Assembly (NCBI GenBank): GCA_009929315.1
Contig: SAAS01000009.1
Location: forward strand, 95-64,094
Direction: 5' to 3'
DNA: 64,000 nucleotides
Source: Clostridia bacterium
GTDB lineage: Bacteria > Bacillota > Clostridia > Oscillospirales > Oscillospiraceae
The notes under the pieces were generated by a model. The model worked only from the letters and a program-made list of their open reading frames with translations. It was not told where the DNA came from and made no database searches. Shown piece by piece: positions 1 through 64,000 of this stretch. The translations under genes were made by a program, and so were the position numbers. Numbering within the stretch: the stretch's first letter is position 1; the number at the start of each line of letters is the position of its first letter.

Positions 1-353
1 ACACTATACTTTAATGCTTCGACAATAAAGTATATTGAGATAAAGAACAATATAATAGTACTAAAACAAAAAATAACTTGCCATGTTTCCTTCTTAAAAA
101 TGAAGTCTTTAAACTGATTTGTAACGTCTGATATTAATAAGGTTATAAATACACCCAAAGGAGTCGTCCAAAAAAACTTTAATTTAATTTTATTAAATTT
201 TTTTGTCAATAGTAGTTTTAATTTATCTTCTGTGATAAATAGCATATTTACATTTGGATCACCATAAACGGTTATATTTTTATTAATAACTTCAGAAAAA
301 TCAAGATTTGAACCACCACTAGTTATTGATTGATTAATAATATTACTGTTCAT
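1..353 (-). CDS. hypothetical membrane protein, N-terminal part only (continues past window start)
   Basis: Not in the ORF track because it runs off the window. ATG at 353-351 overlaps the end of the upstream ORF (ATGAACAGTAA), and the frame stays open to position 1. My translation is MNSNIINQSITSGGSNLDFSEV...FFWTTPLGVFITLLISDV...TWQVIFCFSTIILFFISIYFIV, which has two hydrophobic helices. Very AT-rich. Confidence 0.45.
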   Translation of the reverse strand, partial: MNSNIINQSITSGGSNLDFSEVINKNITVYGDPNVNMLFITEDKLKLLLTKKFNKIKLKFFWTTPLGVFITLLISDVTNQFKDFIFKKETWQVIFCFSTIILFFISIYFIVEALKYS

Positions 354-639
354 TATTATTTTCCTCTTTAGACGAGTGCAAATCAACATCAGGTATAATC
401 GCTTTAATCGCGAAATAATCTAGATGACCGCAATTAGAGCAACTAATTATTATTACTGGTATGTTTTTTCCTGAGATATTAAATTCCATTAAATTATCTT
501 GTAATACAACTCTATTCGCTCCATCAATTAATGTGTAAGAGTTACTACCGCAAAATGGACACACAGGCATTTTAATTCTTTTATTCAATTCGTCTACAAC
601 AAATTTTCTATCTGCTTCAGATAAAAAATTAACTTCCAT
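343..639 (-). CDS. small zinc-ribbon protein (two CxxC pairs, YgiT/MqsA-like zinc-finger layout), function unknown
   Basis: 98-aa ORF with CPFC...(36 aa)...CSNC. AT-rich. Its stop overlaps the start of the downstream membrane ORF. Confidence 0.55.
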   Translation of the reverse strand: MEVNFLSEADRKFVVDELNKRIKMPVCPFCGSNSYTLIDGANRVVLQDNLMEFNISGKNIPVIIISCSNCGHLDYFAIKAIIPDVDLHSSKEENNNEQ

Positions 640-714
640 ATTTTCACCCCTTTCACCAATATATTACTTTATATTACTTATAATTACAACAATTATATAC
701 CTTAATATATAAAT

Positions 715-790
715 ATTACCCCTCCTGCTATAAAAGCAGAGGAGGTAATTTAATAAGTATTAGTTTACATATCAAATTGCAGAAGCATAA
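715..790. repeat. composite cassette-boundary repeat, copy A (GC-rich hairpin plus conserved 28-nt motif)
   Basis: Hairpin CCTCCTGCT-ataaa-AGCAGAGGAGG at 721-745, followed by GTTTACATATCAAATTGCAGAAGCATAA at 763-790. Confidence 0.7.
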
Positions 791-833
791 AAATTTTGTT
801 TAATACGGGGGAGACCATTTACAATGAGTTAGA

Positions 834-1292
834 TTAGATATAATTTATACCAATACCGCTACAACCACTTTTTATGTCAAAATAAGAATATATCGTACCC
901 CAGTTAAAATAGTTTTTTTCACTTTTTAGTTTACAAAATCGCTTCAACCATTCGTCACATAATTTTTTATCTTCTTGCATTTGAAGTGGAGTCCAGTCCG
1001 ACCATGAACTAGTTGGGTCTCCATAGCTCTGAGGAAATAATTTAATATGTTCAAGAAATCCCTCTGGATTAAAACATATTGAAATTCTGATACTATTATC
1101 ATTCTTATATATTTGCTCTTTTATATCATACCAAATGTACCCATTACCCATATCGCGAGAGCGCACTACGCGGTTTTCAGGGAACTCATTTTGAAAATTA
1201 TTTTTTAAATATTTAGGCGATAACTGAAGAGAAATATCGCAAAATGTTATTCTACCATTTTTAATATCTATCATAACAATTAACACTTTCAT
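834..1292 (-). CDS. hypothetical protein (152 aa, Trp/Tyr-rich, no motif recognised)
   Basis: Long ORF in the AT-rich island, bounded on both sides by the composite repeat. No obvious Shine-Dalgarno. Confidence 0.5.
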   Translation of the reverse strand: MKVLIVMIDIKNGRITFCDISLQLSPKYLKNNFQNEFPENRVVRSRDMGNGYIWYDIKEQIYKNDNSIRISICFNPEGFLEHIKLFPQSYGDPTSSWSDWTPLQMQEDKKLCDEWLKRFCKLKSEKNYFNWGTIYSYFDIKSGCSGIGINYI

Positions 1293-1336
1293 TTTAGGAT
1301 ATATTTACAGTACTCCCCTACGCCTAAATAGTCAAG

Positions 1337-1410
1337 AACACCCCCCTGCTCTTTCCGCAGAGGGGGGTGTTTTGTCGATATTGGTTTACATAAATATTGA
1401 AGAGGCATAA
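1337..1410. repeat. composite cassette-boundary repeat, copy B
   Basis: Hairpin ACACCCCCCTGC-tctttcc-GCAGAGGGGGGTGT at about 1338-1370, followed by GTTTACATAAATATTGAAGAGGCATAA at 1384-1410. Confidence 0.7.
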
Positions 1411-1440
1411 GAATCTAGTTTATCAGAAGAAAATAGTTTA

Positions 1441-1809
1441 TTACTTGATGAATGCTTTTACTATTAAGGCAACAATTATAACCCAAATTAATACTAAAGG
1501 TATTGCGTAATACCACTTTGTTGGCTTACCATCTTTCCAAAGCTGTTCAGACTCTAAACGACATTGTGCGAATAAATCTTTTGGTATAAGCTTTATTGTG
1601 GCTGATGCCATTAGTGGTAATATAATTATATCATCAAGGTAACCAAGAACAGGTATAAAATCTGGTATTAAATCAATTGGTGATAACGCATATCCTATTG
1701 TCAGAGCTGCTAAAACCTTTGCATACCAAGGAGTTTCTTTCTTCTTTAAAGCCAGATAAACAGCAGGAATATCTATTTTTAAATGTTTTGCTTTCTCATT
1801 TAATTTCAT
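1441..1809 (-). CDS. DUF1232 (YkvA-family) membrane protein
   Basis: Hallmark SPIDLIPDFIPVLGYLDD motif plus a C-terminal transmembrane helix. Confidence 0.75.
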   Translation of the reverse strand: MKLNEKAKHLKIDIPAVYLALKKKETPWYAKVLAALTIGYALSPIDLIPDFIPVLGYLDDIIILPLMASATIKLIPKDLFAQCRLESEQLWKDGKPTKWYYAIPLVLIWVIIVALIVKAFIK

Positions 1810-1884
1810 AAAAATTCCTCTGTTTATTATATTGGTTTAGTCCTTGATATCATAGTTTAAACTATAAAAAGTAAATTGTAAATA

Positions 1885-1950
1885 GCCCTCCTGCTTCGTC
1901 AGCAGATGGGTATATTATTTATTCATTGCGGGTTACATACCAAATTGCAG
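1885..1950. repeat. composite cassette-boundary repeat, copy C (outermost; no minus-strand gene precedes it)
   Basis: Hairpin CCCTCCTGCT-tcgtc-AGCAGATGGG at 1886-1910, followed by GTTACATACCAAATTGCAG at 1932-1950. Confidence 0.65.
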
Positions 1951-2054
1951 GTTTAATTGTCTTGAAGGGTAATTTGTCCGGATTAAAAAAACAGCCATTT
2001 ACTTGATCGTAGTTTAATAGTAAAATATTATAAATTACTGCAAACGAGGAATTT

Positions 2055-2738
2055 ATGGATTATAAAATATTACTGTTTGATTTAGACGATACCTTGCTTG
2101 ACTTCGGTGCAAACGAAGCCGCTTCACTTAAAAGGTTGTTCTGTGAGCACGGACTAAATTTAACGCATGAATTGTTTCAAATATACAGCGCGGTTAACGA
2201 GCGGCTCTGGTCTGACTGTGAAAGGGGTCTTATCCCCTTGAGCGAGGTACTTAATACCAGATTCTCGCGAACATTGTTAAATATTGGACATTCTGGGGAT
2301 GGCGCCGCGTGGGAAAGGCGTTACAGAGAACTTCTGGGCGAAGGTACTCAGCTAATAGACGGAGCTTTTGAGCTTTGTCGCAGCCTAGCCTTTTCACACA
2401 GGCTTTTTATAATAACAAACGGAGTTACAGAAACCCAAATAAGTCGCCTCAGACGCTCCGGATTGTATGAATGCTTTGAAGATGTTTTTATATCGCAAGA
2501 AATTGGCTATCAGAAGCCATCTAAGGAATTTTTCAAATATGTTACTTCGCACATTTGTGATTTCAGTGCTGAAAACGCGTTAGTAATCGGCGATTCTCTG
2601 AACGCCGATATCAAAGGCGGAATTTTGGCGGGAATTGACACCTGTTGGCTGAACAGAAACTTAAAGCCGCTCTCAAGCGAAATTCGAAGCACATATATAA
2701 TTTCAAATCTGGAGCAATTGCACGGCATTTTGAGTTAA
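2055..2738 (+). CDS. HAD-IA family hydrolase, YjjG-like nucleotidase
   Basis: N-terminal LFDLDDTLLDF motif and C-terminal GDS..ADI.GG motif. SD GAGGA precedes the ATG. Confidence 0.75.
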   Translation: MDYKILLFDLDDTLLDFGANEAASLKRLFCEHGLNLTHELFQIYSAVNERLWSDCERGLIPLSEVLNTRFSRTLLNIGHSGDGAAWERRYRELLGEGTQLIDGAFELCRSLAFSHRLFIITNGVTETQISRLRRSGLYECFEDVFISQEIGYQKPSKEFFKYVTSHICDFSAENALVIGDSLNADIKGGILAGIDTCWLNRNLKPLSSEIRSTYIISNLEQLHGILS

Positions 2739-2830
2739 GGCTACCCTCCCCTCTTCCCTGCTCTAATTTGGGATCTAATTAATAGAGGTAAACATAATAT
2801 ACATAATAGTATGTTATGTTAATGCTGACA

Positions 2831-2873
2831 AAAAATCAAAATCCCCGACATTCAAAGAAAGAGTGTCGGGGAT
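2831..2873 (-). terminator. rho-independent terminator of the glutamate-synthase-like gene
   Basis: Hairpin TCCCCGACA...TGTCGGGGA followed by a U-run on the minus strand. Confidence 0.7.
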
Positions 2874-2896
2874 TAAATTATTGGAAATTATTCCGC

Positions 2897-4492
2897 TTAT
2901 TTTGAATTTAGAATTTCAAGTGCCTCATCGCGATAGCAGTCCATTAAATACGGAATTCCGGTTACTTTGGCACATTCGTCGGTCAAAGACATAAGCTCTT
3001 TTCTTGTGATTGCAGCGACATTGAAGCAGCGCGCGCCCGCCATAAGCTGCTGAAGACCGACCTTTATTTTGTCGGCGTAGCTGTAAATTCCGATTGCGCC
3101 CAGAGGCACGTTTTTGATTTCATCAGCGCCGACAATATCCTTAACCTTCTCATAATTAACAAAAATCTCTTCGGGTGTATGACCAAACTCGCTCACAGTT
3201 TTGGGAAGATCATTTTCTTTCATCCAAAGTTCGATGTTTTTGCCGACCATTCCGGGTATCATAAGCGCACGACCCATGCAGACCGCTTTGACGTAAGGCG
3301 CGCCAAGAGCCAGAGCCTTAAATACACCGTCTTCAGAGCTGAAACCGCCTGCAAAGGCGAGATCTGGAACTCTTTCACCGTTATTGGCAAGAATTGAAGC
3401 AAACTCAAGCGCGGCGCTGTGCAGGTAAATTGAGGGCATTCCCCATTCTTCCATCATCCTCCACGGGCTCATACCTGTTCCGCCGCTTGAGCCATCAATT
3501 GTCAGAAGATCGATTTTCGCCTTTGAGCACCATTTGATAGCCATAGCCAGCTCGCGCAGACCGTAAGCGCCTGTTTTCAAGGTTATTCTCTTAAAGCCGA
3601 GTGCGCGCAGGCGTTCGACCTCCTGCATAAAGCCCTCTTCGCTTATGAATCCAAGCCTGCTGTGGCGCTCAAATTCCTTTATTGCGCCGGATTTAAAGGC
3701 CTGCTGATTTATCTTGTCCGAGGGATCCGGAGTGACGATATAGCCCCTTCTCTGAAGCTCCAAAGCTCGGTCAAGGGATGCGACCTTGATTTCACCGCCG
3801 ATGCATTTTGCGCCCTGGCCCCACTTGAGCTCTATAGTTTCAATGCCGTGTTTATCAATTATATATTCCGCAACACCGAGCCTTGTGTCCTCAACATTCA
3901 TCTGAATAAGAATTTCACCAAAGCCTCTGTGGTATTTGCGGTAAGCGCCTATACGCCTGTCCATATCGGGGGCCTTAGTAACTTTGTTATCCTTGCTCAG
4001 TTCCAGAGCCGGATCGATACCGCAGACATTTTCGCCGCAAACCAAGGTAACTCCAGATAGAGCCGCGCCGGCAGCAAAATGCTCCCAGTTTTTACGAGCG
4101 ATCTCCGTTGATCCGAGTGCACCCGTGAATATCGGAACAGACATTTTTACTTTTTTGTCCCAGCCATATTCGGTGCTTGTGTCAACAGCGGGAAACCTTG
4201 CCGTATCAGGGTCAGGAGTGACGCCTTCAGGCAGACCGTTGGCCCCGAATGCATAGCCCTGAATATTAAGATGAGAATAGTCGACAGGATATTCCTTGTC
4301 ACCTCCCGCAGTAATATCCCCGAACGGACCCGGATAAATCAGCTCTCTGCCGCGAAATGTTGATTTAAAGACTTCGCAGTTTCCGCGGCAACCGTCAACG
4401 CAGCGTGAGCACAGACCGCTGGATGGGACTACGCTTTTGGATCTGTTGGCAGTACGGGTTGCATCATTGCTGTTGGGCGAACTAAGATTCAT
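2897..4492 (-). CDS. FMN-binding glutamate synthase family protein (GltB domain-2-like) with N-terminal Cys cluster
   Basis: CSRCVDGCRGNCEV cluster, DGSSGGTGMSP motif and a TIM-barrel-type GltS FMN-domain pattern. SD GGAGG. Confidence 0.8.
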   Translation of the reverse strand: MNLSSPNSNDATRTANRSKSVVPSSGLCSRCVDGCRGNCEVFKSTFRGRELIYPGPFGDITAGGDKEYPVDYSHLNIQGYAFGANGLPEGVTPDPDTARFPAVDTSTEYGWDKKVKMSVPIFTGALGSTEIARKNWEHFAAGAALSGVTLVCGENVCGIDPALELSKDNKVTKAPDMDRRIGAYRKYHRGFGEILIQMNVEDTRLGVAEYIIDKHGIETIELKWGQGAKCIGGEIKVASLDRALELQRRGYIVTPDPSDKINQQAFKSGAIKEFERHSRLGFISEEGFMQEVERLRALGFKRITLKTGAYGLRELAMAIKWCSKAKIDLLTIDGSSGGTGMSPWRMMEEWGMPSIYLHSAALEFASILANNGERVPDLAFAGGFSSEDGVFKALALGAPYVKAVCMGRALMIPGMVGKNIELWMKENDLPKTVSEFGHTPEEIFVNYEKVKDIVGADEIKNVPLGAIGIYSYADKIKVGLQQLMAGARCFNVAAITRKELMSLTDECAKVTGIPYLMDCYRDEALEILNSK

Positions 4493-4608
4493 TTTTGCGA
4501 CCTCCGATTATGTATATATAGTGGATAAACATCCCTTGTCAGAGTATATAATATATGCAATATGTTGTCAATAAAAGGGGTCATGCTCCGTAAATATTTA
4601 GAATTGCA

Positions 4609-4664
4609 CAAATAAAAGAGTGTCGATGCCGGAATCAAAGCGATTCTCCGGTATCAACACTCTT
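4609..4664 (-). terminator. rho-independent terminator of ppdK
   Basis: 18-bp arms AAGAGTGTCGATGCCGGA / TCCGGTATCAACACTCTT with a U-rich tail on the minus strand. Confidence 0.7.
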
Positions 4665-4731
4665 ATATTGCGGCTTTTTATTCGCATAATATGAAACAGT
4701 GCTTACTTAGTTAAGCCCCTCTTTAAAGTCT

Positions 4732-7362
4732 CTATTTGGGGAACTTCAGTGCTGCCTGAGCCGCCGCGAGACGTGCAATCGGCACGCGGAACGGCGAGCA
4801 GGAAACGTAGTTAAGACCGAGCTTGTGGCAAAATTCAACGGAGGAGGGATCGCCGCCGTGTTCGCCGCAGATTCCGATTTTCAGCTCGGGACGGGCTTCG
4901 CGTCCAAGCTTAACAGCCATCTCAACGAGCTTGCCGACGCCTGTCTGGTCAAGGCGCGCAAAGGGATCGGATTCCAGAATCTTCTTCTGATAATAGGCGT
5001 CAAGGAACTTACCGGCATCATCACGGGAGAAGCCGAAAGTCATCTGTGTAAGGTCGTTCGTTCCGAAGGAGAAGAACTCCGCTTCCTTGCCGATTGCGTC
5101 TGCCGTAACGCAGGCGCGCGGGATTTCAATCATTGTGCCGACCTTATAGTGCAAATCTGTTCCGCTTTCCTTGATAAGCGCGTCCGCGGTGTCGGTTACA
5201 ATCTTTTTTACATACTGAAATTCCTTGACTTCGCCGACAAGCGGAATCATAATCTCGGGAACGAGCGCCCAATCGGGGTGCTTTTTCTTGGTGTTGATGG
5301 CGGCCTTGATGACAGCCCTTGTCTGCATAACTGCGATTTCGGGATAAGTGACGGCAAGACGGCAGCCGCGGTGACCCATCATCGGGTTAAACTCATGCAG
5401 GGAGGCGATGATTGCCTTGATATCCGCTACGGTTTTGCCGACATCCTTAGCAAGAAGCTCAATGTCCTCCTCTTCGGTGGGCAGGAACTCGTGGAGGGGC
5501 GGGTCGAGATAACGGATAGTTACGGGGCAGCCTTCCATGGCCTCATAAATGCCCTCAAAATCGGACTGCTGCATGGGCAGGAGCTTATCAAGAGCCTTTT
5601 CGCGCTGCTCAACGGTCTCGGCGCAAATCATCTCGCGAATTGCGGGAATGCGGTCCGCTTCAAAGAACATATGCTCTGTGCGGGTCAGACCGATACCCTC
5701 GGCGCCAAACTTGCGTGCCTGAGCCGCGTCCTTCGGCGTATCGGCGTTTGTGCGCACGTTAAGAGTTCTGTATTTGTCGGCCCAAGCCATAAGACGTCCG
5801 AACTCGCCGCCGATAACGGCGTCCATAGTCTTAATCGCGGAACCGTAAATGTTGCCTGTGGAGCCATCGAGGCTGAGCCAGTCACCCTCTTTATAGACCT
5901 TGCCGCCGAGCTCAAAGCGCTTGTTTTCCTCGTCCATCTTGATTGCGCCGCAGCCTGCTACGCAGCAGGCGCCCATTCCGCGAGCGACAACCGCCGCGTG
6001 GGAGGTCATGCCGCCTCTGACGGTGAGGATACCTTGAGCGGCTGCCATTCCTTCAATGTCCTCGGGAGAGGTTTCAAGGCGAACAAGAATGACCTTTTCG
6101 CCCTTCTCGGCCCATTCCTTTGCGACATCAGCGGAGAAAACGGCTTTGCCGCAGGCTGCACCGGGGGAAGCTGCAAGTCCTGTGCCGATAACAACGGCGC
6201 TCTTGAGCGCGCCGGTTTCAAACTGGGGGTGAAGGAGAGTGTCAAGATTTCTGGGGTCAATCATGAGCACCGCTTCTTTTTCGGAGATAACGCCCTCATC
6301 AACGAGGTCGCAGGCAATCTTTAAAGCGGCGGCGGCTGTGCGCTTGCCGTTTCTTGTCTGGAGCATGAAGAGTTTTTTGTCCTCAATTGTGAACTCCATA
6401 TCCTGCATATCGCGGTAATGGCTCTCAAGCTTGGCGCAGATTTTAACGAAATCATTATAAGCCTCGGGCATAACATCCTTGAGCTGGTCGATTGTCTGCG
6501 GAGTACGGATTCCCGCGACAACGTCCTCGCCCTGGGCGTTCATAAGAAATTCGCCAAAGAGCTTCTTTTCGCCTGTTGCGGGGTTGCGGGTGAAGGCAAC
6601 GCCTGTTCCCGAAGTGTCGCCGAGGTTTCCGAACACCATTTCCTGAACGCTGACTGCTGTGCCCCACGAGCCGGGAATATCGTTCATGCGGCGGTAAACA
6701 ATCGCTCTGTTGTTGTTCCAGGAGCGAAAAACAGCCTTAATCGCGCCCATAAGCTGCTGTTTGGGGTCCGTCGGGAACTCGACTCCGATTTTTGCCTTGT
6801 ATTCGTCTCTGAACTGCTTGGCGAGCATTTTGAGGTCTTCCGCCGTAAGCTCGGTGTCCTGATGAACTCCGCGCTCTTCCTTCATTTTATCTATAAGCTC
6901 TTCAAAATACTTCTTGCCGACTTCCATTACGACATCGGAATACATCTGAATAAAACGTCTGTAACAGTCATAAGCCCAGCGAGGGTTGCCGGATTTTTTT
7001 GCTATAACTTCTACGACTTCTTCATTAAGTCCGAGATTCAAAATTGTGTCCATCATGCCGGGCATTGAAGCGCGCGCGCCCGAACGTACGGATACAAGGA
7101 GCGGATTTTCCTTGTCGCCGAACTTTTTGCCGGTCTGCTGCTCCAGCGTTGCGACATAAGCCATAATTTCTTCCTGTATTTCAAGGGAAATGACTTCTCC
7201 GTCGTCATAATACCTTGTGCAGGCTTCGGTGGTGACAGTAAAGCCTCTCGGTACAGGCATTCCGAGGTTTGACATCTCTGCGAGATTTGCACCTTTTCCG
7301 CCAAGCAGCTCTTTCATTTTGCCGTTGCCTTCTGAAAACAGGTACACATATTTATTGCTCAT
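4732..7362 (-). CDS. ppdK: pyruvate, phosphate dikinase
   Basis: MSNKYVYLFSEG..GGKGANLAEM N-terminus, phosphohistidine region GGMTSHAAVVARG, PEP-utilising C-terminal domain. Start moved to the ATG at 7362, which is preceded by AAGGAGG. The ORF-track start at 7392 lacks an SD. The stop codon is TAG. Confidence 0.95.
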   Translation of the reverse strand: MSNKYVYLFSEGNGKMKELLGGKGANLAEMSNLGMPVPRGFTVTTEACTRYYDDGEVISLEIQEEIMAYVATLEQQTGKKFGDKENPLLVSVRSGARASMPGMMDTILNLGLNEEVVEVIAKKSGNPRWAYDCYRRFIQMYSDVVMEVGKKYFEELIDKMKEERGVHQDTELTAEDLKMLAKQFRDEYKAKIGVEFPTDPKQQLMGAIKAVFRSWNNNRAIVYRRMNDIPGSWGTAVSVQEMVFGNLGDTSGTGVAFTRNPATGEKKLFGEFLMNAQGEDVVAGIRTPQTIDQLKDVMPEAYNDFVKICAKLESHYRDMQDMEFTIEDKKLFMLQTRNGKRTAAAALKIACDLVDEGVISEKEAVLMIDPRNLDTLLHPQFETGALKSAVVIGTGLAASPGAACGKAVFSADVAKEWAEKGEKVILVRLETSPEDIEGMAAAQGILTVRGGMTSHAAVVARGMGACCVAGCGAIKMDEENKRFELGGKVYKEGDWLSLDGSTGNIYGSAIKTMDAVIGGEFGRLMAWADKYRTLNVRTNADTPKDAAQARKFGAEGIGLTRTEHMFFEADRIPAIREMICAETVEQREKALDKLLPMQQSDFEGIYEAMEGCPVTIRYLDPPLHEFLPTEEEDIELLAKDVGKTVADIKAIIASLHEFNPMMGHRGCRLAVTYPEIAVMQTRAVIKAAINTKKKHPDWALVPEIMIPLVGEVKEFQYVKKIVTDTADALIKESGTDLHYKVGTMIEIPRACVTADAIGKEAEFFSFGTNDLTQMTFGFSRDDAGKFLDAYYQKKILESDPFARLDQTGVGKLVEMAVKLGREARPELKIGICGEHGGDPSSVEFCHKLGLNYVSCSPFRVPIARLAAAQAALKFPK

Positions 7363-7520
7363 AACGTTCCTCCTTATAGTGTGCATATTCACATTGCATC
7401 TTGCTGAAAGTGTGAATATTTGAATTTTCTAATGCTATATTACCATACTTGTTAGGATAAATCAAATGTTACATACGTCCGTTCAGAATATTTTTCATTC
7501 ATATTTTGTGCAAAACTCAT

Positions 7521-7556
7521 AAAAAATGCTCTTCATACCGCTGAAGAGCATTTTTT
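7521..7556 (-). terminator. rho-independent terminator of mnmE (symmetric, A/T runs on both sides)
   Basis: AAAAAATGCTCTTCA-taccgc-TGAAGAGCATTTTTT. Confidence 0.75.
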
Positions 7557-7559
7557 ATG

Positions 7560-8927
7560 TTATTTTCCGACGCAAAACCTTTCAAAAATTCGTCTGGTAA
7601 CGTCTTCCCGAACTGTTTTACCGGAAAGCTCCCCAAGCGCTGAAAGAGCCATTTCGGCTTCGGTCAGAACAATATCGGGCGTCGCCTGCGACTTCATTGC
7701 CATAATTGCCTCGTCTATCGCGCTCAAGGCTCTCTTGACAGCATCGGCGTGGCGCGAATTTGTAATTATCTCGCCGGCGGGTGTATTCGGCAGCGGAAAC
7801 AGCGAGGCAACGGCTTCATCCAAAGCCTCAAGTCCCGTTCGGTCAAGAGCGGAAACAGGGCAGACAATTTCAAAGCTTGAGCCAATCGCAAAAGTATCAA
7901 GCTTTTGCGGAAGGTCACTCTTGTTGATTACCGCTATTGAGCGTTTAGCGGTTTTTGCCGCTTCAATCGCCTGAGAGTCCTCGGGGGAAAGCTCTTGCGA
8001 GCCGTCAAAAACAGCAAGCACAAGCTCGGAGGCAATCGCCGCTCCCATTGCCCGTTCAATACCCATTTGTTCAATCGGGTCTTCCGTGCCGCGAAGCCCA
8101 GCCGTGTCGGTGAGCAGAAGCTTGATTCCTCCGATAGTCACTCCTTCTTCAAGCGTGTCGCGCGTTGTTCCCGGAACGGCAGTTACGATTGCCCTTTCAT
8201 AACCGACAAGCGCGTTTAAAAGCGAGGACTTTCCCGCGTTCGGTCTGCCGACTATCGCAGCCTTCACACCGCTCTTCATGACTTTTCCGCGCTCGAAGCT
8301 CGCGAGAAGCGCCATTAGCTCTCCCCTCGCCTTTTCAAGCGTTCCCGTGTACGCTTCCATGCGAAATTCGTCAATTTCCTCGTCCGGATAATCCAGAACC
8401 GCGTGGTAATGAGATATTATGTCAACCAATTCGGCATATATAGCCTCGGTACGGCGCAAAATCGCACCGCCGAGCTGACCTGCGGCGTTTTTGGCGGCTT
8501 CGCTTGTGTCAGATTCAATCAGGTCAATGACCGCCTCCGCCTGCGTTAAGTCCATTCGCCCGTTGAGAAACGCCCGTTTGGTGAACTCGCCCGGCAAAGC
8601 CTGACGTGCTCCGCGGCTAAAGAGAGCCTCAAGCGCAAGACGCAGCACCGTCGGCGAGCCGTGACAGTGAAATTCGGCTGTATTTTCGCCTGTGTAGCTG
8701 TTGGGTGCGCGGCTCACTGTACATAGGCAGTGGTCGAGAGTTTCGCCATTTGCGCTTTGAAGCAGCCCGAGCACGAGAGTACGGTCGGGATAGTCTGAAA
8801 GTTTTTTACCCGATGAAGGGTGAAAGATTGAGCTTGCTATTTTTATGGAGTCAGCTCCGGAAAGTCTGACAATTCCTATTGCGGAGACTACATTTCCGGT
8901 GGCAATCGCAGCAATTGTATCCGACAA
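7560..8927 (-). CDS. mnmE: tRNA modification GTPase MnmE
   Basis: IAAIAT N-terminus, G-domain GRPNAGKSSLLN, C-terminal FCVGK. TTG start with SD AGAGGTGA. Confidence 0.93.
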   Translation of the reverse strand: MSDTIAAIATGNVVSAIGIVRLSGADSIKIASSIFHPSSGKKLSDYPDRTLVLGLLQSANGETLDHCLCTVSRAPNSYTGENTAEFHCHGSPTVLRLALEALFSRGARQALPGEFTKRAFLNGRMDLTQAEAVIDLIESDTSEAAKNAAGQLGGAILRRTEAIYAELVDIISHYHAVLDYPDEEIDEFRMEAYTGTLEKARGELMALLASFERGKVMKSGVKAAIVGRPNAGKSSLLNALVGYERAIVTAVPGTTRDTLEEGVTIGGIKLLLTDTAGLRGTEDPIEQMGIERAMGAAIASELVLAVFDGSQELSPEDSQAIEAAKTAKRSIAVINKSDLPQKLDTFAIGSSFEIVCPVSALDRTGLEALDEAVASLFPLPNTPAGEIITNSRHADAVKRALSAIDEAIMAMKSQATPDIVLTEAEMALSALGELSGKTVREDVTRRIFERFCVGK

Positions 8928-8998
8928 GGTATCACCTCTTAGTAAAAATGCGGCCTTCCTGACTTGGAGCTGATTCCATTACAGGACGGCCGCGATAT

Positions 8999-10051
8999 TC
9001 ATTGTAAAGTTATTGACTTGCGCGCGTCCGATTCAAACATTCGGGTCAGAATAGCGGCAACTTCGCTTCTTTTAATGTTGTTATTCGGGTAAAAAGTCCC
9101 GTAAGCGTCCGAGCCTGTCAGGATTCCGGCTCGATAAAAGGTATAAACCTGGGTCGCGTTTGTCGCCGTAATCTTAAGGTCAGGAATCTTATTGTCGTTA
9201 ACGGTGTTCTTCTGCGTATATTCGGAGCTGGGCAGAGCCGCGTAGAAGATCGCAACAAATTCGCTTCTGGAGATTTTTAGGTCGTAATTGGAATAGGTTT
9301 TTGTAACAATGCTGTTCGCGGTTGCGTAATCAAGATATGATTTGTACCAGAGAGTTGCATCATTTGTCAAGCTCACGCTTCCGCTTTGGTAAAGCTGGTG
9401 CATACAGGCCGCGAGTTTAATCGCTTCAGCAATTGAGAGATAATCATCGGGCGCGTATATCGCCGCGCTTCTTCCGTTAATCAAACCTTTTTGCACGGCA
9501 TAGCAGACATCGCTGTAAAACCACTTGTCCTCAGTCACGTCAGAAAAAGTCGGAGCCGTGCCGCCCGAAACAGTTACACTGCCGAAGACCGAGATTTTGG
9601 CGGCTGTAACCACTGAGACGGCAGCGCTCGTTGCTTCCGCCGCAAGATAGCGATGCCCCGCGGTAAGCGTTGCGCCCAGGGCCACAACGGTGCCGTCCGT
9701 AAGGTCAAGAACCGTCCCGGAATTTGAAACGAGCTTAACCGAGCCGAACATTAGCACAAACCCTGAGCCCGCGGAAAGAGAGATTGCGCCGCCCGGCATA
9801 GCCGTTACGGAGCTGACGCCGCTGCCTTTGGTTTGAGCCGCCTGACTGAGCTTATATTTAAGTGCAGTCATTGAGTCGGTAAGCGCTTGGAGCGGGTCGG
9901 TCAGCACAAGACCCGGATAGGTATTATCAATATAACTTTTTGAAATCAGCGGGTCATCGGCGCCTCCTGCGGAAGCCGCAAAAGCCGACGAGGACGAAAG
10001 AAATATAAAAAGAAATGACAGAAAGAACGATATTAAGCGTTTTTTAGTCAC
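8999..10051 (-). CDS. secreted S-layer-homology (SLH) domain protein
   Basis: Signal peptide KKRLISFFLSFLFIFLSSSSAFA and C-terminal SLH-like repeats (FSDV..WFYSDV.Y....GL.NG). Start set to the GTG at 10051 behind GGAGG. The ORF-track start is a TTG at 10063. Confidence 0.7.
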   Translation of the reverse strand: MTKKRLISFFLSFLFIFLSSSSAFAASAGGADDPLISKSYIDNTYPGLVLTDPLQALTDSMTALKYKLSQAAQTKGSGVSSVTAMPGGAISLSAGSGFVLMFGSVKLVSNSGTVLDLTDGTVVALGATLTAGHRYLAAEATSAAVSVVTAAKISVFGSVTVSGGTAPTFSDVTEDKWFYSDVCYAVQKGLINGRSAAIYAPDDYLSIAEAIKLAACMHQLYQSGSVSLTNDATLWYKSYLDYATANSIVTKTYSNYDLKISRSEFVAIFYAALPSSEYTQKNTVNDNKIPDLKITATNATQVYTFYRAGILTGSDAYGTFYPNNNIKRSEVAAILTRMFESDARKSITLQ

Positions 10052-10074
10052 AATAGCCTCCAATGGTAGTTGCT

Positions 10075-10725
10075 CTATTTAATGCCGTCTGAAGATTCCG
10101 ACTCTGCAATATAATAACCGAGAGCAAGCAAACTATCCGAAAAGTGAATGTTCTCAACTCGAACACCGGGTTTATCAAGCTCAAGCTCGATATTGGTGAA
10201 GTTCCAAATACCTCTGACGCCGCAGTCCGCAACAGTTTCGGCCATATTTCTGGCTATACTGCGCGGAACAGTGAGCACAACAATATCTGTCGGATTTCTC
10301 TTGAGCCAATCCGACAACAGCGCACTGTCATAAACGGGGATGCCCGAAATGCTGGTCCCGATAATGTCGGCGCTTGTGTCAAAAGCCGCGACAAGATTGA
10401 AGCCCTGCTCCTTAAAGCCAAAGTTTGCAATCAACGCATGACCCAGATTGCCGACGCCGACAATTACGACTGTGAAGCCTTTATGCATCCCCAAGATTCT
10501 TGCAACCTGTTCTCTTAAATCGGTAACACGATAGCCGTAACCCTGCTGACCAAATTCACCGAAACAGCTGAAATCCTGCCTTATTTGCGAGGGTGTCAGC
10601 CCCATTTGTTTCCCGAGCTCACCTGAGGAAATGCGGTCAACCTCATGATATATCAAATCATCAAGCTTCCGAAGATACATAGGCAAACGCCTTATTACAT
10701 TGTTAGAAATACGCTCTTTTTTCAC
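10075..10725 (-). CDS. rex: redox-sensing transcriptional repressor Rex
   Basis: N-terminal winged-helix RRLPMYLR, SS.ELG...G....QIRQD, Rossmann motif VGVGNLG. Confidence 0.9.
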   Translation of the reverse strand: MKKERISNNVIRRLPMYLRKLDDLIYHEVDRISSGELGKQMGLTPSQIRQDFSCFGEFGQQGYGYRVTDLREQVARILGMHKGFTVVIVGVGNLGHALIANFGFKEQGFNLVAAFDTSADIIGTSISGIPVYDSALLSDWLKRNPTDIVVLTVPRSIARNMAETVADCGVRGIWNFTNIELELDKPGVRVENIHFSDSLLALGYYIAESESSDGIK

Positions 10726-11019
10726 AAATTGACCCCCTGATGAAGAGATTCAGTTTCAAATTTTGCTGAGGAAGGTGCACTATCGGTATACCACAGGCGC
10801 GAAGCGCCGCTTCGGTATATTTGAATAATGCAGATGTTCATTTGAAACATTATAACATCAACTAAATAAACATTCAAGAACAACACAACCATAAATACGG
10901 AAGAAGGAATTATTTGTAAGAAAAATGCAAATCTTATGCTAAGGCGCAAATATTGACAATTATTTCAATGAGTATATAATAATTCCACTAGAACGGTTAG
11001 GAAAGGATATGTATTTTCT

Positions 11020-11856
11020 ATGAGCGAAAACTTAAACGGCGGCTCTCAGGAGCAGGAAATGCCGAAAATCACAATTAAGAGGGCAAAGGGCTATCAGGAA
11101 ACCGAGGCTCCTCACGAGCTTTCCAGAATTAAAAAAGTTATAGGTGTTGTAAGCGGAAAAGGCGGTGTCGGTAAGTCTTTAGTGACATCGATTCTCGCTG
11201 TTACCATGAACGCTCTGGGCTATAAATCGGCCATTATGGATGCGGATATAACAGGACCCTCAATCCCCCGCGCTTTCGGCGTTTCGGGACAACCCGAAGC
11301 GGATGAGGTCGGAATGTACCCGATAACAAGCAAAACAGGCATTGACCTTATGTCCATTAACTTCCTTTTGCCGAACGAAACTGACCCGGTTATCTGGCGC
11401 GGTCCCGTTATCGCAGGCGCTGTTAAGCAGTTTTGGACAGATGTAATTTGGCAGAACGAAGAATTTATGTTTATCGATATGCCTCCAGGAACGGGCGATG
11501 TTGCTCTGACTGTTTTCCAATCAATTCCCGTAAACGGAATCATAGTTGTAACAACTCCGCAGGAGCTTGTCGGCATGATAGTCGAAAAGGCCGTTAAGAT
11601 GGCAGAAAAGATGAATATTCCCGTTTTAGGTCTCGTTGAAAACATGAGCTACACAGTTTGTCCGCACTGCGGTGAAAAATTCTCCGTTTTCGGTGACAGT
11701 CACATTGACGAAATCGCAGAGAAATTCGGTGTTAAAACGGTTTGCAAGCTGCCCTTCGATTCGGAGCTTGCAGAGCTTACGGATAAGGGCGAAATTGAGT
11801 CATATAAAAAGGATAGCCTCCACGCTATCGCAAAAATGCTGATGTTTCTGAAATAG
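11020..11856 (+). CDS. Mrp/NBP35 family Fe-S cluster carrier ATPase
   Basis: Deviant Walker A SGKGGVGKS and a C-terminal CPHCG motif. Confidence 0.85.
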   Translation: MSENLNGGSQEQEMPKITIKRAKGYQETEAPHELSRIKKVIGVVSGKGGVGKSLVTSILAVTMNALGYKSAIMDADITGPSIPRAFGVSGQPEADEVGMYPITSKTGIDLMSINFLLPNETDPVIWRGPVIAGAVKQFWTDVIWQNEEFMFIDMPPGTGDVALTVFQSIPVNGIIVVTTPQELVGMIVEKAVKMAEKMNIPVLGLVENMSYTVCPHCGEKFSVFGDSHIDEIAEKFGVKTVCKLPFDSELAELTDKGEIESYKKDSLHAIAKMLMFLK

Positions 11857-11914
11857 CAGTTAATAATTAAAAAAGAACAGGTTTCGCGTATTGCGGAGCC
11901 TGTTCTTTATCTTG

Positions 11915-12562
11915 TTAAAATAATTGGTAATCTTGCCTGTAATCCTCAATAAAATAATCGGCGGCCGCCTTTATATCAGCGGCAACATCGGTTGTTGATG
12001 AATCAAAGACCCCAACAACGGTAAAGCCGGCTTCCTTCGCTGTTTTAACCGCGTGAAAAGCGTCCTCAAAAACAAAGGTTTCCTCCTTGGGTGTTCCCAA
12101 ATGCTCAAGAGCTCTTTCGTAAATCAGTGGGCTTTCTTTGCCGGCGCCAACAATTCTGCATGTAAAAATCTCTGAAAAATAGTGGAGCAGACCGTTTTTC
12201 TCCAAAACCTTCTTCACAAGGTCATAATCCGTCGCAGTGGCAACGCACATCCTGACGTCTTGCGACTTAAGACGTTTTAAAAGCAGTTCAACGCCCTTTT
12301 TGGGGAAAACCTCATCATGATAAATCGGCTCGAGAAGCGAGTAAATACCGCTGTAAATCTCTGCAACAGTTTTCTTGAGACCGTATTCGCTTATAAAAAA
12401 TTCAGCAGTCTGCCTCATAGTCATTGATTTAACGCGCTGCCAGACGTTTTCCTTCGGGTCAATGCCGCAGGAATTGAGATACCTGTTCCCAATCTCCTCC
12501 CAAACCCACATAGAATCCGTCAGAGTGCCGTCCATATCAAAAATCGCGCCGGAAATCTTCAT
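11915..12562 (-). CDS. HAD family hydrolase (beta-phosphoglucomutase/phosphatase-like)
   Basis: AIFDMDGTLTDS motif I and the overall HAD-IA layout. Confidence 0.8.
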   Translation of the reverse strand: MKISGAIFDMDGTLTDSMWVWEEIGNRYLNSCGIDPKENVWQRVKSMTMRQTAEFFISEYGLKKTVAEIYSGIYSLLEPIYHDEVFPKKGVELLLKRLKSQDVRMCVATATDYDLVKKVLEKNGLLHYFSEIFTCRIVGAGKESPLIYERALEHLGTPKEETFVFEDAFHAVKTAKEAGFTVVGVFDSSTTDVAADIKAAADYFIEDYRQDYQLF

Positions 12563-12600
12563 TGTGTGCCCTTTTCTGTCTGATAAATATTTGCGGGCAA

Positions 12601-13248
12601 CTAAATGCCCAGCATAGCTTCAAAATCGAAGGCCTCATAGCTCCACATCACGGCAAGAAGTCCGTTTTTAACGGATACTTCGGAGGGAGCGCCTATAAAC
12701 TCGTTGCTCACTCCGAGAGGAAAATCGCAACTCAGCGTGTGATTCTTCAGCGGGTATTTAAGACCCGTTAAATCCACGCCCTCCGCCCTGTCACCTACAC
12801 AAAAAACGGAAATTACGCCCGTGGCTTGCGCGGGAAAAGCAAGGCTGCTGTTTTTAATAACCGTAATTACGCTTCCTCGCCCGATAAGATAGCCTTTCGC
12901 TCCGCGGTTCGCGATATATGCCAGAGTTTGTATATTGGCAAATTCGTGGTCAGGTCTGCCGCCTGTTCCGCCATAAATTACGATATGCTTTGCCCTTCGT
13001 GAGAGCGCCTCGTTTGCGGCAAGCAGCATGTCTGTTTCGTTCTTTTCGGGATTGTGCACAACAACATTGACACCGAGCGGAATCTTCCCCAGCGAATCAA
13101 AATCGCCGACTGTCAAATCCGGCTCAATACCGACAGCTCTTAAATAATTAAGTCCTGCATCGGCGGCAATCACAAAGGCATTGCTTGGAATAACGGGTTT
13201 TGGTCCGCCCATCTCCCCTGCCCCGAATATATAAATAACATCCATCAT
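12601..13248 (-). CDS. thiN: thiamine pyrophosphokinase
   Basis: GDFDS, KNETDM, GGTGGRPDH and LTGLKYPL motifs match the ThiN/TPK pattern. The start overlaps the upstream stop (ATGA). Confidence 0.8.
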   Translation of the reverse strand: MMDVIYIFGAGEMGGPKPVIPSNAFVIAADAGLNYLRAVGIEPDLTVGDFDSLGKIPLGVNVVVHNPEKNETDMLLAANEALSRRAKHIVIYGGTGGRPDHEFANIQTLAYIANRGAKGYLIGRGSVITVIKNSSLAFPAQATGVISVFCVGDRAEGVDLTGLKYPLKNHTLSCDFPLGVSNEFIGAPSEVSVKNGLLAVMWSYEAFDFEAMLGI

Positions 13249-13985
13249 TTCAATAACAGTTCTTCCGTTTGTTTAAGCTGCTCAAGGGTGTTCACACCGA
13301 TAATTTCACAGCCGAGTTCACGGAAGCAAACGCCGACTTTATGCCCGTGCTTTTGAAGAAGAAGCGGCGCGTCAGTCAGGTAGTATTCGCCCTGTGCGTT
13401 ATCGCTTTTCAGCTCCGACAAAACGCCGCGAAGCAACTCGGCGTTGAATACATAAACGCCGCTGTTGAGCTCGCGAATTTTTTTCTGCTCGGCGGTCGCG
13501 TCCTTTTCTTCTACCATTCCGACAAAATTACCGTTTCCGTCACGTAGGATTCGCCCGTAGGGCAGGTCAAGATCTGAACTGCCGCTTAAAATTGTACAGT
13601 CATTGTCTGACGCCTTGTGCGCCGCTATGAGAGCAAGATAGGTTTCGCGCTTTATAAGAGGCATATCTCCGCAACAGATAAGCAGAGAGCCGCTATATCC
13701 CTCAAGCTTCGAAAAAGCCGCCATAACCGCATGACCTGTTCCGAGCTGCTGTGTCTGCTCGGCGAAAACGTAGTTCGGAAAAGCTTCCATAACGGATTCC
13801 TTCTGATAACCCACTACAATTACGCAGTCCTTCGCGGGGATGAAATCGAGCGCTGTCAGCACATGACCGAGTAGCGGTTTTCCCGCGGCAAGTCTCATAA
13901 CCTTTGGAAGAGTACTGCCCTCGGTCTGGAGCCTTGTCCCCTTTCCCGCGGCGAGAATAACCGCCTTAATATTGGTGTTTTCCAT
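13245..13985 (-). CDS. sugar-phosphate nucleotidyltransferase (GlmU N-terminal-domain-like, no acetyltransferase domain)
   Basis: AVILAAGKGTRL, QLGTGHAV and YYLTD motifs. At 246 aa it covers only the pyrophosphorylase domain. Confidence 0.75.
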   Translation of the reverse strand: MENTNIKAVILAAGKGTRLQTEGSTLPKVMRLAAGKPLLGHVLTALDFIPAKDCVIVVGYQKESVMEAFPNYVFAEQTQQLGTGHAVMAAFSKLEGYSGSLLICCGDMPLIKRETYLALIAAHKASDNDCTILSGSSDLDLPYGRILRDGNGNFVGMVEEKDATAEQKKIRELNSGVYVFNAELLRGVLSELKSDNAQGEYYLTDAPLLLQKHGHKVGVCFRELGCEIIGVNTLEQLKQTEELLLK

Positions 13986-14023
13986 TTGTAACCTCCGAAA
14001 TATTGCTCATAAAGAGGATATTG

Positions 14024-15097
14024 CTATATGTAGGTTTCAATAAGTGGCAGTAATTTGACGCTTTCCGCAGAGGCGCGCGAAAGAATATAATGAAGAAAAT
14101 CCTCTGAATCATCATTTACAAATATCGAAATCGAAGTAAAGCCTTCGAGAGTTTCAAACTCCGAACTGACGGAATCGGCATTTTTTGCGGTTTGCGGCAC
14201 TTGAAACTCGGGCTTAAAATACGCGTAGCCATTGTTTTCGGCATAATCGGAGCAGCTTGCCGCAATACCCGCGGAGGAAGTAATCATAACGGGTCTTTGC
14301 TGCGCCGCTTCAAAAATAATTTCAGAGGCGGCTTCGCATTCGGTCTCGGGAGCAGCGGTGCAGTAAATTCCTAAGCTGTGCCCCGAGCCGTAGATTCTTC
14401 TTACAGTGTCGGGTGAAGCCTTCGCCTCATCGGCGGTAATAAAAAAGCAAACATTTGCGGAGTAATTATCGAGAATATCAAGCATATTTTCGCTTGGCAG
14501 CCCAATAAAACAGAGAGATGCGCTTTTCGCGTTTGTTTCGTTTCCCGTGGGAGGTGGTACGGAAGGCGTCGGTGAAGCGGTGACATTGCCGAAATACTCG
14601 TCGTATCTCGTTTTCATAAGTGTGGTCGCCGCATCAAGAAACTGAGAATCCGACAAAACCGCTTTGCTGTTTTTCAGTCTTACGACATCGCCGTATCCGT
14701 TGCCGTTAATATAGGAATAGCTCAGCCCGAAATAGGAACAAACCCATGCCACGGGAACATAAACTTGACCGTATTTAAAGGTTGCAGATACTGACTGCGT
14801 GTTGTTCGCGCTGTCATAACTGTTTCCCGAAACAAGGTTAAAGAATATTTCCTTATTTCCGTTATAGAGGACAGCGGTAGACTCCGATTCAAAATAGTTG
14901 AAATATACGCCGAAGGTTGAAAATACTTTGGCAGGGATGTAGGCGGTGCCGCTTACAAAGGCGGCCATCGAGCCCAGATCAAGCAAATAGTCGTTTGTTG
15001 CGGTAAAGCAAAGACCTGAGCTGTCCGCCGAGGCAGGCTGAACAGAAGCTGCAATAAGCACAGCTATCAGTATAAGCGCTGTTATTCTTCGCTTCAT
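14024..15097 (-). CDS. exported protein, possible divergent polysaccharide-deacetylase-type domain
   Basis: Signal peptide MKRRITALILIAVLIAASVQPASA. The domain assignment is weak (FFITADE...GHSLGIY). Confidence 0.45.
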   Translation of the reverse strand: MKRRITALILIAVLIAASVQPASADSSGLCFTATNDYLLDLGSMAAFVSGTAYIPAKVFSTFGVYFNYFESESTAVLYNGNKEIFFNLVSGNSYDSANNTQSVSATFKYGQVYVPVAWVCSYFGLSYSYINGNGYGDVVRLKNSKAVLSDSQFLDAATTLMKTRYDEYFGNVTASPTPSVPPPTGNETNAKSASLCFIGLPSENMLDILDNYSANVCFFITADEAKASPDTVRRIYGSGHSLGIYCTAAPETECEAASEIIFEAAQQRPVMITSSAGIAASCSDYAENNGYAYFKPEFQVPQTAKNADSVSSEFETLEGFTSISIFVNDDSEDFLHYILSRASAESVKLLPLIETYI

Positions 15098-15273
15098 AAT
15101 TGTCCCCCCAACAAACAGGTGAAAGATAAAAAATCGAGCAGGATCAGCCGATAATATCGATGATAGACCGAGTCGAAATAAATGCTATAACATTCTAACA
15201 CAAGTTGGCTGAGCAGGCAAGCAAACAGCTATCGAAAATAGAAATATTAGCTCCAAAGAGAGGGAATTTTGTG

Positions 15274-15302
15274 TTGACAAAGTTAAATTTACATTGTACA
15301 AT
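15274..15302 (+). promoter_or_regulatory. sigma-A-type promoter of the tRNA pair
   Basis: TTGACA at 15274-15279, 17-nt spacer, TG-extended TACAAT at 15297-15302, 15 nt before the tRNA 5' end. Confidence 0.6.
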
Positions 15303-15316
15303 AAGCAAGCGCTTGT

Positions 15317-15393
15317 GGCCCAGTAGTTCAGTTGGTTAGAACGCCAGCCTGTCACGCTGGAGGTCGACGGTTCGAGCCCGTTCTGGGTCGCCA
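15317..15393 (+). tRNA. tRNA-Asp (anticodon GTC)
   Basis: Hand-folded cloverleaf: acceptor GGCCCAG/CTGGGTC, anticodon arm CCAGC-CTGTCAC-GCTGG, T-arm GACGG-TTCGAGC-CCGTT, encoded CCA. Confidence 0.9.
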
Positions 15394-15398
15394 TATAT

Positions 15399-15474
15399 GC
15401 ATCTATAGCTCAGTCGGCAGAGCGCGTCCTTGGTAAGGACGAGGTCTCCAGTTCGAATCTGGATAGATGCTCCA
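15399..15474 (+). tRNA. tRNA-Thr (anticodon GGT)
   Basis: Acceptor GCATCTA/TAGATGC, anticodon arm CGTCC-TTGGTAA-GGACG, T-loop TTCGAAT, encoded CCA. Confidence 0.9.
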
Positions 15475-15487
15475 TATTTTTTTTGCC

Positions 15488-15528
15488 GAATACTGACTTT
15501 TCTTTTGAAAAGTCAGTATTCTTTTTTT
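15488..15528 (+). terminator. rho-independent terminator after the tRNA genes
   Basis: Perfect 15-bp stem GAATACTGACTTTTC / GAAAAGTCAGTATTC followed by T7. Confidence 0.85.
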
Positions 15529-15816
15529 ATTTCTTAGAATTTGGCATTAGCTATTTGCAAATATCATTTGCAATCTGCAACTGCACAAAATGAATAACGG
15601 ACTATGATTAAATAGATTTTTGAAACATACGTTAAAACATATAGCAGACATTGAGTAAATTGAAACAATAATAATTATATTATATAACTATATACAAGAT
15701 GGCATATATATTGCTATTATATTTATAAGCCCGAGCTTGAGCGGCGCTACCGAGATTATGGAAGGCGGTTTAATATTGCTCGGAATCCGGCCAAAATTTA
15801 AAATGGAGGTATTAAA

Positions 15817-17046
15817 ATGGCAACGAAAGTCATGAAAGGTCTGAAAGTAGTAGACATGTCCATTATGATTGCGGGACCCACAGCCTCACGAACACTCGGC
15901 GACTGGGGCGCGGACGTAATCAAGATTGAGAATTACAACGGCGATACCCTGCGTCCGCTCGGAATGAATGTTCTCTCGCCCATCGATGATGATGAAAATC
16001 CCACCTTCCATATTGCAAACGCAAATAAGCGCCTGATTCCGGTTAACATCAAGACCGCGGCCGGACAGGAAATCGTACATAAACTGGTTTCCGAGGCTGA
16101 CGTTTTCATCACAAGCCTCCGTCAGGAAGCCCTTAAAAAAGTCGGACTTGACTATGATACACTAAGCCAGAAATACCCAAGGCTTGTTTACGCGCACGTT
16201 CTGGGTTACGGCGAGACGGGACCTCTGAAGGACCGCGCTGCCTTCGATTACTCCACTTATTTTGCACGCAGCGGCTTTATAACAATGATTCCGGACAGAG
16301 AAGGTCCCCCTCCCTTCAACGTACCGGCCTTCGGCGACAATCAGCTGGCTTTGGCGCTGCTGTCAGGCATAAACCTTGCCCTTTATAACAGGGAGAAGAC
16401 GGGCAAGGGCGACTATGTACATACAAGCCTCTACCATGTGGGTATTTATGCTCTGGGCTTTGTTCATGCGGCGGATTTCTATTCGCCGGGAATAATTCCC
16501 GGAACTCATTCGGACCCGCAATCCCCGCTGATTACCGTATATAAGTGTTCGGACGGCGAGTGGTTCTATCTAGCCTCCCCCGACTATATAACCTACTTCC
16601 CGAGGGTGTGCGATGTGCTTGGCTTGCATGAGTTGGGACAAAACGAGGAATACAACGACATAATGGGAATGCTCATGCACAAATTGGAAATCAAGGAGAT
16701 GCTGCAGGCAGAGCTAATTAAGAAGACTTCCTACGAGTGGGCGGAGATATTCGCGGCGGCCAGCATACCGGCGGAGAGAATCTTCACGTCTAAGGACGTT
16801 CGGGATGACCCTCAGGTTCATGCCAATGAGTTTATGAAGATTGTCACACACGGAAACGGCAACAAGAGCCCGATGGCTACAACCCCCACCAGACTCAGGA
16901 GCATGGGCAACGGCTTTGACTATGAATTCCTACCCGGCGGCATAGGTGCGGAGGCCAAGGACATTCTGACGGAACTCGGTTACACCGAAGAAGAGATGAA
17001 GAAGCTTAAAGATGAGGGTGTAATTAACTTCGGAAATTTCGCCTGA
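15817..17046 (+). CDS. CaiB/BaiF family (type III) CoA-transferase
   Basis: LKVVDMS..IAGP......LGDWGADVIKIE N-terminal signature. SD GGAGG. Confidence 0.85.
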   Translation: MATKVMKGLKVVDMSIMIAGPTASRTLGDWGADVIKIENYNGDTLRPLGMNVLSPIDDDENPTFHIANANKRLIPVNIKTAAGQEIVHKLVSEADVFITSLRQEALKKVGLDYDTLSQKYPRLVYAHVLGYGETGPLKDRAAFDYSTYFARSGFITMIPDREGPPPFNVPAFGDNQLALALLSGINLALYNREKTGKGDYVHTSLYHVGIYALGFVHAADFYSPGIIPGTHSDPQSPLITVYKCSDGEWFYLASPDYITYFPRVCDVLGLHELGQNEEYNDIMGMLMHKLEIKEMLQAELIKKTSYEWAEIFAAASIPAERIFTSKDVRDDPQVHANEFMKIVTHGNGNKSPMATTPTRLRSMGNGFDYEFLPGGIGAEAKDILTELGYTEEEMKKLKDEGVINFGNFA

Positions 17047-17111
17047 TTGATATTTAAACAGAAAACGCGCGTTATCCAAAATACAAAACAATATGAGGAG
17101 GCTATTATCGC

Positions 17112-17855
17112 ATGGGAAAATTGGATGGTAAAATCGCGGTTGTAACAGGCGGCGCCAAGGGAATCGGTGCGGCGACAGTTAAGCGTTTTGTAGAGGACGG
17201 GGCTCTGGTCATTTCTCTGGACATCAATCTTGAACAAGTCGAGGCGGCGGTAAAGGAAGTCGATCCTTCGGGCAAACTGGCCGTCGCAATGAAATGCAAT
17301 GTCGGCGACGAAGCTGATGTAAACGCTGTTTTCGGCAGCATTATTGAGAAGTACGGCAAAGTGGATATTCTCGTTAATAACGCAGGCATAACAAGGGACG
17401 CAATGCTCCATAAAATGTCGGACGATCAGTGGAACTCCGTTATTAACGTCAATCTCAACAGTCTGTTTTATTGCTGCAAAGCGGTTCTGCCCAAGATGCG
17501 CGAGCAGGAATACGGGAAAATAATTAACATCAGTTCTTCCTCCGCCTGGGGTAACGCGGGGCAAACGAATTACAGCGCTTCAAAGGGCGCCGTAATCGGG
17601 TTCACAAGAAGCCTTGCAAAGGAGTCGGGGCGAAAAAATATTCATGTCAACTGCATTGCGCCTGCCATGATTGACACCGACATGACAAAAGCGATGCCTG
17701 ACGATGTCGCCGATATGGCGGTCATGCTCACTCCTCTTTTCAGAAAGGGCCAGCCCTCGGAGGTTGCGGCTGTCGCTTCCTTCCTCGCCTCGGACGATTC
17801 GAGCTTCATTACGGGCGAGTGCATCCAAACAGGCGGCGGCTTTATCATGGCATAA
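17112..17855 (+). CDS. SDR family oxidoreductase (FabG-like)
   Basis: TGGAKGIG cofactor motif, NNAG, and the catalytic Y-x3-K (YSASK). Confidence 0.85.
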   Translation: MGKLDGKIAVVTGGAKGIGAATVKRFVEDGALVISLDINLEQVEAAVKEVDPSGKLAVAMKCNVGDEADVNAVFGSIIEKYGKVDILVNNAGITRDAMLHKMSDDQWNSVINVNLNSLFYCCKAVLPKMREQEYGKIINISSSSAWGNAGQTNYSASKGAVIGFTRSLAKESGRKNIHVNCIAPAMIDTDMTKAMPDDVADMAVMLTPLFRKGQPSEVAAVASFLASDDSSFITGECIQTGGGFIMA

Positions 17856-17996
17856 TTCCGTTAATAAAAGCCCTGTAACCAAAATGGTTGCAGGGCTTTT
17901 TGCATTAATGAGGGTATATTTTATTTTGCCTTCCTACTGAATAAGCATATTGCAAATACCCGCCGAAAAGTGAGATAATATCTTGGGGTGATTAAG

Positions 17997-18578
17997 ATGT
18001 GCGGAAGATATTATATTCCCGAGGGGCACGAATTAGCCGATATAAACGCGATGCTGGCTCTGATAAAATCGAGCTATGTGGGAACGGCGGCGCTGGCGCA
18101 GATGAAGAGCGGCGAGATATTTCCGACGGATATTGTGCCGATAATCACACAGGAAGCGCCGAAGCTCATGCAGTGGGGCTTCGAGGGTTTGGGTGGCAAG
18201 GGCAAAATAATAAACGCGAGGCTTGAAACAGCCGCCGACAAAGCAATGTTTAGGAAAGCTTTTGCCTCCCAGCGCTGCCTTGTCCCCGCGGGATATTACT
18301 TTGAATGGAAAAAGGACGGCGCGAAAAAAGAAAAGTTCGCGATTAAGAAGTCCGAGCCCATCTACATGGCGGGGCTTTGGCATAAGGAAGCGAACGACGC
18401 CGTTCCCCTATTTGTAATTTTAACGCGCGAGGCGTCCCCCGAGCTCAAGTTTATTCATGACTGCATGCCGGTTATTTTGCCGAAGCAGGAGCGCGATAGC
18501 TGGCTCTCAGGCAAATCGGGCGCCATGCAACTCGCGGAGTGTTCGGAGGAGCACTTCACCTTTGAAAGCGTGGGATAA
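17997..18578 (+). CDS. SOS response-associated peptidase (SRAP/YedK family)
   Basis: Begins MCGRY. The family needs Cys2 as the N-terminal nucleophile, so the start is placed at the ATG at 17997 rather than the GTG at 17988. Confidence 0.85.
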   Translation: MCGRYYIPEGHELADINAMLALIKSSYVGTAALAQMKSGEIFPTDIVPIITQEAPKLMQWGFEGLGGKGKIINARLETAADKAMFRKAFASQRCLVPAGYYFEWKKDGAKKEKFAIKKSEPIYMAGLWHKEANDAVPLFVILTREASPELKFIHDCMPVILPKQERDSWLSGKSGAMQLAECSEEHFTFESVG

Positions 18579-18585
18579 AATAATT

Positions 18586-18617
18586 GGGAGAGGCAATCGT
18601 CTCTCCCTTTTCGTTTT
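18586..18617 (+). terminator. rho-independent terminator after the SRAP gene
   Basis: GGGAGAG-gcaatcgt-CTCTCCC followed by TTTTCGTTTT. Confidence 0.7.
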
Positions 18618-18681
18618 ATGAAAAATATCAATTGCAATACAAAATATGGCATATCAAATAGTGAAGTATACAAGATACATG

Positions 18682-18710
18682 TTGACGAATATTGTTGGGA
18701 GGGATAAAAT
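18682..18710 (+). promoter_or_regulatory. sigma-A-type promoter of the HEPN-like gene
   Basis: TTGACG at 18682-18687, 17-nt spacer, TAAAAT at 18705-18710. Confidence 0.5.
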
Positions 18711-18743
18711 AAAAGCAATAGTTGAGAATATAGAGGGCTGAAT

Positions 18744-19475
18744 ATGGAAATCAACGATTTAAAAGAAGAAATTGCTACTCTTCGTAAAAAGGGTAATGAA
18801 CTTATAAAAACACTTGAAGTAGACAAAACTGGAGCATGCAAAGATTTTCAATTTTTCGTTCGAAATTACGAGGCTTGGTACACAAAATCTCTTTTAGTGG
18901 TGAAACAGCTTATGCCTGATAAATTAGATGATTTTATAGTTCTATATAGAAACGAAAAACGAAAAAATATAGCTCTATCTAATTATACTATTTCTGATGC
19001 TTTAAGGGGTCTCAAGATACAGCCAGGGAATCATGGCCCTGAAACAGCATTATTTTGTGTTGGCCGGCAAATAAACATTGTTGGCACATGTTTAGAGGCA
19101 TTTGAAAGTACGATATATAACATACAGACAATTCTACAAGCTGATGTTTTTGATTCAGAATTAGACTCAGCTCGACATCTTCATAAAATGGGATTTATTC
19201 GTGCGGCTGGTGCAATATGCGGAGTTGTTCTTGAAAAACATTTTGCCGGAGTTGCCATAAATCATAATATAGTTATAAAAAAGAGAGATCCTCATATATC
19301 GGATTACAATGAGGCTTTTAAAGAAAACGTGTACGATGTCGTAGAGTGGCGAAAAATTCAACATCTAGGGGATATTAGAAACTTATGTGACCATAAAAAA
19401 GACAGAGATCCCACTAAGGAAGAGGTTGACGAACTAATCACAGGAACTGAAAGAGTTATAAAATGCATTCACTAA
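18744..19475 (+). CDS. hypothetical protein with N-terminal coiled coil and C-terminal HEPN/DUF4145-like domain
   Basis: RNLCDH (an Rx4H motif) at residues 212-217, nt 19377-19394, preceded by the helix pattern AAGAICGVVLEKHF...ISDYNEAFKENVYDV. The gene is much more AT-rich than its neighbours. Confidence 0.5.
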   Translation: MEINDLKEEIATLRKKGNELIKTLEVDKTGACKDFQFFVRNYEAWYTKSLLVVKQLMPDKLDDFIVLYRNEKRKNIALSNYTISDALRGLKIQPGNHGPETALFCVGRQINIVGTCLEAFESTIYNIQTILQADVFDSELDSARHLHKMGFIRAAGAICGVVLEKHFAGVAINHNIVIKKRDPHISDYNEAFKENVYDVVEWRKIQHLGDIRNLCDHKKDRDPTKEEVDELITGTERVIKCIH

Positions 19476-19484
19476 ACAGCAAGA

Positions 19485-19508
19485 GCCGCGGAACGAATGT
19501 TCCGCGGC
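19485..19508. terminator. hairpin between the convergent HEPN-like gene and thrC
   Basis: GCCGCGGAAC-gaat-GTTCCGCGGC. T-rich sequence follows on the plus strand. Confidence 0.6.
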
Positions 19509-19530
19509 TTCTTATATTTCATAATAATAT

Positions 19531-21006
19531 TTAGTTTAAGAATCCCATGACCACGTCGGGCATGGCTTCCTTGGCGGTGCAGCCGGTGAAACGCACTTCC
19601 CTGCCGTCAAGTCCTGTAAGAGGCTTGGGCGCAGTCGTGCCCGTAACGGCTTCGAGCCTGTTTATAAGCTCCGCGCCCGACTGGACGCTGGCTTCACCGA
19701 AGGCACTGAGCACGCTGTCGGCAAATTTATAGGGGCTAGCGGTTGAAACGATAACCGTGGGGAACTCAGCGCCAATTTTGGTCATATTCGCAAGCACGGC
19801 GTAAGCATCGGCGGTATGGGTATCCATCAGATAATTTGCGCTTTTAAAAACTTCCCTGATATAGGCCTTCGCCTCGTCATCATTCGTAAAGCCACCATCA
19901 AAATCTGCTTTAATCTTAGAAAGAACTTCAGCGCCGACGTCGTATTTTCCGACTGTTTTCAGTTCGTTCATCCAATTATTCACAGAAACGTCGTCCGAGA
20001 GCATAAAGAGCAAGCGTTCGAGATTTGAGGAAACAAGTATATCCATTGAGGGTGAAATTGTCGTGAAAAACTCACGGTTGCGGTCATAGACTCCGGTATT
20101 TATAAAGTCCGTGAGGACGTTGTTGCGGTTTGAGGCGCAGATAAGACGGCGCACCGGAAGTCCCATTTTCTTCGCGTACCAGCCTGCCAAAATATCGCCG
20201 AAATTGCCTGTCGGCACGCAAAAATCGATTTCGTCGCCAAGTTTGATTTTTCCCGAATTTACATAGTCGCAATAAGCGGAAAAATAGTAGACAATCTGCG
20301 GCAGGAGTCTTCCCCAGTTAATCGAGTTCGCGGAGGAGAGGAAAACGCCCTTTTCGTTAAGCTTTTTTGCAAACTCACGATTGCTGAATATTGCCTTAAC
20401 GCCCGTCTGAGCATCGTCGAAGTTGCCCTCAACAGCGGAAACATAGACGTTTGCGCCGCACTGAGTGGTCATCTGAAGCTTCTGAACATCAGATACGCCG
20501 TCACGCGGGTAGAAAACCACTATGGAAGTGCCGTCAACATCGGCAAAACCTTCAAGCGCCGCCTTGCCGGTGTCGCCCGAGGTGGCGACAAGTATGCAGA
20601 CCTTGCGCGTTTCGCCCGTCTTTTTAAGGGAAGCTGTCAGCAGTCGCGGGAGCATTTGCAGAGCCATGTCTTTGAATGCACAGGTAGGACCGTGCCAAAG
20701 CTCGAGAACGGCGGTATTCCTGTTTATGAAGCGAGTGGGCGCTATCTCCGCGCTGTCGTAGTTATCGGAGTAGGCCTCGCCTACAAAACCGCGAAGCTCC
20801 TCTTCGGAAAACTCCTCAAGATATTTGCCCATAATTGTGACAGCTTTTTCGCGGTAGTTAAGCCCGCAGAGCTCTGAAATTTCCGTGATTGTCAAAGGCG
20901 GGATGGAAACGGGGACGAACAGTCCACCGTCCGAAGAAAGTCCCTGAACGATTGCCTGTGCCGCCGTAACGACATTACTCTTATCTCTCGTGCTGTAATA
21001 TTTCAT
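19531..21006 (-). CDS. thrC: threonine synthase
   Basis: MKYYSTR...GLFVP N-terminus and the PLP lysine region FKD. Start at the ATG at 21006 behind AAGGGG. The ORF-track start is a TTG at 21012. Confidence 0.9.
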   Translation of the reverse strand: MKYYSTRDKSNVVTAAQAIVQGLSSDGGLFVPVSIPPLTITEISELCGLNYREKAVTIMGKYLEEFSEEELRGFVGEAYSDNYDSAEIAPTRFINRNTAVLELWHGPTCAFKDMALQMLPRLLTASLKKTGETRKVCILVATSGDTGKAALEGFADVDGTSIVVFYPRDGVSDVQKLQMTTQCGANVYVSAVEGNFDDAQTGVKAIFSNREFAKKLNEKGVFLSSANSINWGRLLPQIVYYFSAYCDYVNSGKIKLGDEIDFCVPTGNFGDILAGWYAKKMGLPVRRLICASNRNNVLTDFINTGVYDRNREFFTTISPSMDILVSSNLERLLFMLSDDVSVNNWMNELKTVGKYDVGAEVLSKIKADFDGGFTNDDEAKAYIREVFKSANYLMDTHTADAYAVLANMTKIGAEFPTVIVSTASPYKFADSVLSAFGEASVQSGAELINRLEAVTGTTAPKPLTGLDGREVRFTGCTAKEAMPDVVMGFLN

Positions 21007-21018
21007 TGCCAAAACCCC

Positions 21019-21381
21019 TTACTGAAATGCGTTTTCTATGTGGTTGATTATTATAGATTTAGACGCTGCTCCCTCCGCTGCGTAAATTTCTATTACGTCA
21101 AAGCGCGGCTGAAGCTCGGTTTCGTTTTGAGAAAGCCAAAGGGATGCGGTTTTGATTATTTTTTCCTGCTTGGAAGCGGTAACAAACTCCTTTGCTTCGG
21201 CAAAAGCATCGGATTTGCGCAGCTTAACCTCAGCAAAAACTATGTATTTTTTGTTTTGTGCGATCAGGTCAATCTCCCCAAAGCGACAGGAGTAGTTAAG
21301 CCCGATTATTTTGTAATGTTTTTTCTTCAGGTATTCTGCGGCCGCCTGTTCTCCGAAGCGCCCGACAAGCTTTTTGTCCAT
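21019..21381 (-). CDS. yraN: YraN family endonuclease-like protein (UPF0102)
   Basis: GE..A..YL...GY.I...N.R...GEIDLIA.....IVFVEVK pattern. Confidence 0.85.
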
Positions 21382-21995
21382 GCGTTACCCTCCGCGAAAA
21401 ACTTTTTCAGGAAAGAGCTGCGGTGTATCGGACAGGGTCCGAACTCGCCGAGCGCCTTGTAATGCTCGGAAGTACCGTAGCCCTTGTGCTTATAAAAGCC
21501 GTACTGAGGATAGATTTTATCATATTCAAGCATCAGCCTGTCACGAGTAACCTTCGCAAGAATTGAAGCTGCGGCAATGCTCGCGCATTTGGCATCGCCG
21601 CCTATAACGGCAAGGCAGTTATATTTGACACCCTTAATCTGGTTGCCGTCAATTAGCGCAAGCTCGGGAGTTGTCACAAGTTTTTCGATTGCTCTGTTCA
21701 TCACAAGGTGAGTTGCGGCCAAAATATTAAGCTCCTCAATCTCCGAGACCTCGGCAAAGGCTATTCCGTAGCCCAAAGCACAGCCGGTGATTATCTCATA
21801 AAGCTCCTCGCGCTTTTTCTCGGTGAGCTTTTTTGAGTCGTTGAGATCGTGAATTTCGATTCCGTGAGGTAAAATAACCGCCGCCGCGCAGACGGGACCC
21901 GCCAAAGGTCCTCTCCCCGCTTCGTCAACCCCGCAAAGTGAGCTAACTCCGCCATTTAAAAGCTCATTTTCAATCGACCATAAATCCATAATCAT
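21327..21995 (-). CDS. rnhB: ribonuclease HII
   Basis: [14 protein letters not shown] and DSKKL motifs. The 3' end overlaps yraN by 55 nt. Confidence 0.9.
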
Positions 21996-22867
21996 AGCGT
22001 TTCGGGTCTTTCAAGGCTGATTCGTCCAAGCTTCCCGTCACGAAATTCGTCCAAAAGCGTTACGGCCATACGCTCAAAATCAACCTCGCCTTTTGAAACG
22101 ATGAAGCCGCGCTTTCTCGCGGCTGCTTCGAGCAGCTCCAGACCGCTTGCGGAAGGGTCAGGATTAAACTTGTAGCGCTGTTCAATGCTCTTGGGATATA
22201 GCTCGCGAAGTTTGAGCATAAGGTTTGAGGCTAAAATTTCTCTGTCCATTATCTCGTCGCGGATTGCGCCCGTAAAGGCAAGGCACTCCCCTACTGCCTG
22301 ACTGTCAAACCGGGGCCAGAGTATGCCCGGAGTGTCAAGAAGCTCGAGCCCCGTGTCAATTGTTATCCACTGCTTTCCGCGGGTAACGCCGGGTTTGTCC
22401 GAGGCTTTTGCAGCCTTTCGTTTGGCTACCTTGTTGATAAAAGTGGATTTCCCGACATTTGGAATGCCGAGTATCATTGCGCGAATGGGCTTACCTGCCT
22501 GACCTTTGGCTGCAAGAGCTTCGATTTTGTCGCGGAGCACAAATCGTATAGCATCGGCAAAGGCCGAAACGCCTTTTCCGCTTTTGCAGTCGGTTTCAAG
22601 GACGTAGAGCCCCTGCGCTTTGAAGTAATTGCGCCAGAGCAGCGTAACGTCGGGATCCGCCTGATCAACGCGGTTTAGAATAACAAGGCGGGGCTTTGTG
22701 CCCGAAAGCCTTTCAATGTCGGGATTTCTGCTTGAATACGGTATGCGCGCGTCAATAATTTCGCACACAGCGTCGACAAGCTTCATGTTCTCCTCAATCA
22801 TGCGCTGAGCCTTTGTCATGTGACCGGGGAACCATTGAATATTCATTTTTTCAGGTATATCGGACAT
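21992..22867 (-). CDS. rbgA: ribosome biogenesis GTPase YlqF/RbgA
   Basis: [11 protein letters not shown] and circularly permuted G motifs (NRVD...GIPNVGKST). Confidence 0.9.
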
Positions 22868-22933
22868 TAAATTACCTCAATACTTGTTGGCATAGTTTAC
22901 GCGGCAAGGGATAAAGTGCAGTTTAAGCGGTGT

Positions 22934-23605
22934 TTATTCCACCGCGCCGAACTGATCTATCGGCAAAATACGCAGAAGCACTTTGCCCAGAATGTATCTT
23001 GTGTCAACGCAGCCCAGGCGGCTGTCGCGGCTGTCGGAAGAGTTGTTGCGGTTGTCACCCATGACAAATACGCAGTTTTCGGGAACCGTAATCTTGCCGT
23101 CAAAATCAATCGGAGTCAGTGTCAACTCGGCAGTATAAGGCTCAGTCAGCGGCTGGTCGTCAACGTAAACAATGCCTTTTTCAAAGTCAATATCAACGGT
23201 TTGACCCGCCACAGCGATAACTCGCTTGATTATCGGTTCCTCCATGAAGGAAAGCTTGCGCAGCACAACTACATCGCCCTGTTTGGGTTCGTAAAACAAG
23301 TTAGATATTACGACACTGTCACCGTCGTGGAAGGTGTTCTGCATTGAAGGACCGATTATGCCGATAATTCTGACAAAGAAGGCAAAAACCAAAACGCAGA
23401 CTAAAAACGCGGTGACGATTGACTGCATCCATTCATAGATTTCCGCAGGCTCGTCTTGCGATTCGGGCTTTAACTCTTGCTTATTTTTAGATTTTATATC
23501 TTTTTTCACAGGATTAGCGGCTTCTTCGGCGGCAAAACGCTCATAGTCAAAGCCGGAAGAGCTATCCTCAGTCAAATCATATTTCTCGCTTTGTTTCTTT
23601 TCCAA
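22934..23605 (-). CDS. lepB: signal peptidase I
   Basis: GPSMQNT (Ser box), RVIAVAGQ (Lys box), GDNRNNSSDSR. Confidence 0.9.
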   Translation of the reverse strand: MEKKQSEKYDLTEDSSSGFDYERFAAEEAANPVKKDIKSKNKQELKPESQDEPAEIYEWMQSIVTAFLVCVLVFAFFVRIIGIIGPSMQNTFHDGDSVVISNLFYEPKQGDVVVLRKLSFMEEPIIKRVIAVAGQTVDIDFEKGIVYVDDQPLTEPYTAELTLTPIDFDGKITVPENCVFVMGDNRNNSSDSRDSRLGCVDTRYILGKVLLRILPIDQFGAVE

Positions 23606-23774
23606 AACAATACCTCCATCTCAGAGTATATCTAAATTGTAATTATACACTTGAGAAGCATATTTTAGCAATATCAAAATGAAAATTCAAGCAAACGGGC
23701 GCTTTTGGGTGTTGAAATGCATGTAATAACCCGGATAAACAAAAAAAGAGGCTGACGCCTCTTTTTTGTTTACG

Positions 23775-24116
23775 TTAAACGCGCTCCTTGACCTTTGCCT
23801 TCTTACCGACTCTGTCGCGGAGATAATAGAGCTTAGCTCTGCGTACCTTACCTTTGCGAATTGTTTCAACGGAAACAATCGTGGGTGAATGCACGGGGAA
23901 AACCTTTTCGCATCCGACATTATAGGAAATGCGGCGAACCGTAATCGTTTCACTTATACCGCCGTGCTTTCTTGCGATAATTGTGCCGTCAAACGCCTGG
24001 TTTCTCTCGCGGTTTCCTTCTTTAACACGAACAACGACACGAACTGTGTCACCGACGTTCATTTCGGGAAGCTCAGTCTTCATATACTGCTGAGATAGTG
24101 TCTTAACCAAATCCAT
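23775..24116 (-). CDS. rplS: 50S ribosomal protein L19
   Basis: Typical L19 sequence (VGDTVRV...EGNRER.Q.F.G..IA....G...T.TVRR). Confidence 0.95.
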
Positions 24117-24349
24117 ACTTGTATCCTCCCTTCACTGTAAACGTTCGTGGCCGGTAAAAGTTCCGCCAGAGGACCGTTCCTAATGACAACTAAGCGGCGA
24201 GCAAGAATAGCTCTCGCATAGACCATGAAATTTTACCATAGAGAAAAAGGTATTGCAAGGTATTTTTCTAAGGAAATTACGAAAAAATAAATATAGCGGC
24301 AATAAACGCTTTAAATTTTGCGATTTATTGCCGTTATATTTTATTAATA

Positions 24350-25195
24350 TCAGTATGCGACTATTATTCCGCCTGCGTTGGCATAAATTGTGCTGATTCC
24401 GCCGGCCGTCATTATCTGACAGTTCTTAAAGCCGACCTTCGCCAAAATGCAGTCGCGGGCTTCTCGCGCCCTGTCCGGACATTTGCAGTGGGTAATGAAA
24501 AGGGTGCGCGCGCTCATATCCAAATTCTTGCATCTTTCCGCAATCAGCTCGGCGAGCTTTGCCACGGCGCGATCCATAGAAAGTGCCTTGCCGCGAACGC
24601 AAATGTTTCCCGTTTCATCTCCGCCCATAACGAGCTTAATTTTCAAAGCTCCGGTAATTATCGACTGAAGGTGATTGAGCCTTCCGTTTTTACGAAAAAC
24701 CTCAAGCGTTTCAAGGAGAAAATATGTTGTCAGACCATTAATAAATTCAAGCGTCTGCTTGACAATTTCGTCAAAAGCAACTCCCGCTTCGGCAAGTGAC
24801 AGAATCTTGTGGCAAATCGCAATTTGACCTGCCGAGGCGCTGCGTGAGCTGAAGACGAAGATGTTTTTTTCGGGGTGGTTTTCCTTAAACATATTTGCGG
24901 CTACAACAGCGCTGTTGTAGCTGCCGCTTAACTTGTCGGATAAAGTTACGACATAAATATCATCAGCACCGCACTCGTATGCTTCAACATAGCTGCCGGG
25001 TGACGGACAAGCTGATTTCGGAGCGTTACGAGAAGCGGCCATTTTGCTGAGAAGTAAACTGCAGCGCAGAGTCTCATCGTCGATAAATGTTTCCCCATCA
25101 AGTTCAATCGACAGCGGAACGCGCTTTAACCAAGCGTAATCATCCTCAAGATAAGGATAGTCGCAGCAGCTGTCACCGATTATTTGAAAGCTCAA
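24350..25195 (-). CDS. DegV family fatty-acid-binding protein
   Basis: IIGDSCCDYP N-terminus (the DegV DS.CD motif), length about 280 aa. TTG start behind GAGGTGA. Confidence 0.8.
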   Translation of the reverse strand: MSFQIIGDSCCDYPYLEDDYAWLKRVPLSIELDGETFIDDETLRCSLLLSKMAASRNAPKSACPSPGSYVEAYECGADDIYVVTLSDKLSGSYNSAVVAANMFKENHPEKNIFVFSSRSASAGQIAICHKILSLAEAGVAFDEIVKQTLEFINGLTTYFLLETLEVFRKNGRLNHLQSIITGALKIKLVMGGDETGNICVRGKALSMDRAVAKLAELIAERCKNLDMSARTLFITHCKCPDRAREARDCILAKVGFKNCQIMTAGGISTIYANAGGIIVAY

Positions 25196-25364
25196 TGCTT
25201 ATCACCTCGTATTCACAATTTGTTAATAAATATGGTAATCAATAACACATATAATGATAATGACTACCAGTTCGAGATGATTATACTATCAATACTCCCG
25301 GTTGTCAATTGCGTTATTTATTTGATTTATTGAACAAGCTGTGTTCAAATGCGAACGAAAACTG

Positions 25365-25967
25365 TCAGCGCTGCGCCAAATCGGCGATAATATCAATACA
25401 GGATTCAATGCCTAACTTTCCGCTGTTAAGACTGATATCATAGTTGGTGCTCATGCCCCAGATTCTTCCCGTATAGTTTTTGTAATAGACCTTGCGCTTT
25501 TTGTCCTTTTCCTCAAGCCGTTTCTGCGGAACGTCCTCCATTTCGCCGTAGAGCTTTACGATTCGCTCAGCCTTAAACTGCATATCGGCGTAAATAAATA
25601 CATGCAGAGCCTCCGGACAGTCCTTGAGAATGTAATCCGCGCAGCGCCCGACGATTACGCAGGGCCCCTCCTCCGGCAGCTTCTTAATTATGTTATGAGA
25701 AATGACATAAAGCTTATCGGAAATTCCGGATACTCCGTCATACCCGCCTGAGCCGGAACGGGACAGATTAAACAGAAAGCTGCTGGTCGAGGTGGCATCC
25801 TCTCCCCTTCTCTCGACGAAATCCTTTGAATAGCCGCTTTCTTTGGCAATCCGTTCCACCAGGGCCTTATCATAAAAATTATAGCCCAAACGCTCAGCCA
25901 GCTCAAAAGCTATGGTTCTTCCGCCGCTGCCAAACTCTCGGCTGATTGTAATAACTGTTTTACTCAT
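25365..25967 (-). CDS. cytidylate kinase-like family protein
   Basis: ITISREFGSGGR P-loop-like motif. Start moved to the ATG at 25967 behind GGAGG. The ORF-track N-terminal extension would overlap the MATE gene. Confidence 0.75.
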   Translation of the reverse strand: MSKTVITISREFGSGGRTIAFELAERLGYNFYDKALVERIAKESGYSKDFVERRGEDATSTSSFLFNLSRSGSGGYDGVSGISDKLYVISHNIIKKLPEEGPCVIVGRCADYILKDCPEALHVFIYADMQFKAERIVKLYGEMEDVPQKRLEEKDKKRKVYYKNYTGRIWGMSTNYDISLNSGKLGIESCIDIIADLAQR

Positions 25968-26017
25968 TATAAGCGCCTCCGTATGGTAGTTATTTACAGT
26001 GCTCAACAACGCAGTAT

Positions 26018-27418
26018 CTAGTTCCTTATTTCGGGAGTCGGCAGCGGAAGCTCGCATTTTTCCTGCCTTGAAACCTGTCGTGATATTGAAACGGCAAAGG
26101 GTATTGTAATCAGGAATGAAATAAAATCGGAAGTTGCCTGAGCGACTGCCACGCCCTGAACGCCAAATATTGAAGACAATATAAAAATTACCGGAATAAA
26201 GCATAAGCCCTGTCTAGTGATGCCAAGAATAATCGCGCCGCCCGGTTTTCCCAACGCCGCATACATCATGTTGACAACAATTACCCAGGCGGTAAGCGGT
26301 AAAGACAGGCATTGGGAGACCAGGCAGAGCTTTCCGAGAGATAGCATTTCCATGTCCGTTTCCGTGAAAAGATAGATAATCTGTTCCGCAAACAACCATA
26401 TAAGAAGGCTCACAATTACGGTGCCGATTGCTCCGACGATTGAAGAAAACCTAAACGATTGTCGCACCCTGTCATAGCGCTTTGCGCCCCAGTTAAAGCC
26501 CGCGACAGGCTGAAAGCCCTGACCGAAGCCGAGCATTGCGGAAAGAGGAATCATCATTATGCGGGACACAACAGAGGTGGCAGCAAGCGCGGAGTCCGAA
26601 TACCTGCCGGCTATATTGTTGACCAGAACATAGGCGACAACACCAAGCCCCATACGAAGCAGTGAAGGAAGTCCCATGAGCGATATTTCACGAACGATAT
26701 CCTTGGTGAAGCTAATGATTTTAATGGAGAGCCGAAGTACTGTTCTTTTTCTTAGATAAGGATAAATAAGTATACAAAAACCCACGAATTTTGAAATTGC
26801 CGTAGCAATTGCAGCACCTGCAACGCCCAGATCAAAGGTGAAAATGAAGAGCGGGTCAAGCGCAATATTCAATATTCCGCCGATGCCGATGCCGACCATT
26901 GAATAGACCGGGCTTCCCTCTGAGCGAAGGCACTGGTTCAAAACAAAGCTTGCGGCCATATAAGGCGCGGCGATAAGGATGTAATTTGCGTAGTCAATTG
27001 CGTATTGAGTCGAAGACGGAGTTGCCCCAAGAAACCTTACCAGCTTTTCAGTGAAAAGTAAACCGGGAATCATAACGAGAGCGCCCATAACAACAGCGGA
27101 AAAAAACGCGGTTGAAAGCGTTGCGGAGGCTTTCTTTGTTTGCTTTGCGCCCAAGAGCCTTGATACATAGCTGTTTGCACCGAAGGCCAGAAAAGAGCCG
27201 GCCATCATAATAATCTGGTCAATTGACATTGTAACGCCGACTGCGGCGGTTGCCGAGGTTCCGAGGGAGCTTACAAAATAAGTGTCGGCCATGCTGTAAA
27301 TCGAGGTTACAAGCATGGCAACAATCGTGGGTATTGCCATTTTTGGTATAAGCCGTGAAATCGGGGTGCCCAGCATCATTTCGCGGCGCTGCGCTTGAAG
27401 CTGCTTATCCTTGCCCAT
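26018..27418 (-). CDS. MATE family efflux transporter
   Basis: About 12 TM helices and a typical MATE N-terminus (P....P.....L.....D..FV..LG..A.AAVG). Confidence 0.85.
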   Translation of the reverse strand: MGKDKQLQAQRREMMLGTPISRLIPKMAIPTIVAMLVTSIYSMADTYFVSSLGTSATAAVGVTMSIDQIIMMAGSFLAFGANSYVSRLLGAKQTKKASATLSTAFFSAVVMGALVMIPGLLFTEKLVRFLGATPSSTQYAIDYANYILIAAPYMAASFVLNQCLRSEGSPVYSMVGIGIGGILNIALDPLFIFTFDLGVAGAAIATAISKFVGFCILIYPYLRKRTVLRLSIKIISFTKDIVREISLMGLPSLLRMGLGVVAYVLVNNIAGRYSDSALAATSVVSRIMMIPLSAMLGFGQGFQPVAGFNWGAKRYDRVRQSFRFSSIVGAIGTVIVSLLIWLFAEQIIYLFTETDMEMLSLGKLCLVSQCLSLPLTAWVIVVNMMYAALGKPGGAIILGITRQGLCFIPVIFILSSIFGVQGVAVAQATSDFISFLITIPFAVSISRQVSRQEKCELPLPTPEIRN

Positions 27419-27460
27419 TGCGTTCTCCTTAGGGACTGTATCTGTATTTAAGTTACAAAG

Positions 27461-28399
27461 CTATAAAAAGTATTCTGCAAGCTGTGCCCAGAGCGGTATT
27501 GTCACAGAACACGCCAAAATCGAAAAAAACACGCTTCCCGAGCCTTCAAGAACTGCCTGAGGCTCCGGACTGTATTGAAGAGTAAAAGCACTCAAAAGCG
27601 AGGCAACCGGAAGCGCGGAGTATATGACGACTATTTTTGCAACCAGCGGGTCAACGGGAACGAGCGTCATAATCATAAGCGTAAGAGCGGGCAGGAGCAT
27701 ATTTCTCAATAAAGGCATCAAGAGATATTTTGGCTTTAAAAGGGACTTTATATTATTTTTGCCGATTGAAATTCCGCATAATATCATGCCCAAAGGTGAA
27801 GTAATCGCTCCGATTCCGGCTATTGTCTTATCAATTGGTGTCGGAAATTCAAAGCCTGTTACATATAGAGCAAGTCCTATAAATACTGTGACGACAGGAG
27901 GTGACAGCCAGCCTCTGATATGCTCAGTTAAGCTTCTTTTTTCGTGTTCGGAACCGACGGGAGAAAGGAGCGATTTTGCGGAGCTGTAATACACCATTCT
28001 TATCGGTACAACAAAAACAACAAAATACAAAAGCCCCGTCTGTCCGTAAAGCGCTTCGACAACCGGAATCCCCACAAAGGAAAAATTCGTAAACATGGCG
28101 CCGAAGCGAAGCATTCTTCCCGTATAGTTTTTCCTGAAAAGCCTGTAAATAAGCTGTCCGAGGCCGAAGCAAAGAGCAAGATAGACTATGCTGATAGCCA
28201 CAAGTATCGCACAGTTAATAAGCTCGTCGGTGGAGAAAGGCGCGCTGAAGGATTTGATAATCATGCAGGGCAAGGCGATATTTATGAGCAGCGAGGTAAG
28301 CGATTTATCAAATTTTTCGTCGACCATACCGAGGCGCCAGACAAGAAAACCGACAAAAATCAGAATTATAAGTTGAAGTGACAATTGAAAAGCGAGCAT
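27461..28399 (-). CDS. AEC (auxin efflux carrier) family transporter
   Basis: 10-TM layout and an N-terminal pattern typical of AEC permeases. Confidence 0.75.
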   Translation of the reverse strand: MLAFQLSLQLIILIFVGFLVWRLGMVDEKFDKSLTSLLINIALPCMIIKSFSAPFSTDELINCAILVAISIVYLALCFGLGQLIYRLFRKNYTGRMLRFGAMFTNFSFVGIPVVEALYGQTGLLYFVVFVVPIRMVYYSSAKSLLSPVGSEHEKRSLTEHIRGWLSPPVVTVFIGLALYVTGFEFPTPIDKTIAGIGAITSPLGMILCGISIGKNNIKSLLKPKYLLMPLLRNMLLPALTLMIMTLVPVDPLVAKIVVIYSALPVASLLSAFTLQYSPEPQAVLEGSGSVFFSILACSVTIPLWAQLAEYFL

Positions 28400-28434
28400 T
28401 TTGAACCTTCTTTATCTAATAGGGAAATAATATA

Positions 28435-28464
28435 CAGGGCGGTTTCGGTAAAAAACCGCCCCTG
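28435..28464 (-). terminator. rho-independent terminator downstream of the SPFH gene and its zinc-ribbon tail frame
   Basis: CAGGGGCGGTTT-ttaccg-AAACCGCCCTG on the minus strand, located after the TAA at 28474-28476 and not after the TAG at 28744-28746. Confidence 0.65.
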
Positions 28465-28473
28465 TAAATTGTC

Positions 28474-28743
28474 TTATTGCTTAATATCGCGCTCATCAAA
28501 AATATCGCCGCACTCAGGGCAGAATTTCGGCGGACTTTGAGGATTTTGCGGTTCCCAGCCGCACTTGTCGCATTTATAGAGCGGCTCGGAGGCGGGCTTT
28601 TGTTTTCCGCATTCGGTGCAGAACTTACCCTTGTTTACAGCTCCGCAAGCGGGGCAGGTCCAGCCCGCAGCAGGTGCGGGCTTTGGCTTGCCGCAGTCGT
28701 TGCAGAATTTGCCCGTGTTGCCTTTTGCACCGCAGGAACACGA
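28474..28743 (-). other. start-less 89-codon open frame encoding three tandem zinc ribbons, in frame with the SPFH gene across its TAG stop
   Basis: My translation is SCSCGAKGNTGKFCNDCGKPKPAPAAGWTCPACGAVNKGKFCTECGKQKPASEPLYKCDKCGWEPQNPQSPPKFCPECGDIFDERDIKQ then TAA. There is no in-frame ATG, GTG or TTG. Codon usage looks like the neighbouring genes. Confidence 0.6.
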
Positions 28744-29793
28744 CTAAGTTTCCGCGCTCTCTGCGTCAGACGGCTTCGATTGAGCACCCATAGCAAAGAG
28801 ATTTCCGGCGTTCGCTCCGCCTGCGCCCTGAGCCATATTAAGTCCGGCAAAGCCCATAAATGCTCCGCCTGCGCCCTCGTTTTTTGCGGCATTCTGCATT
28901 GCCATGGCCTGAGCGCCGACAAGGTGAGCTGCCGCCATGGTCGGGTCGCGGAAAGCCGCGTTGCGCTGGAGCTGCTTAATCATCTCCTCATCCTCTTCGG
29001 AGGCAGTAACGCTGCTGACACCGAGAGATACGATTGCAATACCGCGAAGCTCATGCCACTTCTTTGTCAAAACCTCGTTGAGCGCGTCGGCAAGCTCCAT
29101 CGTGTGCCCCGGCAGCGCGCTGTAACGAATGCCCATCTCGGAAATTTTGGCGAAAGCAGGCTGAAGTGCAGTGAGCAATTCGCTTTTTAGCTGGCTGTCA
29201 ATTTCCGTGCGTCTGTAAACATCCTCGACGTTGCCGCAGACATTTGTGTAAAACAGCATAGGGTCGACTACACGATAGGAATACTCCCCGTAGCAGCGAA
29301 TGGCGATGTCAACGTCAAGCCCGACGTTTTTATCGACAACGCGGAAAGGTACGGGGTTCGGTGTCCCGTATTTGTTGCCGATGAGTTCTTTTGTGTTGAA
29401 GTAATAGACGCGCTGGTCCTTCGCCGTGTCGCCGCCGAAGGTAAAACGCTTTCCGAGTGTTTTAAACGAATCGGAAATTGAACTTCCCAGATTTCCGACA
29501 AAAATGCTTGGCTCTGACGAAGTGTCGTAAACATATTCACCGGGCACTGCGCATAAATCGACAACCTTTCCCTGCTCAACGATAATCATGCACTGACCGT
29601 CGTTAACAGCGACTATTGAGCCGTTGGAAATGATGTTTTCTTCTGCTTTCGTATTTGAACTACGTTTAGAATTACGCTTCATGCCCTTCTGAACCAAAAC
29701 ATCCGGCTCAAGAGCCTCGCAGTAAAAATACTCTCTCCATTGATCGGCAAGAACGCCCGAAAGAGCGCCGACGCCTGCTTTTAAAAGACCCAT
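28744..29793 (-). CDS. SPFH/band-7 domain protein, YdjI-like (virion-core-protein-like family)
   Basis: N-terminus MGLLKAGVGALSGVLADQWREYF and an overall pattern that resembles B. subtilis YdjI from memory. Ends at TAG. Confidence 0.7.
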   Translation of the reverse strand: MGLLKAGVGALSGVLADQWREYFYCEALEPDVLVQKGMKRNSKRSSNTKAEENIISNGSIVAVNDGQCMIIVEQGKVVDLCAVPGEYVYDTSSEPSIFVGNLGSSISDSFKTLGKRFTFGGDTAKDQRVYYFNTKELIGNKYGTPNPVPFRVVDKNVGLDVDIAIRCYGEYSYRVVDPMLFYTNVCGNVEDVYRRTEIDSQLKSELLTALQPAFAKISEMGIRYSALPGHTMELADALNEVLTKKWHELRGIAIVSLGVSSVTASEEDEEMIKQLQRNAAFRDPTMAAAHLVGAQAMAMQNAAKNEGAGGAFMGFAGLNMAQGAGGANAGNLFAMGAQSKPSDAESAET

Positions 29794-29851
29794 TTATATG
29801 TCCTTTCGATTGCCGCAAACGGCAATGCCGTAAAAATCGGTTTATACAAAA

Positions 29852-30532
29852 TCAGTTACTTGAGGTTGGGATAAAAGGAATGATTTTTGAGGCAAACTCG
29901 GGCATATTGACAGTCTGGAGGAAAACTCTGCCCGGCCCGCGAAGATAGGAAAGGAAAAGCCCCTCCCCTCCGAAAAGCACGTTCTTAAAACCTTTGACCG
30001 TTTCGGCTGTGTAGGAAACGCTCGCTTCATAAGCCGCGATATTGCCTGTGTCGACTTTCAGAACTTCACCGGGGGCAAGGTCTTTTACAACGACAGAGCC
30101 GTCAATTTCAAGGAAGCATAGACCCGTTCCGGAAAGGCGCTGCATAATGAAGCCCTCACCGCCGAAGAAACCAACCTTGACCTTTTGAATCGAAGCGGAA
30201 AGCTCAACTCCGGGGGTGGCGCACAAAAAAGCGGTTTTCTGGCAGATATACTGTCTTCCGCCGCCAAGTTCCAGCGGAATTATACTGCCGGGGAAGGATG
30301 AGGCAAGGGTGATTTGTGCGCCCGGCATCTGGGAGGTGTAGGTTGCCATGAACAGTGACTCGCCTGAAAACATACGTCCCAGAGCCTTTCCGAAGCCGCC
30401 CTTCATGTTTGTATCCATTGCGATTCCGTCAGTCATCCAGGTCATCCCGCCCGATTGGGTATAAATGCTTTCTCCGGGCTGCAGGCTTATTGTTACTCCG
30501 GGTAAATTGTTACCGAATATTTCATACTGCAT
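29852..30532 (-). CDS. AIM24/TIGR00266 family protein (DUF124)
   Basis: MQYEI.G......V.L..GE.I....G.M.WM N-terminus and FGGEG repeats. Confidence 0.8.
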   Translation of the reverse strand: MQYEIFGNNLPGVTISLQPGESIYTQSGGMTWMTDGIAMDTNMKGGFGKALGRMFSGESLFMATYTSQMPGAQITLASSFPGSIIPLELGGGRQYICQKTAFLCATPGVELSASIQKVKVGFFGGEGFIMQRLSGTGLCFLEIDGSVVVKDLAPGEVLKVDTGNIAAYEASVSYTAETVKGFKNVLFGGEGLFLSYLRGPGRVFLQTVNMPEFASKIIPFIPTSSN

Positions 30533-30781
30533 AGAAAGTCCTCCTGTAAATATTATTGTGTTTCTCGGCTATTAAATGCAGGGGGTGGTTTATAAAACCT
30601 TAAAATATATAATAGCAAAATTTTGTCTTACTGTCATTCATAATTTAACAAAATCTTGTATTTTTTTTGGATCGAAATCAGTCGCAAGCTCAGAAGTTTG
30701 CGTTATCGCCCGCAATTTGAAAATTATGTGGAAACGGAAGCCGAAAAATGCTATAATCCAAAAATGACGGGAGCTGACAAA

Positions 30782-31291
30782 ATGAAAAACATAACACTTA
30801 TCGGAATGCCTGCAAGCGGGAAAAGTACAGTCGGCGTTATTCTGGCAAAGCTCATCGGCTACAATTTTCTGGATACGGATATACTTCTGGCGCTTAAGCA
30901 AGGCCGACCCCTTTCAGAGATAATTACGCAGGACGGGTACGATAAATTCATAGAATTTGAAGGTCTGGTCGGCAAAAGCATTAAAACAGATAAAACTGTT
31001 ATAGCTACGGGCGGCAGCATGGTTTTTTCCGAAAACGCGATGAAAGCCTTATCGAAGGACGGAACCCTTGTTTGGCTTGATGTGCCCGTTTCCGAGCTTG
31101 AAAAACGTCTTGTCGGAACGCTCTTAGAAAGGGGCGTTGCAACTCCAAAAGCAATGACTCTCGCTGAGGTCTACGAAATGCGAGAGCCGCTTTACAGAAA
31201 GTACGCTGATTTTCGCCTCCCCTGCGAAGGTTCAACGGAGCTTACTGCCCGAGCCCTTCGGGATTTGCTGCAGCGCGAGAAGCTGATATAA
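30782..31291 (+). CDS. aroK: shikimate kinase
   Basis: ITLIGMPASGKSTVG Walker A and FLDTD. Start chosen at the ATG at 30782. Alternative ATG at 30764. ORF-track start at 30656. Confidence 0.85.
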   Translation: MKNITLIGMPASGKSTVGVILAKLIGYNFLDTDILLALKQGRPLSEIITQDGYDKFIEFEGLVGKSIKTDKTVIATGGSMVFSENAMKALSKDGTLVWLDVPVSELEKRLVGTLLERGVATPKAMTLAEVYEMREPLYRKYADFRLPCEGSTELTARALRDLLQREKLI

Positions 31292-31350
31292 AAAATCGTT
31301 TCAGACTCAATTGTCCGAAACGATTTTTTTGATTTTATGTGTTTGCGTAA

Positions 31351-33072
31351 TCACTCGAAAGTCCTGTTTAGCGGAAGACATACAGTGAAGGCCGTCCCCT
31401 TCTCCGCAGTGCTCTCCAAAGCGACAGTGCCGCCGAGCGTATCAACAACATGCTTTACTATGGAAAGTCCCAGTCCCGTTCCGCCGACAGCTTTGCTGCG
31501 CCCGCTGTCAACCCTGTAAAAGCGCTCAAATACGCGTCTTTGGTGCTCGGGAGGAATGGGCTCGCCGTCATTTCTGACCTTCAATACTGCCTGTCCGTCT
31601 TTCGAGGAAAGCCAAACGTCAACCGCGCCGCCGAATTTGTTGTACTTTACGGCGTTAACGATGAGATTTGAAACAAGCTCGCGAATGTCTTTTTTGTTGG
31701 CAAAAATATGCACCGGTTCGAGCTGGACGTTTATCTTTAAGCTCTCCTGCTCCGCCAAAGGCGTAAGTTCATTTATACTCTCAGTCAAAATCGTGGATAT
31801 GTCAATATCCTCGCCCTCGCCCGAAAGCTCTCCGCTTTCCATTCGGCTAATCATGATAATGTCGTTTATGAGCATATTCATTCGTTCAGACTCCATGCCG
31901 ATTCGGGTAAGAAGCTCAAGACGCTGAGTATCGGAAATCGGTAAATCTGAGCAGAGAAGTTCCGCGCTGCCCTTTATGGAGGTTATGGGCGTTTTTAGCT
32001 CGTGACTTGCGTTGGAGAAAAATTCTCTTCTGACTTTAACCGCGTTTCGGGCTTCGGTGACGTCCGACATTGTTATAATCAGCGCCGCAGAAAAGCCGCT
32101 TTCCTCACCTACGTATGTGAACACGGATTCAATAATTCTTCTGTTAAGTTCAAGGTCAAAGCTGAGCTTTTTCTTGTCGCGGATAGACTTGCCGGCGTTC
32201 TGGACAAATTCGTAATTCCTTGTGGCATACAGAATATTTTCGCCTATCGAGGCTTTGCTGCAGTTGAGGTAGACGCAGGCCGCATTATTTATCATTAGAA
32301 CATTCTGCTTTTCATCCAGCAGTAAAAAGCCTTCGCTGACATTGTCGAGAATATAGTTGAGTTTATCTTTTTCGAGCTGAATTGTTCCGATATAACCCGA
32401 AAGATGTGAGGAAAGGGAGTTGATTTTTATTGCTATGTCCTCAAGCTCGGCGTAACGGTAATCCTTGGGGTTGAGCTGCTTGCCCCCGTCCTTAACGCTG
32501 ATAAGGCTCTCGTTCATCTCAGAAATAGGAGTTATAAAGCCGCTGGAGAACTTATTTGTAAGGTAAGACGCGAGCAAAAGTGCAACAAAAATGACGAGTA
32601 TCATCGCAGGAATGATTGATTTAATACTGTCCAGAACTCCCGATACCTCTTTAGTGGCTCTGATATAATAACCCTCGGGAGTCTTTACCGCGGAATAGAC
32701 TAACTTTTTTCCAATGGTTTCACTGTTTCTTACACTCGAGCCCGAGCCTGAAACAGAAGCCTGAATAATTTCAGGCCTGTCGAGATGATTCTCCATTGTC
32801 CTGTAATCCGCCTCCGAGTCGCCCAAAATGGAGCCGTCACCCGCGATTACGGTTACTCTGACGTTTCCGATAGCGCTTGCAAAAGCCTTGGCCTGTGAGT
32901 CGGCATCCCCTTGAAAATTAAACTCCTCGGCGATTACAGATGCGTAGGAGAGCATTTCCTGCTTGGTATCATCAATAAGCTCTCTGTCAAACACAAAGGC
33001 GTTAAGCGCGCCGGATATAACAAGCGTGAGCGTAAGTATGAGGACAAAACCCAGCATCAGAGTTTTTTTCAT
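31351..33072 (-). CDS. phoR: sensor histidine kinase, PhoR-like
   Basis: Two TM segments, H-box FFSNASHELKTP, N/G boxes, and genomic context next to phoU-pst. Confidence 0.85.
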   Translation of the reverse strand: MKKTLMLGFVLILTLTLVISGALNAFVFDRELIDDTKQEMLSYASVIAEEFNFQGDADSQAKAFASAIGNVRVTVIAGDGSILGDSEADYRTMENHLDRPEIIQASVSGSGSSVRNSETIGKKLVYSAVKTPEGYYIRATKEVSGVLDSIKSIIPAMILVIFVALLLASYLTNKFSSGFITPISEMNESLISVKDGGKQLNPKDYRYAELEDIAIKINSLSSHLSGYIGTIQLEKDKLNYILDNVSEGFLLLDEKQNVLMINNAACVYLNCSKASIGENILYATRNYEFVQNAGKSIRDKKKLSFDLELNRRIIESVFTYVGEESGFSAALIITMSDVTEARNAVKVRREFFSNASHELKTPITSIKGSAELLCSDLPISDTQRLELLTRIGMESERMNMLINDIIMISRMESGELSGEGEDIDISTILTESINELTPLAEQESLKINVQLEPVHIFANKKDIRELVSNLIVNAVKYNKFGGAVDVWLSSKDGQAVLKVRNDGEPIPPEHQRRVFERFYRVDSGRSKAVGGTGLGLSIVKHVVDTLGGTVALESTAEKGTAFTVCLPLNRTFE

Positions 33073-33776
33073 TTGGTACCTCCGATGAAGCGATACCCCA
33101 CTCCCCTGACGGTCTTGATATAGCTGCTGTTCTCCGCCGTGTCGTTTAGTTTTTGCCGAAGTGTGCCGATGTGAATATCAAGCGTTCTGGTTTCACCGTA
33201 ATAATCGTCGCCCCAAATTCGGCTTATAAGCTCTTCGCGCGAAACTGCTCTGAAGCTGTTTTCCATGAGATATTTCAAAAGTTCAAACTCCTTGAAGGTG
33301 AGCGGAACGGAAACGCCAAATCTTGTAACCTCACGGATGTTGTTGTTAAGGCAAACCCCTCCGAGCTCAAGAATATTATCAGAGCTCGGAGATACATCGC
33401 TTGCGCCGCTGCGGCGAAGCTGTGCACGAACTCTGGCACAAAGCTCAAGTACGCTGAAGGGTTTGGTCATATAGTCGTCGGCTCCGGAATCAAGCCCGAT
33501 AATTTTGTCAAGCTCAGTATCCTTTGCGGTCAGCATGATAATGGGTATTTCCCGCAGTTCTTTAGAGCCTCTCATGAAGCGAGCCGCTTCAATTCCGCTC
33601 ATGCCGTCCATCATAATATCCATAATAACAACTCGCGGGGCTTCGATGCTCATGTTCTCAAGAGCAGATTTTGCATTGTCAAAGCCTAGGGTTTTATAGC
33701 CGTTGCTGGAAAGCGCGACCTCAAGCAGCATTCTTATGCTCTCATCGTCCTCAACAATTAAAATCCTCTCGTTCAT
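33069..33776 (-). CDS. phoP: OmpR-family response regulator, PhoP/PhoB-like
   Basis: Receiver domain (ILIVEDD...DIMMDGMSG) plus a winged-helix C-terminus (VRGVGYRF). 4-nt overlap with the kinase gene. Confidence 0.9.
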   Translation of the reverse strand: MNERILIVEDDESIRMLLEVALSSNGYKTLGFDNAKSALENMSIEAPRVVIMDIMMDGMSGIEAARFMRGSKELREIPIIMLTAKDTELDKIIGLDSGADDYMTKPFSVLELCARVRAQLRRSGASDVSPSSDNILELGGVCLNNNIREVTRFGVSVPLTFKEFELLKYLMENSFRAVSREELISRIWGDDYYGETRTLDIHIGTLRQKLNDTAENSSYIKTVRGVGYRFIGGTK

Positions 33777-33803
33777 TTAAAACACCTCCAAGCTGTTGTG
33801 ATT

Positions 33804-34475
33804 TTAGATGATTCGCTCGTTGTAATGTATTCCTGTGACGTAAAACTGCACCCACTCGCAAATATTCACCGCGTGGTCACCGACACGCTCAAGGTATTTG
33901 ATTATCATCAGATAGTCTATGACCGTGTCCATATCCATTTTATCTTTGTAGATGTTTGAACCCAGCTCTCCGCGGATTTTCAGGAAGTAATCGTCCACCA
34001 CATCGTCCTTGTCGATTGTCTTGAGAGCAAGCTCCAGATCGCCCTTGACATAGGCGTCGATAGCGTCAGCAACCATTTCTTTGGCGGCAACAGCCATGCT
34101 GAGAACTTTGTCCTGAAGTTCGGGAAAATTAAAACTGTCGTGATAAAGGCTTATCTGCGCGATGTCGGAAGCGGCATCGCCGATTCTTTCTATGTCGGTA
34201 ATCATCTTAATGGCTGTACTAATTTTTCTCAAGTCGCCTGCAACGGGCTGCTGCTTTAAAATGAGCTTCAAGCACATTGTTTCAATGTCGCGTTCCATTG
34301 CGTTGATATAAGCATCATCTTCTATTATCTCTTTTGAAAGCGCTTTGTCAAATGTTTTAAGAGCCTGCATGGCACGGGTCACGGCGTCGATGGCCGCTGT
34401 TCCCATTCTTATAAGTGCGGAAGACAAGTCTTTAAGCTCGTCGTCATATAGTTTTCTGGGCGGCATAATATCCAC
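33804..34475 (-). CDS. phoU: phosphate signalling complex protein PhoU
   Basis: Two PhoU repeats with the E(R/I)(I/V)GD motif (DIERIGDAA and LERVGDHAVN). Confidence 0.9.
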   Translation of the reverse strand: MDIMPPRKLYDDELKDLSSALIRMGTAAIDAVTRAMQALKTFDKALSKEIIEDDAYINAMERDIETMCLKLILKQQPVAGDLRKISTAIKMITDIERIGDAASDIAQISLYHDSFNFPELQDKVLSMAVAAKEMVADAIDAYVKGDLELALKTIDKDDVVDDYFLKIRGELGSNIYKDKMDMDTVIDYLMIIKYLERVGDHAVNICEWVQFYVTGIHYNERII

Positions 34476-34486
34476 TTTCCTTTCTT

Positions 34487-35248
34487 TTAACCGAAACGAC
34501 CGGTGATGTAGTCCTCTGTGCGCTTGTCCTTGGGGATTGCAAAGATGTCATCGGTGTTGCCCATTTCAACGAGCTCACCGACTAGGAAAAATGCGGTTTT
34601 GTCTGAAATTCGCGCCGCCTGCTGCATGTTGTGAGTGACGATTACAACGGTATAGCTGCGTCTGAGATCGTCCATAAGCTCCTCTATTCGCATTGTACTG
34701 GCGGGGTCAAGGGCACTCGTCGGCTCGTCCATGAGGAGTATTTCCGGCTCAACGCTCAGCGCGCGGGCGATGCAAAGCCTTTGCTGCTGTCCGCCGGAAA
34801 GTCCCAGAGCGCTTTTTTTAAGTCTGTCCTTAACCTCGTCCCAGAGCGCCGCACCACGGAGTGACTTTTCTACAGTCTCCTCCAAAACCGCCTTGCTGCG
34901 CTCGCCGTGGAGGCGCGGACCGTAAGCAATGTTGTCGTATATACTCATGGGGAAAGGGTTTGGCGCCTGAAAGACCATTCCGATTTGCTTGCGAAGAAGA
35001 TTTACGTTCGTGTCCTTCGCGTAAATGTCGGTATCGCGGTATCTGACATCCCCAGTTATGAGCACGTCGGGGACAAGGTCGTTCATTCGGTTGAGGGTTT
35101 TAAGAAAAGTACTTTTTCCGCAGCCCGATGGTCCGATTAACGCCGTTATCTGCTTTTCTTCTATGTCCATATCAATACCCTTGAGTGCATGAAAAGCTCC
35201 GTAGTACAGCTCAAGGTTTCTTGACGAAATAATATTCAAATCTATCAC
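34487..35248 (-). CDS. pstB: phosphate ABC transporter ATP-binding protein PstB
   Basis: [22 protein letters not shown], and the PstB-typical N-terminus. Confidence 0.95.
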
Positions 35249-36129
35249 CCGACCTTTTTCAATCTTTTTTTGGCGGCCTTTGTTGCAAAGTTCAGCATCA
35301 GCACTAAAATCATTAGGATAGACGCAATTGCAAAACCGACCTCAAATTCGCCATTTTCCATGACGTAAACGTAAAGCATAACGCTGAGAGTTCCGCCGCT
35401 TGTTCCGAGCGCCCTTAGGTAATTCGTCACAAGCACATAACCTGCGCCGGCTGTGAAAAGAAGTGCTGCCGACTCGCCCACAATTCGCCCGATAGCAAGA
35501 ATCGCTCCGCTTACTATGCCGTCTATCGTGCAGGGCAAAACAATTGTTCGGATTGTATACCACTTAGTTGCGCCGAGTGCCGCCGCACCGTCACGGTAGG
35601 ACTGGGGTGTGGTTTTAAGCGATTCCTGCGTGGTTCTGATTATGCTCGGTAAAATCATTATTACCAAAGTTAAGGAGCCTGCCAGTATGCTGGATTTTAG
35701 CCCGAGCTTCTGGCAGAAAAACAGCATCCCGACAAGTCCGTATATAATGGAGGGGATAGCGGTCAGCGTTTCTGTTGAGAACTCTATGAAACGGACGAGT
35801 CCCCTTTTTGTTGCGTACTCGTTTAAGTAAATTGCCGAGCCGATACCGATGGGCAGGGCTATGACAAGTGCCGTAATTATTGTGTAAAGCGTAAATATGA
35901 TGTTCGGCAGTATGCCGATTTTATCCTCAAGAACCTTGCGCGCCGTGGAGAGGAACTCCCAGCTTACGTGGGGAAGACCCTTGACGAAAATATAGCCGAT
36001 AAGACAGACCAAAAGAAGAATTGTTATTATCGCCGAAAGGTATATTAAAACTTTAATTATCGTATCATTGATTCGCCGTTTTGCGGAAATTTTTTGATTA
36101 AGCGTAGGGAGCGCATTACTAGTTTGCAT
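35245..36129 (-). CDS. pstA: phosphate ABC transporter permease PstA
   Basis: 6-TM permease with the EAA-like loop (ESL...P......AAALGATKW). Confidence 0.9.
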
Positions 36130-36991
36130 TTTTGCTTCCTCCCTTCAGCAGAGTGTTAAGCACAACATTTATTATCATAATGAAAACGAATAGCACAAGT
36201 CCAATCGAAAACAGAGCCTGCTTTTGAAGACCCGAGGCGTAAGACATTTCCGAGGAAATCGCCGTTGTCAAAAGCCGTACGCTGCCGAAAAGTTTCGGCA
36301 TATTTGCTACGTTTCCGGCGACCATCATAACCGCCATTGCCTCCCCTATCGCCCTGCCTATTCCGAGAACGATGCCGGCTGTGATTCCGCTTTTTGCGGA
36401 AGGAATGCTCACCTTGAAAATTGTTTCGATTTTTGTGGCGCCGAGGGCAAGGCTTGCCTCCTCATATTTCTTCGGAACGGCGTTGAGGGCGTTTTCACTC
36501 ACGCTTACTATGCTCGGAAGTATCATTATAGCAAGTACCACAATCGCCGCAAATAGAGTTGAGCCGCTTTTAACTCCGAATACATCCATAATAAGCGGTA
36601 CGAGAACAATCATGCCGACAAGACCGTAAACGACGGAAGGTATTCCGGCGAGAAGTTCAACAGCCGGGCGAACAGCAGAAGCGAGCTTGGGGCTTGCGAT
36701 TTTTGACAGGAACACGGACATTAAAAGCCCAATTGGGACGCCGATAAGTATTGCCCCGAAGGTTGCGCATATTGACGATAAAATAAAGGGCAAAATACCG
36801 AACAGGGGCTCTGAAGCCGTGCTTTTCCAGACCTGACCGAAAAGGAAGTCAATTAGACCGATTTCCTTGATCGCGGGCAGACCGCTAATTATCATATAGG
36901 CAGAAATTCCGACAACCGCGATAATGGATATCATTCCGCAGACGACGAAAACAGCATTCATGACTTTTTCTGTTAGGTTTCTTGCTTTCAT
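36119..36991 (-). CDS. pstC: phosphate ABC transporter permease PstC
   Basis: Permease with the EASLALGATK loop and its position in the pst operon. Confidence 0.9.
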   Translation of the reverse strand: MKARNLTEKVMNAVFVVCGMISIIAVVGISAYMIISGLPAIKEIGLIDFLFGQVWKSTASEPLFGILPFILSSICATFGAILIGVPIGLLMSVFLSKIASPKLASAVRPAVELLAGIPSVVYGLVGMIVLVPLIMDVFGVKSGSTLFAAIVVLAIMILPSIVSVSENALNAVPKKYEEASLALGATKIETIFKVSIPSAKSGITAGIVLGIGRAIGEAMAVMMVAGNVANMPKLFGSVRLLTTAISSEMSYASGLQKQALFSIGLVLFVFIMIINVVLNTLLKGGSKNAN

Positions 36992-37078
36992 TTGGACCTC
37001 CGCTAATAATAAGCTTAATCGGCATAATTGTCTGTAAGGGGACTTCTTTAGTGAAGTCCCCTTTTTGCTGTGTCTTAA

Positions 37079-37939
37079 CTATTTTGCCTGAATTGCTCCG
37101 GCCTTTTCAATGATTGCGCCGGCTTCGTCACTCAGTGCGAATTCCATGAAAGCCTTGGCTGTTGCTGAGAGCTCCACGCCCTGCTTTGTAATCATGTTGA
37201 AATTTCTCTGAATCGCGTAAGTTCCGTCAAGTACCGTTGCTTCTGTGCATGCAACTCCGCCGACCTTGACTGCGCTTACTGTATCGCCTACCGCTGAGAG
37301 AGAAGCATAGCCGATAGCGTTTTCATTTGCCGCGACCGCTGCGATAACTGCGCCGGTGGAGGTAAGTTCCTGCTCATACTTGCAGTTGTCGGCTACCTTA
37401 ACGATGCTTTCAAAGCCATCGCGTGTACCGCTGCCCGCTTCGCGTCCGATGAACACTACCGGAGCATCGGCTCCGCCGACTTCCTTCCAGTTGGTGATTT
37501 CGCCTGTTGCGAGCTTTCCAATCTGCTCAAGAGTGAGGTCGGCGACTGTGTTTGATTTGTTAACGATAATCGCGATTCCGTCGATTGCAACAACAACCGC
37601 GTCAAGTCCGGTTTCTTCTGTCTTGAGGTTGCGGCTGGCAAGTCCGATATCAGCGGTGCCTTCGGTTGCCGCGGTTATTCCTGCGCCTGAACCCGTTGCA
37701 TCGTAAGTAACTACAACATCGGGATATTTTGCCATAAATGCTTCGCTGAGAGCAGCGATTACTTTTTCCATCGAGGTTGAGCCGTTTGTCGAGACTGTTC
37801 CGGAAAGAGCTTCTGCTGTGGGCTGGGTGGAGGCATCATCCGCCGCTGAGGGGGAAACTTCGGTTGTCGTAGAGCCGCAGCCTGCAAAAAGCGCGGCGCA
37901 CATTATAACTGCAAGTGTAATTGAAAGAATCTTTTTCAT
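37079..37939 (-). CDS. pstS: phosphate-binding lipoprotein PstS
   Basis: Lipobox LFAGC after MKKILSITLAVIMCAA, and GSGTG/SGT phosphate-binding motifs. Start at the ATG at 37939 behind GGAGA. The ORF-track start at 38095 is a TTG with an implausible leader peptide. Confidence 0.9.
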   Translation of the reverse strand: MKKILSITLAVIMCAALFAGCGSTTTEVSPSAADDASTQPTAEALSGTVSTNGSTSMEKVIAALSEAFMAKYPDVVVTYDATGSGAGITAATEGTADIGLASRNLKTEETGLDAVVVAIDGIAIIVNKSNTVADLTLEQIGKLATGEITNWKEVGGADAPVVFIGREAGSGTRDGFESIVKVADNCKYEQELTSTGAVIAAVAANENAIGYASLSAVGDTVSAVKVGGVACTEATVLDGTYAIQRNFNMITKQGVELSATAKAFMEFALSDEAGAIIEKAGAIQAK

Positions 37940-38034
37940 GAATTTTCTCCTTAAATACATATTTCTTACGTTTCTGTTATTAACGGTACTGTAATCATAA
38001 TAATTTAGAGCACTATGTACCACTACCATGTTTG

Positions 38035-38070
38035 TTTCAAAAGTTCGTAAAGAAAATGTAAAGTTGTAAA
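38035..38070 (-). promoter_or_regulatory. candidate Pho box (PhoP binding repeats) upstream of pstS
   Basis: The minus strand reads TTTACA-ac-TTTACA-ttttc-TTTACG-aactt-TTGAAA. The last three hexamers are spaced 11 bp apart, as in Bacillus TT(A/T)ACA Pho boxes, about 100-130 nt upstream of the pstS start. Confidence 0.5.
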
Positions 38071-38331
38071 GCTCAAAGAAGAAGTGCTTAATCAAAAACG
38101 CTTATGTTAAGATGCACAATATATAACCAAATAATTATATAATATGATTAACCGTTACTCATGTTATAATATCGTTATTATTTTCGGAGCGCGCAGAAAA
38201 ATAAAAAATGAGCTTTTACGACATTTTATATAGCCTGCGAAGCTTAATTGTGTTAAAATAAAACATGTTTTTATCAGCTGAGTATATTTTAGAAATATAC
38301 ATTTGATTATCTAAAGACATCGGAGGTTGAC

Positions 38332-39270
38332 ATGGATATTCGTGATTTGCGGTATTTCTGCTTAACCGCAGAGCTGGAGCACGTTTCAAAAGCCGCAGAG
38401 AAGCTTGGGATAGCACAGCCCTATCTTACAAAAATTGTCGGGCAGTTGGAAAACGAATTTGGTGCCGAGCTTTTTGACAAAGTCGGCAGAAAAATTAAGC
38501 TCAACAACTACGGTGAGGTATTTTACCGCAACGCAAAAAGAATACTTGCCGATGTTGACAAACTATATACGGAAATGGATTTTGTTCAGGAAAAGAACTC
38601 CAGAACCATTTCCCTTATGTGTAACACTGAAGCCCATGCGCATGGTATGATCGTCGAGTTCCAGAAGAAAAACGCGAATTATGCCCTTAAGTTTGCTCAT
38701 GCCACAAAGAAGGAAATGGTTGAGGCATTGAGAACGGGTGATGCTGATTTTGCTCTGTGTGATCCCGCAATTGACGATGACCCCATAAGAAATATTGTTA
38801 CCGAGCTTGTCTTTCTTGATACCGCGTGTCTTCTGCTTCCGCCGGGCCATCCGATGCTCAGCAGAAAATCAATCAGATTTGAAGATATGCAGGGAGAGCG
38901 CCTAGTTGCTCCGCCAAAAGGCGGCGCGATGCGCAATCATATCGATTTTGCTTTTGAAAAATATTCGGTAAGACCTAATATAGTTTGTGAAACACACGAC
39001 TTGAATCTGATAATTCAGGCTGTTTCCAGCGGCTTGGGTTCGGCCTTTATGTCCTATTCCGTACTTGAAAAATATCCGGAGCTTGTGCCGTTCTGTATTG
39101 AAGTGGACAGTCCCGATAAATATGGCAACATGGGGCTGAGCTATAACAGTTTGGCGCTTGAAAACAGGAATATGCAGGATTTTCTCAGCTTCTGCCGAGC
39201 TTACTTCAAAGTGCTGCAGGGAAAGATTGATTTGAGAACTGCAATGAACGCCGAAAAACTTAAGAAGTAG
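38332..39270 (+). CDS. LysR family transcriptional regulator (paralog 1)
   Basis: N-terminal HTH MDIRDLRYFCLTAELEHVSKAAEKLGIAQPYLTK and a LysR substrate-binding domain. SD GGAGG. Confidence 0.85.
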   Translation: MDIRDLRYFCLTAELEHVSKAAEKLGIAQPYLTKIVGQLENEFGAELFDKVGRKIKLNNYGEVFYRNAKRILADVDKLYTEMDFVQEKNSRTISLMCNTEAHAHGMIVEFQKKNANYALKFAHATKKEMVEALRTGDADFALCDPAIDDDPIRNIVTELVFLDTACLLLPPGHPMLSRKSIRFEDMQGERLVAPPKGGAMRNHIDFAFEKYSVRPNIVCETHDLNLIIQAVSSGLGSAFMSYSVLEKYPELVPFCIEVDSPDKYGNMGLSYNSLALENRNMQDFLSFCRAYFKVLQGKIDLRTAMNAEKLKK

Positions 39271-39327
39271 GATTTCTTCTCAACATTTGGTTTGTATCAA
39301 AAAATTATCTGCCCAAGCGGAGGTTAT

Positions 39328-40236
39328 ATGGATATAAGAGATTTGCGCTTCTTCTGCTTAACTGCCGAAATGGAGCACGTTACAAGGGCGGCAGAAAAGC
39401 TTAAAGTTTCACAGCCGTTTTTAACAAGAGTTATAAGCAACCTTGAAAGGGAAATCGGGCTGTCTCTGTTTGACAATGTCGGACGCAAAATTCGTCTTAA
39501 CGACAACGGCGAGGCCTTTTACATTAAGGCAAAAAAAGTACTGTCCGAGATGGATGAGCTTAATCTTGAAGTCGGCAGGATGCTCGACAGATACAACAGA
39601 AGCATAAGAATCCTGTGCAACATGAGCTCCTACTCCCCCGAGCTTATTGTAGCTTTCAGAAAAAAATGTCCGAACTACACGATTTCAATCGAATACGCGC
39701 CGACAAAGGACATTATAAACGCCATAACGGTTGGCGACGCGGATTTGGCGTTTTGCACGCCGCCATTAATCGACGACCCGCTTAAAGGGCTTAAAACTGA
39801 CCTGGTTTTCTGTGAACACTGCAGTATTCTTCTCCCGCCCGGTCATGAGCTGATAGGAAAAGACGAAATCACCTTTGATGATATTAAAGACGAACAGCTT
39901 ATTACTTCGCCCAAGGGCACCGGACTTCGGATAAATCTCGACAGAGTGTTTGCTTCACATGGCTTTCATCCGAATATCGTCTGCGAATCAAACGATATGG
40001 ATTTAATATTCAGAAGCGTCAGGGACGGGATGGGATATGCTATTATACCGCGCTGGCAGGTTTACAGCAAGCCGGAGATTAGAAGCTGCAGCGTGAACGT
40101 CAATATACCGGAAGCTTGCGCTTACATCGGAATCAGTTATAACACCAACCCCGCGATCAGCGCCGCCTGTGTTGATTTTAAGAATTTCGCCGTGAAGTTT
40201 TTAAACGGCGTCAAGAAAAACATATACGACAAATAG
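39328..40236 (+). CDS. LysR family transcriptional regulator (paralog 2)
   Basis: MDIRDLRFFCLTAEMEHVTRAAEKLKVSQPFLTR. Start at the ATG at 39328 behind GGAGG. The ORF-track start at 39292 adds 12 residues with no SD. Confidence 0.85.
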   Translation: MDIRDLRFFCLTAEMEHVTRAAEKLKVSQPFLTRVISNLEREIGLSLFDNVGRKIRLNDNGEAFYIKAKKVLSEMDELNLEVGRMLDRYNRSIRILCNMSSYSPELIVAFRKKCPNYTISIEYAPTKDIINAITVGDADLAFCTPPLIDDPLKGLKTDLVFCEHCSILLPPGHELIGKDEITFDDIKDEQLITSPKGTGLRINLDRVFASHGFHPNIVCESNDMDLIFRSVRDGMGYAIIPRWQVYSKPEIRSCSVNVNIPEACAYIGISYNTNPAISAACVDFKNFAVKFLNGVKKNIYDK

Positions 40237-40329
40237 TGCTTTTGCCGCTGAAAATAACTGCATTTTCAACCGAAGCGCTCCGTGCCTACATGTTTTGCTT
40301 GTGTGAAGTGACGATATGTGAGTTTTTGC

Positions 40330-40358
40330 TTGACATATTTTTGCCCATATACTATTAT
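40330..40358 (+). promoter_or_regulatory. sigma-A-type promoter of the T-box leader
   Basis: TTGACA at 40330-40335, 17-nt spacer, TATTAT at 40353-40358. Confidence 0.65.
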
Positions 40359-40377
40359 TACCTTAATTTAATACATA

Positions 40378-40666
40378 AAAGCGATGATAAGGAACAAGTA
40401 ACCGACTTAAGACCCAAACAGAAAGCTGCCGGCGTGATGAGAGGCGCATGGGAAACTTCGGCGAATACATCCTTTAGCCTTGCACCGAAAGAATGTTTTA
40501 GTAGGCTGTGACGTTTGACATACGTTATTGTGTCGGCTCTTTGCACGGCGCACAGTTGTCGCGATGGAAGAGAGCTGATAAGGCGGTATGCGTGAGCAAA
40601 CCGCGAACCAAGGTGGTACCGCGAAAAAGTTTTCGCCCTTCGGATTTTCCGAAGGGCGTTTTATTA
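40378..40666 (+). promoter_or_regulatory. T-box riboswitch leader, specifier read as UAC (Tyr)
   Basis: The Stem I base is AGCGAUGAUAAGGA. The specifier loop has the AGUA S-turn on its 5' side and GAA-UAC-A on its 3' side (UAC at 40466-40468), closed by AAGGA/UCCUU. The T-box sequence AACCAAGGUGGUACCGCG lies at 40606-40623. The terminator CGCCCUUCGG/CCGAAGGGCG at 40634-40658 is followed by a U-run. Confidence 0.85.
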
Positions 40667-40685
40667 TTATAAAGGAGTGGTTTGT

Positions 40686-42335
40686 ATGCCAATTACAGAT
40701 TTCTTGGAGAGAAACTCAAAGCTGTACCCAAGCGAGATTGCCCTCGTTGAGCTTAACCCTGAGCACGAAAATTCCACGCCCGTAAGTTCTTGGAAGGAAT
40801 TTGCGCTCGTTGATATAAACTATGAGGAAAACACATATCGCCGCGAAATCAGCTGGAAGGATTTTGACATCCGCGCAAATCGATTTGCCCATCTTTTGCT
40901 TGCAAACGGGGTTAAAAAGGGCGACAAGGTCGGTATTCTCATGATGAACTGCCTTGAGTGGCTGCCGATTTATTTCGGAATCCTAAAAGCGGGCGTCCTC
41001 GCCGTGCCGCTAAACTACCGCTACACGGCGGAGGAAATCAAATACTGCCTCGACTTGGCGGACTGCTCTCTGCTTGTTTTCGGTAATGAGTTTATTGACC
41101 GTCTTATAGAAATTAAGGACAGCATACCGAAAATTAAAAAACTCTATTATGTCGGAGCCGAATGTCCCGAGTGGGCGGAGAGTTACTATTCCTTTATGTC
41201 CTACTGTTCCAGCCGCAAGCCCAGAATCGAGATTACGGACGATGACTATGCCGCGATTTACTTTTCCTCGGGAACAACAGGATTTCCGAAGGCGATTCTT
41301 CACAAGCACCGCAGCCTGACTCATGCGGCGCTCTGTGAACAAAATCATCACGGACAGCAGCGCGGCGACTGCTTCCTCTGCATGCCTCCTCTCTACCATA
41401 CAGGCGCGAAAATGCACTGGTTCGGCAGCTTGGTCTCGGCAAGCAAGGGAGTTCTCCTGCGCGGTATCAGCCCCGAGTGGATACTGAAAACAGCGGCATC
41501 CGAGAAGGCGACAAATGTATGGCTGCTTGTTCCCTGGGCTCAGGATATCCTTGACGCGCTTGACAGAGGCGATTTAAAACTCTCGGACTATGATTTATCC
41601 GCTTGGCGTTTGATGCACATCGGCGCACAACCCGTGCCGCCGTCGCTCATAAACCGTTGGAGAGCATATTTCCCGAATCATCAGTATGATACAAACTACG
41701 GCCTTTCGGAATCCATAGGTCCCGGCTGCGTGCATCTCGGTGTTGAGAACACTCATAAGGTCGGCGCAATCGGCGTAGCCGGCTTTGGCTGGGAAACCAA
41801 GGTGGTTGACACCGAAAAGAAGGAGCTTCCGCAGGGCGAAGTCGGTGAGCTTGCCGTTCGGGGGCCGGGGGTTATGACCTGCTACTACAAAAACGAGGAG
41901 GCAACCCGCGAATCTCTCTCCGACGACGGCTGGCTATGGACGGGAGATATGGCTCGCATCGATGAGGACGGTTTTATTTGGCTTGTTGACCGCAAAAAAG
42001 ACGTTATTATAATGGGCGGAGAAAACATCTATCCCGTGCAAATTGAGGATTATCTGCGTAAAAACGAAAAGATAAAGGATGTTGCCGTTATCGGAAGACC
42101 CCATCCGCGTCTTGGCGAAATTGCCTGCGCAATTATTGAGCTTAAACCGGATACTGCGGCGACAGAGAATGAAATAAACGAGTTTTGCGCCGCGCTTCCG
42201 CGCTATAAGCGCCCACGCGAGATTATATTTGACAAGATTCCCCGCAATCCGACGGGAAAAATCGAAAAACCTGTGCTTCGCAGGAAGTACGGAAGTCTTG
42301 ACATCGTTTCCCTTCAAACCGGAACCGGAAAATAA
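40686..42335 (+). CDS. ANL-superfamily acyl/aryl-CoA ligase (AMP-forming)
   Basis: Adenylate-forming motifs YFSSGTTGFPKA, YGLSE, TGD, DRKKD and PTGKIEK. Start at the ATG at 40686, 8 nt after AAAGGAG. Confidence 0.85.
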   Translation: MPITDFLERNSKLYPSEIALVELNPEHENSTPVSSWKEFALVDINYEENTYRREISWKDFDIRANRFAHLLLANGVKKGDKVGILMMNCLEWLPIYFGILKAGVLAVPLNYRYTAEEIKYCLDLADCSLLVFGNEFIDRLIEIKDSIPKIKKLYYVGAECPEWAESYYSFMSYCSSRKPRIEITDDDYAAIYFSSGTTGFPKAILHKHRSLTHAALCEQNHHGQQRGDCFLCMPPLYHTGAKMHWFGSLVSASKGVLLRGISPEWILKTAASEKATNVWLLVPWAQDILDALDRGDLKLSDYDLSAWRLMHIGAQPVPPSLINRWRAYFPNHQYDTNYGLSESIGPGCVHLGVENTHKVGAIGVAGFGWETKVVDTEKKELPQGEVGELAVRGPGVMTCYYKNEEATRESLSDDGWLWTGDMARIDEDGFIWLVDRKKDVIIMGGENIYPVQIEDYLRKNEKIKDVAVIGRPHPRLGEIACAIIELKPDTAATENEINEFCAALPRYKRPREIIFDKIPRNPTGKIEKPVLRRKYGSLDIVSLQTGTGK

Positions 42336-42336
42336 T

Positions 42337-42370
42337 AAAACCGCAGACCTGAAATGGTCTGCGGTTTTTC
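42337..42370. terminator. bidirectional terminator between the convergent ligase and EamA genes
   Basis: AAAACCGCAGACC-tgaaat-GGTCTGCGGTTTT with A and T runs on both sides. Confidence 0.8.
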
Positions 42371-42374
42371 TTAT

Positions 42375-43277
42375 TTAACACTTATCATACTTGCGGTCAG
42401 CCGCGCTTTTATCTCGCTTAAAACTGCCAAGCTCATTCAAAACGGTAAAACCGATTATCATAATCCCACCGAATAACTGCCAAATTGTGAAGGCTTCGTT
42501 AAGCAGGGCAACGGAAACAATTGCCGCAACAAAGGGGTCAATATAACCCAGAATCGCAACCTTCTGCCCTGTCATATTTTCTATCACCGAAAAATATAGG
42601 CAATAGGTAAAGCCCGTATGTACCAAGCCTAAAATTGCAAGGTTGATAAGTCCCTTTGAGCTCAGCTCGGCAACATGGAAACCTGATGTAAAGGAAACAT
42701 ATACTGCCAGAACGAGCGCGGCGGCGGCAAACTGAAAGATGGTCTTATCAATGCCGCTTATCGACTTTACCTGCTTGTTGACGATTACAACAAAGGCATA
42801 GCAAAACGCGGACAAAAGAGCAAAAATAATACCTTTAAGCTCGCCCTCGCTGCCGTAAAGCTTAGCGCCGATCGTAAGAACAAGACCCAGACTTGCCATC
42901 AAAAAGTACAGCCATTGTTTTAAAGAAATCTTCTCTTTAAAGACCAGCGGAGCAAATACCATCAAAAGTGTGGGGCTGAAATAGCTGCACATGGTTGCCA
43001 TTGAAACGCTGGTATAATCAAAGGAGCCGAAAAACAGTATCCAGGCGCCCGCTATAGCAAGTCCTGATATCGAAAGCAGGAACAGGTCGCCCTTTGCCTT
43101 ACGAAACGGAAGGTGTTCATGCCGAATCAGCTTGAATGTTAGAATCGCAATTAAAGCAATTACGACACGCCAGAAGGCAATTTCCCCGGGTGATACGGCA
43201 ATATTTTTTACAAAAATGCTGATTGTGCCGTATATCACCATTGAGGCAATATAGCCTAGCAGACTTTTACTGACCAA
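42375..43277 (-). CDS. EamA/DMT family transporter
   Basis: 10-TM protein with two EamA-like halves. Start tentatively at the TTG at 43277, 9 nt after GGAGGA. The ORF-track start is a GTG at 43304. Either choice overlaps the ilvE 3' end. Confidence 0.75.
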   Translation of the reverse strand: MVSKSLLGYIASMVIYGTISIFVKNIAVSPGEIAFWRVVIALIAILTFKLIRHEHLPFRKAKGDLFLLSISGLAIAGAWILFFGSFDYTSVSMATMCSYFSPTLLMVFAPLVFKEKISLKQWLYFLMASLGLVLTIGAKLYGSEGELKGIIFALLSAFCYAFVVIVNKQVKSISGIDKTIFQFAAAALVLAVYVSFTSGFHVAELSSKGLINLAILGLVHTGFTYCLYFSVIENMTGQKVAILGYIDPFVAAIVSVALLNEAFTIWQLFGGIMIIGFTVLNELGSFKRDKSAADRKYDKC

Positions 43278-44389
43278 GAGAATTTGTCCTCCGTTTTCCC
43301 CCACTGGATGTCCGTGATGGTGTCATAGAGCCTCTGAGTGAGAGAACCGATTTTGCCTCCGCTGATTTTATGGCTTATTCCGTCAAAGGAAACCTCGCCT
43401 ATGGGCGATATTACTGCCGCGGTGCCTGTTCCCCATGCCTCTTCAAGCGTTCCGTCCTCGGCGGCCTTAACAAGCTCGTCAACCGTTATTTCGCGCTCAT
43501 CCACTTCAAAGCCCCAGCTGTTTATAAGCTCAATGCAGGATTTACGCGTGATGCCGGGCAAAACGCTGCCTGTGAGAGCCGGTGTGACGATTCTGCCGTT
43601 AATTTTGAACATAACATTCATACTGCCGACTTCTTCAATATTGCGGCGAGTCACACCGTCCAGCCAAAGCACCTGACTGAAGCCCTGCTCCTCCGCCCTC
43701 TTACCGGCGCGGATGGAAGCGCCGTAGTTGCCGCCGCACTTAACATAGCCCGTACCGCCGCGAACCGCGCGTACATCGCTGTTTTCAATCATAATGCGGA
43801 TAGGCGCAAGACCCTCGGGGTAATAGCTTCCGACAGGAGAGGTAATAATCGCAAACAGATAGCTGTGCGACGCGTGAACTCCGAGCTGACCCGAGGTCGC
43901 TATTATAAACGGACGAATATATAAAGAGGTGTCGGGAGCGCTCGGCACCCAGTCCTTGTCAAGCTCTAAGAGCGACTTTAACCCGTCCATAAATATTTCT
44001 TCCGGAACGGGAGGAATACAGATACGCTCAGCTGAACTGTTTAGACGTCTTGCATTTTCCGTAGGGCGGAAAAGCAGAACCTCGCCTTTCGGGCCGCGGT
44101 AAGCCTTCATGCCCTCGAAGATTTCCTGTGCATAGTGAAGAACGACAGCCGCCGGAGAAAGCTGAAAGTCCGCAAACGGAACGACACGGGGGTCGTGCCA
44201 GCCCTTACCTTCATCATAGTCCAGCAAAAACATGTGGTCGGAAAAATACTTGCCGAAAGGGATTCCTTCAATCGGCGGCTTTTCCTTCAATACTGCGGAT
44301 TTTTCTATCCTGATCTTCTCCACTGCAGTCACACTCACTTTCAGTTTATTTGTCGTCGGGTTTTTGTAATTAATTATTGATTTTATCAT
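43256..44389 (-). CDS. ilvE: branched-chain amino acid aminotransferase (class IV)
   Basis: FGKYFSDHMF, YIRP and GG.GY.KCGGNY motifs. The start is uncertain: ATG at 44389 is chosen, the ORF-track start is a TTG at 44413, and no clear SD precedes either. Confidence 0.88.
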   Translation of the reverse strand: MIKSIINYKNPTTNKLKVSVTAVEKIRIEKSAVLKEKPPIEGIPFGKYFSDHMFLLDYDEGKGWHDPRVVPFADFQLSPAAVVLHYAQEIFEGMKAYRGPKGEVLLFRPTENARRLNSSAERICIPPVPEEIFMDGLKSLLELDKDWVPSAPDTSLYIRPFIIATSGQLGVHASHSYLFAIITSPVGSYYPEGLAPIRIMIENSDVRAVRGGTGYVKCGGNYGASIRAGKRAEEQGFSQVLWLDGVTRRNIEEVGSMNVMFKINGRIVTPALTGSVLPGITRKSCIELINSWGFEVDEREITVDELVKAAEDGTLEEAWGTGTAAVISPIGEVSFDGISHKISGGKIGSLTQRLYDTITDIQWGKTEDKFSWSVKVC

Positions 44390-44584
44390 TCCTGTACTGT
44401 TTTTCAAGGGCAAACGGAAATTATTTGAAAATTTTGTAACTTACGTTGTTTTACGCTTTAACTCGATAAGTTATTTTTAGATTTATGTGCAAACCGCCAA
44501 TGTTAAATATTGTTAATCAACAGTGATTATAGTATAATCAGCGCAACTGAATTAACAGCGCTTGCACTTGTAAGGAGAAATACT

Positions 44585-45298
44585 ATGCTTAAAGTTGAAC
44601 ATGTAACAAAAAAATACGGTAAACTAGTTGCAAACAAGGACATCAGCTTTTCCGTAGACGCGGGGCAAATTGCAGTTCTTGTCGGGCCGAACGGTGCCGG
44701 AAAATCAACAATAATTAAGTGCATAACAGGCTTGCTCCGTTTTGACGGCAAAATAGAAATCAATGGGTACGACAACAAATCCGTTGAGGCAAAAAGGCTG
44801 ATCGGCTATGTCCCTGAAATGCCCGCGGTTTATGAGCTTTTAACCGTTGAAGAGCATCTTGAGTTTATCCGCAGAGCTTACAGGCTGCCTGACGACGGCT
44901 ATGACAAATATCTTCTCGAACGCTTTGAGATGTGGGATAAAAAGGACAAGCCGGGCAAGGAGCTTTCAAAGGGAATGCAGCAGAAACTATCAATTTGCTG
45001 TACACTCCTTCACAAACCAAGCGTAATAGTCTTTGACGAGCCGTTAATTGGGCTGGATCCCCACGCAATAAAGGAACTGAAAACTGTCTTTGCCGAGCTA
45101 AAAGCACAAGGCTGCGCAATTCTGATAAGCACGCACATGCTGGACAGTGTTGAAAATTTTTGGGATGTTGCGCACATCATGATAGACGGCAGCTTTGCCG
45201 CGACTAAATTTAACACCCAAGGAGAAACGGGCGAGAAGACTCTTGAGGAACTCTTCTTTGAGATAACCGAAGGAAAACCTGCGGAGGCTGCGGAATGA
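44585..45298 (+). CDS. ABC transporter ATP-binding protein
   Basis: GPNGAGKST Walker A, LSKGMQQKL signature, VFDEP Walker B. Start at the ATG at 44585 behind AAGGAG. Confidence 0.9.
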   Translation: MLKVEHVTKKYGKLVANKDISFSVDAGQIAVLVGPNGAGKSTIIKCITGLLRFDGKIEINGYDNKSVEAKRLIGYVPEMPAVYELLTVEEHLEFIRRAYRLPDDGYDKYLLERFEMWDKKDKPGKELSKGMQQKLSICCTLLHKPSVIVFDEPLIGLDPHAIKELKTVFAELKAQGCAILISTHMLDSVENFWDVAHIMIDGSFAATKFNTQGETGEKTLEELFFEITEGKPAEAAE

Positions 45299-46869
45299 AC
45301 AGTAATGCGCTGACATATCTGCTTGGCACAAAAATGCGAAACAGACTCAAGGAATTTTTCAAAAAGCCCATTCGTCTGATTTACGTTGTAATAGTAATTG
45401 CGCTTATAGTCGTGACGCTTGTCGGGGGCAAATCCGGAGCGCAGGACGCGGGCAGGACTATTCGCAGTTTTAAGGAACTGACAGCCGGCCTCAACATACT
45501 TCTTATATCAATCTTCACCATTACCTTTTATTCGGGTCTGAACAACGGCGGGTCCTTTTTCAGAATGCCGGATGTGAATTTTCTCTTCCCCTCCCCGCTT
45601 AATAAACGAAGCATACTTTTTTACGCTCTGATTCAGCAAATCGGAACCTCAATGCTTATAGGTATATTCATCCTGTTTCAATATACCATGCTCCATGTAA
45701 CTTATAATTTGAGCTATTTCGGACTTCTGCTGATTTTTGTTGTATACTCGCTGACGGTTTTTTTAAGTCAGACCTCAGCAATGTTTGTTTATACCCTGAT
45801 TAGCGACAGTGACAAGAAGAAAAGGATTGCAAAGACAGTACTTATCCTTGTTATAGCATCGCTAGCGGTCTATGTCGGGCTTAATGTCCTTCAGAGCAGA
45901 GATGATATTATCGGCGGTTTAGTGAAAGCCGTGAATGGTCTGCCTGTGCTCCTTTTTATCTTTGCAGGCTGGCTTGGCGGCTTTGCCGCAAGTGTTTTCG
46001 CAGGCAACTACATTCAGGCAATTGTTTGGCTCGCCCTATGTGCAGCGGCTTTCGCCGCGATAGTGACGGCAATGTCAAAATCCAAACGCGATTATTATGA
46101 GGATGTTCTTTCTTCAACCGAAACGCTCCAGAGTGCTCTCATGGCGGTTAAGGACGGAGTCACGCCGGAAGCCGCTCCCCGTGTTATTAAGGTTGGAAAA
46201 ACCGGTTTGGGAAAGGGGCAGGGAGCGTCTGTCTTCTTCTATAAGCACCTTCTTGAGAACAGACGGGCAAGTAAAATTTGGTTAAAGCCGATGTCCTTAA
46301 CTTTCATAATTATGACCGTTATTTTTTCGATATTCATGAAAAAAGGCGGGATTATCCCTGCCTTCTCCTTCTCGATTTACATGATGGTTTTCTCTGTTGC
46401 TCTCGGCAGATTCAACCGCGAGCTTACAAAACCCTACATCTATCTTGTTCCTGAACCTCCGATTAAAAAACTTGGTTTCGCGCTTGCGGAAACACTTCCG
46501 ACAGAGCTTCTTGAAAGCATTTTGGTTCTGGTTCCCGTTTCGGTCATCACAAGTACAGACGCGCTGACATGTATGTTTTTAATTATTTCCAGAGTAAGCT
46601 TTGCCGCTTTGTTTCTTGCCTCCTCTGTCGCGATAGAACGAATTTGGGGCAGCGCTCTTTCAAAGGTCGGCGGAATGCTTATCTACCTTTTGTTCGATAT
46701 AGTTTTATGTCTGCCTGGAATCGCTCTTGCCTTCATTCTGCATTATAACGAAATTACTATCTTTAACTTTACCCTCACATCAGCACTATGTACTTTTGTG
46801 CTGAATCTGCCGGTTGCGGCGATTGTGCTCCTTAGCTGCAAAAACGTATTGCAATACGCTGAAATATAG
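45295..46869 (+). CDS. multi-pass membrane protein, putative ABC exporter permease partner
   Basis: 4-nt overlap with the ATPase gene and many TM helices. No further motif recognised. Confidence 0.6.
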   Translation: MNSNALTYLLGTKMRNRLKEFFKKPIRLIYVVIVIALIVVTLVGGKSGAQDAGRTIRSFKELTAGLNILLISIFTITFYSGLNNGGSFFRMPDVNFLFPSPLNKRSILFYALIQQIGTSMLIGIFILFQYTMLHVTYNLSYFGLLLIFVVYSLTVFLSQTSAMFVYTLISDSDKKKRIAKTVLILVIASLAVYVGLNVLQSRDDIIGGLVKAVNGLPVLLFIFAGWLGGFAASVFAGNYIQAIVWLALCAAAFAAIVTAMSKSKRDYYEDVLSSTETLQSALMAVKDGVTPEAAPRVIKVGKTGLGKGQGASVFFYKHLLENRRASKIWLKPMSLTFIIMTVIFSIFMKKGGIIPAFSFSIYMMVFSVALGRFNRELTKPYIYLVPEPPIKKLGFALAETLPTELLESILVLVPVSVITSTDALTCMFLIISRVSFAALFLASSVAIERIWGSALSKVGGMLIYLLFDIVLCLPGIALAFILHYNEITIFNFTLTSALCTFVLNLPVAAIVLLSCKNVLQYAEI

Positions 46870-46924
46870 AATAAAAGGACCTTTCGTAATTTACGAAAGG
46901 TCCTTTTACAAGAAGATGCAGTTA

Positions 46925-48145
46925 TTATTCGCCTGCCGAGCTTATCTGCAAAACTTCAAACTTCTGTTTATTAAGATTGAAGGATTTTATGTAGGCCATT
47001 TTCTTTTCCGATTCTCCTTTTTCGTCAAAGGAAATGCTGCCGGTTATTCCCTGATAGGTAATCGCTGTCAGCGATTGAATTATTGCGCTCGGGTCACCTG
47101 AGCCTGCGTTTTTAATTGCGGCGACTAAGAGCATGTAGCTGTCATAAGCCAGCGCAGAGGAGGACGAGCAGTAGCTGTTTCCGCCGTTGTCGGCAATTCG
47201 TTGTGAATCACTCTCAATCCATGAACTGAAGTTGCCGGCAAACTCTGACGCGACAGGGTCGGCGTCATCGCCGGAGTTAAACTCACTGGCAAAATAGACG
47301 TCGTTTGCGGTGAAGCTTAAATTGTTCAGAAGCAGAGCCGAATCCCATGTTTCAGAGCCGAGAATCGGGCATAAAAGCCCTTCGCCTCTCGCCTGATTGA
47401 TAAAATACCCCGCCTCCGGTGAGCCTGAGAGCATATAAACAAAGTCGGCTTCGCTATCCAGAATTTCTTTGGCAAGGGCGCGGAAATTCTCCTGACCTGA
47501 TTGGAACGAGAGCTCCGTCACTTCCCCGCCGAGCTTTGAAAACGCCTCTGAAAAGGTCTTTCCCGCAGCTTTGGAATAGGCATCTCCTGTCTGAGTAAGC
47601 ACAACAGCATGTTCGAGATTCATGCTTTTTGCAAGATTTGACATGATTCCGCTCTGAAAGCTGTCAGTGAAGCACATGCGAAAATAGTTGGCGCTGTCTT
47701 TAGTTGCGGATTGACTGGCGCAGGACACGCCTATGAGCGGAAGGCTCTTACCGGAAAACACAAGGCTCCCGGCTGCTGTTTGGGCTGAGCCGTAGGAACC
47801 TATCACGGCGCAAACCTTCGACTTTGAGAGAGCTATTGCCGCAGGTGCGGAATCGACCTCGTCTGCGGAGCTGTCGCTTTCGACAAGTTTAATATTATAT
47901 GTTGTACCGTTAATTTCGACAGTCGGACAAACGGAATTAGCATAGCGAACACCAAGCGCCTCGCTTAAGCCGCCCTGAGCGTTATCCCCGGTTAAGGGTT
48001 CGTAAAGACCGATATAAATCGTATTTTTGTTTTCGGTATCCTCGCCGAATGCGCTGATTTTATCTCTGTTGCCGAGATAAGCGAAGATAATAAAAACAGC
48101 GGCTACAAGGCATAAAGATAACAGCGTCCAAAATAGTTTTTTCAT
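46925..48145 (-). CDS. ABC-type substrate-binding protein (LivJ/type-1 periplasmic-binding-fold-like), membrane-anchored
   Basis: N-terminal anchor MKKLFWTLLSLCLVAAVFIIF and an alternating alpha/beta pattern resembling branched-chain amino-acid binding proteins. No permease genes are adjacent. Confidence 0.65.
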   Translation of the reverse strand: MKKLFWTLLSLCLVAAVFIIFAYLGNRDKISAFGEDTENKNTIYIGLYEPLTGDNAQGGLSEALGVRYANSVCPTVEINGTTYNIKLVESDSSADEVDSAPAAIALSKSKVCAVIGSYGSAQTAAGSLVFSGKSLPLIGVSCASQSATKDSANYFRMCFTDSFQSGIMSNLAKSMNLEHAVVLTQTGDAYSKAAGKTFSEAFSKLGGEVTELSFQSGQENFRALAKEILDSEADFVYMLSGSPEAGYFINQARGEGLLCPILGSETWDSALLLNNLSFTANDVYFASEFNSGDDADPVASEFAGNFSSWIESDSQRIADNGGNSYCSSSSALAYDSYMLLVAAIKNAGSGDPSAIIQSLTAITYQGITGSISFDEKGESEKKMAYIKSFNLNKQKFEVLQISSAGE

Positions 48146-48293
48146 TCAAACTCCGATAGAATATATAATAGACTCAAGGAAAATGCTTCAGTCATACTAT
48201 AACAGAATATCCTTAAAATCAAGTTCTCTCAGGAAAATTGAGCGATTTCGATAAAGCACCGTCGCGGTATTTGGGCTAAAACTCAATAATTCG

Positions 48294-49478
48294 TCAAAGC
48301 ATTTTCGGACTTGTGCGGTAGTCTCCGCCGCCCCTGCGCTCCTCGAGCGCGGAATAGCCGAGAACATAGAGGTCGTGGGCGCGGCTTCCGAGATCGAATA
48401 CTTCCCTGCACCTACTTGACATATCCTTCACAACGGCGGGCTTTGTAATAACGGGAATTGAGGACTTTTCGGCTATTGTATTCAGAACGCCGCGCCCGAC
48501 TTCGTTTGCCGCCAAAACACGGGCATAAGGCGGAAGCCCGTCAGCCTGCCCTTTTTTTATACCAAGCGCGAGGCACATGCACATTCTCCTTATACGCGAA
48601 AGAGCATATCGTTTTGATTTTGCCGCAGCAATAATTCCGTCAAGCGTTGATTCCTCATGCGCAGCGACGAAAAGACGGTTTCCGAGGCCCTCCGAATCGT
48701 CGGGAAGCTCTTTGACCGCCTGCTCATCCATCATACGAAAGCGAGATATAACGGCGCGTTCGAGTTCCTCCATGAGGACCGGTCCCCTGCCCTGCTCAAT
48801 TTCACGGTTGAATATCTCATAAGCGGGCTTGGGAACAAAGTGTTTGATTGGTTTGCCGATGGCAAGCATGTTGCGAATATCAGAGGCGGAGCCTCCCTCC
48901 TCGTCATGCCCAGCTCCGATACGGGCGATGGTTATCGGCTCAAGGCGCAGACGTTGAGTATATATCGCCTTAAGGTACTCAACCGCGAGTATATTATTCG
49001 GAGTTTCAAGCTGTTCGGCAAGACCCCCAATGCTTTTATAAAGTGCGCTTTGCCGAGCCTGAGCGTATGAAACTCCCGATTTCAGCTCTTCCTTAATTTC
49101 GGCATCCATTGCAGGGTCCAAAAGCGCGGTAGCCAGCGAATTTAATATTGCCATGTCCCCGCACTCGCTGCCGAAACCGAGATAGTCGACACAGCCAAGC
49201 TCTCCCAAAAGCCCCACAGCGCCCCTTGAAAAGCCCTCCGCCGAGGAAAGTGCCCAGGGCAGCGGAAGCTCCAATACCAAATCCGCACCCGATTTTACAG
49301 CGGCCTCTGCTCTGGCAAATTTTGAAAAAATCGCTGCCTCGCCTCTCTGAACAAAGTCGCCGGACATGACGCAGACAGTTGCTGTATCGCGGTCGATAAG
49401 CTTTTTATTCTCCTGAATATGCAACAGATGTCCGTTATGAAAAGGATTATATTCCGCAACAATTCCTAAAATCTTCAT
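48294..49478 (-). CDS. tmcAL: tRNA(Met) cytidine acetate ligase TmcAL (YlbM/UPF0348 nucleotidyltransferase)
   Basis: MKILGIVAEYNPFHNGHLLH (HxGH nucleotidyltransferase motif). Start at the ATG at 49478 behind AAGGAG. Confidence 0.8.
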   Translation of the reverse strand: MKILGIVAEYNPFHNGHLLHIQENKKLIDRDTATVCVMSGDFVQRGEAAIFSKFARAEAAVKSGADLVLELPLPWALSSAEGFSRGAVGLLGELGCVDYLGFGSECGDMAILNSLATALLDPAMDAEIKEELKSGVSYAQARQSALYKSIGGLAEQLETPNNILAVEYLKAIYTQRLRLEPITIARIGAGHDEEGGSASDIRNMLAIGKPIKHFVPKPAYEIFNREIEQGRGPVLMEELERAVISRFRMMDEQAVKELPDDSEGLGNRLFVAAHEESTLDGIIAAAKSKRYALSRIRRMCMCLALGIKKGQADGLPPYARVLAANEVGRGVLNTIAEKSSIPVITKPAVVKDMSSRCREVFDLGSRAHDLYVLGYSALEERRGGGDYRTSPKML

Positions 49479-49645
49479 TTTAGCTCCTTTGTGCAAAAAT
49501 TATTAGTAATACACGCAAATAAATACCGAAAAGGCTTGATTTTTTGTATTTAATGGGATTAAAATGACTAGGTGTGTAATTTTCTGAATTTTATTATATA
49601 TTACATGCTTTTACCTCAGATTACAAGAAAGAAAGGGTTACTGGA

Positions 49646-50845
49646 ATGAAGATTTTGGTCATAAACGCGGGAAGTTCATCTTTGAAGTATCAGCTTTTTG
49701 ATATGGACGGTGAAAAAGTATTGGCAAAGGGGCTCTGTGAGCGCATCGGAATCGACGGTCACTTAAAGCATAGTCCTCTTGTCGAAGGAAAAATGGTATT
49801 TGATGAGGACATCAATCTTCCCACTCACGCGGAGGCAATTGCCGCCGTTATAGATAAGCTGACATCCGCGGAATACGGCGTTGTCGCCTCCATGTCCGAA
49901 ATCAACGCAGTTGGTCACCGTGTCGTTCACGGCGGTGAGTTTTTCTCCTCCTCCGTGCTTATTACGGATGATGTTATGCAGGCAATAAACAAATGTGTTC
50001 CGCTTGCTCCTCTCCACAACCCCGCGAATATAACGGGAATAAACGCTTGCATCAAGGTCATGGGCGAAAAGGTTCCTCAGATTGCGGTGTTTGATACGGC
50101 TTACCACCAGACTATGCCCTCAAAGGCCTTCACCTACGCTATTCCCAAGGAATATTACGAAAACGACAAAATCCGCCGCTACGGCTTCCACGGAACAAGC
50201 CACCGTTATGTAGCGGGACGCGCCGCTGCTCTGCTCGGAAAGCCTGCTGACGAGCTTAAGCTTATCTCCTGCCACATGGGCAACGGCAGCTCTATATGCG
50301 CTATTGAAAACGGAAAGAGCGTTGACACCTCAATGGGATTCACTCCGCTTGAGGGACTCCCCATGGGAACTCGCTGCGGCGACCTTGACAGCGGCGTTCT
50401 GCAATATCTCATGAACAAATACGGCTACACCATCGATCAGATGATGAATATTCTCAATAAAAAGTCCGGTGTGCTCGGCGTTTCCGGCATTTCCAGCGAC
50501 TTCCGTGACCTTGACAATGCCGCAGCCGAAGGCAACAAGGACGCAAGACTCGCGCTGGATCTGTTCCACTATGAAGTGGCAAAGGTAGTCGGCTCCTACT
50601 GCGCGGCTATGAACGGCGTTGACGCCATTATATTCACAGCCGGAATCGGTGAAAACAGCAAGGGAACCAGAGCCGCTATCTGTGATTACTTCACTTATCT
50701 CGGCTGTAAGCTTGACCCCGAGGCAAACTCAAAGCGCGGCGAAGAAATCGTGATTTCCACTCCCGAGAGCAAAGTTAAACTTCTTGTAATTCCGACAAAT
50801 GAGGAACTGGTCATAGCAAGGGATACCGAACAGCTCGTTAAATAA
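49646..50845 (+). CDS. ackA: acetate kinase
   Basis: MKILVINAGSSSLKYQLF, GHRVVHGG and FTAGIGENS motifs. Confidence 0.95.
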   Translation: MKILVINAGSSSLKYQLFDMDGEKVLAKGLCERIGIDGHLKHSPLVEGKMVFDEDINLPTHAEAIAAVIDKLTSAEYGVVASMSEINAVGHRVVHGGEFFSSSVLITDDVMQAINKCVPLAPLHNPANITGINACIKVMGEKVPQIAVFDTAYHQTMPSKAFTYAIPKEYYENDKIRRYGFHGTSHRYVAGRAAALLGKPADELKLISCHMGNGSSICAIENGKSVDTSMGFTPLEGLPMGTRCGDLDSGVLQYLMNKYGYTIDQMMNILNKKSGVLGVSGISSDFRDLDNAAAEGNKDARLALDLFHYEVAKVVGSYCAAMNGVDAIIFTAGIGENSKGTRAAICDYFTYLGCKLDPEANSKRGEEIVISTPESKVKLLVIPTNEELVIARDTEQLVK

Positions 50846-50941
50846 TAACAAATACCCGTCGACGCAGTTCGACGGGTATTATATAAAAAGGGGAAGCTTC
50901 AAACACTTGAAGCTTCCCCTTTTTATAAGCGTGCTTTGGAC

Positions 50942-51949
50942 TTATGCCTTGAGCTTTTTAATCTCAGCCGTAAGAACCGGGAGAATCTCAAACAAATCGC
51001 CTACGATTGCGTAATCCGCAACATTAAATATCGGCGCGGTTTCGTCCTTGTTTATGGCGATTATGGTCTTGGAACTGCTCATGCCGGCGACGTGCTGAAT
51101 AGCACCGGAAATTCCGCAAGCGATATAGAGCTTGGGACCGACAGTTTTACCGGTCTGACCGACCTGATGTGAATGACCTATCCAGCCGGCGTCAACGGCG
51201 GCACGGGAAGCGCCGACAGTAGCGCCGAGAACTTCTGCAAGCTCACGAATGGGCTTAAAGCCTTCGGGTCCGCCGACACCGCGACCGCCGGAAACGATAA
51301 TTTCAGCGCCTTCAAGGTCGACAAGCTCGCCGGCGGCTTCGTGAATAACTTCAAGAAGCGCTGTGCGGATTTCGGCGGCATCAACATGGATGTCTTCCTT
51401 GATGACTTCGGACTTGCGAGCTTCGTCAGCTGCTGCCTTCTTGAAAACACCGGGGCGAACGGTTCCGATTTGTGGACGGTTATCGGGGCAAAGAATGGTT
51501 GCCATAAGGTTGCCGCCGAAAGCAGGACGTGTCCATGCGACATTGCCGGATTCCTCATCAATTGCAAGCTGTGTGCAGTCTGCGGTTAAACCTGTCTTTA
51601 AGCGGCAGGAAAGACGGGGTCCGAGGTCGCGTCCGTTGTTTGTAGCGCCGATGAGTATGCTTGTGGGAGCATACTTCTCAACGAGTGTGTAAAACGCCTT
51701 GCAGTAAGCGTCGGTTGTGTAATGCTCATATTCCTTGCCGTCAACGACAATGACGGTATCCGCACCGTAAGCTGTTGCGGCCTTGACTGACTCATCGACT
51801 GCACTGCCGATGACAATGCCGACGAGCTTTCCGCCCTGCTTTTCAGCAAGAGCGCGTCCGGCGGCGAGGAGCTCCAAGCCGACGTTTTTCGCGGTTCCGT
51901 TATCATTGGTTTCAATGAATACCCATAAATCTTTGGTTTTCGCTTCCAT
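50942..51949 (-). CDS. etfA: electron transfer flavoprotein subunit alpha
   Basis: C-terminal FAD-binding pattern (IVSGGRG...YIACGISGAIQH..G) and its position after etfB. Confidence 0.9.
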   Translation of the reverse strand: MEAKTKDLWVFIETNDNGTAKNVGLELLAAGRALAEKQGGKLVGIVIGSAVDESVKAATAYGADTVIVVDGKEYEHYTTDAYCKAFYTLVEKYAPTSILIGATNNGRDLGPRLSCRLKTGLTADCTQLAIDEESGNVAWTRPAFGGNLMATILCPDNRPQIGTVRPGVFKKAAADEARKSEVIKEDIHVDAAEIRTALLEVIHEAAGELVDLEGAEIIVSGGRGVGGPEGFKPIRELAEVLGATVGASRAAVDAGWIGHSHQVGQTGKTVGPKLYIACGISGAIQHVAGMSSSKTIIAINKDETAPIFNVADYAIVGDLFEILPVLTAEIKKLKA

Positions 51950-51964
51950 TTTCAGTTACCCCCC

Positions 51965-52768
51965 TTAAATGATGCCGTCAGCAACAAGCATTGCAAAGAG
52001 CTTCTTTGCCGTTGCTTCATTGCTGTCTTCGTGAATCTTAACGCCGCCGCTTTTTACGGGAGGTGTAAAGGTCTTCTTAACCTTCGTGGGGGAGCCCTTC
52101 AGACCGATTCTCTCTCTGTCAATGTCGGGCATGTCGTCGCAGATAATAACGCCGATTTCAGCACGGTTTGCTGCCATCTTGGACTTGATGGTGGGATAGC
52201 GGGGATCAAAAGAGGGCTTGGTCACGGTTACAACGCAGGGCATATTAACGCCGATGAGCTCAAAGCCTTCTTCAACTTCTTTTTTAACCTTAACTTTGCC
52301 GTCCGCTGCGGAGGCTTCGACGGCATAAGTTACCTGAGGCAGATCAAGGTGCTCTGCAATTTCGGGACCGACCTGAGCCGTGTCACCGTCGATTGCCTGC
52401 TTGCCGCAGAAGATGATGTCAAATTTACCTTCGGTCTTCTCAAGGTTCTTGATTGCGGAGGAAAGTATGTAACTCGTTGCGAGCGTATCGGAGCCGCCGA
52501 AGCAACGATCGGTCACAAGATAAGCCTTGTCGCCGCCGACTGCAAGACATTCTTTAAGAGCGTTCTTTGCCTGCTCGGGTCCCATCGAAAGCACGACAAT
52601 GCGAGAGGACGGGTCGGTGTCCTTTATTCTTGCGGCAATTTCCAGAGCATAGGCGTCAAAGGGATTGACTATGCTGGGAACGCCGTCACGAATAAGGGTG
52701 TTCTTAACGGGGTCTATCCTGATTTCCGTGGTGTCAGGTACCTGTTTGATACAAACAAGCATGTTCAT
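51965..52768 (-). CDS. etfB: electron transfer flavoprotein subunit beta
   Basis: LVCIKQVPD N-terminus and the typical EtfB length. Confidence 0.9.
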   Translation of the reverse strand: MNMLVCIKQVPDTTEIRIDPVKNTLIRDGVPSIVNPFDAYALEIAARIKDTDPSSRIVVLSMGPEQAKNALKECLAVGGDKAYLVTDRCFGGSDTLATSYILSSAIKNLEKTEGKFDIIFCGKQAIDGDTAQVGPEIAEHLDLPQVTYAVEASAADGKVKVKKEVEEGFELIGVNMPCVVTVTKPSFDPRYPTIKSKMAANRAEIGVIICDDMPDIDRERIGLKGSPTKVKKTFTPPVKSGGVKIHEDSNEATAKKLFAMLVADGII

Positions 52769-53028
52769 GATAGGTATTCCTTCTTTCCAATTTATTGCTT
52801 TTCCGAATGCTTAAGTCCTAAGCAGATTTCTGCAAAAGACAGAACATATAATTAGTGTCGAGCTAAATGAACGACTGCGAATCCACAACTTTTAATTATA
52901 CATACTAAAAAATATATGTCAACATATAAAGACTTTTCATGCATAAATTAGTCGATATTCAGTCGTAAAAGGCTGTAATATGAATATTATTGGAGTTATT
53001 CGTATTTTTCAGCCTTGCTTACGCTTAT

Positions 53029-53067
53029 AGAAAAAGTCCGCACAGACACTATGTGTTTATGCGGACT
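53029..53067 (-). terminator. rho-independent terminator between the acyl-CoA dehydrogenase gene and etfB
   Basis: AGTCCGCA...TGCGGACT stem with a U-run on the minus strand. Confidence 0.6.
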
Positions 53068-53139
53068 CAATGCTGAAAAAACTACTTCAACCGCAGAAGC
53101 ATATCTGAGCTGTTTGCTTAATATAAATAGTAGCGGTGC

Positions 53140-54300
53140 TTACATTAAGCCGGATGCTTTAAGCAGAGCCTTAACAATAACCATACGCTGAATCTGATTG
53201 GTTCCTTCGTAGATTGTGGCAATCTTGGAGTTTCTGAATATAATCTCAATCGGATACTCTTTGCTGTAGCCATTGCCGCCGTGAATCTGTATGGCGTCCT
53301 CAGCAGTTTTAACAAAGGACTCGGAAGAGAAGGTCTTTGAAGCGGAGGAAAGTGCGCTGTCGATAACTCCGGCGTCAATTCCGGCTGCAACCTTGTAAGC
53401 AAGGGCGCGAGCGGCTTCATAGCGTACTTCCATGTCGGCGATCATAAACTGGATAGCCTGGTTCTGGAGAATGGGCTGACCAAAGGTTACGCGTGTTGCG
53501 GCGTACTCGATGCACTTATCGATGCAGCTCTTCATAGCACCGCAGCAGGCAGCGCCGACGCCCGCGGGACGGGTAATGTCGAAGGTGCTCATAGCAATCT
53601 TGAAGCCAGCGCCTTCCTTACCAACAAGGTGGTCGGCAGGGATACGTACGTTTTCGAAGATGACTTCGCAAGTGTTGGAAAGACGGATGCCCATCTTGTC
53701 CTCTTCCTTGCCGCAGGAAATGCCGGGACGGCTGCGCTCAACGATGAAGCAGGACATTCCGCGTGCGCCGGCACTCATGTCGGTCATCGCAAAGACTGTG
53801 TAGATGCTTGCGTTGCCGCCGTTTGTAATGAAGGCCTTGGTGCCGTTTAAGACATACTCGTCGCCGTCTTTAACAGCGGTTGTGCGCAGAGCGCCGACAT
53901 CGGAGCCGGCGTCAGCCTCGGTAAGGCAGAAAGCGGAAAGTCCGCCAGCAAGGATGAAGTCTGCATACATCTGCTTCTGAGTGTCTGTTCCGAAAAGCTT
54001 AATCGGTGTGTAGCAAAGACCGCAGGCGCCGATTGTGGTTGCAAAGCCGACGTCCTGATAGCTGATTTCTTCAAGAACGAGAGAGTTTGTTACTTCGCCC
54101 ATTCCGCCGCCGCCGACGGATTCCGGCAGAGTTATGCTGGTAAGACCCATATCTGCGCACTTCTTAACGATGTCCATCGGAACTTCGTTCTTTTCGTCAC
54201 ATTCCTTGATTCTTTCCCAAGTCAGTTCCTTGCGGATAAAGTCGCGTGTCATTAGCTGAATGTCAATTTGGTCCGGGGTTAAGCCGAAGTCTTCCTTCAT
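53140..54300 (-). CDS. acyl-CoA dehydrogenase (butyryl-CoA dehydrogenase-like)
   Basis: ACAD pattern (LTE...GSD, QIHGG.GY..EYP.E...R...I..IYEGT..IQ). Start at the ATG at 54300 behind AAGGAG. Confidence 0.9.
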   Translation of the reverse strand: MKEDFGLTPDQIDIQLMTRDFIRKELTWERIKECDEKNEVPMDIVKKCADMGLTSITLPESVGGGGMGEVTNSLVLEEISYQDVGFATTIGACGLCYTPIKLFGTDTQKQMYADFILAGGLSAFCLTEADAGSDVGALRTTAVKDGDEYVLNGTKAFITNGGNASIYTVFAMTDMSAGARGMSCFIVERSRPGISCGKEEDKMGIRLSNTCEVIFENVRIPADHLVGKEGAGFKIAMSTFDITRPAGVGAACCGAMKSCIDKCIEYAATRVTFGQPILQNQAIQFMIADMEVRYEAARALAYKVAAGIDAGVIDSALSSASKTFSSESFVKTAEDAIQIHGGNGYSKEYPIEIIFRNSKIATIYEGTNQIQRMVIVKALLKASGLM

Positions 54301-54455
54301 GATTTTTGTCTCCTTTTTAATTGTGTTTGCTGATACGTTTACTCCTCCCGTCTTAGAAATAAGACATAAACGCATCGCACTTATAATCGTGAGCAGCAGG
54401 TTTTTTTATTCACTGTGTTGCACGGGCAAAAGCTACGTTCGCCAAATAATAAACA

Positions 54456-54473
54456 ATGTTAAAAACTTGACAG
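54456..54473. promoter_or_regulatory. candidate Rex operator upstream of the acyl-CoA dehydrogenase gene
   Basis: ATGTTAA-aaac-TTGACAG matches 11 of 14 positions of the clostridial Rex consensus TTGTTAA-N4-TTAACAA. It lies 156-173 nt upstream of the start codon. Confidence 0.35.
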
Positions 54474-54768
54474 ACCACATTTGAGCTAATTATACTTCAT
54501 TAATGGCGTTTTTGCAATGGCTTTATCCGAAAATTGCATATTTTTTGACTGTTAAAATACCTTAATATTAGAAAGAAAACTGCCAATTATTTATTTAATA
54601 TGCCATCAGATTTATTCCGAATATTCTATATTTTTCGTCATGCTGTTTTTATGAACAAAGAAGTCCCAATATTTTCTTGACAGCAGACAATGAAGTATGA
54701 GAAAATTATTAAAGTATAGTCGATTTATGTAAATTAATATCGCAAAAACAATATCAGGAGGGATTATT

Positions 54769-56490
54769 ATGGCATTCTGTACCGAATGTGGGTTTAAGCT
54801 TCCCGATGACGCGGTTTTTTGCCCGAATTGCGGCACATCAATGACTGCTTCCGCAAAAAAAACAGCTGCTCCAAGTGAAATTCCACCGGAACAACCTTCA
54901 GAGCTTAACTATTCGGCGCCCGAAATCGCAAATTCCCCCGTTGAGCCAAAAGAAGAAGCTCCCCAGTTCCAAGCAAGCGGTGTTTATGTTTCGCCGGCTC
55001 CACAGATGAACCCTGTTCCGCCCGCCGCGGCAGCTTATGTTCCTCCTTCGGCGGGGGTTTATAATCCTCCCCCTGTCGGTTCTTATGCCCCTCCTCCGCC
55101 TCCCCCGCAGTATCAGGGCGGTTATCCTCCCCAGCCTCAGAATCAATATCAGCAGCCTAACGCTTACGGCTATGCTCCCTATCAGGGCGGGGCCGGGGTT
55201 AACACTATGCCTCCAAAAAAGAGCAAGGGCGGTTTAATTGCAATTATCTCCGTCGCTGCGGTGCTTGTTATTGCTGTTGCTCTGATACTGATACTTAAGC
55301 CTTTCGGTAGTCCCTATGTAGGCTATTGGGAGAGTGTAGCGGCAGATATAGGTGACGGCGTTGTTTCCGAAGATTATTACGGAATTAATATTAAAGGCGC
55401 CATAGGAATGCAGATTAACAGCGACGGTTCTGCCTATCTGGCCAACGCTTATGAAACTGCGATTGATGAAGCTACATGGGAAGAAACTGACGACGGAATC
55501 GTCATAACAAATGACGCTGGCGATTCATATTTAAGCATGGAAGACGGTCAGCTCGTTTTATCAAAGGACGGGGAATACGTATACTTTGAGAAAGCAAAGG
55601 GCGATATTAATAATCCGACGATACCGCACGGCTCGCTTGCGGGTACGGAAGGTCTGGCTGTCGAAGGTGCCGAAACCCAGAACACGAATGTAGCCGGCAG
55701 CGGATATATTGCCAACTCCGATTTCTATATTTCTGTTACCGGAGCCGAGGATATTATTGATGTCGACGGTGACCCCGCAATACGTATTTATTATGATTTT
55801 ACCAATTACTACTATGACCACTATTCCATCTGTCCTTATGACTGTGTCGGCTATTATGCCACGCAGGATGGATCTGATCTCTATGAAACCTATTATGACG
55901 ATACAACGGTCAACAACAGCATGTATAATATTCGACCGGATATAACCATTCAGTGCTGGGTCGAGTTTAAGTGCAACCCCAGCGGCGGAAGTATTGACTT
56001 TGCGATTTATGGTTATGACGAGGGCGAAGCGGGCGGTGTTGTTTATGCAACTTTTGACCCAAACAATTTGCCCGGAGCTCCGACTCCTTATGTTGTAGTT
56101 CCCGTACTCGACCCTCAGTGGACAACGCAGCTCCCCGAAACCGGCGATTTGGACAGTATTTATGTTGAGGTTGGGGACGCGGAGGCGGTTACCGACGCTA
56201 ACGGATATGCGGCTGTAAGGGTTTATTATCAGTTTACGAATAACACTACCTACGACACAAGTTTTTACAACGAAACATATACCTATGCATATCAAGACGG
56301 TATTTCACTTGAAACAACTTATGAAACAGTCGATTCCGACACGGACATAGATTACTATACCACTATATCTCCGGGACAGACGATAACTGTTTCCTGCGTA
56401 TATAAACTGCGCAATCAGACTTCTCCGATAGAGGCTGAGGTTGAGTCCTATTCAGGTGAATCGGCTGTCGGCGCAACCTACTATCCCTAA
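54769..56490 (+). CDS. zinc-ribbon / Pro-Gln-Tyr-rich / single-TM protein with two duplicated extracytoplasmic modules
   Basis: N-terminal CTECG...CPNCG zinc ribbon, a P/Q/Y-rich low-complexity linker, the TM helix GLIAIISVAAVLVIAVALILIL, and two modules that share [IV]R[IV]YY[DQ]FTN. Confidence 0.6.
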   Translation: MAFCTECGFKLPDDAVFCPNCGTSMTASAKKTAAPSEIPPEQPSELNYSAPEIANSPVEPKEEAPQFQASGVYVSPAPQMNPVPPAAAAYVPPSAGVYNPPPVGSYAPPPPPPQYQGGYPPQPQNQYQQPNAYGYAPYQGGAGVNTMPPKKSKGGLIAIISVAAVLVIAVALILILKPFGSPYVGYWESVAADIGDGVVSEDYYGINIKGAIGMQINSDGSAYLANAYETAIDEATWEETDDGIVITNDAGDSYLSMEDGQLVLSKDGEYVYFEKAKGDINNPTIPHGSLAGTEGLAVEGAETQNTNVAGSGYIANSDFYISVTGAEDIIDVDGDPAIRIYYDFTNYYYDHYSICPYDCVGYYATQDGSDLYETYYDDTTVNNSMYNIRPDITIQCWVEFKCNPSGGSIDFAIYGYDEGEAGGVVYATFDPNNLPGAPTPYVVVPVLDPQWTTQLPETGDLDSIYVEVGDAEAVTDANGYAAVRVYYQFTNNTTYDTSFYNETYTYAYQDGISLETTYETVDSDTDIDYYTTISPGQTITVSCVYKLRNQTSPIEAEVESYSGESAVGATYYP

Positions 56491-56561
56491 TATACGGTTA
56501 CATATTAAAGGCGCGGAAGTTTTTCTTCCGCGCCTTTGTTTCTTTATTGTATCTAACAGTA

Positions 56562-57311
56562 TCAAATCTCGGTTAATGGAATAGCAGAGCCGATATCGAA
56601 AATCGGCTTGTCCGTCAGAAAAACAGGCTTAATATTGTGAAGCTTCAAAAAGCCCAAAATATCAGCTTTGCTGGGGTGATCATTTATTGTTCCGGTGAAA
56701 GCAAGCTCGTCCGCGGAAATCTTAAAAGCCGCGCCGCCTATAAAGCCATGTGCAAAACCCTGCAGCTGTATTCCGCAGGAAGAAATCTCAAGAACATCCA
56801 TTCCCTGCTCTCGCATGGCTTTTATAATACCCGAATCGGAGCTGATTGCTGCGTTTTCATTAATCAGGCAGGCGGAACATTTGGCGTAGCCCTGATTTAC
56901 ATGAATTAGTTTTTCGACGTAACAGCTATTTATGAGTGGGTCGCAAATATCCTCATTATGAAAAAGCTTACTGCCGTTTGTCAGAGCGCAAAGAAAGGCG
57001 TCACTCGGATATTTCGGCGAGATGTCGGAGGCGGAATAGCAGATTTTTGCGCCCATTTGAGTTAGCTTGTCTGAAAAAGAGCTGCCGATAAGCGATTTCG
57101 CAAGGACAAATGCCTCTCCTCCGAGATGAAAGAGGCTAAGATCAATGTGCGAGGATAGCCGTGAGTCGAGTAAGCTGTTTTTCGGGCAAGACAGCGCTAT
57201 AATTCCAAAGGGCTCAAGCGCCGTTGAAATTATAGCGGCATAGTCCTCACCTACTGCTACGACGGCTACCCTACTATTTGGCAGATTAGGGAGAATAACA
57301 AAGTGCGGCAT
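56562..57311 (-). CDS. conserved hypothetical protein (possibly amidinotransferase/GME-fold, DUF6873-like; weak recollection)
   Basis: Clean 249-aa ORF with host-like composition. Only weak motif impressions support the fold assignment (HIDLSLFHLG, GYAKCS, HGFIGGA). Confidence 0.45.
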   Translation of the reverse strand: MPHFVILPNLPNSRVAVVAVGEDYAAIISTALEPFGIIALSCPKNSLLDSRLSSHIDLSLFHLGGEAFVLAKSLIGSSFSDKLTQMGAKICYSASDISPKYPSDAFLCALTNGSKLFHNEDICDPLINSCYVEKLIHVNQGYAKCSACLINENAAISSDSGIIKAMREQGMDVLEISSCGIQLQGFAHGFIGGAAFKISADELAFTGTINDHPSKADILGFLKLHNIKPVFLTDKPIFDIGSAIPLTEI

Positions 57312-57332
57312 AATAACTCCTGAACCGACAAT

Positions 57333-58694
57333 TTACAAAACCGCGGTAATCGCCTCTCGAATGTTTTTCACCGAGATGAGTTCAAGCCCCTTCGGAGCAC
57401 GAATATCGTCACGGACATGGGCAGGAATTACGCAGCGTTTAAAACCCAGTCTTGCGATTTCACTCAGGCGCTGGTTAAGAGCGTTTACGCTCCTTATCTC
57501 CCCTGTCAGTCCGACTTCACCGACAGCGGCAAGGTCATTGCCGATTGCTTTATCGCGGTGGCTTGAAGCGATTGCGAGAACAGTTGCCAAATCGACCGCG
57601 GGTTCGTTGAGCTCGAGTCCGCCGATTACGTTTATATAGGCGTCGCAGCTTCCGACAGGGATACCGCCGCGCTTTTCAAGTACGGCGAGCAGGAGTGTTG
57701 CGCGGTTATAATCTATCCCGTTTGCATTTCGGCGTGCACCGCTGAAACCCGCGGGAGATATGAGTGCCTGAATTTCGGCAAGAATCGGGCGTGTACCCTC
57801 CATAACGCAGGTAACACATGTGCCGGGGCTGTTTAGCGGTCTGCCCGAAAGCAGCATTTCCGAAGGATTTTTAACCTCGGAAAGGCCTCTATCCCCCATT
57901 TCAAAAACGCCTATCTCGTTTGTAGACCCAAAACGGTTTTTCGCTGCTCTCAAAATTCGGTAACTAAGACCGCGCTCGCCCTCAAAATAGAGAACGCAGT
58001 CGACCATGTGCTCAAGAACTTTCGGGCCTGCGATAGCACCTTCCTTGTTAACATGTCCGACAATGAAGGCGGTCAAATTTCCGCTCTTAGCAAGCTGCAT
58101 TATCGCCATTGTGCAGTCCTTAACCTGTGTTACGCTGCCGGGGCTTGCGGTAAGCTCGGGATTATACATGGTTTGAACCGAATCGATAATCAGTACATCG
58201 GGCTTAAGCTCGCCGACTGCGGAAATAATCTCGTTAAGATCGGTTTCGGCCAGCACATAAAGCTGATTAGTGTCAGCGCCGAGGCGTTCGGCGCGCATTT
58301 TGAGCTGGCGTTTGCTTTCCTCTCCCGTGACATAGAGAATCTTTTCCCTTTTGTCGGCTTTGCCGCAAAATTGAAGCAGTAAGGTGGATTTTCCGATTCC
58401 CGGAGCGCCGCCGACAAGTACCAAGGAGCCTCGAACAGCTCCCCCGCCCAGTACACGGTCAAATTCATCAAAACCTGTTGAAAAGCGGATTTCATCGTCC
58501 GTCCCTAAATCGGAAAGAAGCTCCGGGCGGTTAATCGGGGTTCTTCTCGACGAGAAGGAAGCCCCGCTTTTAGTTTTAGCTTCGGCGGGCGCTTCGACAA
58601 TTGTGTTCCATGCGCCGCAAGAGGGGCATCTTCCCGACCATTTGGGCGATTCATAACCGCAATCCGAGCAGAAAAACACCGTTTTTGATTTCAT
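57333..58694 (-). CDS. radA: DNA repair protein RadA
   Basis: N-terminal zinc finger CSDCGY...CPSCGAWN, Walker A GAPGIGKST, KNRFG motif, Lon-like C-terminus. Start at the ATG at 58694 behind GAAGGTG. Confidence 0.95.
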   Translation of the reverse strand: MKSKTVFFCSDCGYESPKWSGRCPSCGAWNTIVEAPAEAKTKSGASFSSRRTPINRPELLSDLGTDDEIRFSTGFDEFDRVLGGGAVRGSLVLVGGAPGIGKSTLLLQFCGKADKREKILYVTGEESKRQLKMRAERLGADTNQLYVLAETDLNEIISAVGELKPDVLIIDSVQTMYNPELTASPGSVTQVKDCTMAIMQLAKSGNLTAFIVGHVNKEGAIAGPKVLEHMVDCVLYFEGERGLSYRILRAAKNRFGSTNEIGVFEMGDRGLSEVKNPSEMLLSGRPLNSPGTCVTCVMEGTRPILAEIQALISPAGFSGARRNANGIDYNRATLLLAVLEKRGGIPVGSCDAYINVIGGLELNEPAVDLATVLAIASSHRDKAIGNDLAAVGEVGLTGEIRSVNALNQRLSEIARLGFKRCVIPAHVRDDIRAPKGLELISVKNIREAITAVL

Positions 58695-58708
58695 ATAAAG
58701 CACCTTCG

Positions 58709-59428
58709 CTATTCATCTAAGTATTGGAGATAGGCGCAGGTCAGCGCCATTGCGATTTTAAGCCTGTAGCTGTCTTTATCAAGAAGCTTTGATTCCTCAG
58801 GGTTCGAAATAAACCCGCACTCAATAAGAGCGGCGGGACAAGTGATATTTTTAAAAAGATAAACGCTTTTATCAACAGGTGTCGCAATGCGCCTGTTTTC
58901 GGGACACAGACTAAAGTTCATTGAGTTTTGAATTAAAACCGAGAGGTTGCTGCTTGCATCGTTAACAGAATAAAACGACTGCGGGCCGTGCGGCGAGGCA
59001 TGCGGATAGCAGTTTTGATGTATACTGATTAAAACCGCGTTTGCTGTACTGTTAATAAGTTCAACTCTCTGCTTCTGGTCATACTTCTTTTTGCTCGCGA
59101 TGCTTTTTGCGGACTCGGGATAAGAAATGTCCTCACTGTCGCGTGTCATAATAAAATCAGTTCCGCAAAGCTGACAAAGAGCCGCCATTTTGAGCGCAAT
59201 TTCAAGATTGATCTCGCTTTCGTAAGTACCTGTGAGCGAAACGGCTCCGCCGTCGGCTCCGCCGTGTCCCGGATCGATAACAAGCAGGGGCATTTCAGAA
59301 TTAGTAAACGTAAAAAGCGGCAAAAAACCGTAATTCTCAGCGAACAAGAGAAAAACCGCCGCCGAAAGCACCGCCGCTATCATAAGAAAAATAAATAGTA
59401 AGCCGCTCAGCTTTATCGTTTTTATCAC
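58709..59428 (-). CDS. cwlD: N-acetylmuramoyl-L-alanine amidase (Amidase_3, CwlD-like)
   Basis: VIDPGHGGADGGA and SIHQN motifs. Start at the GTG at 59428 behind AAAGAGGTGA. The ORF-track start is a TTG at 59476. Confidence 0.75.
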   Translation of the reverse strand: MIKTIKLSGLLFIFLMIAAVLSAAVFLLFAENYGFLPLFTFTNSEMPLLVIDPGHGGADGGAVSLTGTYESEINLEIALKMAALCQLCGTDFIMTRDSEDISYPESAKSIASKKKYDQKQRVELINSTANAVLISIHQNCYPHASPHGPQSFYSVNDASSNLSVLIQNSMNFSLCPENRRIATPVDKSVYLFKNITCPAALIECGFISNPEESKLLDKDSYRLKIAMALTCAYLQYLDE

Positions 59429-59583
59429 AGCAATCACCTCTTTGTATCCTATGGTAAAGCCATGACCGCTATGCAATTAAAAAACCTTGCGCCTATTATA
59501 TAATTGCCCGCAGAGTAAGTCAACACAGGTGAAAAAGCAAAATAAACCCCCAAGCCAAATTATCAGCTTGGGGGCTTTTAGCT

Positions 59584-61017
59584 TTATACTTTTAATTCGC
59601 CGTTATTCTCGCTCAATAAGTGCGCGTAGCTTTCTAAAACAGGTTTAACGTCTTTAGCTAAAAATTCCGTCACCTGCTCGGGTGAACGCCCGACATATTT
59701 TACGGCGTCAAGACTTGCCATAATCTCTTGCTCGTCAAGACCGAACAGCGGGTCGGAAGCGATTCTCTTTACGAGGTCGTTCGGAAGTCCCTGCTCTTTG
59801 ACCACCGCTCCCGCGGCAATCGAATGAACGCGGATACGCTCGTGCAGCGCCTGACGGTCACCGCCCTTTTTTACTGCGTCCATCATAATGTTTTCAGTTG
59901 CCATGAAGGGCAGTTCCTCGGCCAAGTGTTTTTCAATGACCTTCTCATAGACCTTAATCCCCGAAGCGACATTGAGATAAATGTTAAGCATTGAGTCCAC
60001 CGCAAGAAATGCTTCCGGCACAGAAATGCGCTTATTCGCCGAATCGTCCAGAGTACGCTCAAACCACTGATTGTAGGAGGTCAGCGCGGGATTCTGTGCA
60101 TCTACTATGACATAACGGGCAAGGGAACAGATTCGCTCACAGCGCATTGGATTACGCTTATACGGCATTGCGGATGAGCCGATCTGGTTCGTTTCAAAGG
60201 GCTCCTCAAGCTCCTTCTCGTGGGACAAAAGACGCATATCGGTGGCAAATTTTCCCGCGCTCTGGGCAATTCCTGACAAGGTCGCCAAAACAGCTGCGTC
60301 AATTTTTCTTGAATAAGTCTGCCCCGAAACAGGAACGCAGGCCTCAAATCCCATTTCCTCGGCAATAAGCCGCTCAAGCTCAACGCACTTAGAGTGGTCG
60401 CCGTCGAAGAGCTCCAAAAAGCTTGCCTGTGTGCCCGTTGTGCCCTTTGAGCCGAGCAGTTTCAGGGAGGCGATACGGTAATTAACTTCATCAAGGTCGA
60501 GCAGCAAATCGTTAATCCACAAAGTTGCGCGCTTTCCGACGGTTGTCAGCTGCGCCGGCTGAAAATGAGTGAAGCCGAGAGTCGGTACGGACTTATATTT
60601 ATCCGCGAACGCCGCAAGACGGGATATGGTATTGACAAGCTCGCTGCGAATAAGCTCAAGTCCTTCGCGCATTATGATAATATCTGTATTGTCGCCAACG
60701 TAGCAGCTTGTCGCGCCCAAATGAATTATCGGCATAGCCTTAGGGCACTGTCTGCCGAAGGCATGGACATGGGCCATAACGTCGTGGCGAAGCTTCTTCT
60801 CCATTTCGGCGGCATACTCATAGTCGACTACTTGCGCATGGGCTTCCATTTCGGAAACTTGCTCCTGAGTTACAGGAAGGCCAAGACGCATTTCGGCTCT
60901 GGCGAGGGCAATCCATAATTTGTGCCAAGTGGTAAATTTCTTGTCTGGCGAAAAAATATACTGCATTTCACTGCTTGCATAGCGTGAACACAGCGGGCTT
61001 TCATAAGTGTTTTTCAT
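59584..61017 (-). CDS. purB: adenylosuccinate lyase
   Basis: SPLCSRYAS N-terminus and the fumarate-lyase signature GSSAMPYKRNP. Start at the ATG at 61017. The ORF-track start is a TTG at 61041. Confidence 0.93.
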   Translation of the reverse strand: MKNTYESPLCSRYASSEMQYIFSPDKKFTTWHKLWIALARAEMRLGLPVTQEQVSEMEAHAQVVDYEYAAEMEKKLRHDVMAHVHAFGRQCPKAMPIIHLGATSCYVGDNTDIIIMREGLELIRSELVNTISRLAAFADKYKSVPTLGFTHFQPAQLTTVGKRATLWINDLLLDLDEVNYRIASLKLLGSKGTTGTQASFLELFDGDHSKCVELERLIAEEMGFEACVPVSGQTYSRKIDAAVLATLSGIAQSAGKFATDMRLLSHEKELEEPFETNQIGSSAMPYKRNPMRCERICSLARYVIVDAQNPALTSYNQWFERTLDDSANKRISVPEAFLAVDSMLNIYLNVASGIKVYEKVIEKHLAEELPFMATENIMMDAVKKGGDRQALHERIRVHSIAAGAVVKEQGLPNDLVKRIASDPLFGLDEQEIMASLDAVKYVGRSPEQVTEFLAKDVKPVLESYAHLLSENNGELKV

Positions 61018-61125
61018 CGGTGCACAACCTTTCATCGACAATTATATTAGTTTGTGCCGAACAAAGCAATAGCTTTATTGAAGAACAAGGCTTTTGAGCT
61101 TTGCGCCCAAAAGCCTTGCTTAATG

Positions 61126-62316
61126 TTAACTTTTAAGAAATGTCTCAAGTCTGTTCAGACCCTCGCGAATGTTTTCCATTGAAGCGGCGTAGGTCCATCG
61201 GACAAAATTTGGTGCTCCGAAGCCCGAACAGGGAACAACGGCAACCTTAGCCTGCTCAAGGAAGGCAACGGCGAAATCATCATCGTTTTCAATCAGCTTT
61301 CCGCCGTAGGTTTTGCCGATTTGCTCCTTCAGGTTCATCATAACATAGAATGCTCCGTCGGGAACGATACAACTGACGCCCTCAATTTCGTTCATGCGCT
61401 TAACAATGTAGTTGCGGCGAACCTCAAAAACCTTGCGCATCGCTTCGATACCGTCCTGCGGACCGGCAAGGGCCTCAATTGCGGCGATCTGGTTCATTGT
61501 CCCGGGCGCGCCCGTGGAATGGCTCAAATAGTTTGCCATAATCTTTGAAATCTTGGGATTTGCCGCGGCATAGCCTATGCGCCAGCCCGTCATGGCATAA
61601 GACTTTGAAACGCCTGTAATCAGTATCGTGCGCTCGTAAGTGTCCTGTGAAAGGGTCGCTATGCTGACAAATTCCTTACCGTCATAAACCAGACCGCTGT
61701 AAATCTCATCGGCGATGATGTAGATGTCGTGCTTTTTGCAGACCTCGGCAATTTTCACGAGCTCCTCGCGAGTATACAGCATACCGGTAGGATTTGACGG
61801 GTTGTTAATCATAATTGCCTTTGTCTTGGAACTGATTGCGCCCTCGAGCTGTTCGGGGGTGATTTTGAAGTGCTGCTCCTCCCCTGCCTCGACAATAACG
61901 GGAACACCGCCTGCCATGCGAATCATCTCATAGTAACTGACCCAGAAAGGAGCCGGAAGAACAACCTCATCGCCGGGATTTAAAATTGCTACAAGCGCTA
62001 TATAAACACTGTGCTTGGCTCCGCTTGCGACAGTAATCTGAGTAAACTCGTAATCGAGATTGAAGTCGAGCTTAAGCCTTGCAGCCGCGGCTTTTCTGAG
62101 ATTTATAAGACCCGCCGCAGGCGTGTATTTCGTCTTTCCTTCGTTTATGGCCTTAATTCCCGCAGCCTTTATATTATCCGGAGTATCGAAATCCGGTTCT
62201 CCGGTTCCGAATCCGATGACATCAAGTCCGTCTGCCTGCATTTGCTTTGCCAACGCGTCAACCGCTAAAGTTGTGGAGGCTCTGACCTCCGAAGCCGCTC
62301 TTGATAATTCTTTCAT
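61126..62316 (-). CDS. pyridoxal-phosphate-dependent aminotransferase (aspartate aminotransferase-like, class I)
   Basis: GEPDFDTP, NPSNPTG and SKSYAMTGWR (PLP lysine) motifs. Start at the ATG at 62316 behind GGAAGGTG. Confidence 0.85.
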   Translation of the reverse strand: MKELSRAASEVRASTTLAVDALAKQMQADGLDVIGFGTGEPDFDTPDNIKAAGIKAINEGKTKYTPAAGLINLRKAAAARLKLDFNLDYEFTQITVASGAKHSVYIALVAILNPGDEVVLPAPFWVSYYEMIRMAGGVPVIVEAGEEQHFKITPEQLEGAISSKTKAIMINNPSNPTGMLYTREELVKIAEVCKKHDIYIIADEIYSGLVYDGKEFVSIATLSQDTYERTILITGVSKSYAMTGWRIGYAAANPKISKIMANYLSHSTGAPGTMNQIAAIEALAGPQDGIEAMRKVFEVRRNYIVKRMNEIEGVSCIVPDGAFYVMMNLKEQIGKTYGGKLIENDDDFAVAFLEQAKVAVVPCSGFGAPNFVRWTYAASMENIREGLNRLETFLKS

Positions 62317-62494
62317 AACCGCACCTTCCAATTGACTGAATACTGAAATTATTATAATCCCAATTCTTCATCTTTGCAAGCATAATAGGCGTATTTGCCC
62401 AGAATGTATATATTTATGCATAATAGCAAAACCGAACGATGCAAAATTATGCTCCAAGTACATTATAATCACTTTCTTGCATTACTGTTAAAGG

Positions 62495-62533
62495 TAAAAA
62501 TTAACTGCGGCTCACGATTGAAACCGCAGTTAA
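62495..62533 (-). terminator. rho-independent terminator after the feoB operon
   Basis: TTAACTGCGG...CCGCAGTTAA stem with a U-run on the minus strand. Confidence 0.7.
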
Positions 62534-62546
62534 TCATTTTGTCTTG

Positions 62547-62771
62547 CTATTTTGGTTTATCTGCTTTCTTTATAACGATGTTATTGTCGCAGCTTTTATA
62601 ATCGCAGCCTGTGCAGCCGCCGCAGCTTGAGCAGTCGCCGCTGCAGGAGCAAAAGCTTTTCTTCCCTCTGCGAATCAGCCCGGCAACAATAAGCACGGTT
62701 ATGCCCAGAACAACAGCTCCGACGATGAGCGTTCCCAAATTTTCAGTAATAAATGTAAGCATATTAAGCAC
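62547..62771 (-). CDS. FeoB-associated Cys-rich membrane protein
   Basis: One TM helix followed by CSCSGDCSSCGGCTGCDYKSCD, immediately after and overlapping the feoB stop. Confidence 0.7.
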   Translation of the reverse strand: MLNMLTFITENLGTLIVGAVVLGITVLIVAGLIRRGKKSFCSCSGDCSSCGGCTGCDYKSCDNNIVIKKADKPK

Positions 62772-64000
62772 CTGCCTTGCTTTCTGACTTGTATGGGTTT
62801 TTTCTGAGTATAAGATATATAAAGCCTGCCAGAAGTATAAACGCGGCTGCCGTCCATATTCCGAAGTTGCCGCCCTTCAAAAGTAGTGCCAGCTGATTAA
62901 ATATCAGTGAGACGACATAGGCAAAAATAGTTAGGTAAGCAAGCGCCGCAAAGGTCCACTTTCCGCTGTTCATTTCTCTCTTTATTGCGCCCATTGCGGC
63001 AAAGCAAGGTGCGCACAGCAGGTTAAACATCATAAAGCTGTATGCTGAGATAGTCGTGAAATCCTGTGCAAGCCTCGGCAGATAGTCACCGCCGTTTGAT
63101 GCAGCCGAATTGATACCGTAGAGGATTCCGAAGGTCGCTACAATAGTTTCCTTGGCGAGGAGACCTGATATGCTTGCAACCGCAGCCTGCCAATGACCAA
63201 AGCCCAAGGGAACGAAAATCGGAGCGATAAACTTGCCGAGATAAGCAAGGAGACTGTAGTTGTTGTCACTTATCATTGCGAGTCTGCCGTTTTCAATTCC
63301 GAACGCCTGCAAAAACCATAGGACTATTGAGGACACCAGAATCAGGGTTCCCGCTTTCACGACGAAGGAGGATACTCGCTCCCATGTAGCCCTGAATATG
63401 TTTTTTGACGAGGGCGTATGATAAGGAGGAAGCTCCATAACAAAGGGCGCCTCCGCTCCGGCAAAGGGTCTCGTTTTTTTAAGTATTATTCCCGAAATAA
63501 TGACAGAGGCGATCCCCAAAAAATATGCCGAGGTGGCAACCCAGCCGCTTCCGCCGAACAAGGCTCCCGCAATCAAACCGACGAAGGGCATTTTCGCTCC
63601 GCAGGGAATAAATGAGGTGGTCATAATTGTCATTCGCCTGTCACGCTCATTTTCGATTGTGCGCGAAGCCATAATCCCGGGAACGGAGCAGCCGGAACCG
63701 ATGAGCATCGGAATGAAGCTTTTTCCCGAAAGTCCGAAGCGACGAAAGACCTTATCCATTATGAAGGCAATTCTCGACATATAGCCAATATCCTCAAGCA
63801 AGGAAAGCATGAGAAATAAAATCAGCATTTGCGGCAAAAAGCCGAGCACGGCTCCCACGCCGGCAATAATTCCGTCAACAACAAGCCCTGAGAGCCACGG
63901 GGCGACGCTTATGCTTTGAAACCACAATGACAGGTTTCCGCTTATCAGCTTTGAGAACAGCGTATCGTTAACCCAGCCCGACGCCCAGCTCCCCAAGGTG
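62764..64000 (-). CDS. feoB: ferrous iron transport protein B, C-terminal membrane domain (N-terminus lies beyond the window end)
   Basis: Polytopic sequence typical of the FeoB gate and C-terminal domains. The reading frame remains open to position 64000. Confidence 0.88.
   Translation of the reverse strand, partial: TLGSWASGWVNDTLFSKLISGNLSLWFQSISVAPWLSGLVVDGIIAGVGAVLGFLPQMLILFLMLSLLEDIGYMSRIAFIMDKVFRRFGLSGKSFIPMLIGSGCSVPGIMASRTIENERDRRMTIMTTSFIPCGAKMPFVGLIAGALFGGSGWVATSAYFLGIASVIISGIILKKTRPFAGAEAPFVMELPPYHTPSSKNIFRATWERVSSFVVKAGTLILVSSIVLWFLQAFGIENGRLAMISDNNYSLLAYLGKFIAPIFVPLGFGHWQAAVASISGLLAKETIVATFGILYGINSAASNGGDYLPRLAQDFTTISAYSFMMFNLLCAPCFAAMGAIKREMNSGKWTFAALAYLTIFAYVVSLIFNQLALLLKGGNFGIWTAAAFILLAGFIYLILRKNPYKSESKAGA

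Follow-up and report, generated by a model that had tools for sequence, protein, structure and literature searches.

T-box leaders respond to tRNA charging in such a way that an uncharged cognate tRNA switches the downstream gene on, and the leader of the tyrS gene of Bacillus subtilis is the founding T-box. The specifier of such a leader reveals the purpose of the gene that it regulates. Reductive carboxylation of phenylacetate in the rumen was reportedly described by Allison in 1965. According to Porat et al. 2004, as cited in PMC4162585, Methanococcus maripaludis converts aryl acids to aromatic amino acids via indolepyruvate:ferredoxin oxidoreductase (IOR). For Bacteroides, assays of the AMP-forming ligase encoded beside IOR treated it as an arylacetate-CoA ligase, for which a biosynthetic role has been put forward, and PaaK-type enzymes can accept 4-hydroxyphenylacetate (PMC13285125). 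The author of an earlier note on the DNA analyzed here was not aware of a described T-box/ligase pairing, and our literature search likewise yielded no description of a T-box/CoA ligase/IOR pairing; a prior mention in Vitreschak et al. 2008 is possible, and CoA is not mentioned in Wels et al. 2008.

The window, i.e., the whole 64-kb stretch of Oscillospirales DNA that was analyzed, contains a T-box leader ahead of a gene for a CoA ligase. The features of this transcription unit, all given for the forward strand, are as follows.

40330-40358, forward strand: sigma-70-type promoter with the -35 element TTGACA (40330-40335), a 17-nt spacer, and the -10 element TATTAT (40353-40358)
40375-40665, forward strand: complete T-box leader of the transcription-attenuation type (RF00230 and nhmmer profile of related leaders)
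40381-40478, forward strand: Stem I with basal GC/GC pairs and GA (K-turn-like) motif, specifier loop, AG bulge, and distal loop (alignment covariation)
40397-40400, forward strand: AGUA S-turn in the 5′ part of the specifier loop (Rfam consensus AGUA)
40420-40425, forward strand: AG bulge AGAAAG (alignment)
40431-40442, forward strand: distal loop (alignment)
40463-40469, forward strand: GAA-UAC-A, forming the 3′ half of the specifier loop (covariance-model alignment)
40535-40576, forward strand: extra lineage-specific hairpin, located after the Stem IIA/B region and before Stem III (insertion of ~40 nt in the Rfam alignment)
40610-40623, forward strand: T-box sequence AAGGUGGUACCGCG (covariance-model alignment)
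40610-40640, forward strand: T-box sequence with antiterminator, formed by AAGG/CCUU and GCGAA/UUCGC helices around a 7-nt bulge
40634-40662, forward strand: intrinsic terminator, 11-bp stem and U-run (fold)
40672-40677, forward strand: Shine-Dalgarno sequence AAGGAG, 8 nt before the ATG at 40686
40686-42335, forward strand: ANL-superfamily acyl/aryl-CoA ligase of 549 amino acids, sole gene of the transcription unit (Pfam)
42337-42368, forward strand: bidirectional intrinsic terminator, 13-bp stem with T-runs on both strands

The leader was matched end to end by the Rfam T-box model RF00230 (window positions 40375-40643, forward strand; model positions 1-219) with 91.1 bits and an E value of 1.1e-20 in a local search and of 1.5e-18 in a search of both strands of the whole window. 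As the gathering score of this model is 93, the leader lies 1.9 bits under it, and a default gathering-threshold scan of the window returned two tRNAs alone and did not report the T-box, which became visible once E-value thresholds were applied. The shortfall is caused by the lineage-specific insertion of ~40 nt together with the divergent AG bulge and distal loop. The practical consequence of the sub-threshold score is that automated standard annotation would miss this leader. A profile built with nhmmer from 30 related leaders gave 153.7 bits on the leader of the window, and 13 related leaders located ahead of orthologous operons scored above the RF00230 gathering threshold (99.8 to 132.9 bits). 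The same leader, including the GAAUACA sequence, was retained in the close relatives L001 and L081 to L084. The T-box proposed in the earlier note was confirmed as a real element, with all of the parts listed there found in place and UAC in the specifier position of a full-length covariance-model alignment; the one point to correct is that Rfam does not detect it at the curated threshold (91.1 versus 93). The tRNA genes of the window itself encode tRNA-Asp and tRNA-Thr only, and no tRNA-Tyr gene is present.

An alignment of 27 related leaders was used to assess Stem I and the specifier. In Stem I, 86.4% of the cells of the alignment were paired and changes on both sides were present at 21 of the 22 pairs; none of 500 shuffles reached the observed values, and slid controls were paired to only 33 to 42%. 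The two helices flanking the specifier loop were paired to 97.7% and 74.7%, with compensatory changes at all 11 pairs, and the AGUA S-turn was invariant (27/27). The covariance-model alignment placed the tyrosine codon UAC at 40466-40468 in a loop closed by pairing of AAGGA (40389-40393) with UCCUU (40470-40474). The specifier column of the alignment contained UAC in 23 leaders and UUC in the remaining 4. The order codon, one base, closing helix is the canonical geometry, and this closing helix is the one that covaries and is paired to 97.7%. When the same reading rule was applied to three control T-boxes located ahead of aminoacyl-tRNA synthetase genes in the fetched loci, the correct amino acid was obtained each time (UUC upstream of pheS, AAC upstream of an asnS-like gene plus asnA, GUA upstream of a gene for a class I synthetase). 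The Tyr specifier read in the earlier note was upheld by the covariance model, the alignment, and these controls alike, and its loop with the AAGGA/UCCUU closure by the covariance model. The AG bulge and the distal loop are placed correctly and read AGAAAG and GGCGUGAUGAGA, compared to the family-typical AGAGAG and GGU.UGGUGCGAG. Within the distal loop, the window has UGAUG where most relatives have UGGUG, and most relatives also have the AGAGAG form of the bulge; both variants are kept in the lineage of the window. The extra hairpin is likewise kept in L001 and L081 to L084 and is shorter or different in the other leaders.

These deviations, AGAAAG and UGAUG in place of AGAGAG and UGGUG, together with an RF00230 score 1.9 bits under gathering, are what might be expected of a decayed T-box that no longer switches. 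A reading of another codon in the loop, e.g., AUA (Ile) or AAU (Asn), could further invoke the fact that the change from UAC to UUC in the Phe clade corresponds, one base earlier, to a change from AUA to AUU, both of which encode Ile. We consider both versions extremely improbable, as the codon-base-helix geometry is canonical with a closing helix that is almost fully paired and covaries, the reading rule was correct in the three synthetase controls, and the shifted frame would give the stop codon UAA in the asnS leader. Moreover, five relatives whose ligases share 84 to 87% identity with that of the window have kept the variant bases, and in them both terminator and antiterminator are intact.

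The promoter ahead of the leader matches 11 of 12 consensus positions, and two close relatives, L081 and L083, retain a promoter-like TTGACA. The antiterminator contains the 7-nt bulge UGGUACC (40614-40620), whose UGGU is complementary to an ACCA 3′ end. The terminator stem (40634-40658) consists of 11 pairs, 8 of which are G-C, followed by UUUU. Since the segment 40634-40640 serves both as the 3′ strand of the antiterminator and as the 5′ arm of the terminator, the two structures are mutually exclusive; the calculated folding energies were -8.7 kcal/mol for the antiterminator and -22.9 kcal/mol for the terminator region. Among the related leaders that were folded, nearly all had a hairpin with a U-run at the equivalent position of the minimum-free-energy structure, and for the truncated segment the bulged antiterminator was the minimum-free-energy fold in most of them. 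The promoter, S-turn, T-box sequence, overlapping terminator, Shine-Dalgarno sequence, and start codon at 40686 had all been recognized in the earlier note, and each of them was located. Downstream of the ligase gene, the bidirectional terminator at 42337-42368 ends the transcript, and the unit is therefore monocistronic.

From this anatomy, which is directly visible, we infer binding of tRNA-Tyr, and the leader very probably functions as a Tyr T-box. Transcription would start from the promoter at 40330-40358, and Stem I would offer the UAC codon at 40466-40468 to the GUA anticodon. The free ACCA end of uncharged tRNA-Tyr would then pair with the UGGU of the antiterminator bulge (40614-40617) and stabilize the weak antiterminator, so that the strong terminator at 40634-40662 would be blocked and the ligase gene transcribed. 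Charged tRNA-Tyr would be unable to pair with the bulge, and transcription would end ahead of the ligase gene.

The protein encoded downstream carries both domains expected of an ANL-superfamily enzyme, AMP-binding (PF00501, 1.2e-71) and AMP-binding_C (PF13193, 1.3e-11). It also has the core motifs YFSSGTTGFPKA and YGLSE, the hinge region GDxxxxDxDGxxxxxDRxKD, and PTGKIEK with the catalytic C-terminal lysine, in agreement with the earlier description of a 549-amino-acid ligase with YFSSGTTGFPKA, YGLSE, and PTGKIEK. No NCBIfam model reached its cut-off. The best one was that for long-chain-fatty-acid--CoA ligase (PRK06187 / NF004837), an assignment that we rejected, since the score was 404.2 bits compared to a cut-off of 476; among the NCBIfam matches listed, all other models lie further under their own cut-offs. 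An identification as PaaK (TIGR02155) was also rejected, as no PaaK model was present among the best 25 NCBIfam matches and the C-terminal domain is PF13193 rather than PF14535; true PaaK-like genes are separate open reading frames in related operons. Amino acid adenylation of the NRPS or DltA type was discarded because the family matches and nearest structures belong to acyl/aryl-CoA enzymes and to acid activators related to them and the gene context is one of IOR. An AlphaFold2 model (pLDDT 77.7), which includes a low-confidence N-terminal insertion at about residues 31-46, was aligned by Foldseek to FadD13 with a TM score of 0.71. The best matches in the PDB were fatty-acyl, malonyl, coumarate, and luciferin enzymes, and solved structures share at most 27% identity with the ligase (22 to 27% for the nearest). 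As these matches are generic, the substrate was not deduced from sequence or fold. A PDB sequence search, NCBIfam, and Foldseek gave no characterized close relative of the ligase, which by its sequence is placed in an uncharacterized FadD/4CL-like branch of the ANL superfamily with a large family of orthologs (65 to 88% identity).

We analyzed 80 ortholog loci of this family from different species, which were taken from Oscillospirales metagenome-assembled genomes and share 65 to 87% identity in the ligase. A query for a sequence identical to the ligase of the window returned no record; the close relatives P0004 and P0009 were used in place of the contig of the window itself. A regular expression for the T-box sequence undercounted badly, because the T-box is often located 1.6 to 2.7 kb upstream, before the gene for a sodium:solute symporter (SSF), and was replaced by iterated nhmmer searches. 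A T-box on the same strand ahead of the ligase gene or its operon was present in 25 of the 80 loci, and the specifiers were exclusively aromatic: 22 for Tyr (UAC) and 3 for Phe (UUC), the latter in one clade. This survey of orthologs had been suggested in the earlier note. About two-thirds of the loci had no T-box within 4 kb by nhmmer or relaxed nhmmer, and 15 loci without an nhmmer match, when scanned with Rfam at the gathering threshold, revealed no additional T-box or other riboswitch. Another form of regulation applies to these two-thirds of the orthologs.

The neighbors of the ligase gene were IorA/IorB genes in 33 of the 80 loci, an SSF gene in 31, and a gene for a PaaK-like ligase in 12. 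IOR or SSF genes were present in 21 of the 25 loci with a T-box. Roughly two-thirds of the loci linked to IOR had no CoA ligase in the cluster other than this one. One type of operon has the order T-box(Tyr), SSF, ligase, IorA, IorB, in some cases followed by the PaaK-like ligase; another has the order ligase, IorA, IorB, aminotransferase, with a class I/II aminotransferase gene directly after IorB in two loci (L023 and L025). Locus L029 contains, in this order, T-box(Tyr), SSF, Amidohydro_2, ligase, IorA, IorB, and PaaK-like genes, its IorA scoring 725.9 with TIGR03336 (cut-off 650.9) and its IorB 292.6 with NF005325 (cut-off 230). In L048, a Tyr T-box precedes the ligase gene and a separate Phe T-box precedes IorA-IorB-PaaK. 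The Amidohydro_2 gene, which is located between the SSF and ligase genes in L029 and L049 and is also present in L070, has no place in a simple salvage scheme.

Taken together, the specifiers and gene neighborhoods make it likely that the role of the ligase is to help supply aromatic amino acids. The explanation that we favor, and regard as fairly probable, is that a tRNA-Tyr T-box gates a 4-hydroxyphenylacetate-CoA ligase that feeds IOR for tyrosine formation. In the proposed route, SSF would import the acid, and the ligase would convert a scavenged arylacetate, chiefly 4-hydroxyphenylacetate, to its CoA thioester. IorAB would carboxylate the thioester reductively to 4-hydroxyphenylpyruvate, from which an aminotransferase would form tyrosine, and the switch would induce this salvage when tyrosine is scarce. 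The more specific notion that the substrate is an arylacetate feeding IOR appears reasonably probable. For gut and rumen Oscillospirales, we lean towards a salvage of environmental arylacetates to tyrosine (in one clade also to phenylalanine) that is gated by tRNA charge and comprises an SSF importer, a hitherto unrecognized family of FadD-like arylacetate-CoA ligases, a reductive IOR, and an aminotransferase. The earlier note had suggested that the ligase supplies tyrosine by activating an aryl acid for reductive carboxylation, and the operons of orthologs with IorAB, SSF, and aminotransferase genes strongly support this idea; the conservation and the gene linkage are observed, whereas the substrate of the ligase and the direction in which the pathway runs are inferred.

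Linkage to IorAB, importer, and aminotransferase genes was found across the ortholog family and not in the window, where IorA, IorB, SSF, and PaaK homologs were absent from all 64 kb. In the lineage of the window, the ligase gene is monocistronic with no pathway partner gene within 64 kb, which counts against the favored explanation. So do the lack of a T-box within 4 kb in about two-thirds of the ortholog loci, the lack of a characterized close relative of the ligase, the PaaK-like ligases of many IOR clusters, the Amidohydro_2 genes, and the sub-threshold Rfam score with the deviating AG bulge and distal loop. A shikimate kinase gene is present within the window and suggests a de novo route; the salvage would therefore be a supplement and not the only source of tyrosine. 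The window also contains ilvE and EamA genes in convergent orientation; a catalytic link between them and the ligase was rejected, as they belong to separate transcription units.

Two other interpretations of the operons were considered. If IOR oxidized tyrosine-derived arylpyruvates, the operon would be catabolic, with ligase and transporter dealing with the products, as amino-acid fermenters do run IOR oxidatively (PMC13285125), and the names of the top NCBIfam and PDB matches would also fit an ordinary fatty-acid CoA ligase with an incidental T-box. However, a T-box activates on uncharged tRNA, the wrong signal for degradation, and AMP-forming ligases favor thioester synthesis (PMC13285125). 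The T-boxes before this ligase family are specific for Tyr or Phe only in many species, and the PRK06187 score is under its cut-off, so that we regard either of these possibilities as very unlikely.

A PaaK-like ligase is encoded in many IOR clusters, and the extra ligase might act on another aromatic acid. The Tyr sensor could accordingly be real and serve tyrosine supply, with the PaaK-like ligase as the arylacetate activator for IOR and a different aromatic acid or precursor as the substrate of the ligase studied here. This substrate could be 3-(4-hydroxyphenyl)propionate, 4-coumarate, 4-hydroxyphenyllactate, or else a conjugate pre-processed by the Amidohydro_2 enzyme encoded between SSF and ligase in L029 and L049. 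This assignment, which we consider unlikely, is in line with the presence of both ligase genes in one cluster in 12 loci, with the formation of 4-hydroxyphenylacetyl-CoA by PaaK-type enzymes (PMC13285125), and with coumarate and feruloyl ligases among the nearest structures. IOR, however, requires arylacetyl-CoA, and no beta-oxidation-type or dehydratase genes that would link acids with a C3 side chain to arylpyruvates were observed among the genes of the operons. Furthermore, the PaaK-like gene is absent from most IOR-linked loci, in which the ligase is the sole activator.

A Tyr or Phe specifier ahead of an unannotated "fatty-acid" CoA ligase gene and of iorAB operons would assign to the supply of aromatic amino acids a large protein family that is abundant in Clostridia of gut and rumen. 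If arylacetate activation for IOR is the function of the ligase, several further consequences follow. Reductive carboxylation of arylacetates, a physiology known for ~60 years, would gain a handle at the level of genes and regulation, and the genes missing from the rumen studies of the 1960s would be supplied. The T-box would be the first regulatory evidence for an anabolic bacterial IOR and would argue for the biosynthetic direction of IOR in gut and rumen Clostridia. Commensals would consume phenylacetate and 4-hydroxyphenylacetate when amino acids are scarce. These two acids are precursors of the host-relevant compounds phenylacetylglutamine and p-cresol.

Compared to known enzymes, the ligase shares the two-domain ANL fold and the core motifs with mycobacterial FadD13 and FadD5 and with plant 4-coumarate:CoA ligases, but the identity is only 22 to 27%, an N-terminal insertion is predicted with low model confidence at residues ~31-46, and the context points to aromatic amino acid supply rather than to lipid or phenylpropanoid metabolism. 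The IOR and PaaK clusters of Bacteroides resemble the loci described here in that an AMP-forming arylacetate ligase adjoins iorAB, and 12 of our loci likewise contain a PaaK-like gene. PaaK-type enzymes, however, have about 430 to 437 amino acids and an AMP-binding_C_2 domain, whereas the ligase of the window has 549 amino acids, an AMP-binding_C domain, and likeness to FadD13 and 4CL, and no T-box was reported for the Bacteroides clusters. With the M. maripaludis and rumen route, the proposed pathway would share the sequence arylacetate, arylacetyl-CoA, arylpyruvate formed by IOR, and transamination. That route is archaeal, or else known only as a physiology to which no genes are assigned, and is not controlled by a riboswitch, whereas the route proposed here would belong to bacteria (Oscillospirales), would be encoded in ortholog loci by operons that include an SSF importer gene, and would be gated by tRNA charging.

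The leader itself is most similar to the tyrS T-box of B. subtilis, with which it has in common Stem I with the GA motif, the S-turn specifier loop with UAC followed by a purine, the AG bulge, the distal loop, the Stem IIA/B region, Stem III, the UGGN antiterminator bulge, the competing terminator, and uncharged tRNA-Tyr as the presumed on-signal. It differs by the extra hairpin of ~40 nt and the variant bases of the AG bulge and distal loop, and by the gene that it precedes, which encodes a CoA ligase instead of a synthetase, a shikimate/prephenate biosynthetic enzyme, or a transporter. The leader of the window is a canonical T-box, and what is new is the kind of gene that it regulates.

A single T-box was detected when both strands of the 64-kb window were searched with the Rfam model RF00230 under E-value thresholds. 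The match (40375-40643, +) spanned the whole model (positions 1-219) with 91.1 bits and E-values of 1.1e-20 in the local search and 1.5e-18 in the whole-window search. A scan of the window at the Rfam gathering threshold returned two tRNAs and did not report the T-box, as the leader scores 1.9 bits below the curated cut-off of 93. This shortfall is due to an insertion of ~40 nt (roughly 40535-40576), which the covariance-model alignment places after the Stem IIA/B region and before Stem III, and to a few non-consensus pairs in upper Stem I. The earlier note had listed the elements of a T-box leader preceding a CoA ligase gene, and all of them were recovered by the RF00230 alignment, sequence inspection, and folding.

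Elements of the leader in the window
40330-40358, +: promoter (TTGACA, 17 nt, TATTAT; 11 of 12 consensus positions matched)
Stem I base: GC/GC pairs and a UGA...AG (GA-type) motif
40389-40393 and 40470-40474, +: helix closing the specifier loop (AAGGA/UCCUU)
40397-40400, +: S-turn (AGUA)
40463-40469, +: specifier loop (GAA-UAC-A)
40610-40623, +: T-box sequence (AAGGUGGUACCGCG)
40634-40658, +: terminator (11 bp, then UUUU)
40672-40677, +: Shine-Dalgarno sequence (AAGGAG)
40686, +: ATG start codon of the ligase gene

Computed folding gave -22.9 kcal/mol for the terminator region and -8.7 kcal/mol for a truncated antiterminator segment, which showed the textbook 7-nt bulge UGGUACC. The same nucleotides serve as 3′ strand in the antiterminator and as 5′ arm in the terminator, so that the two structures are mutually exclusive. 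In nearly all related leaders that were folded, a terminator hairpin with a U-run overlapping the antiterminator was the minimum-free-energy structure, and 13 related leaders scored above the Rfam gathering score. We regard the T-box part of the reading as highly probable.

The regulated gene (40686-42335, +) encodes a 549-aa protein with the usual ANL core motifs and Pfam matches to AMP-binding (1.2e-71) and AMP-binding_C. Its transcription unit is monocistronic, since a bidirectional terminator at 42337-42368 ends it. No NCBIfam model matched the ligase at its cut-off, the best being the PRK06187 subfamily (404 bits versus 476). The nearest solved structures, at 22-27% identity, were FadD5 and FadD13, followed by malonyl-CoA synthetase, feruloyl/4-coumarate ligases, and luciferases; an AlphaFold2 model (pLDDT 77.7) confirmed the fold and nothing beyond. 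Homologs among metagenome proteins share 68-88% identity, and close homologs carry generic public names ("class I adenylate-forming enzyme family protein", "acyl-CoA ligase"). The family is large and tight: at least 597 stretches in GTDB species-representative genomes encode a relative, and the best 80 of these, from different species and with 65-87% identity, formed our comparative set. Nearly all 80 loci belong to metagenome-assembled genomes of Oscillospirales from gut or rumen.

Iterated nhmmer detected 29 T-boxes in the 80 ortholog loci. The survey of orthologous ligases proposed in the earlier note yielded a same-strand upstream T-box in 25 loci, lying directly before the ligase in 16 and before a sodium:solute symporter (SSF)-ligase pair in 9; 21 of the 25 also contain the SSF gene or genes for indolepyruvate:ferredoxin oxidoreductase (IOR). 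The specifier is UAC (Tyr) in 22 and UUC (Phe) in 3 of these loci, the latter (L057, L062, and L070) forming one clade with two members named Faecousia. No non-aromatic specifier was found before the ligase family among the 80 loci, 25 of them with a T-box. A catabolic operon, or a plain fatty-acid role for the ligase, is contradicted by the exclusively aromatic specifiers as well as by T-box logic, and we consider it very improbable. Locus L048 carries two T-boxes (3707-3967 and 5727-5989), one with a Tyr specifier (UAC) before the ligase and one with a Phe specifier (UUC) before IorA-IorB and a phenylacetate-CoA-ligase-type (PaaK-like) gene, a hint that each type of ligase may supply a different amino acid. 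A large clade of ~30 ligase orthologs (the L028-L040 clade; L066, L068, L075) showed no T-box within 4 kb; in some of its members iorA-iorB-paaK lie divergently upstream of the ligase, implying a different mode of regulation.

In the covariance-model alignment, UAC occupies the three positions preceding the last unpaired base of the specifier loop. We aligned Stem I of 27 leaders associated with genes for the ligase or IOR and counted pairs on the canonical structure. Of all cells, 86.4% were paired, whereas shuffling gave 66.7% and sliding the 3′ partners gave 33-42%; 21 of 22 pairs had changed on both sides, and none of 500 shuffles came up to the observed values. Pairing was 97.7% in the helix below the specifier loop and 74.7% in the one above, with compensatory changes at all 11 pairs of these two helices, while GAA, the codon, and AGUA stayed constant. 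The covariation of the flanking helices fixes the register of the loop. As controls, we read the specifiers of three unrelated T-boxes, present by chance in the retrieved loci, by the same rule.

Control T-boxes
L043: specifier UUC, upstream of pheS
L044: specifier AAC, upstream of an Asp/Lys/Asn-class synthetase, then asnA
L072: specifier GUA, upstream of a class I Ile/Leu/Met/Val-type synthetase

AUA (Ile) was rejected as the window specifier, because the one-base-shifted frame would read UAA in the asnS leader. Model alignment, covariation, and synthetase controls agree in predicting UAC as the specifier, which upholds the tyrosine codon proposed earlier. A decayed or misread T-box is contradicted by the covariation, the synthetase controls, and conservation, and its probability is smaller still than that of the catabolic or fatty-acid role. 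The bulge UGGU implies a tRNA whose discriminator base is A, and tRNA-Tyr is compatible with this. The 64-kb window contains no tRNA-Tyr gene; its only tRNA genes are a tandem of tRNA-Asp(GUC) and tRNA-Thr(GGU) at 15317-15474 (+).

Partner genes were surveyed by tblastn of all 80 loci with seed proteins, plus family searches. Beside the ligase we found IorA and IorB in 33 loci, SSF in 31, and a PaaK-like gene in 12. The L029 proteins passed TIGR03336 (IorA, 725.9 versus 650.9) and NF005325 (IorB, 292.6 versus 230).

Gene order in four T-box loci
L029: T-box, SSF, Amidohydro_2, ligase, IorA, IorB, PaaK-like
L019: T-box, SSF, ligase, IorA, IorB
L007: T-box, ligase, IorA, IorB, PaaK-like
L055: T-box, SSF, ligase, EamA

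In two ligase-IorA-IorB clusters a class I/II aminotransferase gene directly follows IorB (L023, 7963-9126; L025, 8064-9233) and completes an arylacetate-to-amino-acid gene set; no T-box was detectable in these two loci. Under Tyr or Phe T-boxes, orthologs are co-transcribed with importer and IOR genes and sometimes also with an aminotransferase gene. It is unlikely that the ligase acts on another aromatic acid while PaaK performs the arylacetate step: both ligase types co-occur in 12 loci and the arylacetate scheme leaves the Amidohydro_2 gene unexplained, but most IOR-linked loci have this ligase only. The Amidohydro_2 gene (PF04909) lies between importer and ligase in some Tyr T-box operons (L029, 3184-3999; L049, 3202-3993) and divergently in L070 (2766-3560, -); it had no NCBIfam match in these three loci and no role in a simple arylacetate scheme. 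Locus L004 has a second, distant ANL paralog (8019-9551, -), 29% identical to the window ligase, in convergent orientation behind IorB. An ORF overlapping the Tyr T-box ligase downstream in L053 (3435-4097) weakly matches 4′-phosphopantetheinyl transferases (3.4e-9), which could hint at a carrier protein rather than CoA as acceptor in that species.

The closest relatives among the matches listed are L001 (87% ligase identity) and the contigs encoding the homologs P0004 (87%) and P0009 (84%). They share the order pst-phoU cluster, LysR (one or two genes), T-box, ligase, EamA in some cases, and convergent ilvE. They also have the same leader, in which GAAUACA, the additional hairpin, and the AG-bulge and distal-loop variants are retained. 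In the window, L001, and L081-L084, the platform (window 40420-40442) has AGAAAG versus AGAGAG in the AG bulge and UGAUG versus UGGUG in the distal loop, co-occurring changes that could be a compensating tertiary pair, and a conserved hairpin of ~40 nt is present (window 40535-40576). Together, these variants and the hairpin place the leader just below the Rfam gathering score. The main gap in the argument is that no IorA, IorB, SSF, or PaaK homolog occurs within the 64-kb window, so that these partners are elsewhere in the genome or absent. A shikimate kinase gene (30656-31291, +; Pfam SKI, 4.6e-27) suggests that aromatic amino acids are also made de novo, in which case the ligase route would be a salvage supplement and not the sole tyrosine source.

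Tandem LysR paralogs (38332-39270, +; 39292-40236, +), kept as two genes in L081 and one in L083, directly precede the T-box promoter and might form a second, protein-based control layer or be unrelated. An EamA-family transporter gene (42375-43304, -) and an IlvE-type class IV aminotransferase gene (43256-44413, -) converge on the ligase; as the ligase of L055 is followed within its T-box operon by an EamA homolog (5639-6520; 35% identity), the transporter may be functionally linked. The phosphate-uptake cluster upstream of the LysR genes (31351-38095, -) is ordinary and unrelated to T-box and ligase; PstS was tested directly, and histidine kinase, response regulator, PhoU, and PstBAC were assigned by synteny with L081.

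A structurally complete transcription-attenuation T-box with a Tyr specifier precedes, and is predicted to control, the monocistronic CoA-ligase gene. By established T-box biology, uncharged tRNA-Tyr would stabilize the antiterminator and permit readthrough. Gene linkage and known IOR chemistry suggest that the ligase would convert imported 4-hydroxyphenylacetate, or phenylacetate in the Phe clade, to its CoA thioester, that IOR would reductively carboxylate the thioester to the arylpyruvate, and that transamination would yield the amino acid. The earlier proposal that the ligase feeds tyrosine supply by reductive carboxylation gains support from the IOR, SSF, and aminotransferase linkage and the aromatic specifiers; we consider the full scheme, with substrate and flux direction deduced from these comparisons, rather probable.

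Rumen physiology reported by Allison in 1965 is said to provide a precedent for the same chemistry. An aryl-acid/IOR route exists in Methanococcus maripaludis, according to the citation of Porat et al. in PMC4162585. A Bacteroides IOR-linked AMP-forming ligase was assayed as an arylacetate-CoA ligase, and its authors remarked that AMP-forming ligases favor the biosynthetic direction (PMC13285125). In the literature searched, with Vitreschak et al. 2008 outside its scope, no paper links a T-box in this sense to indolepyruvate, a CoA ligase, or phenylacetate, and the survey of T-box-regulated genes by Wels et al. 2008 never mentions CoA. The RNA itself is a conventional T-box, both anatomically and in its presumed mechanism; what is unusual is the regulated function, a new class of T-box-regulated gene, and the finding offers a clue to the function of a large ANL family that lacks annotation.
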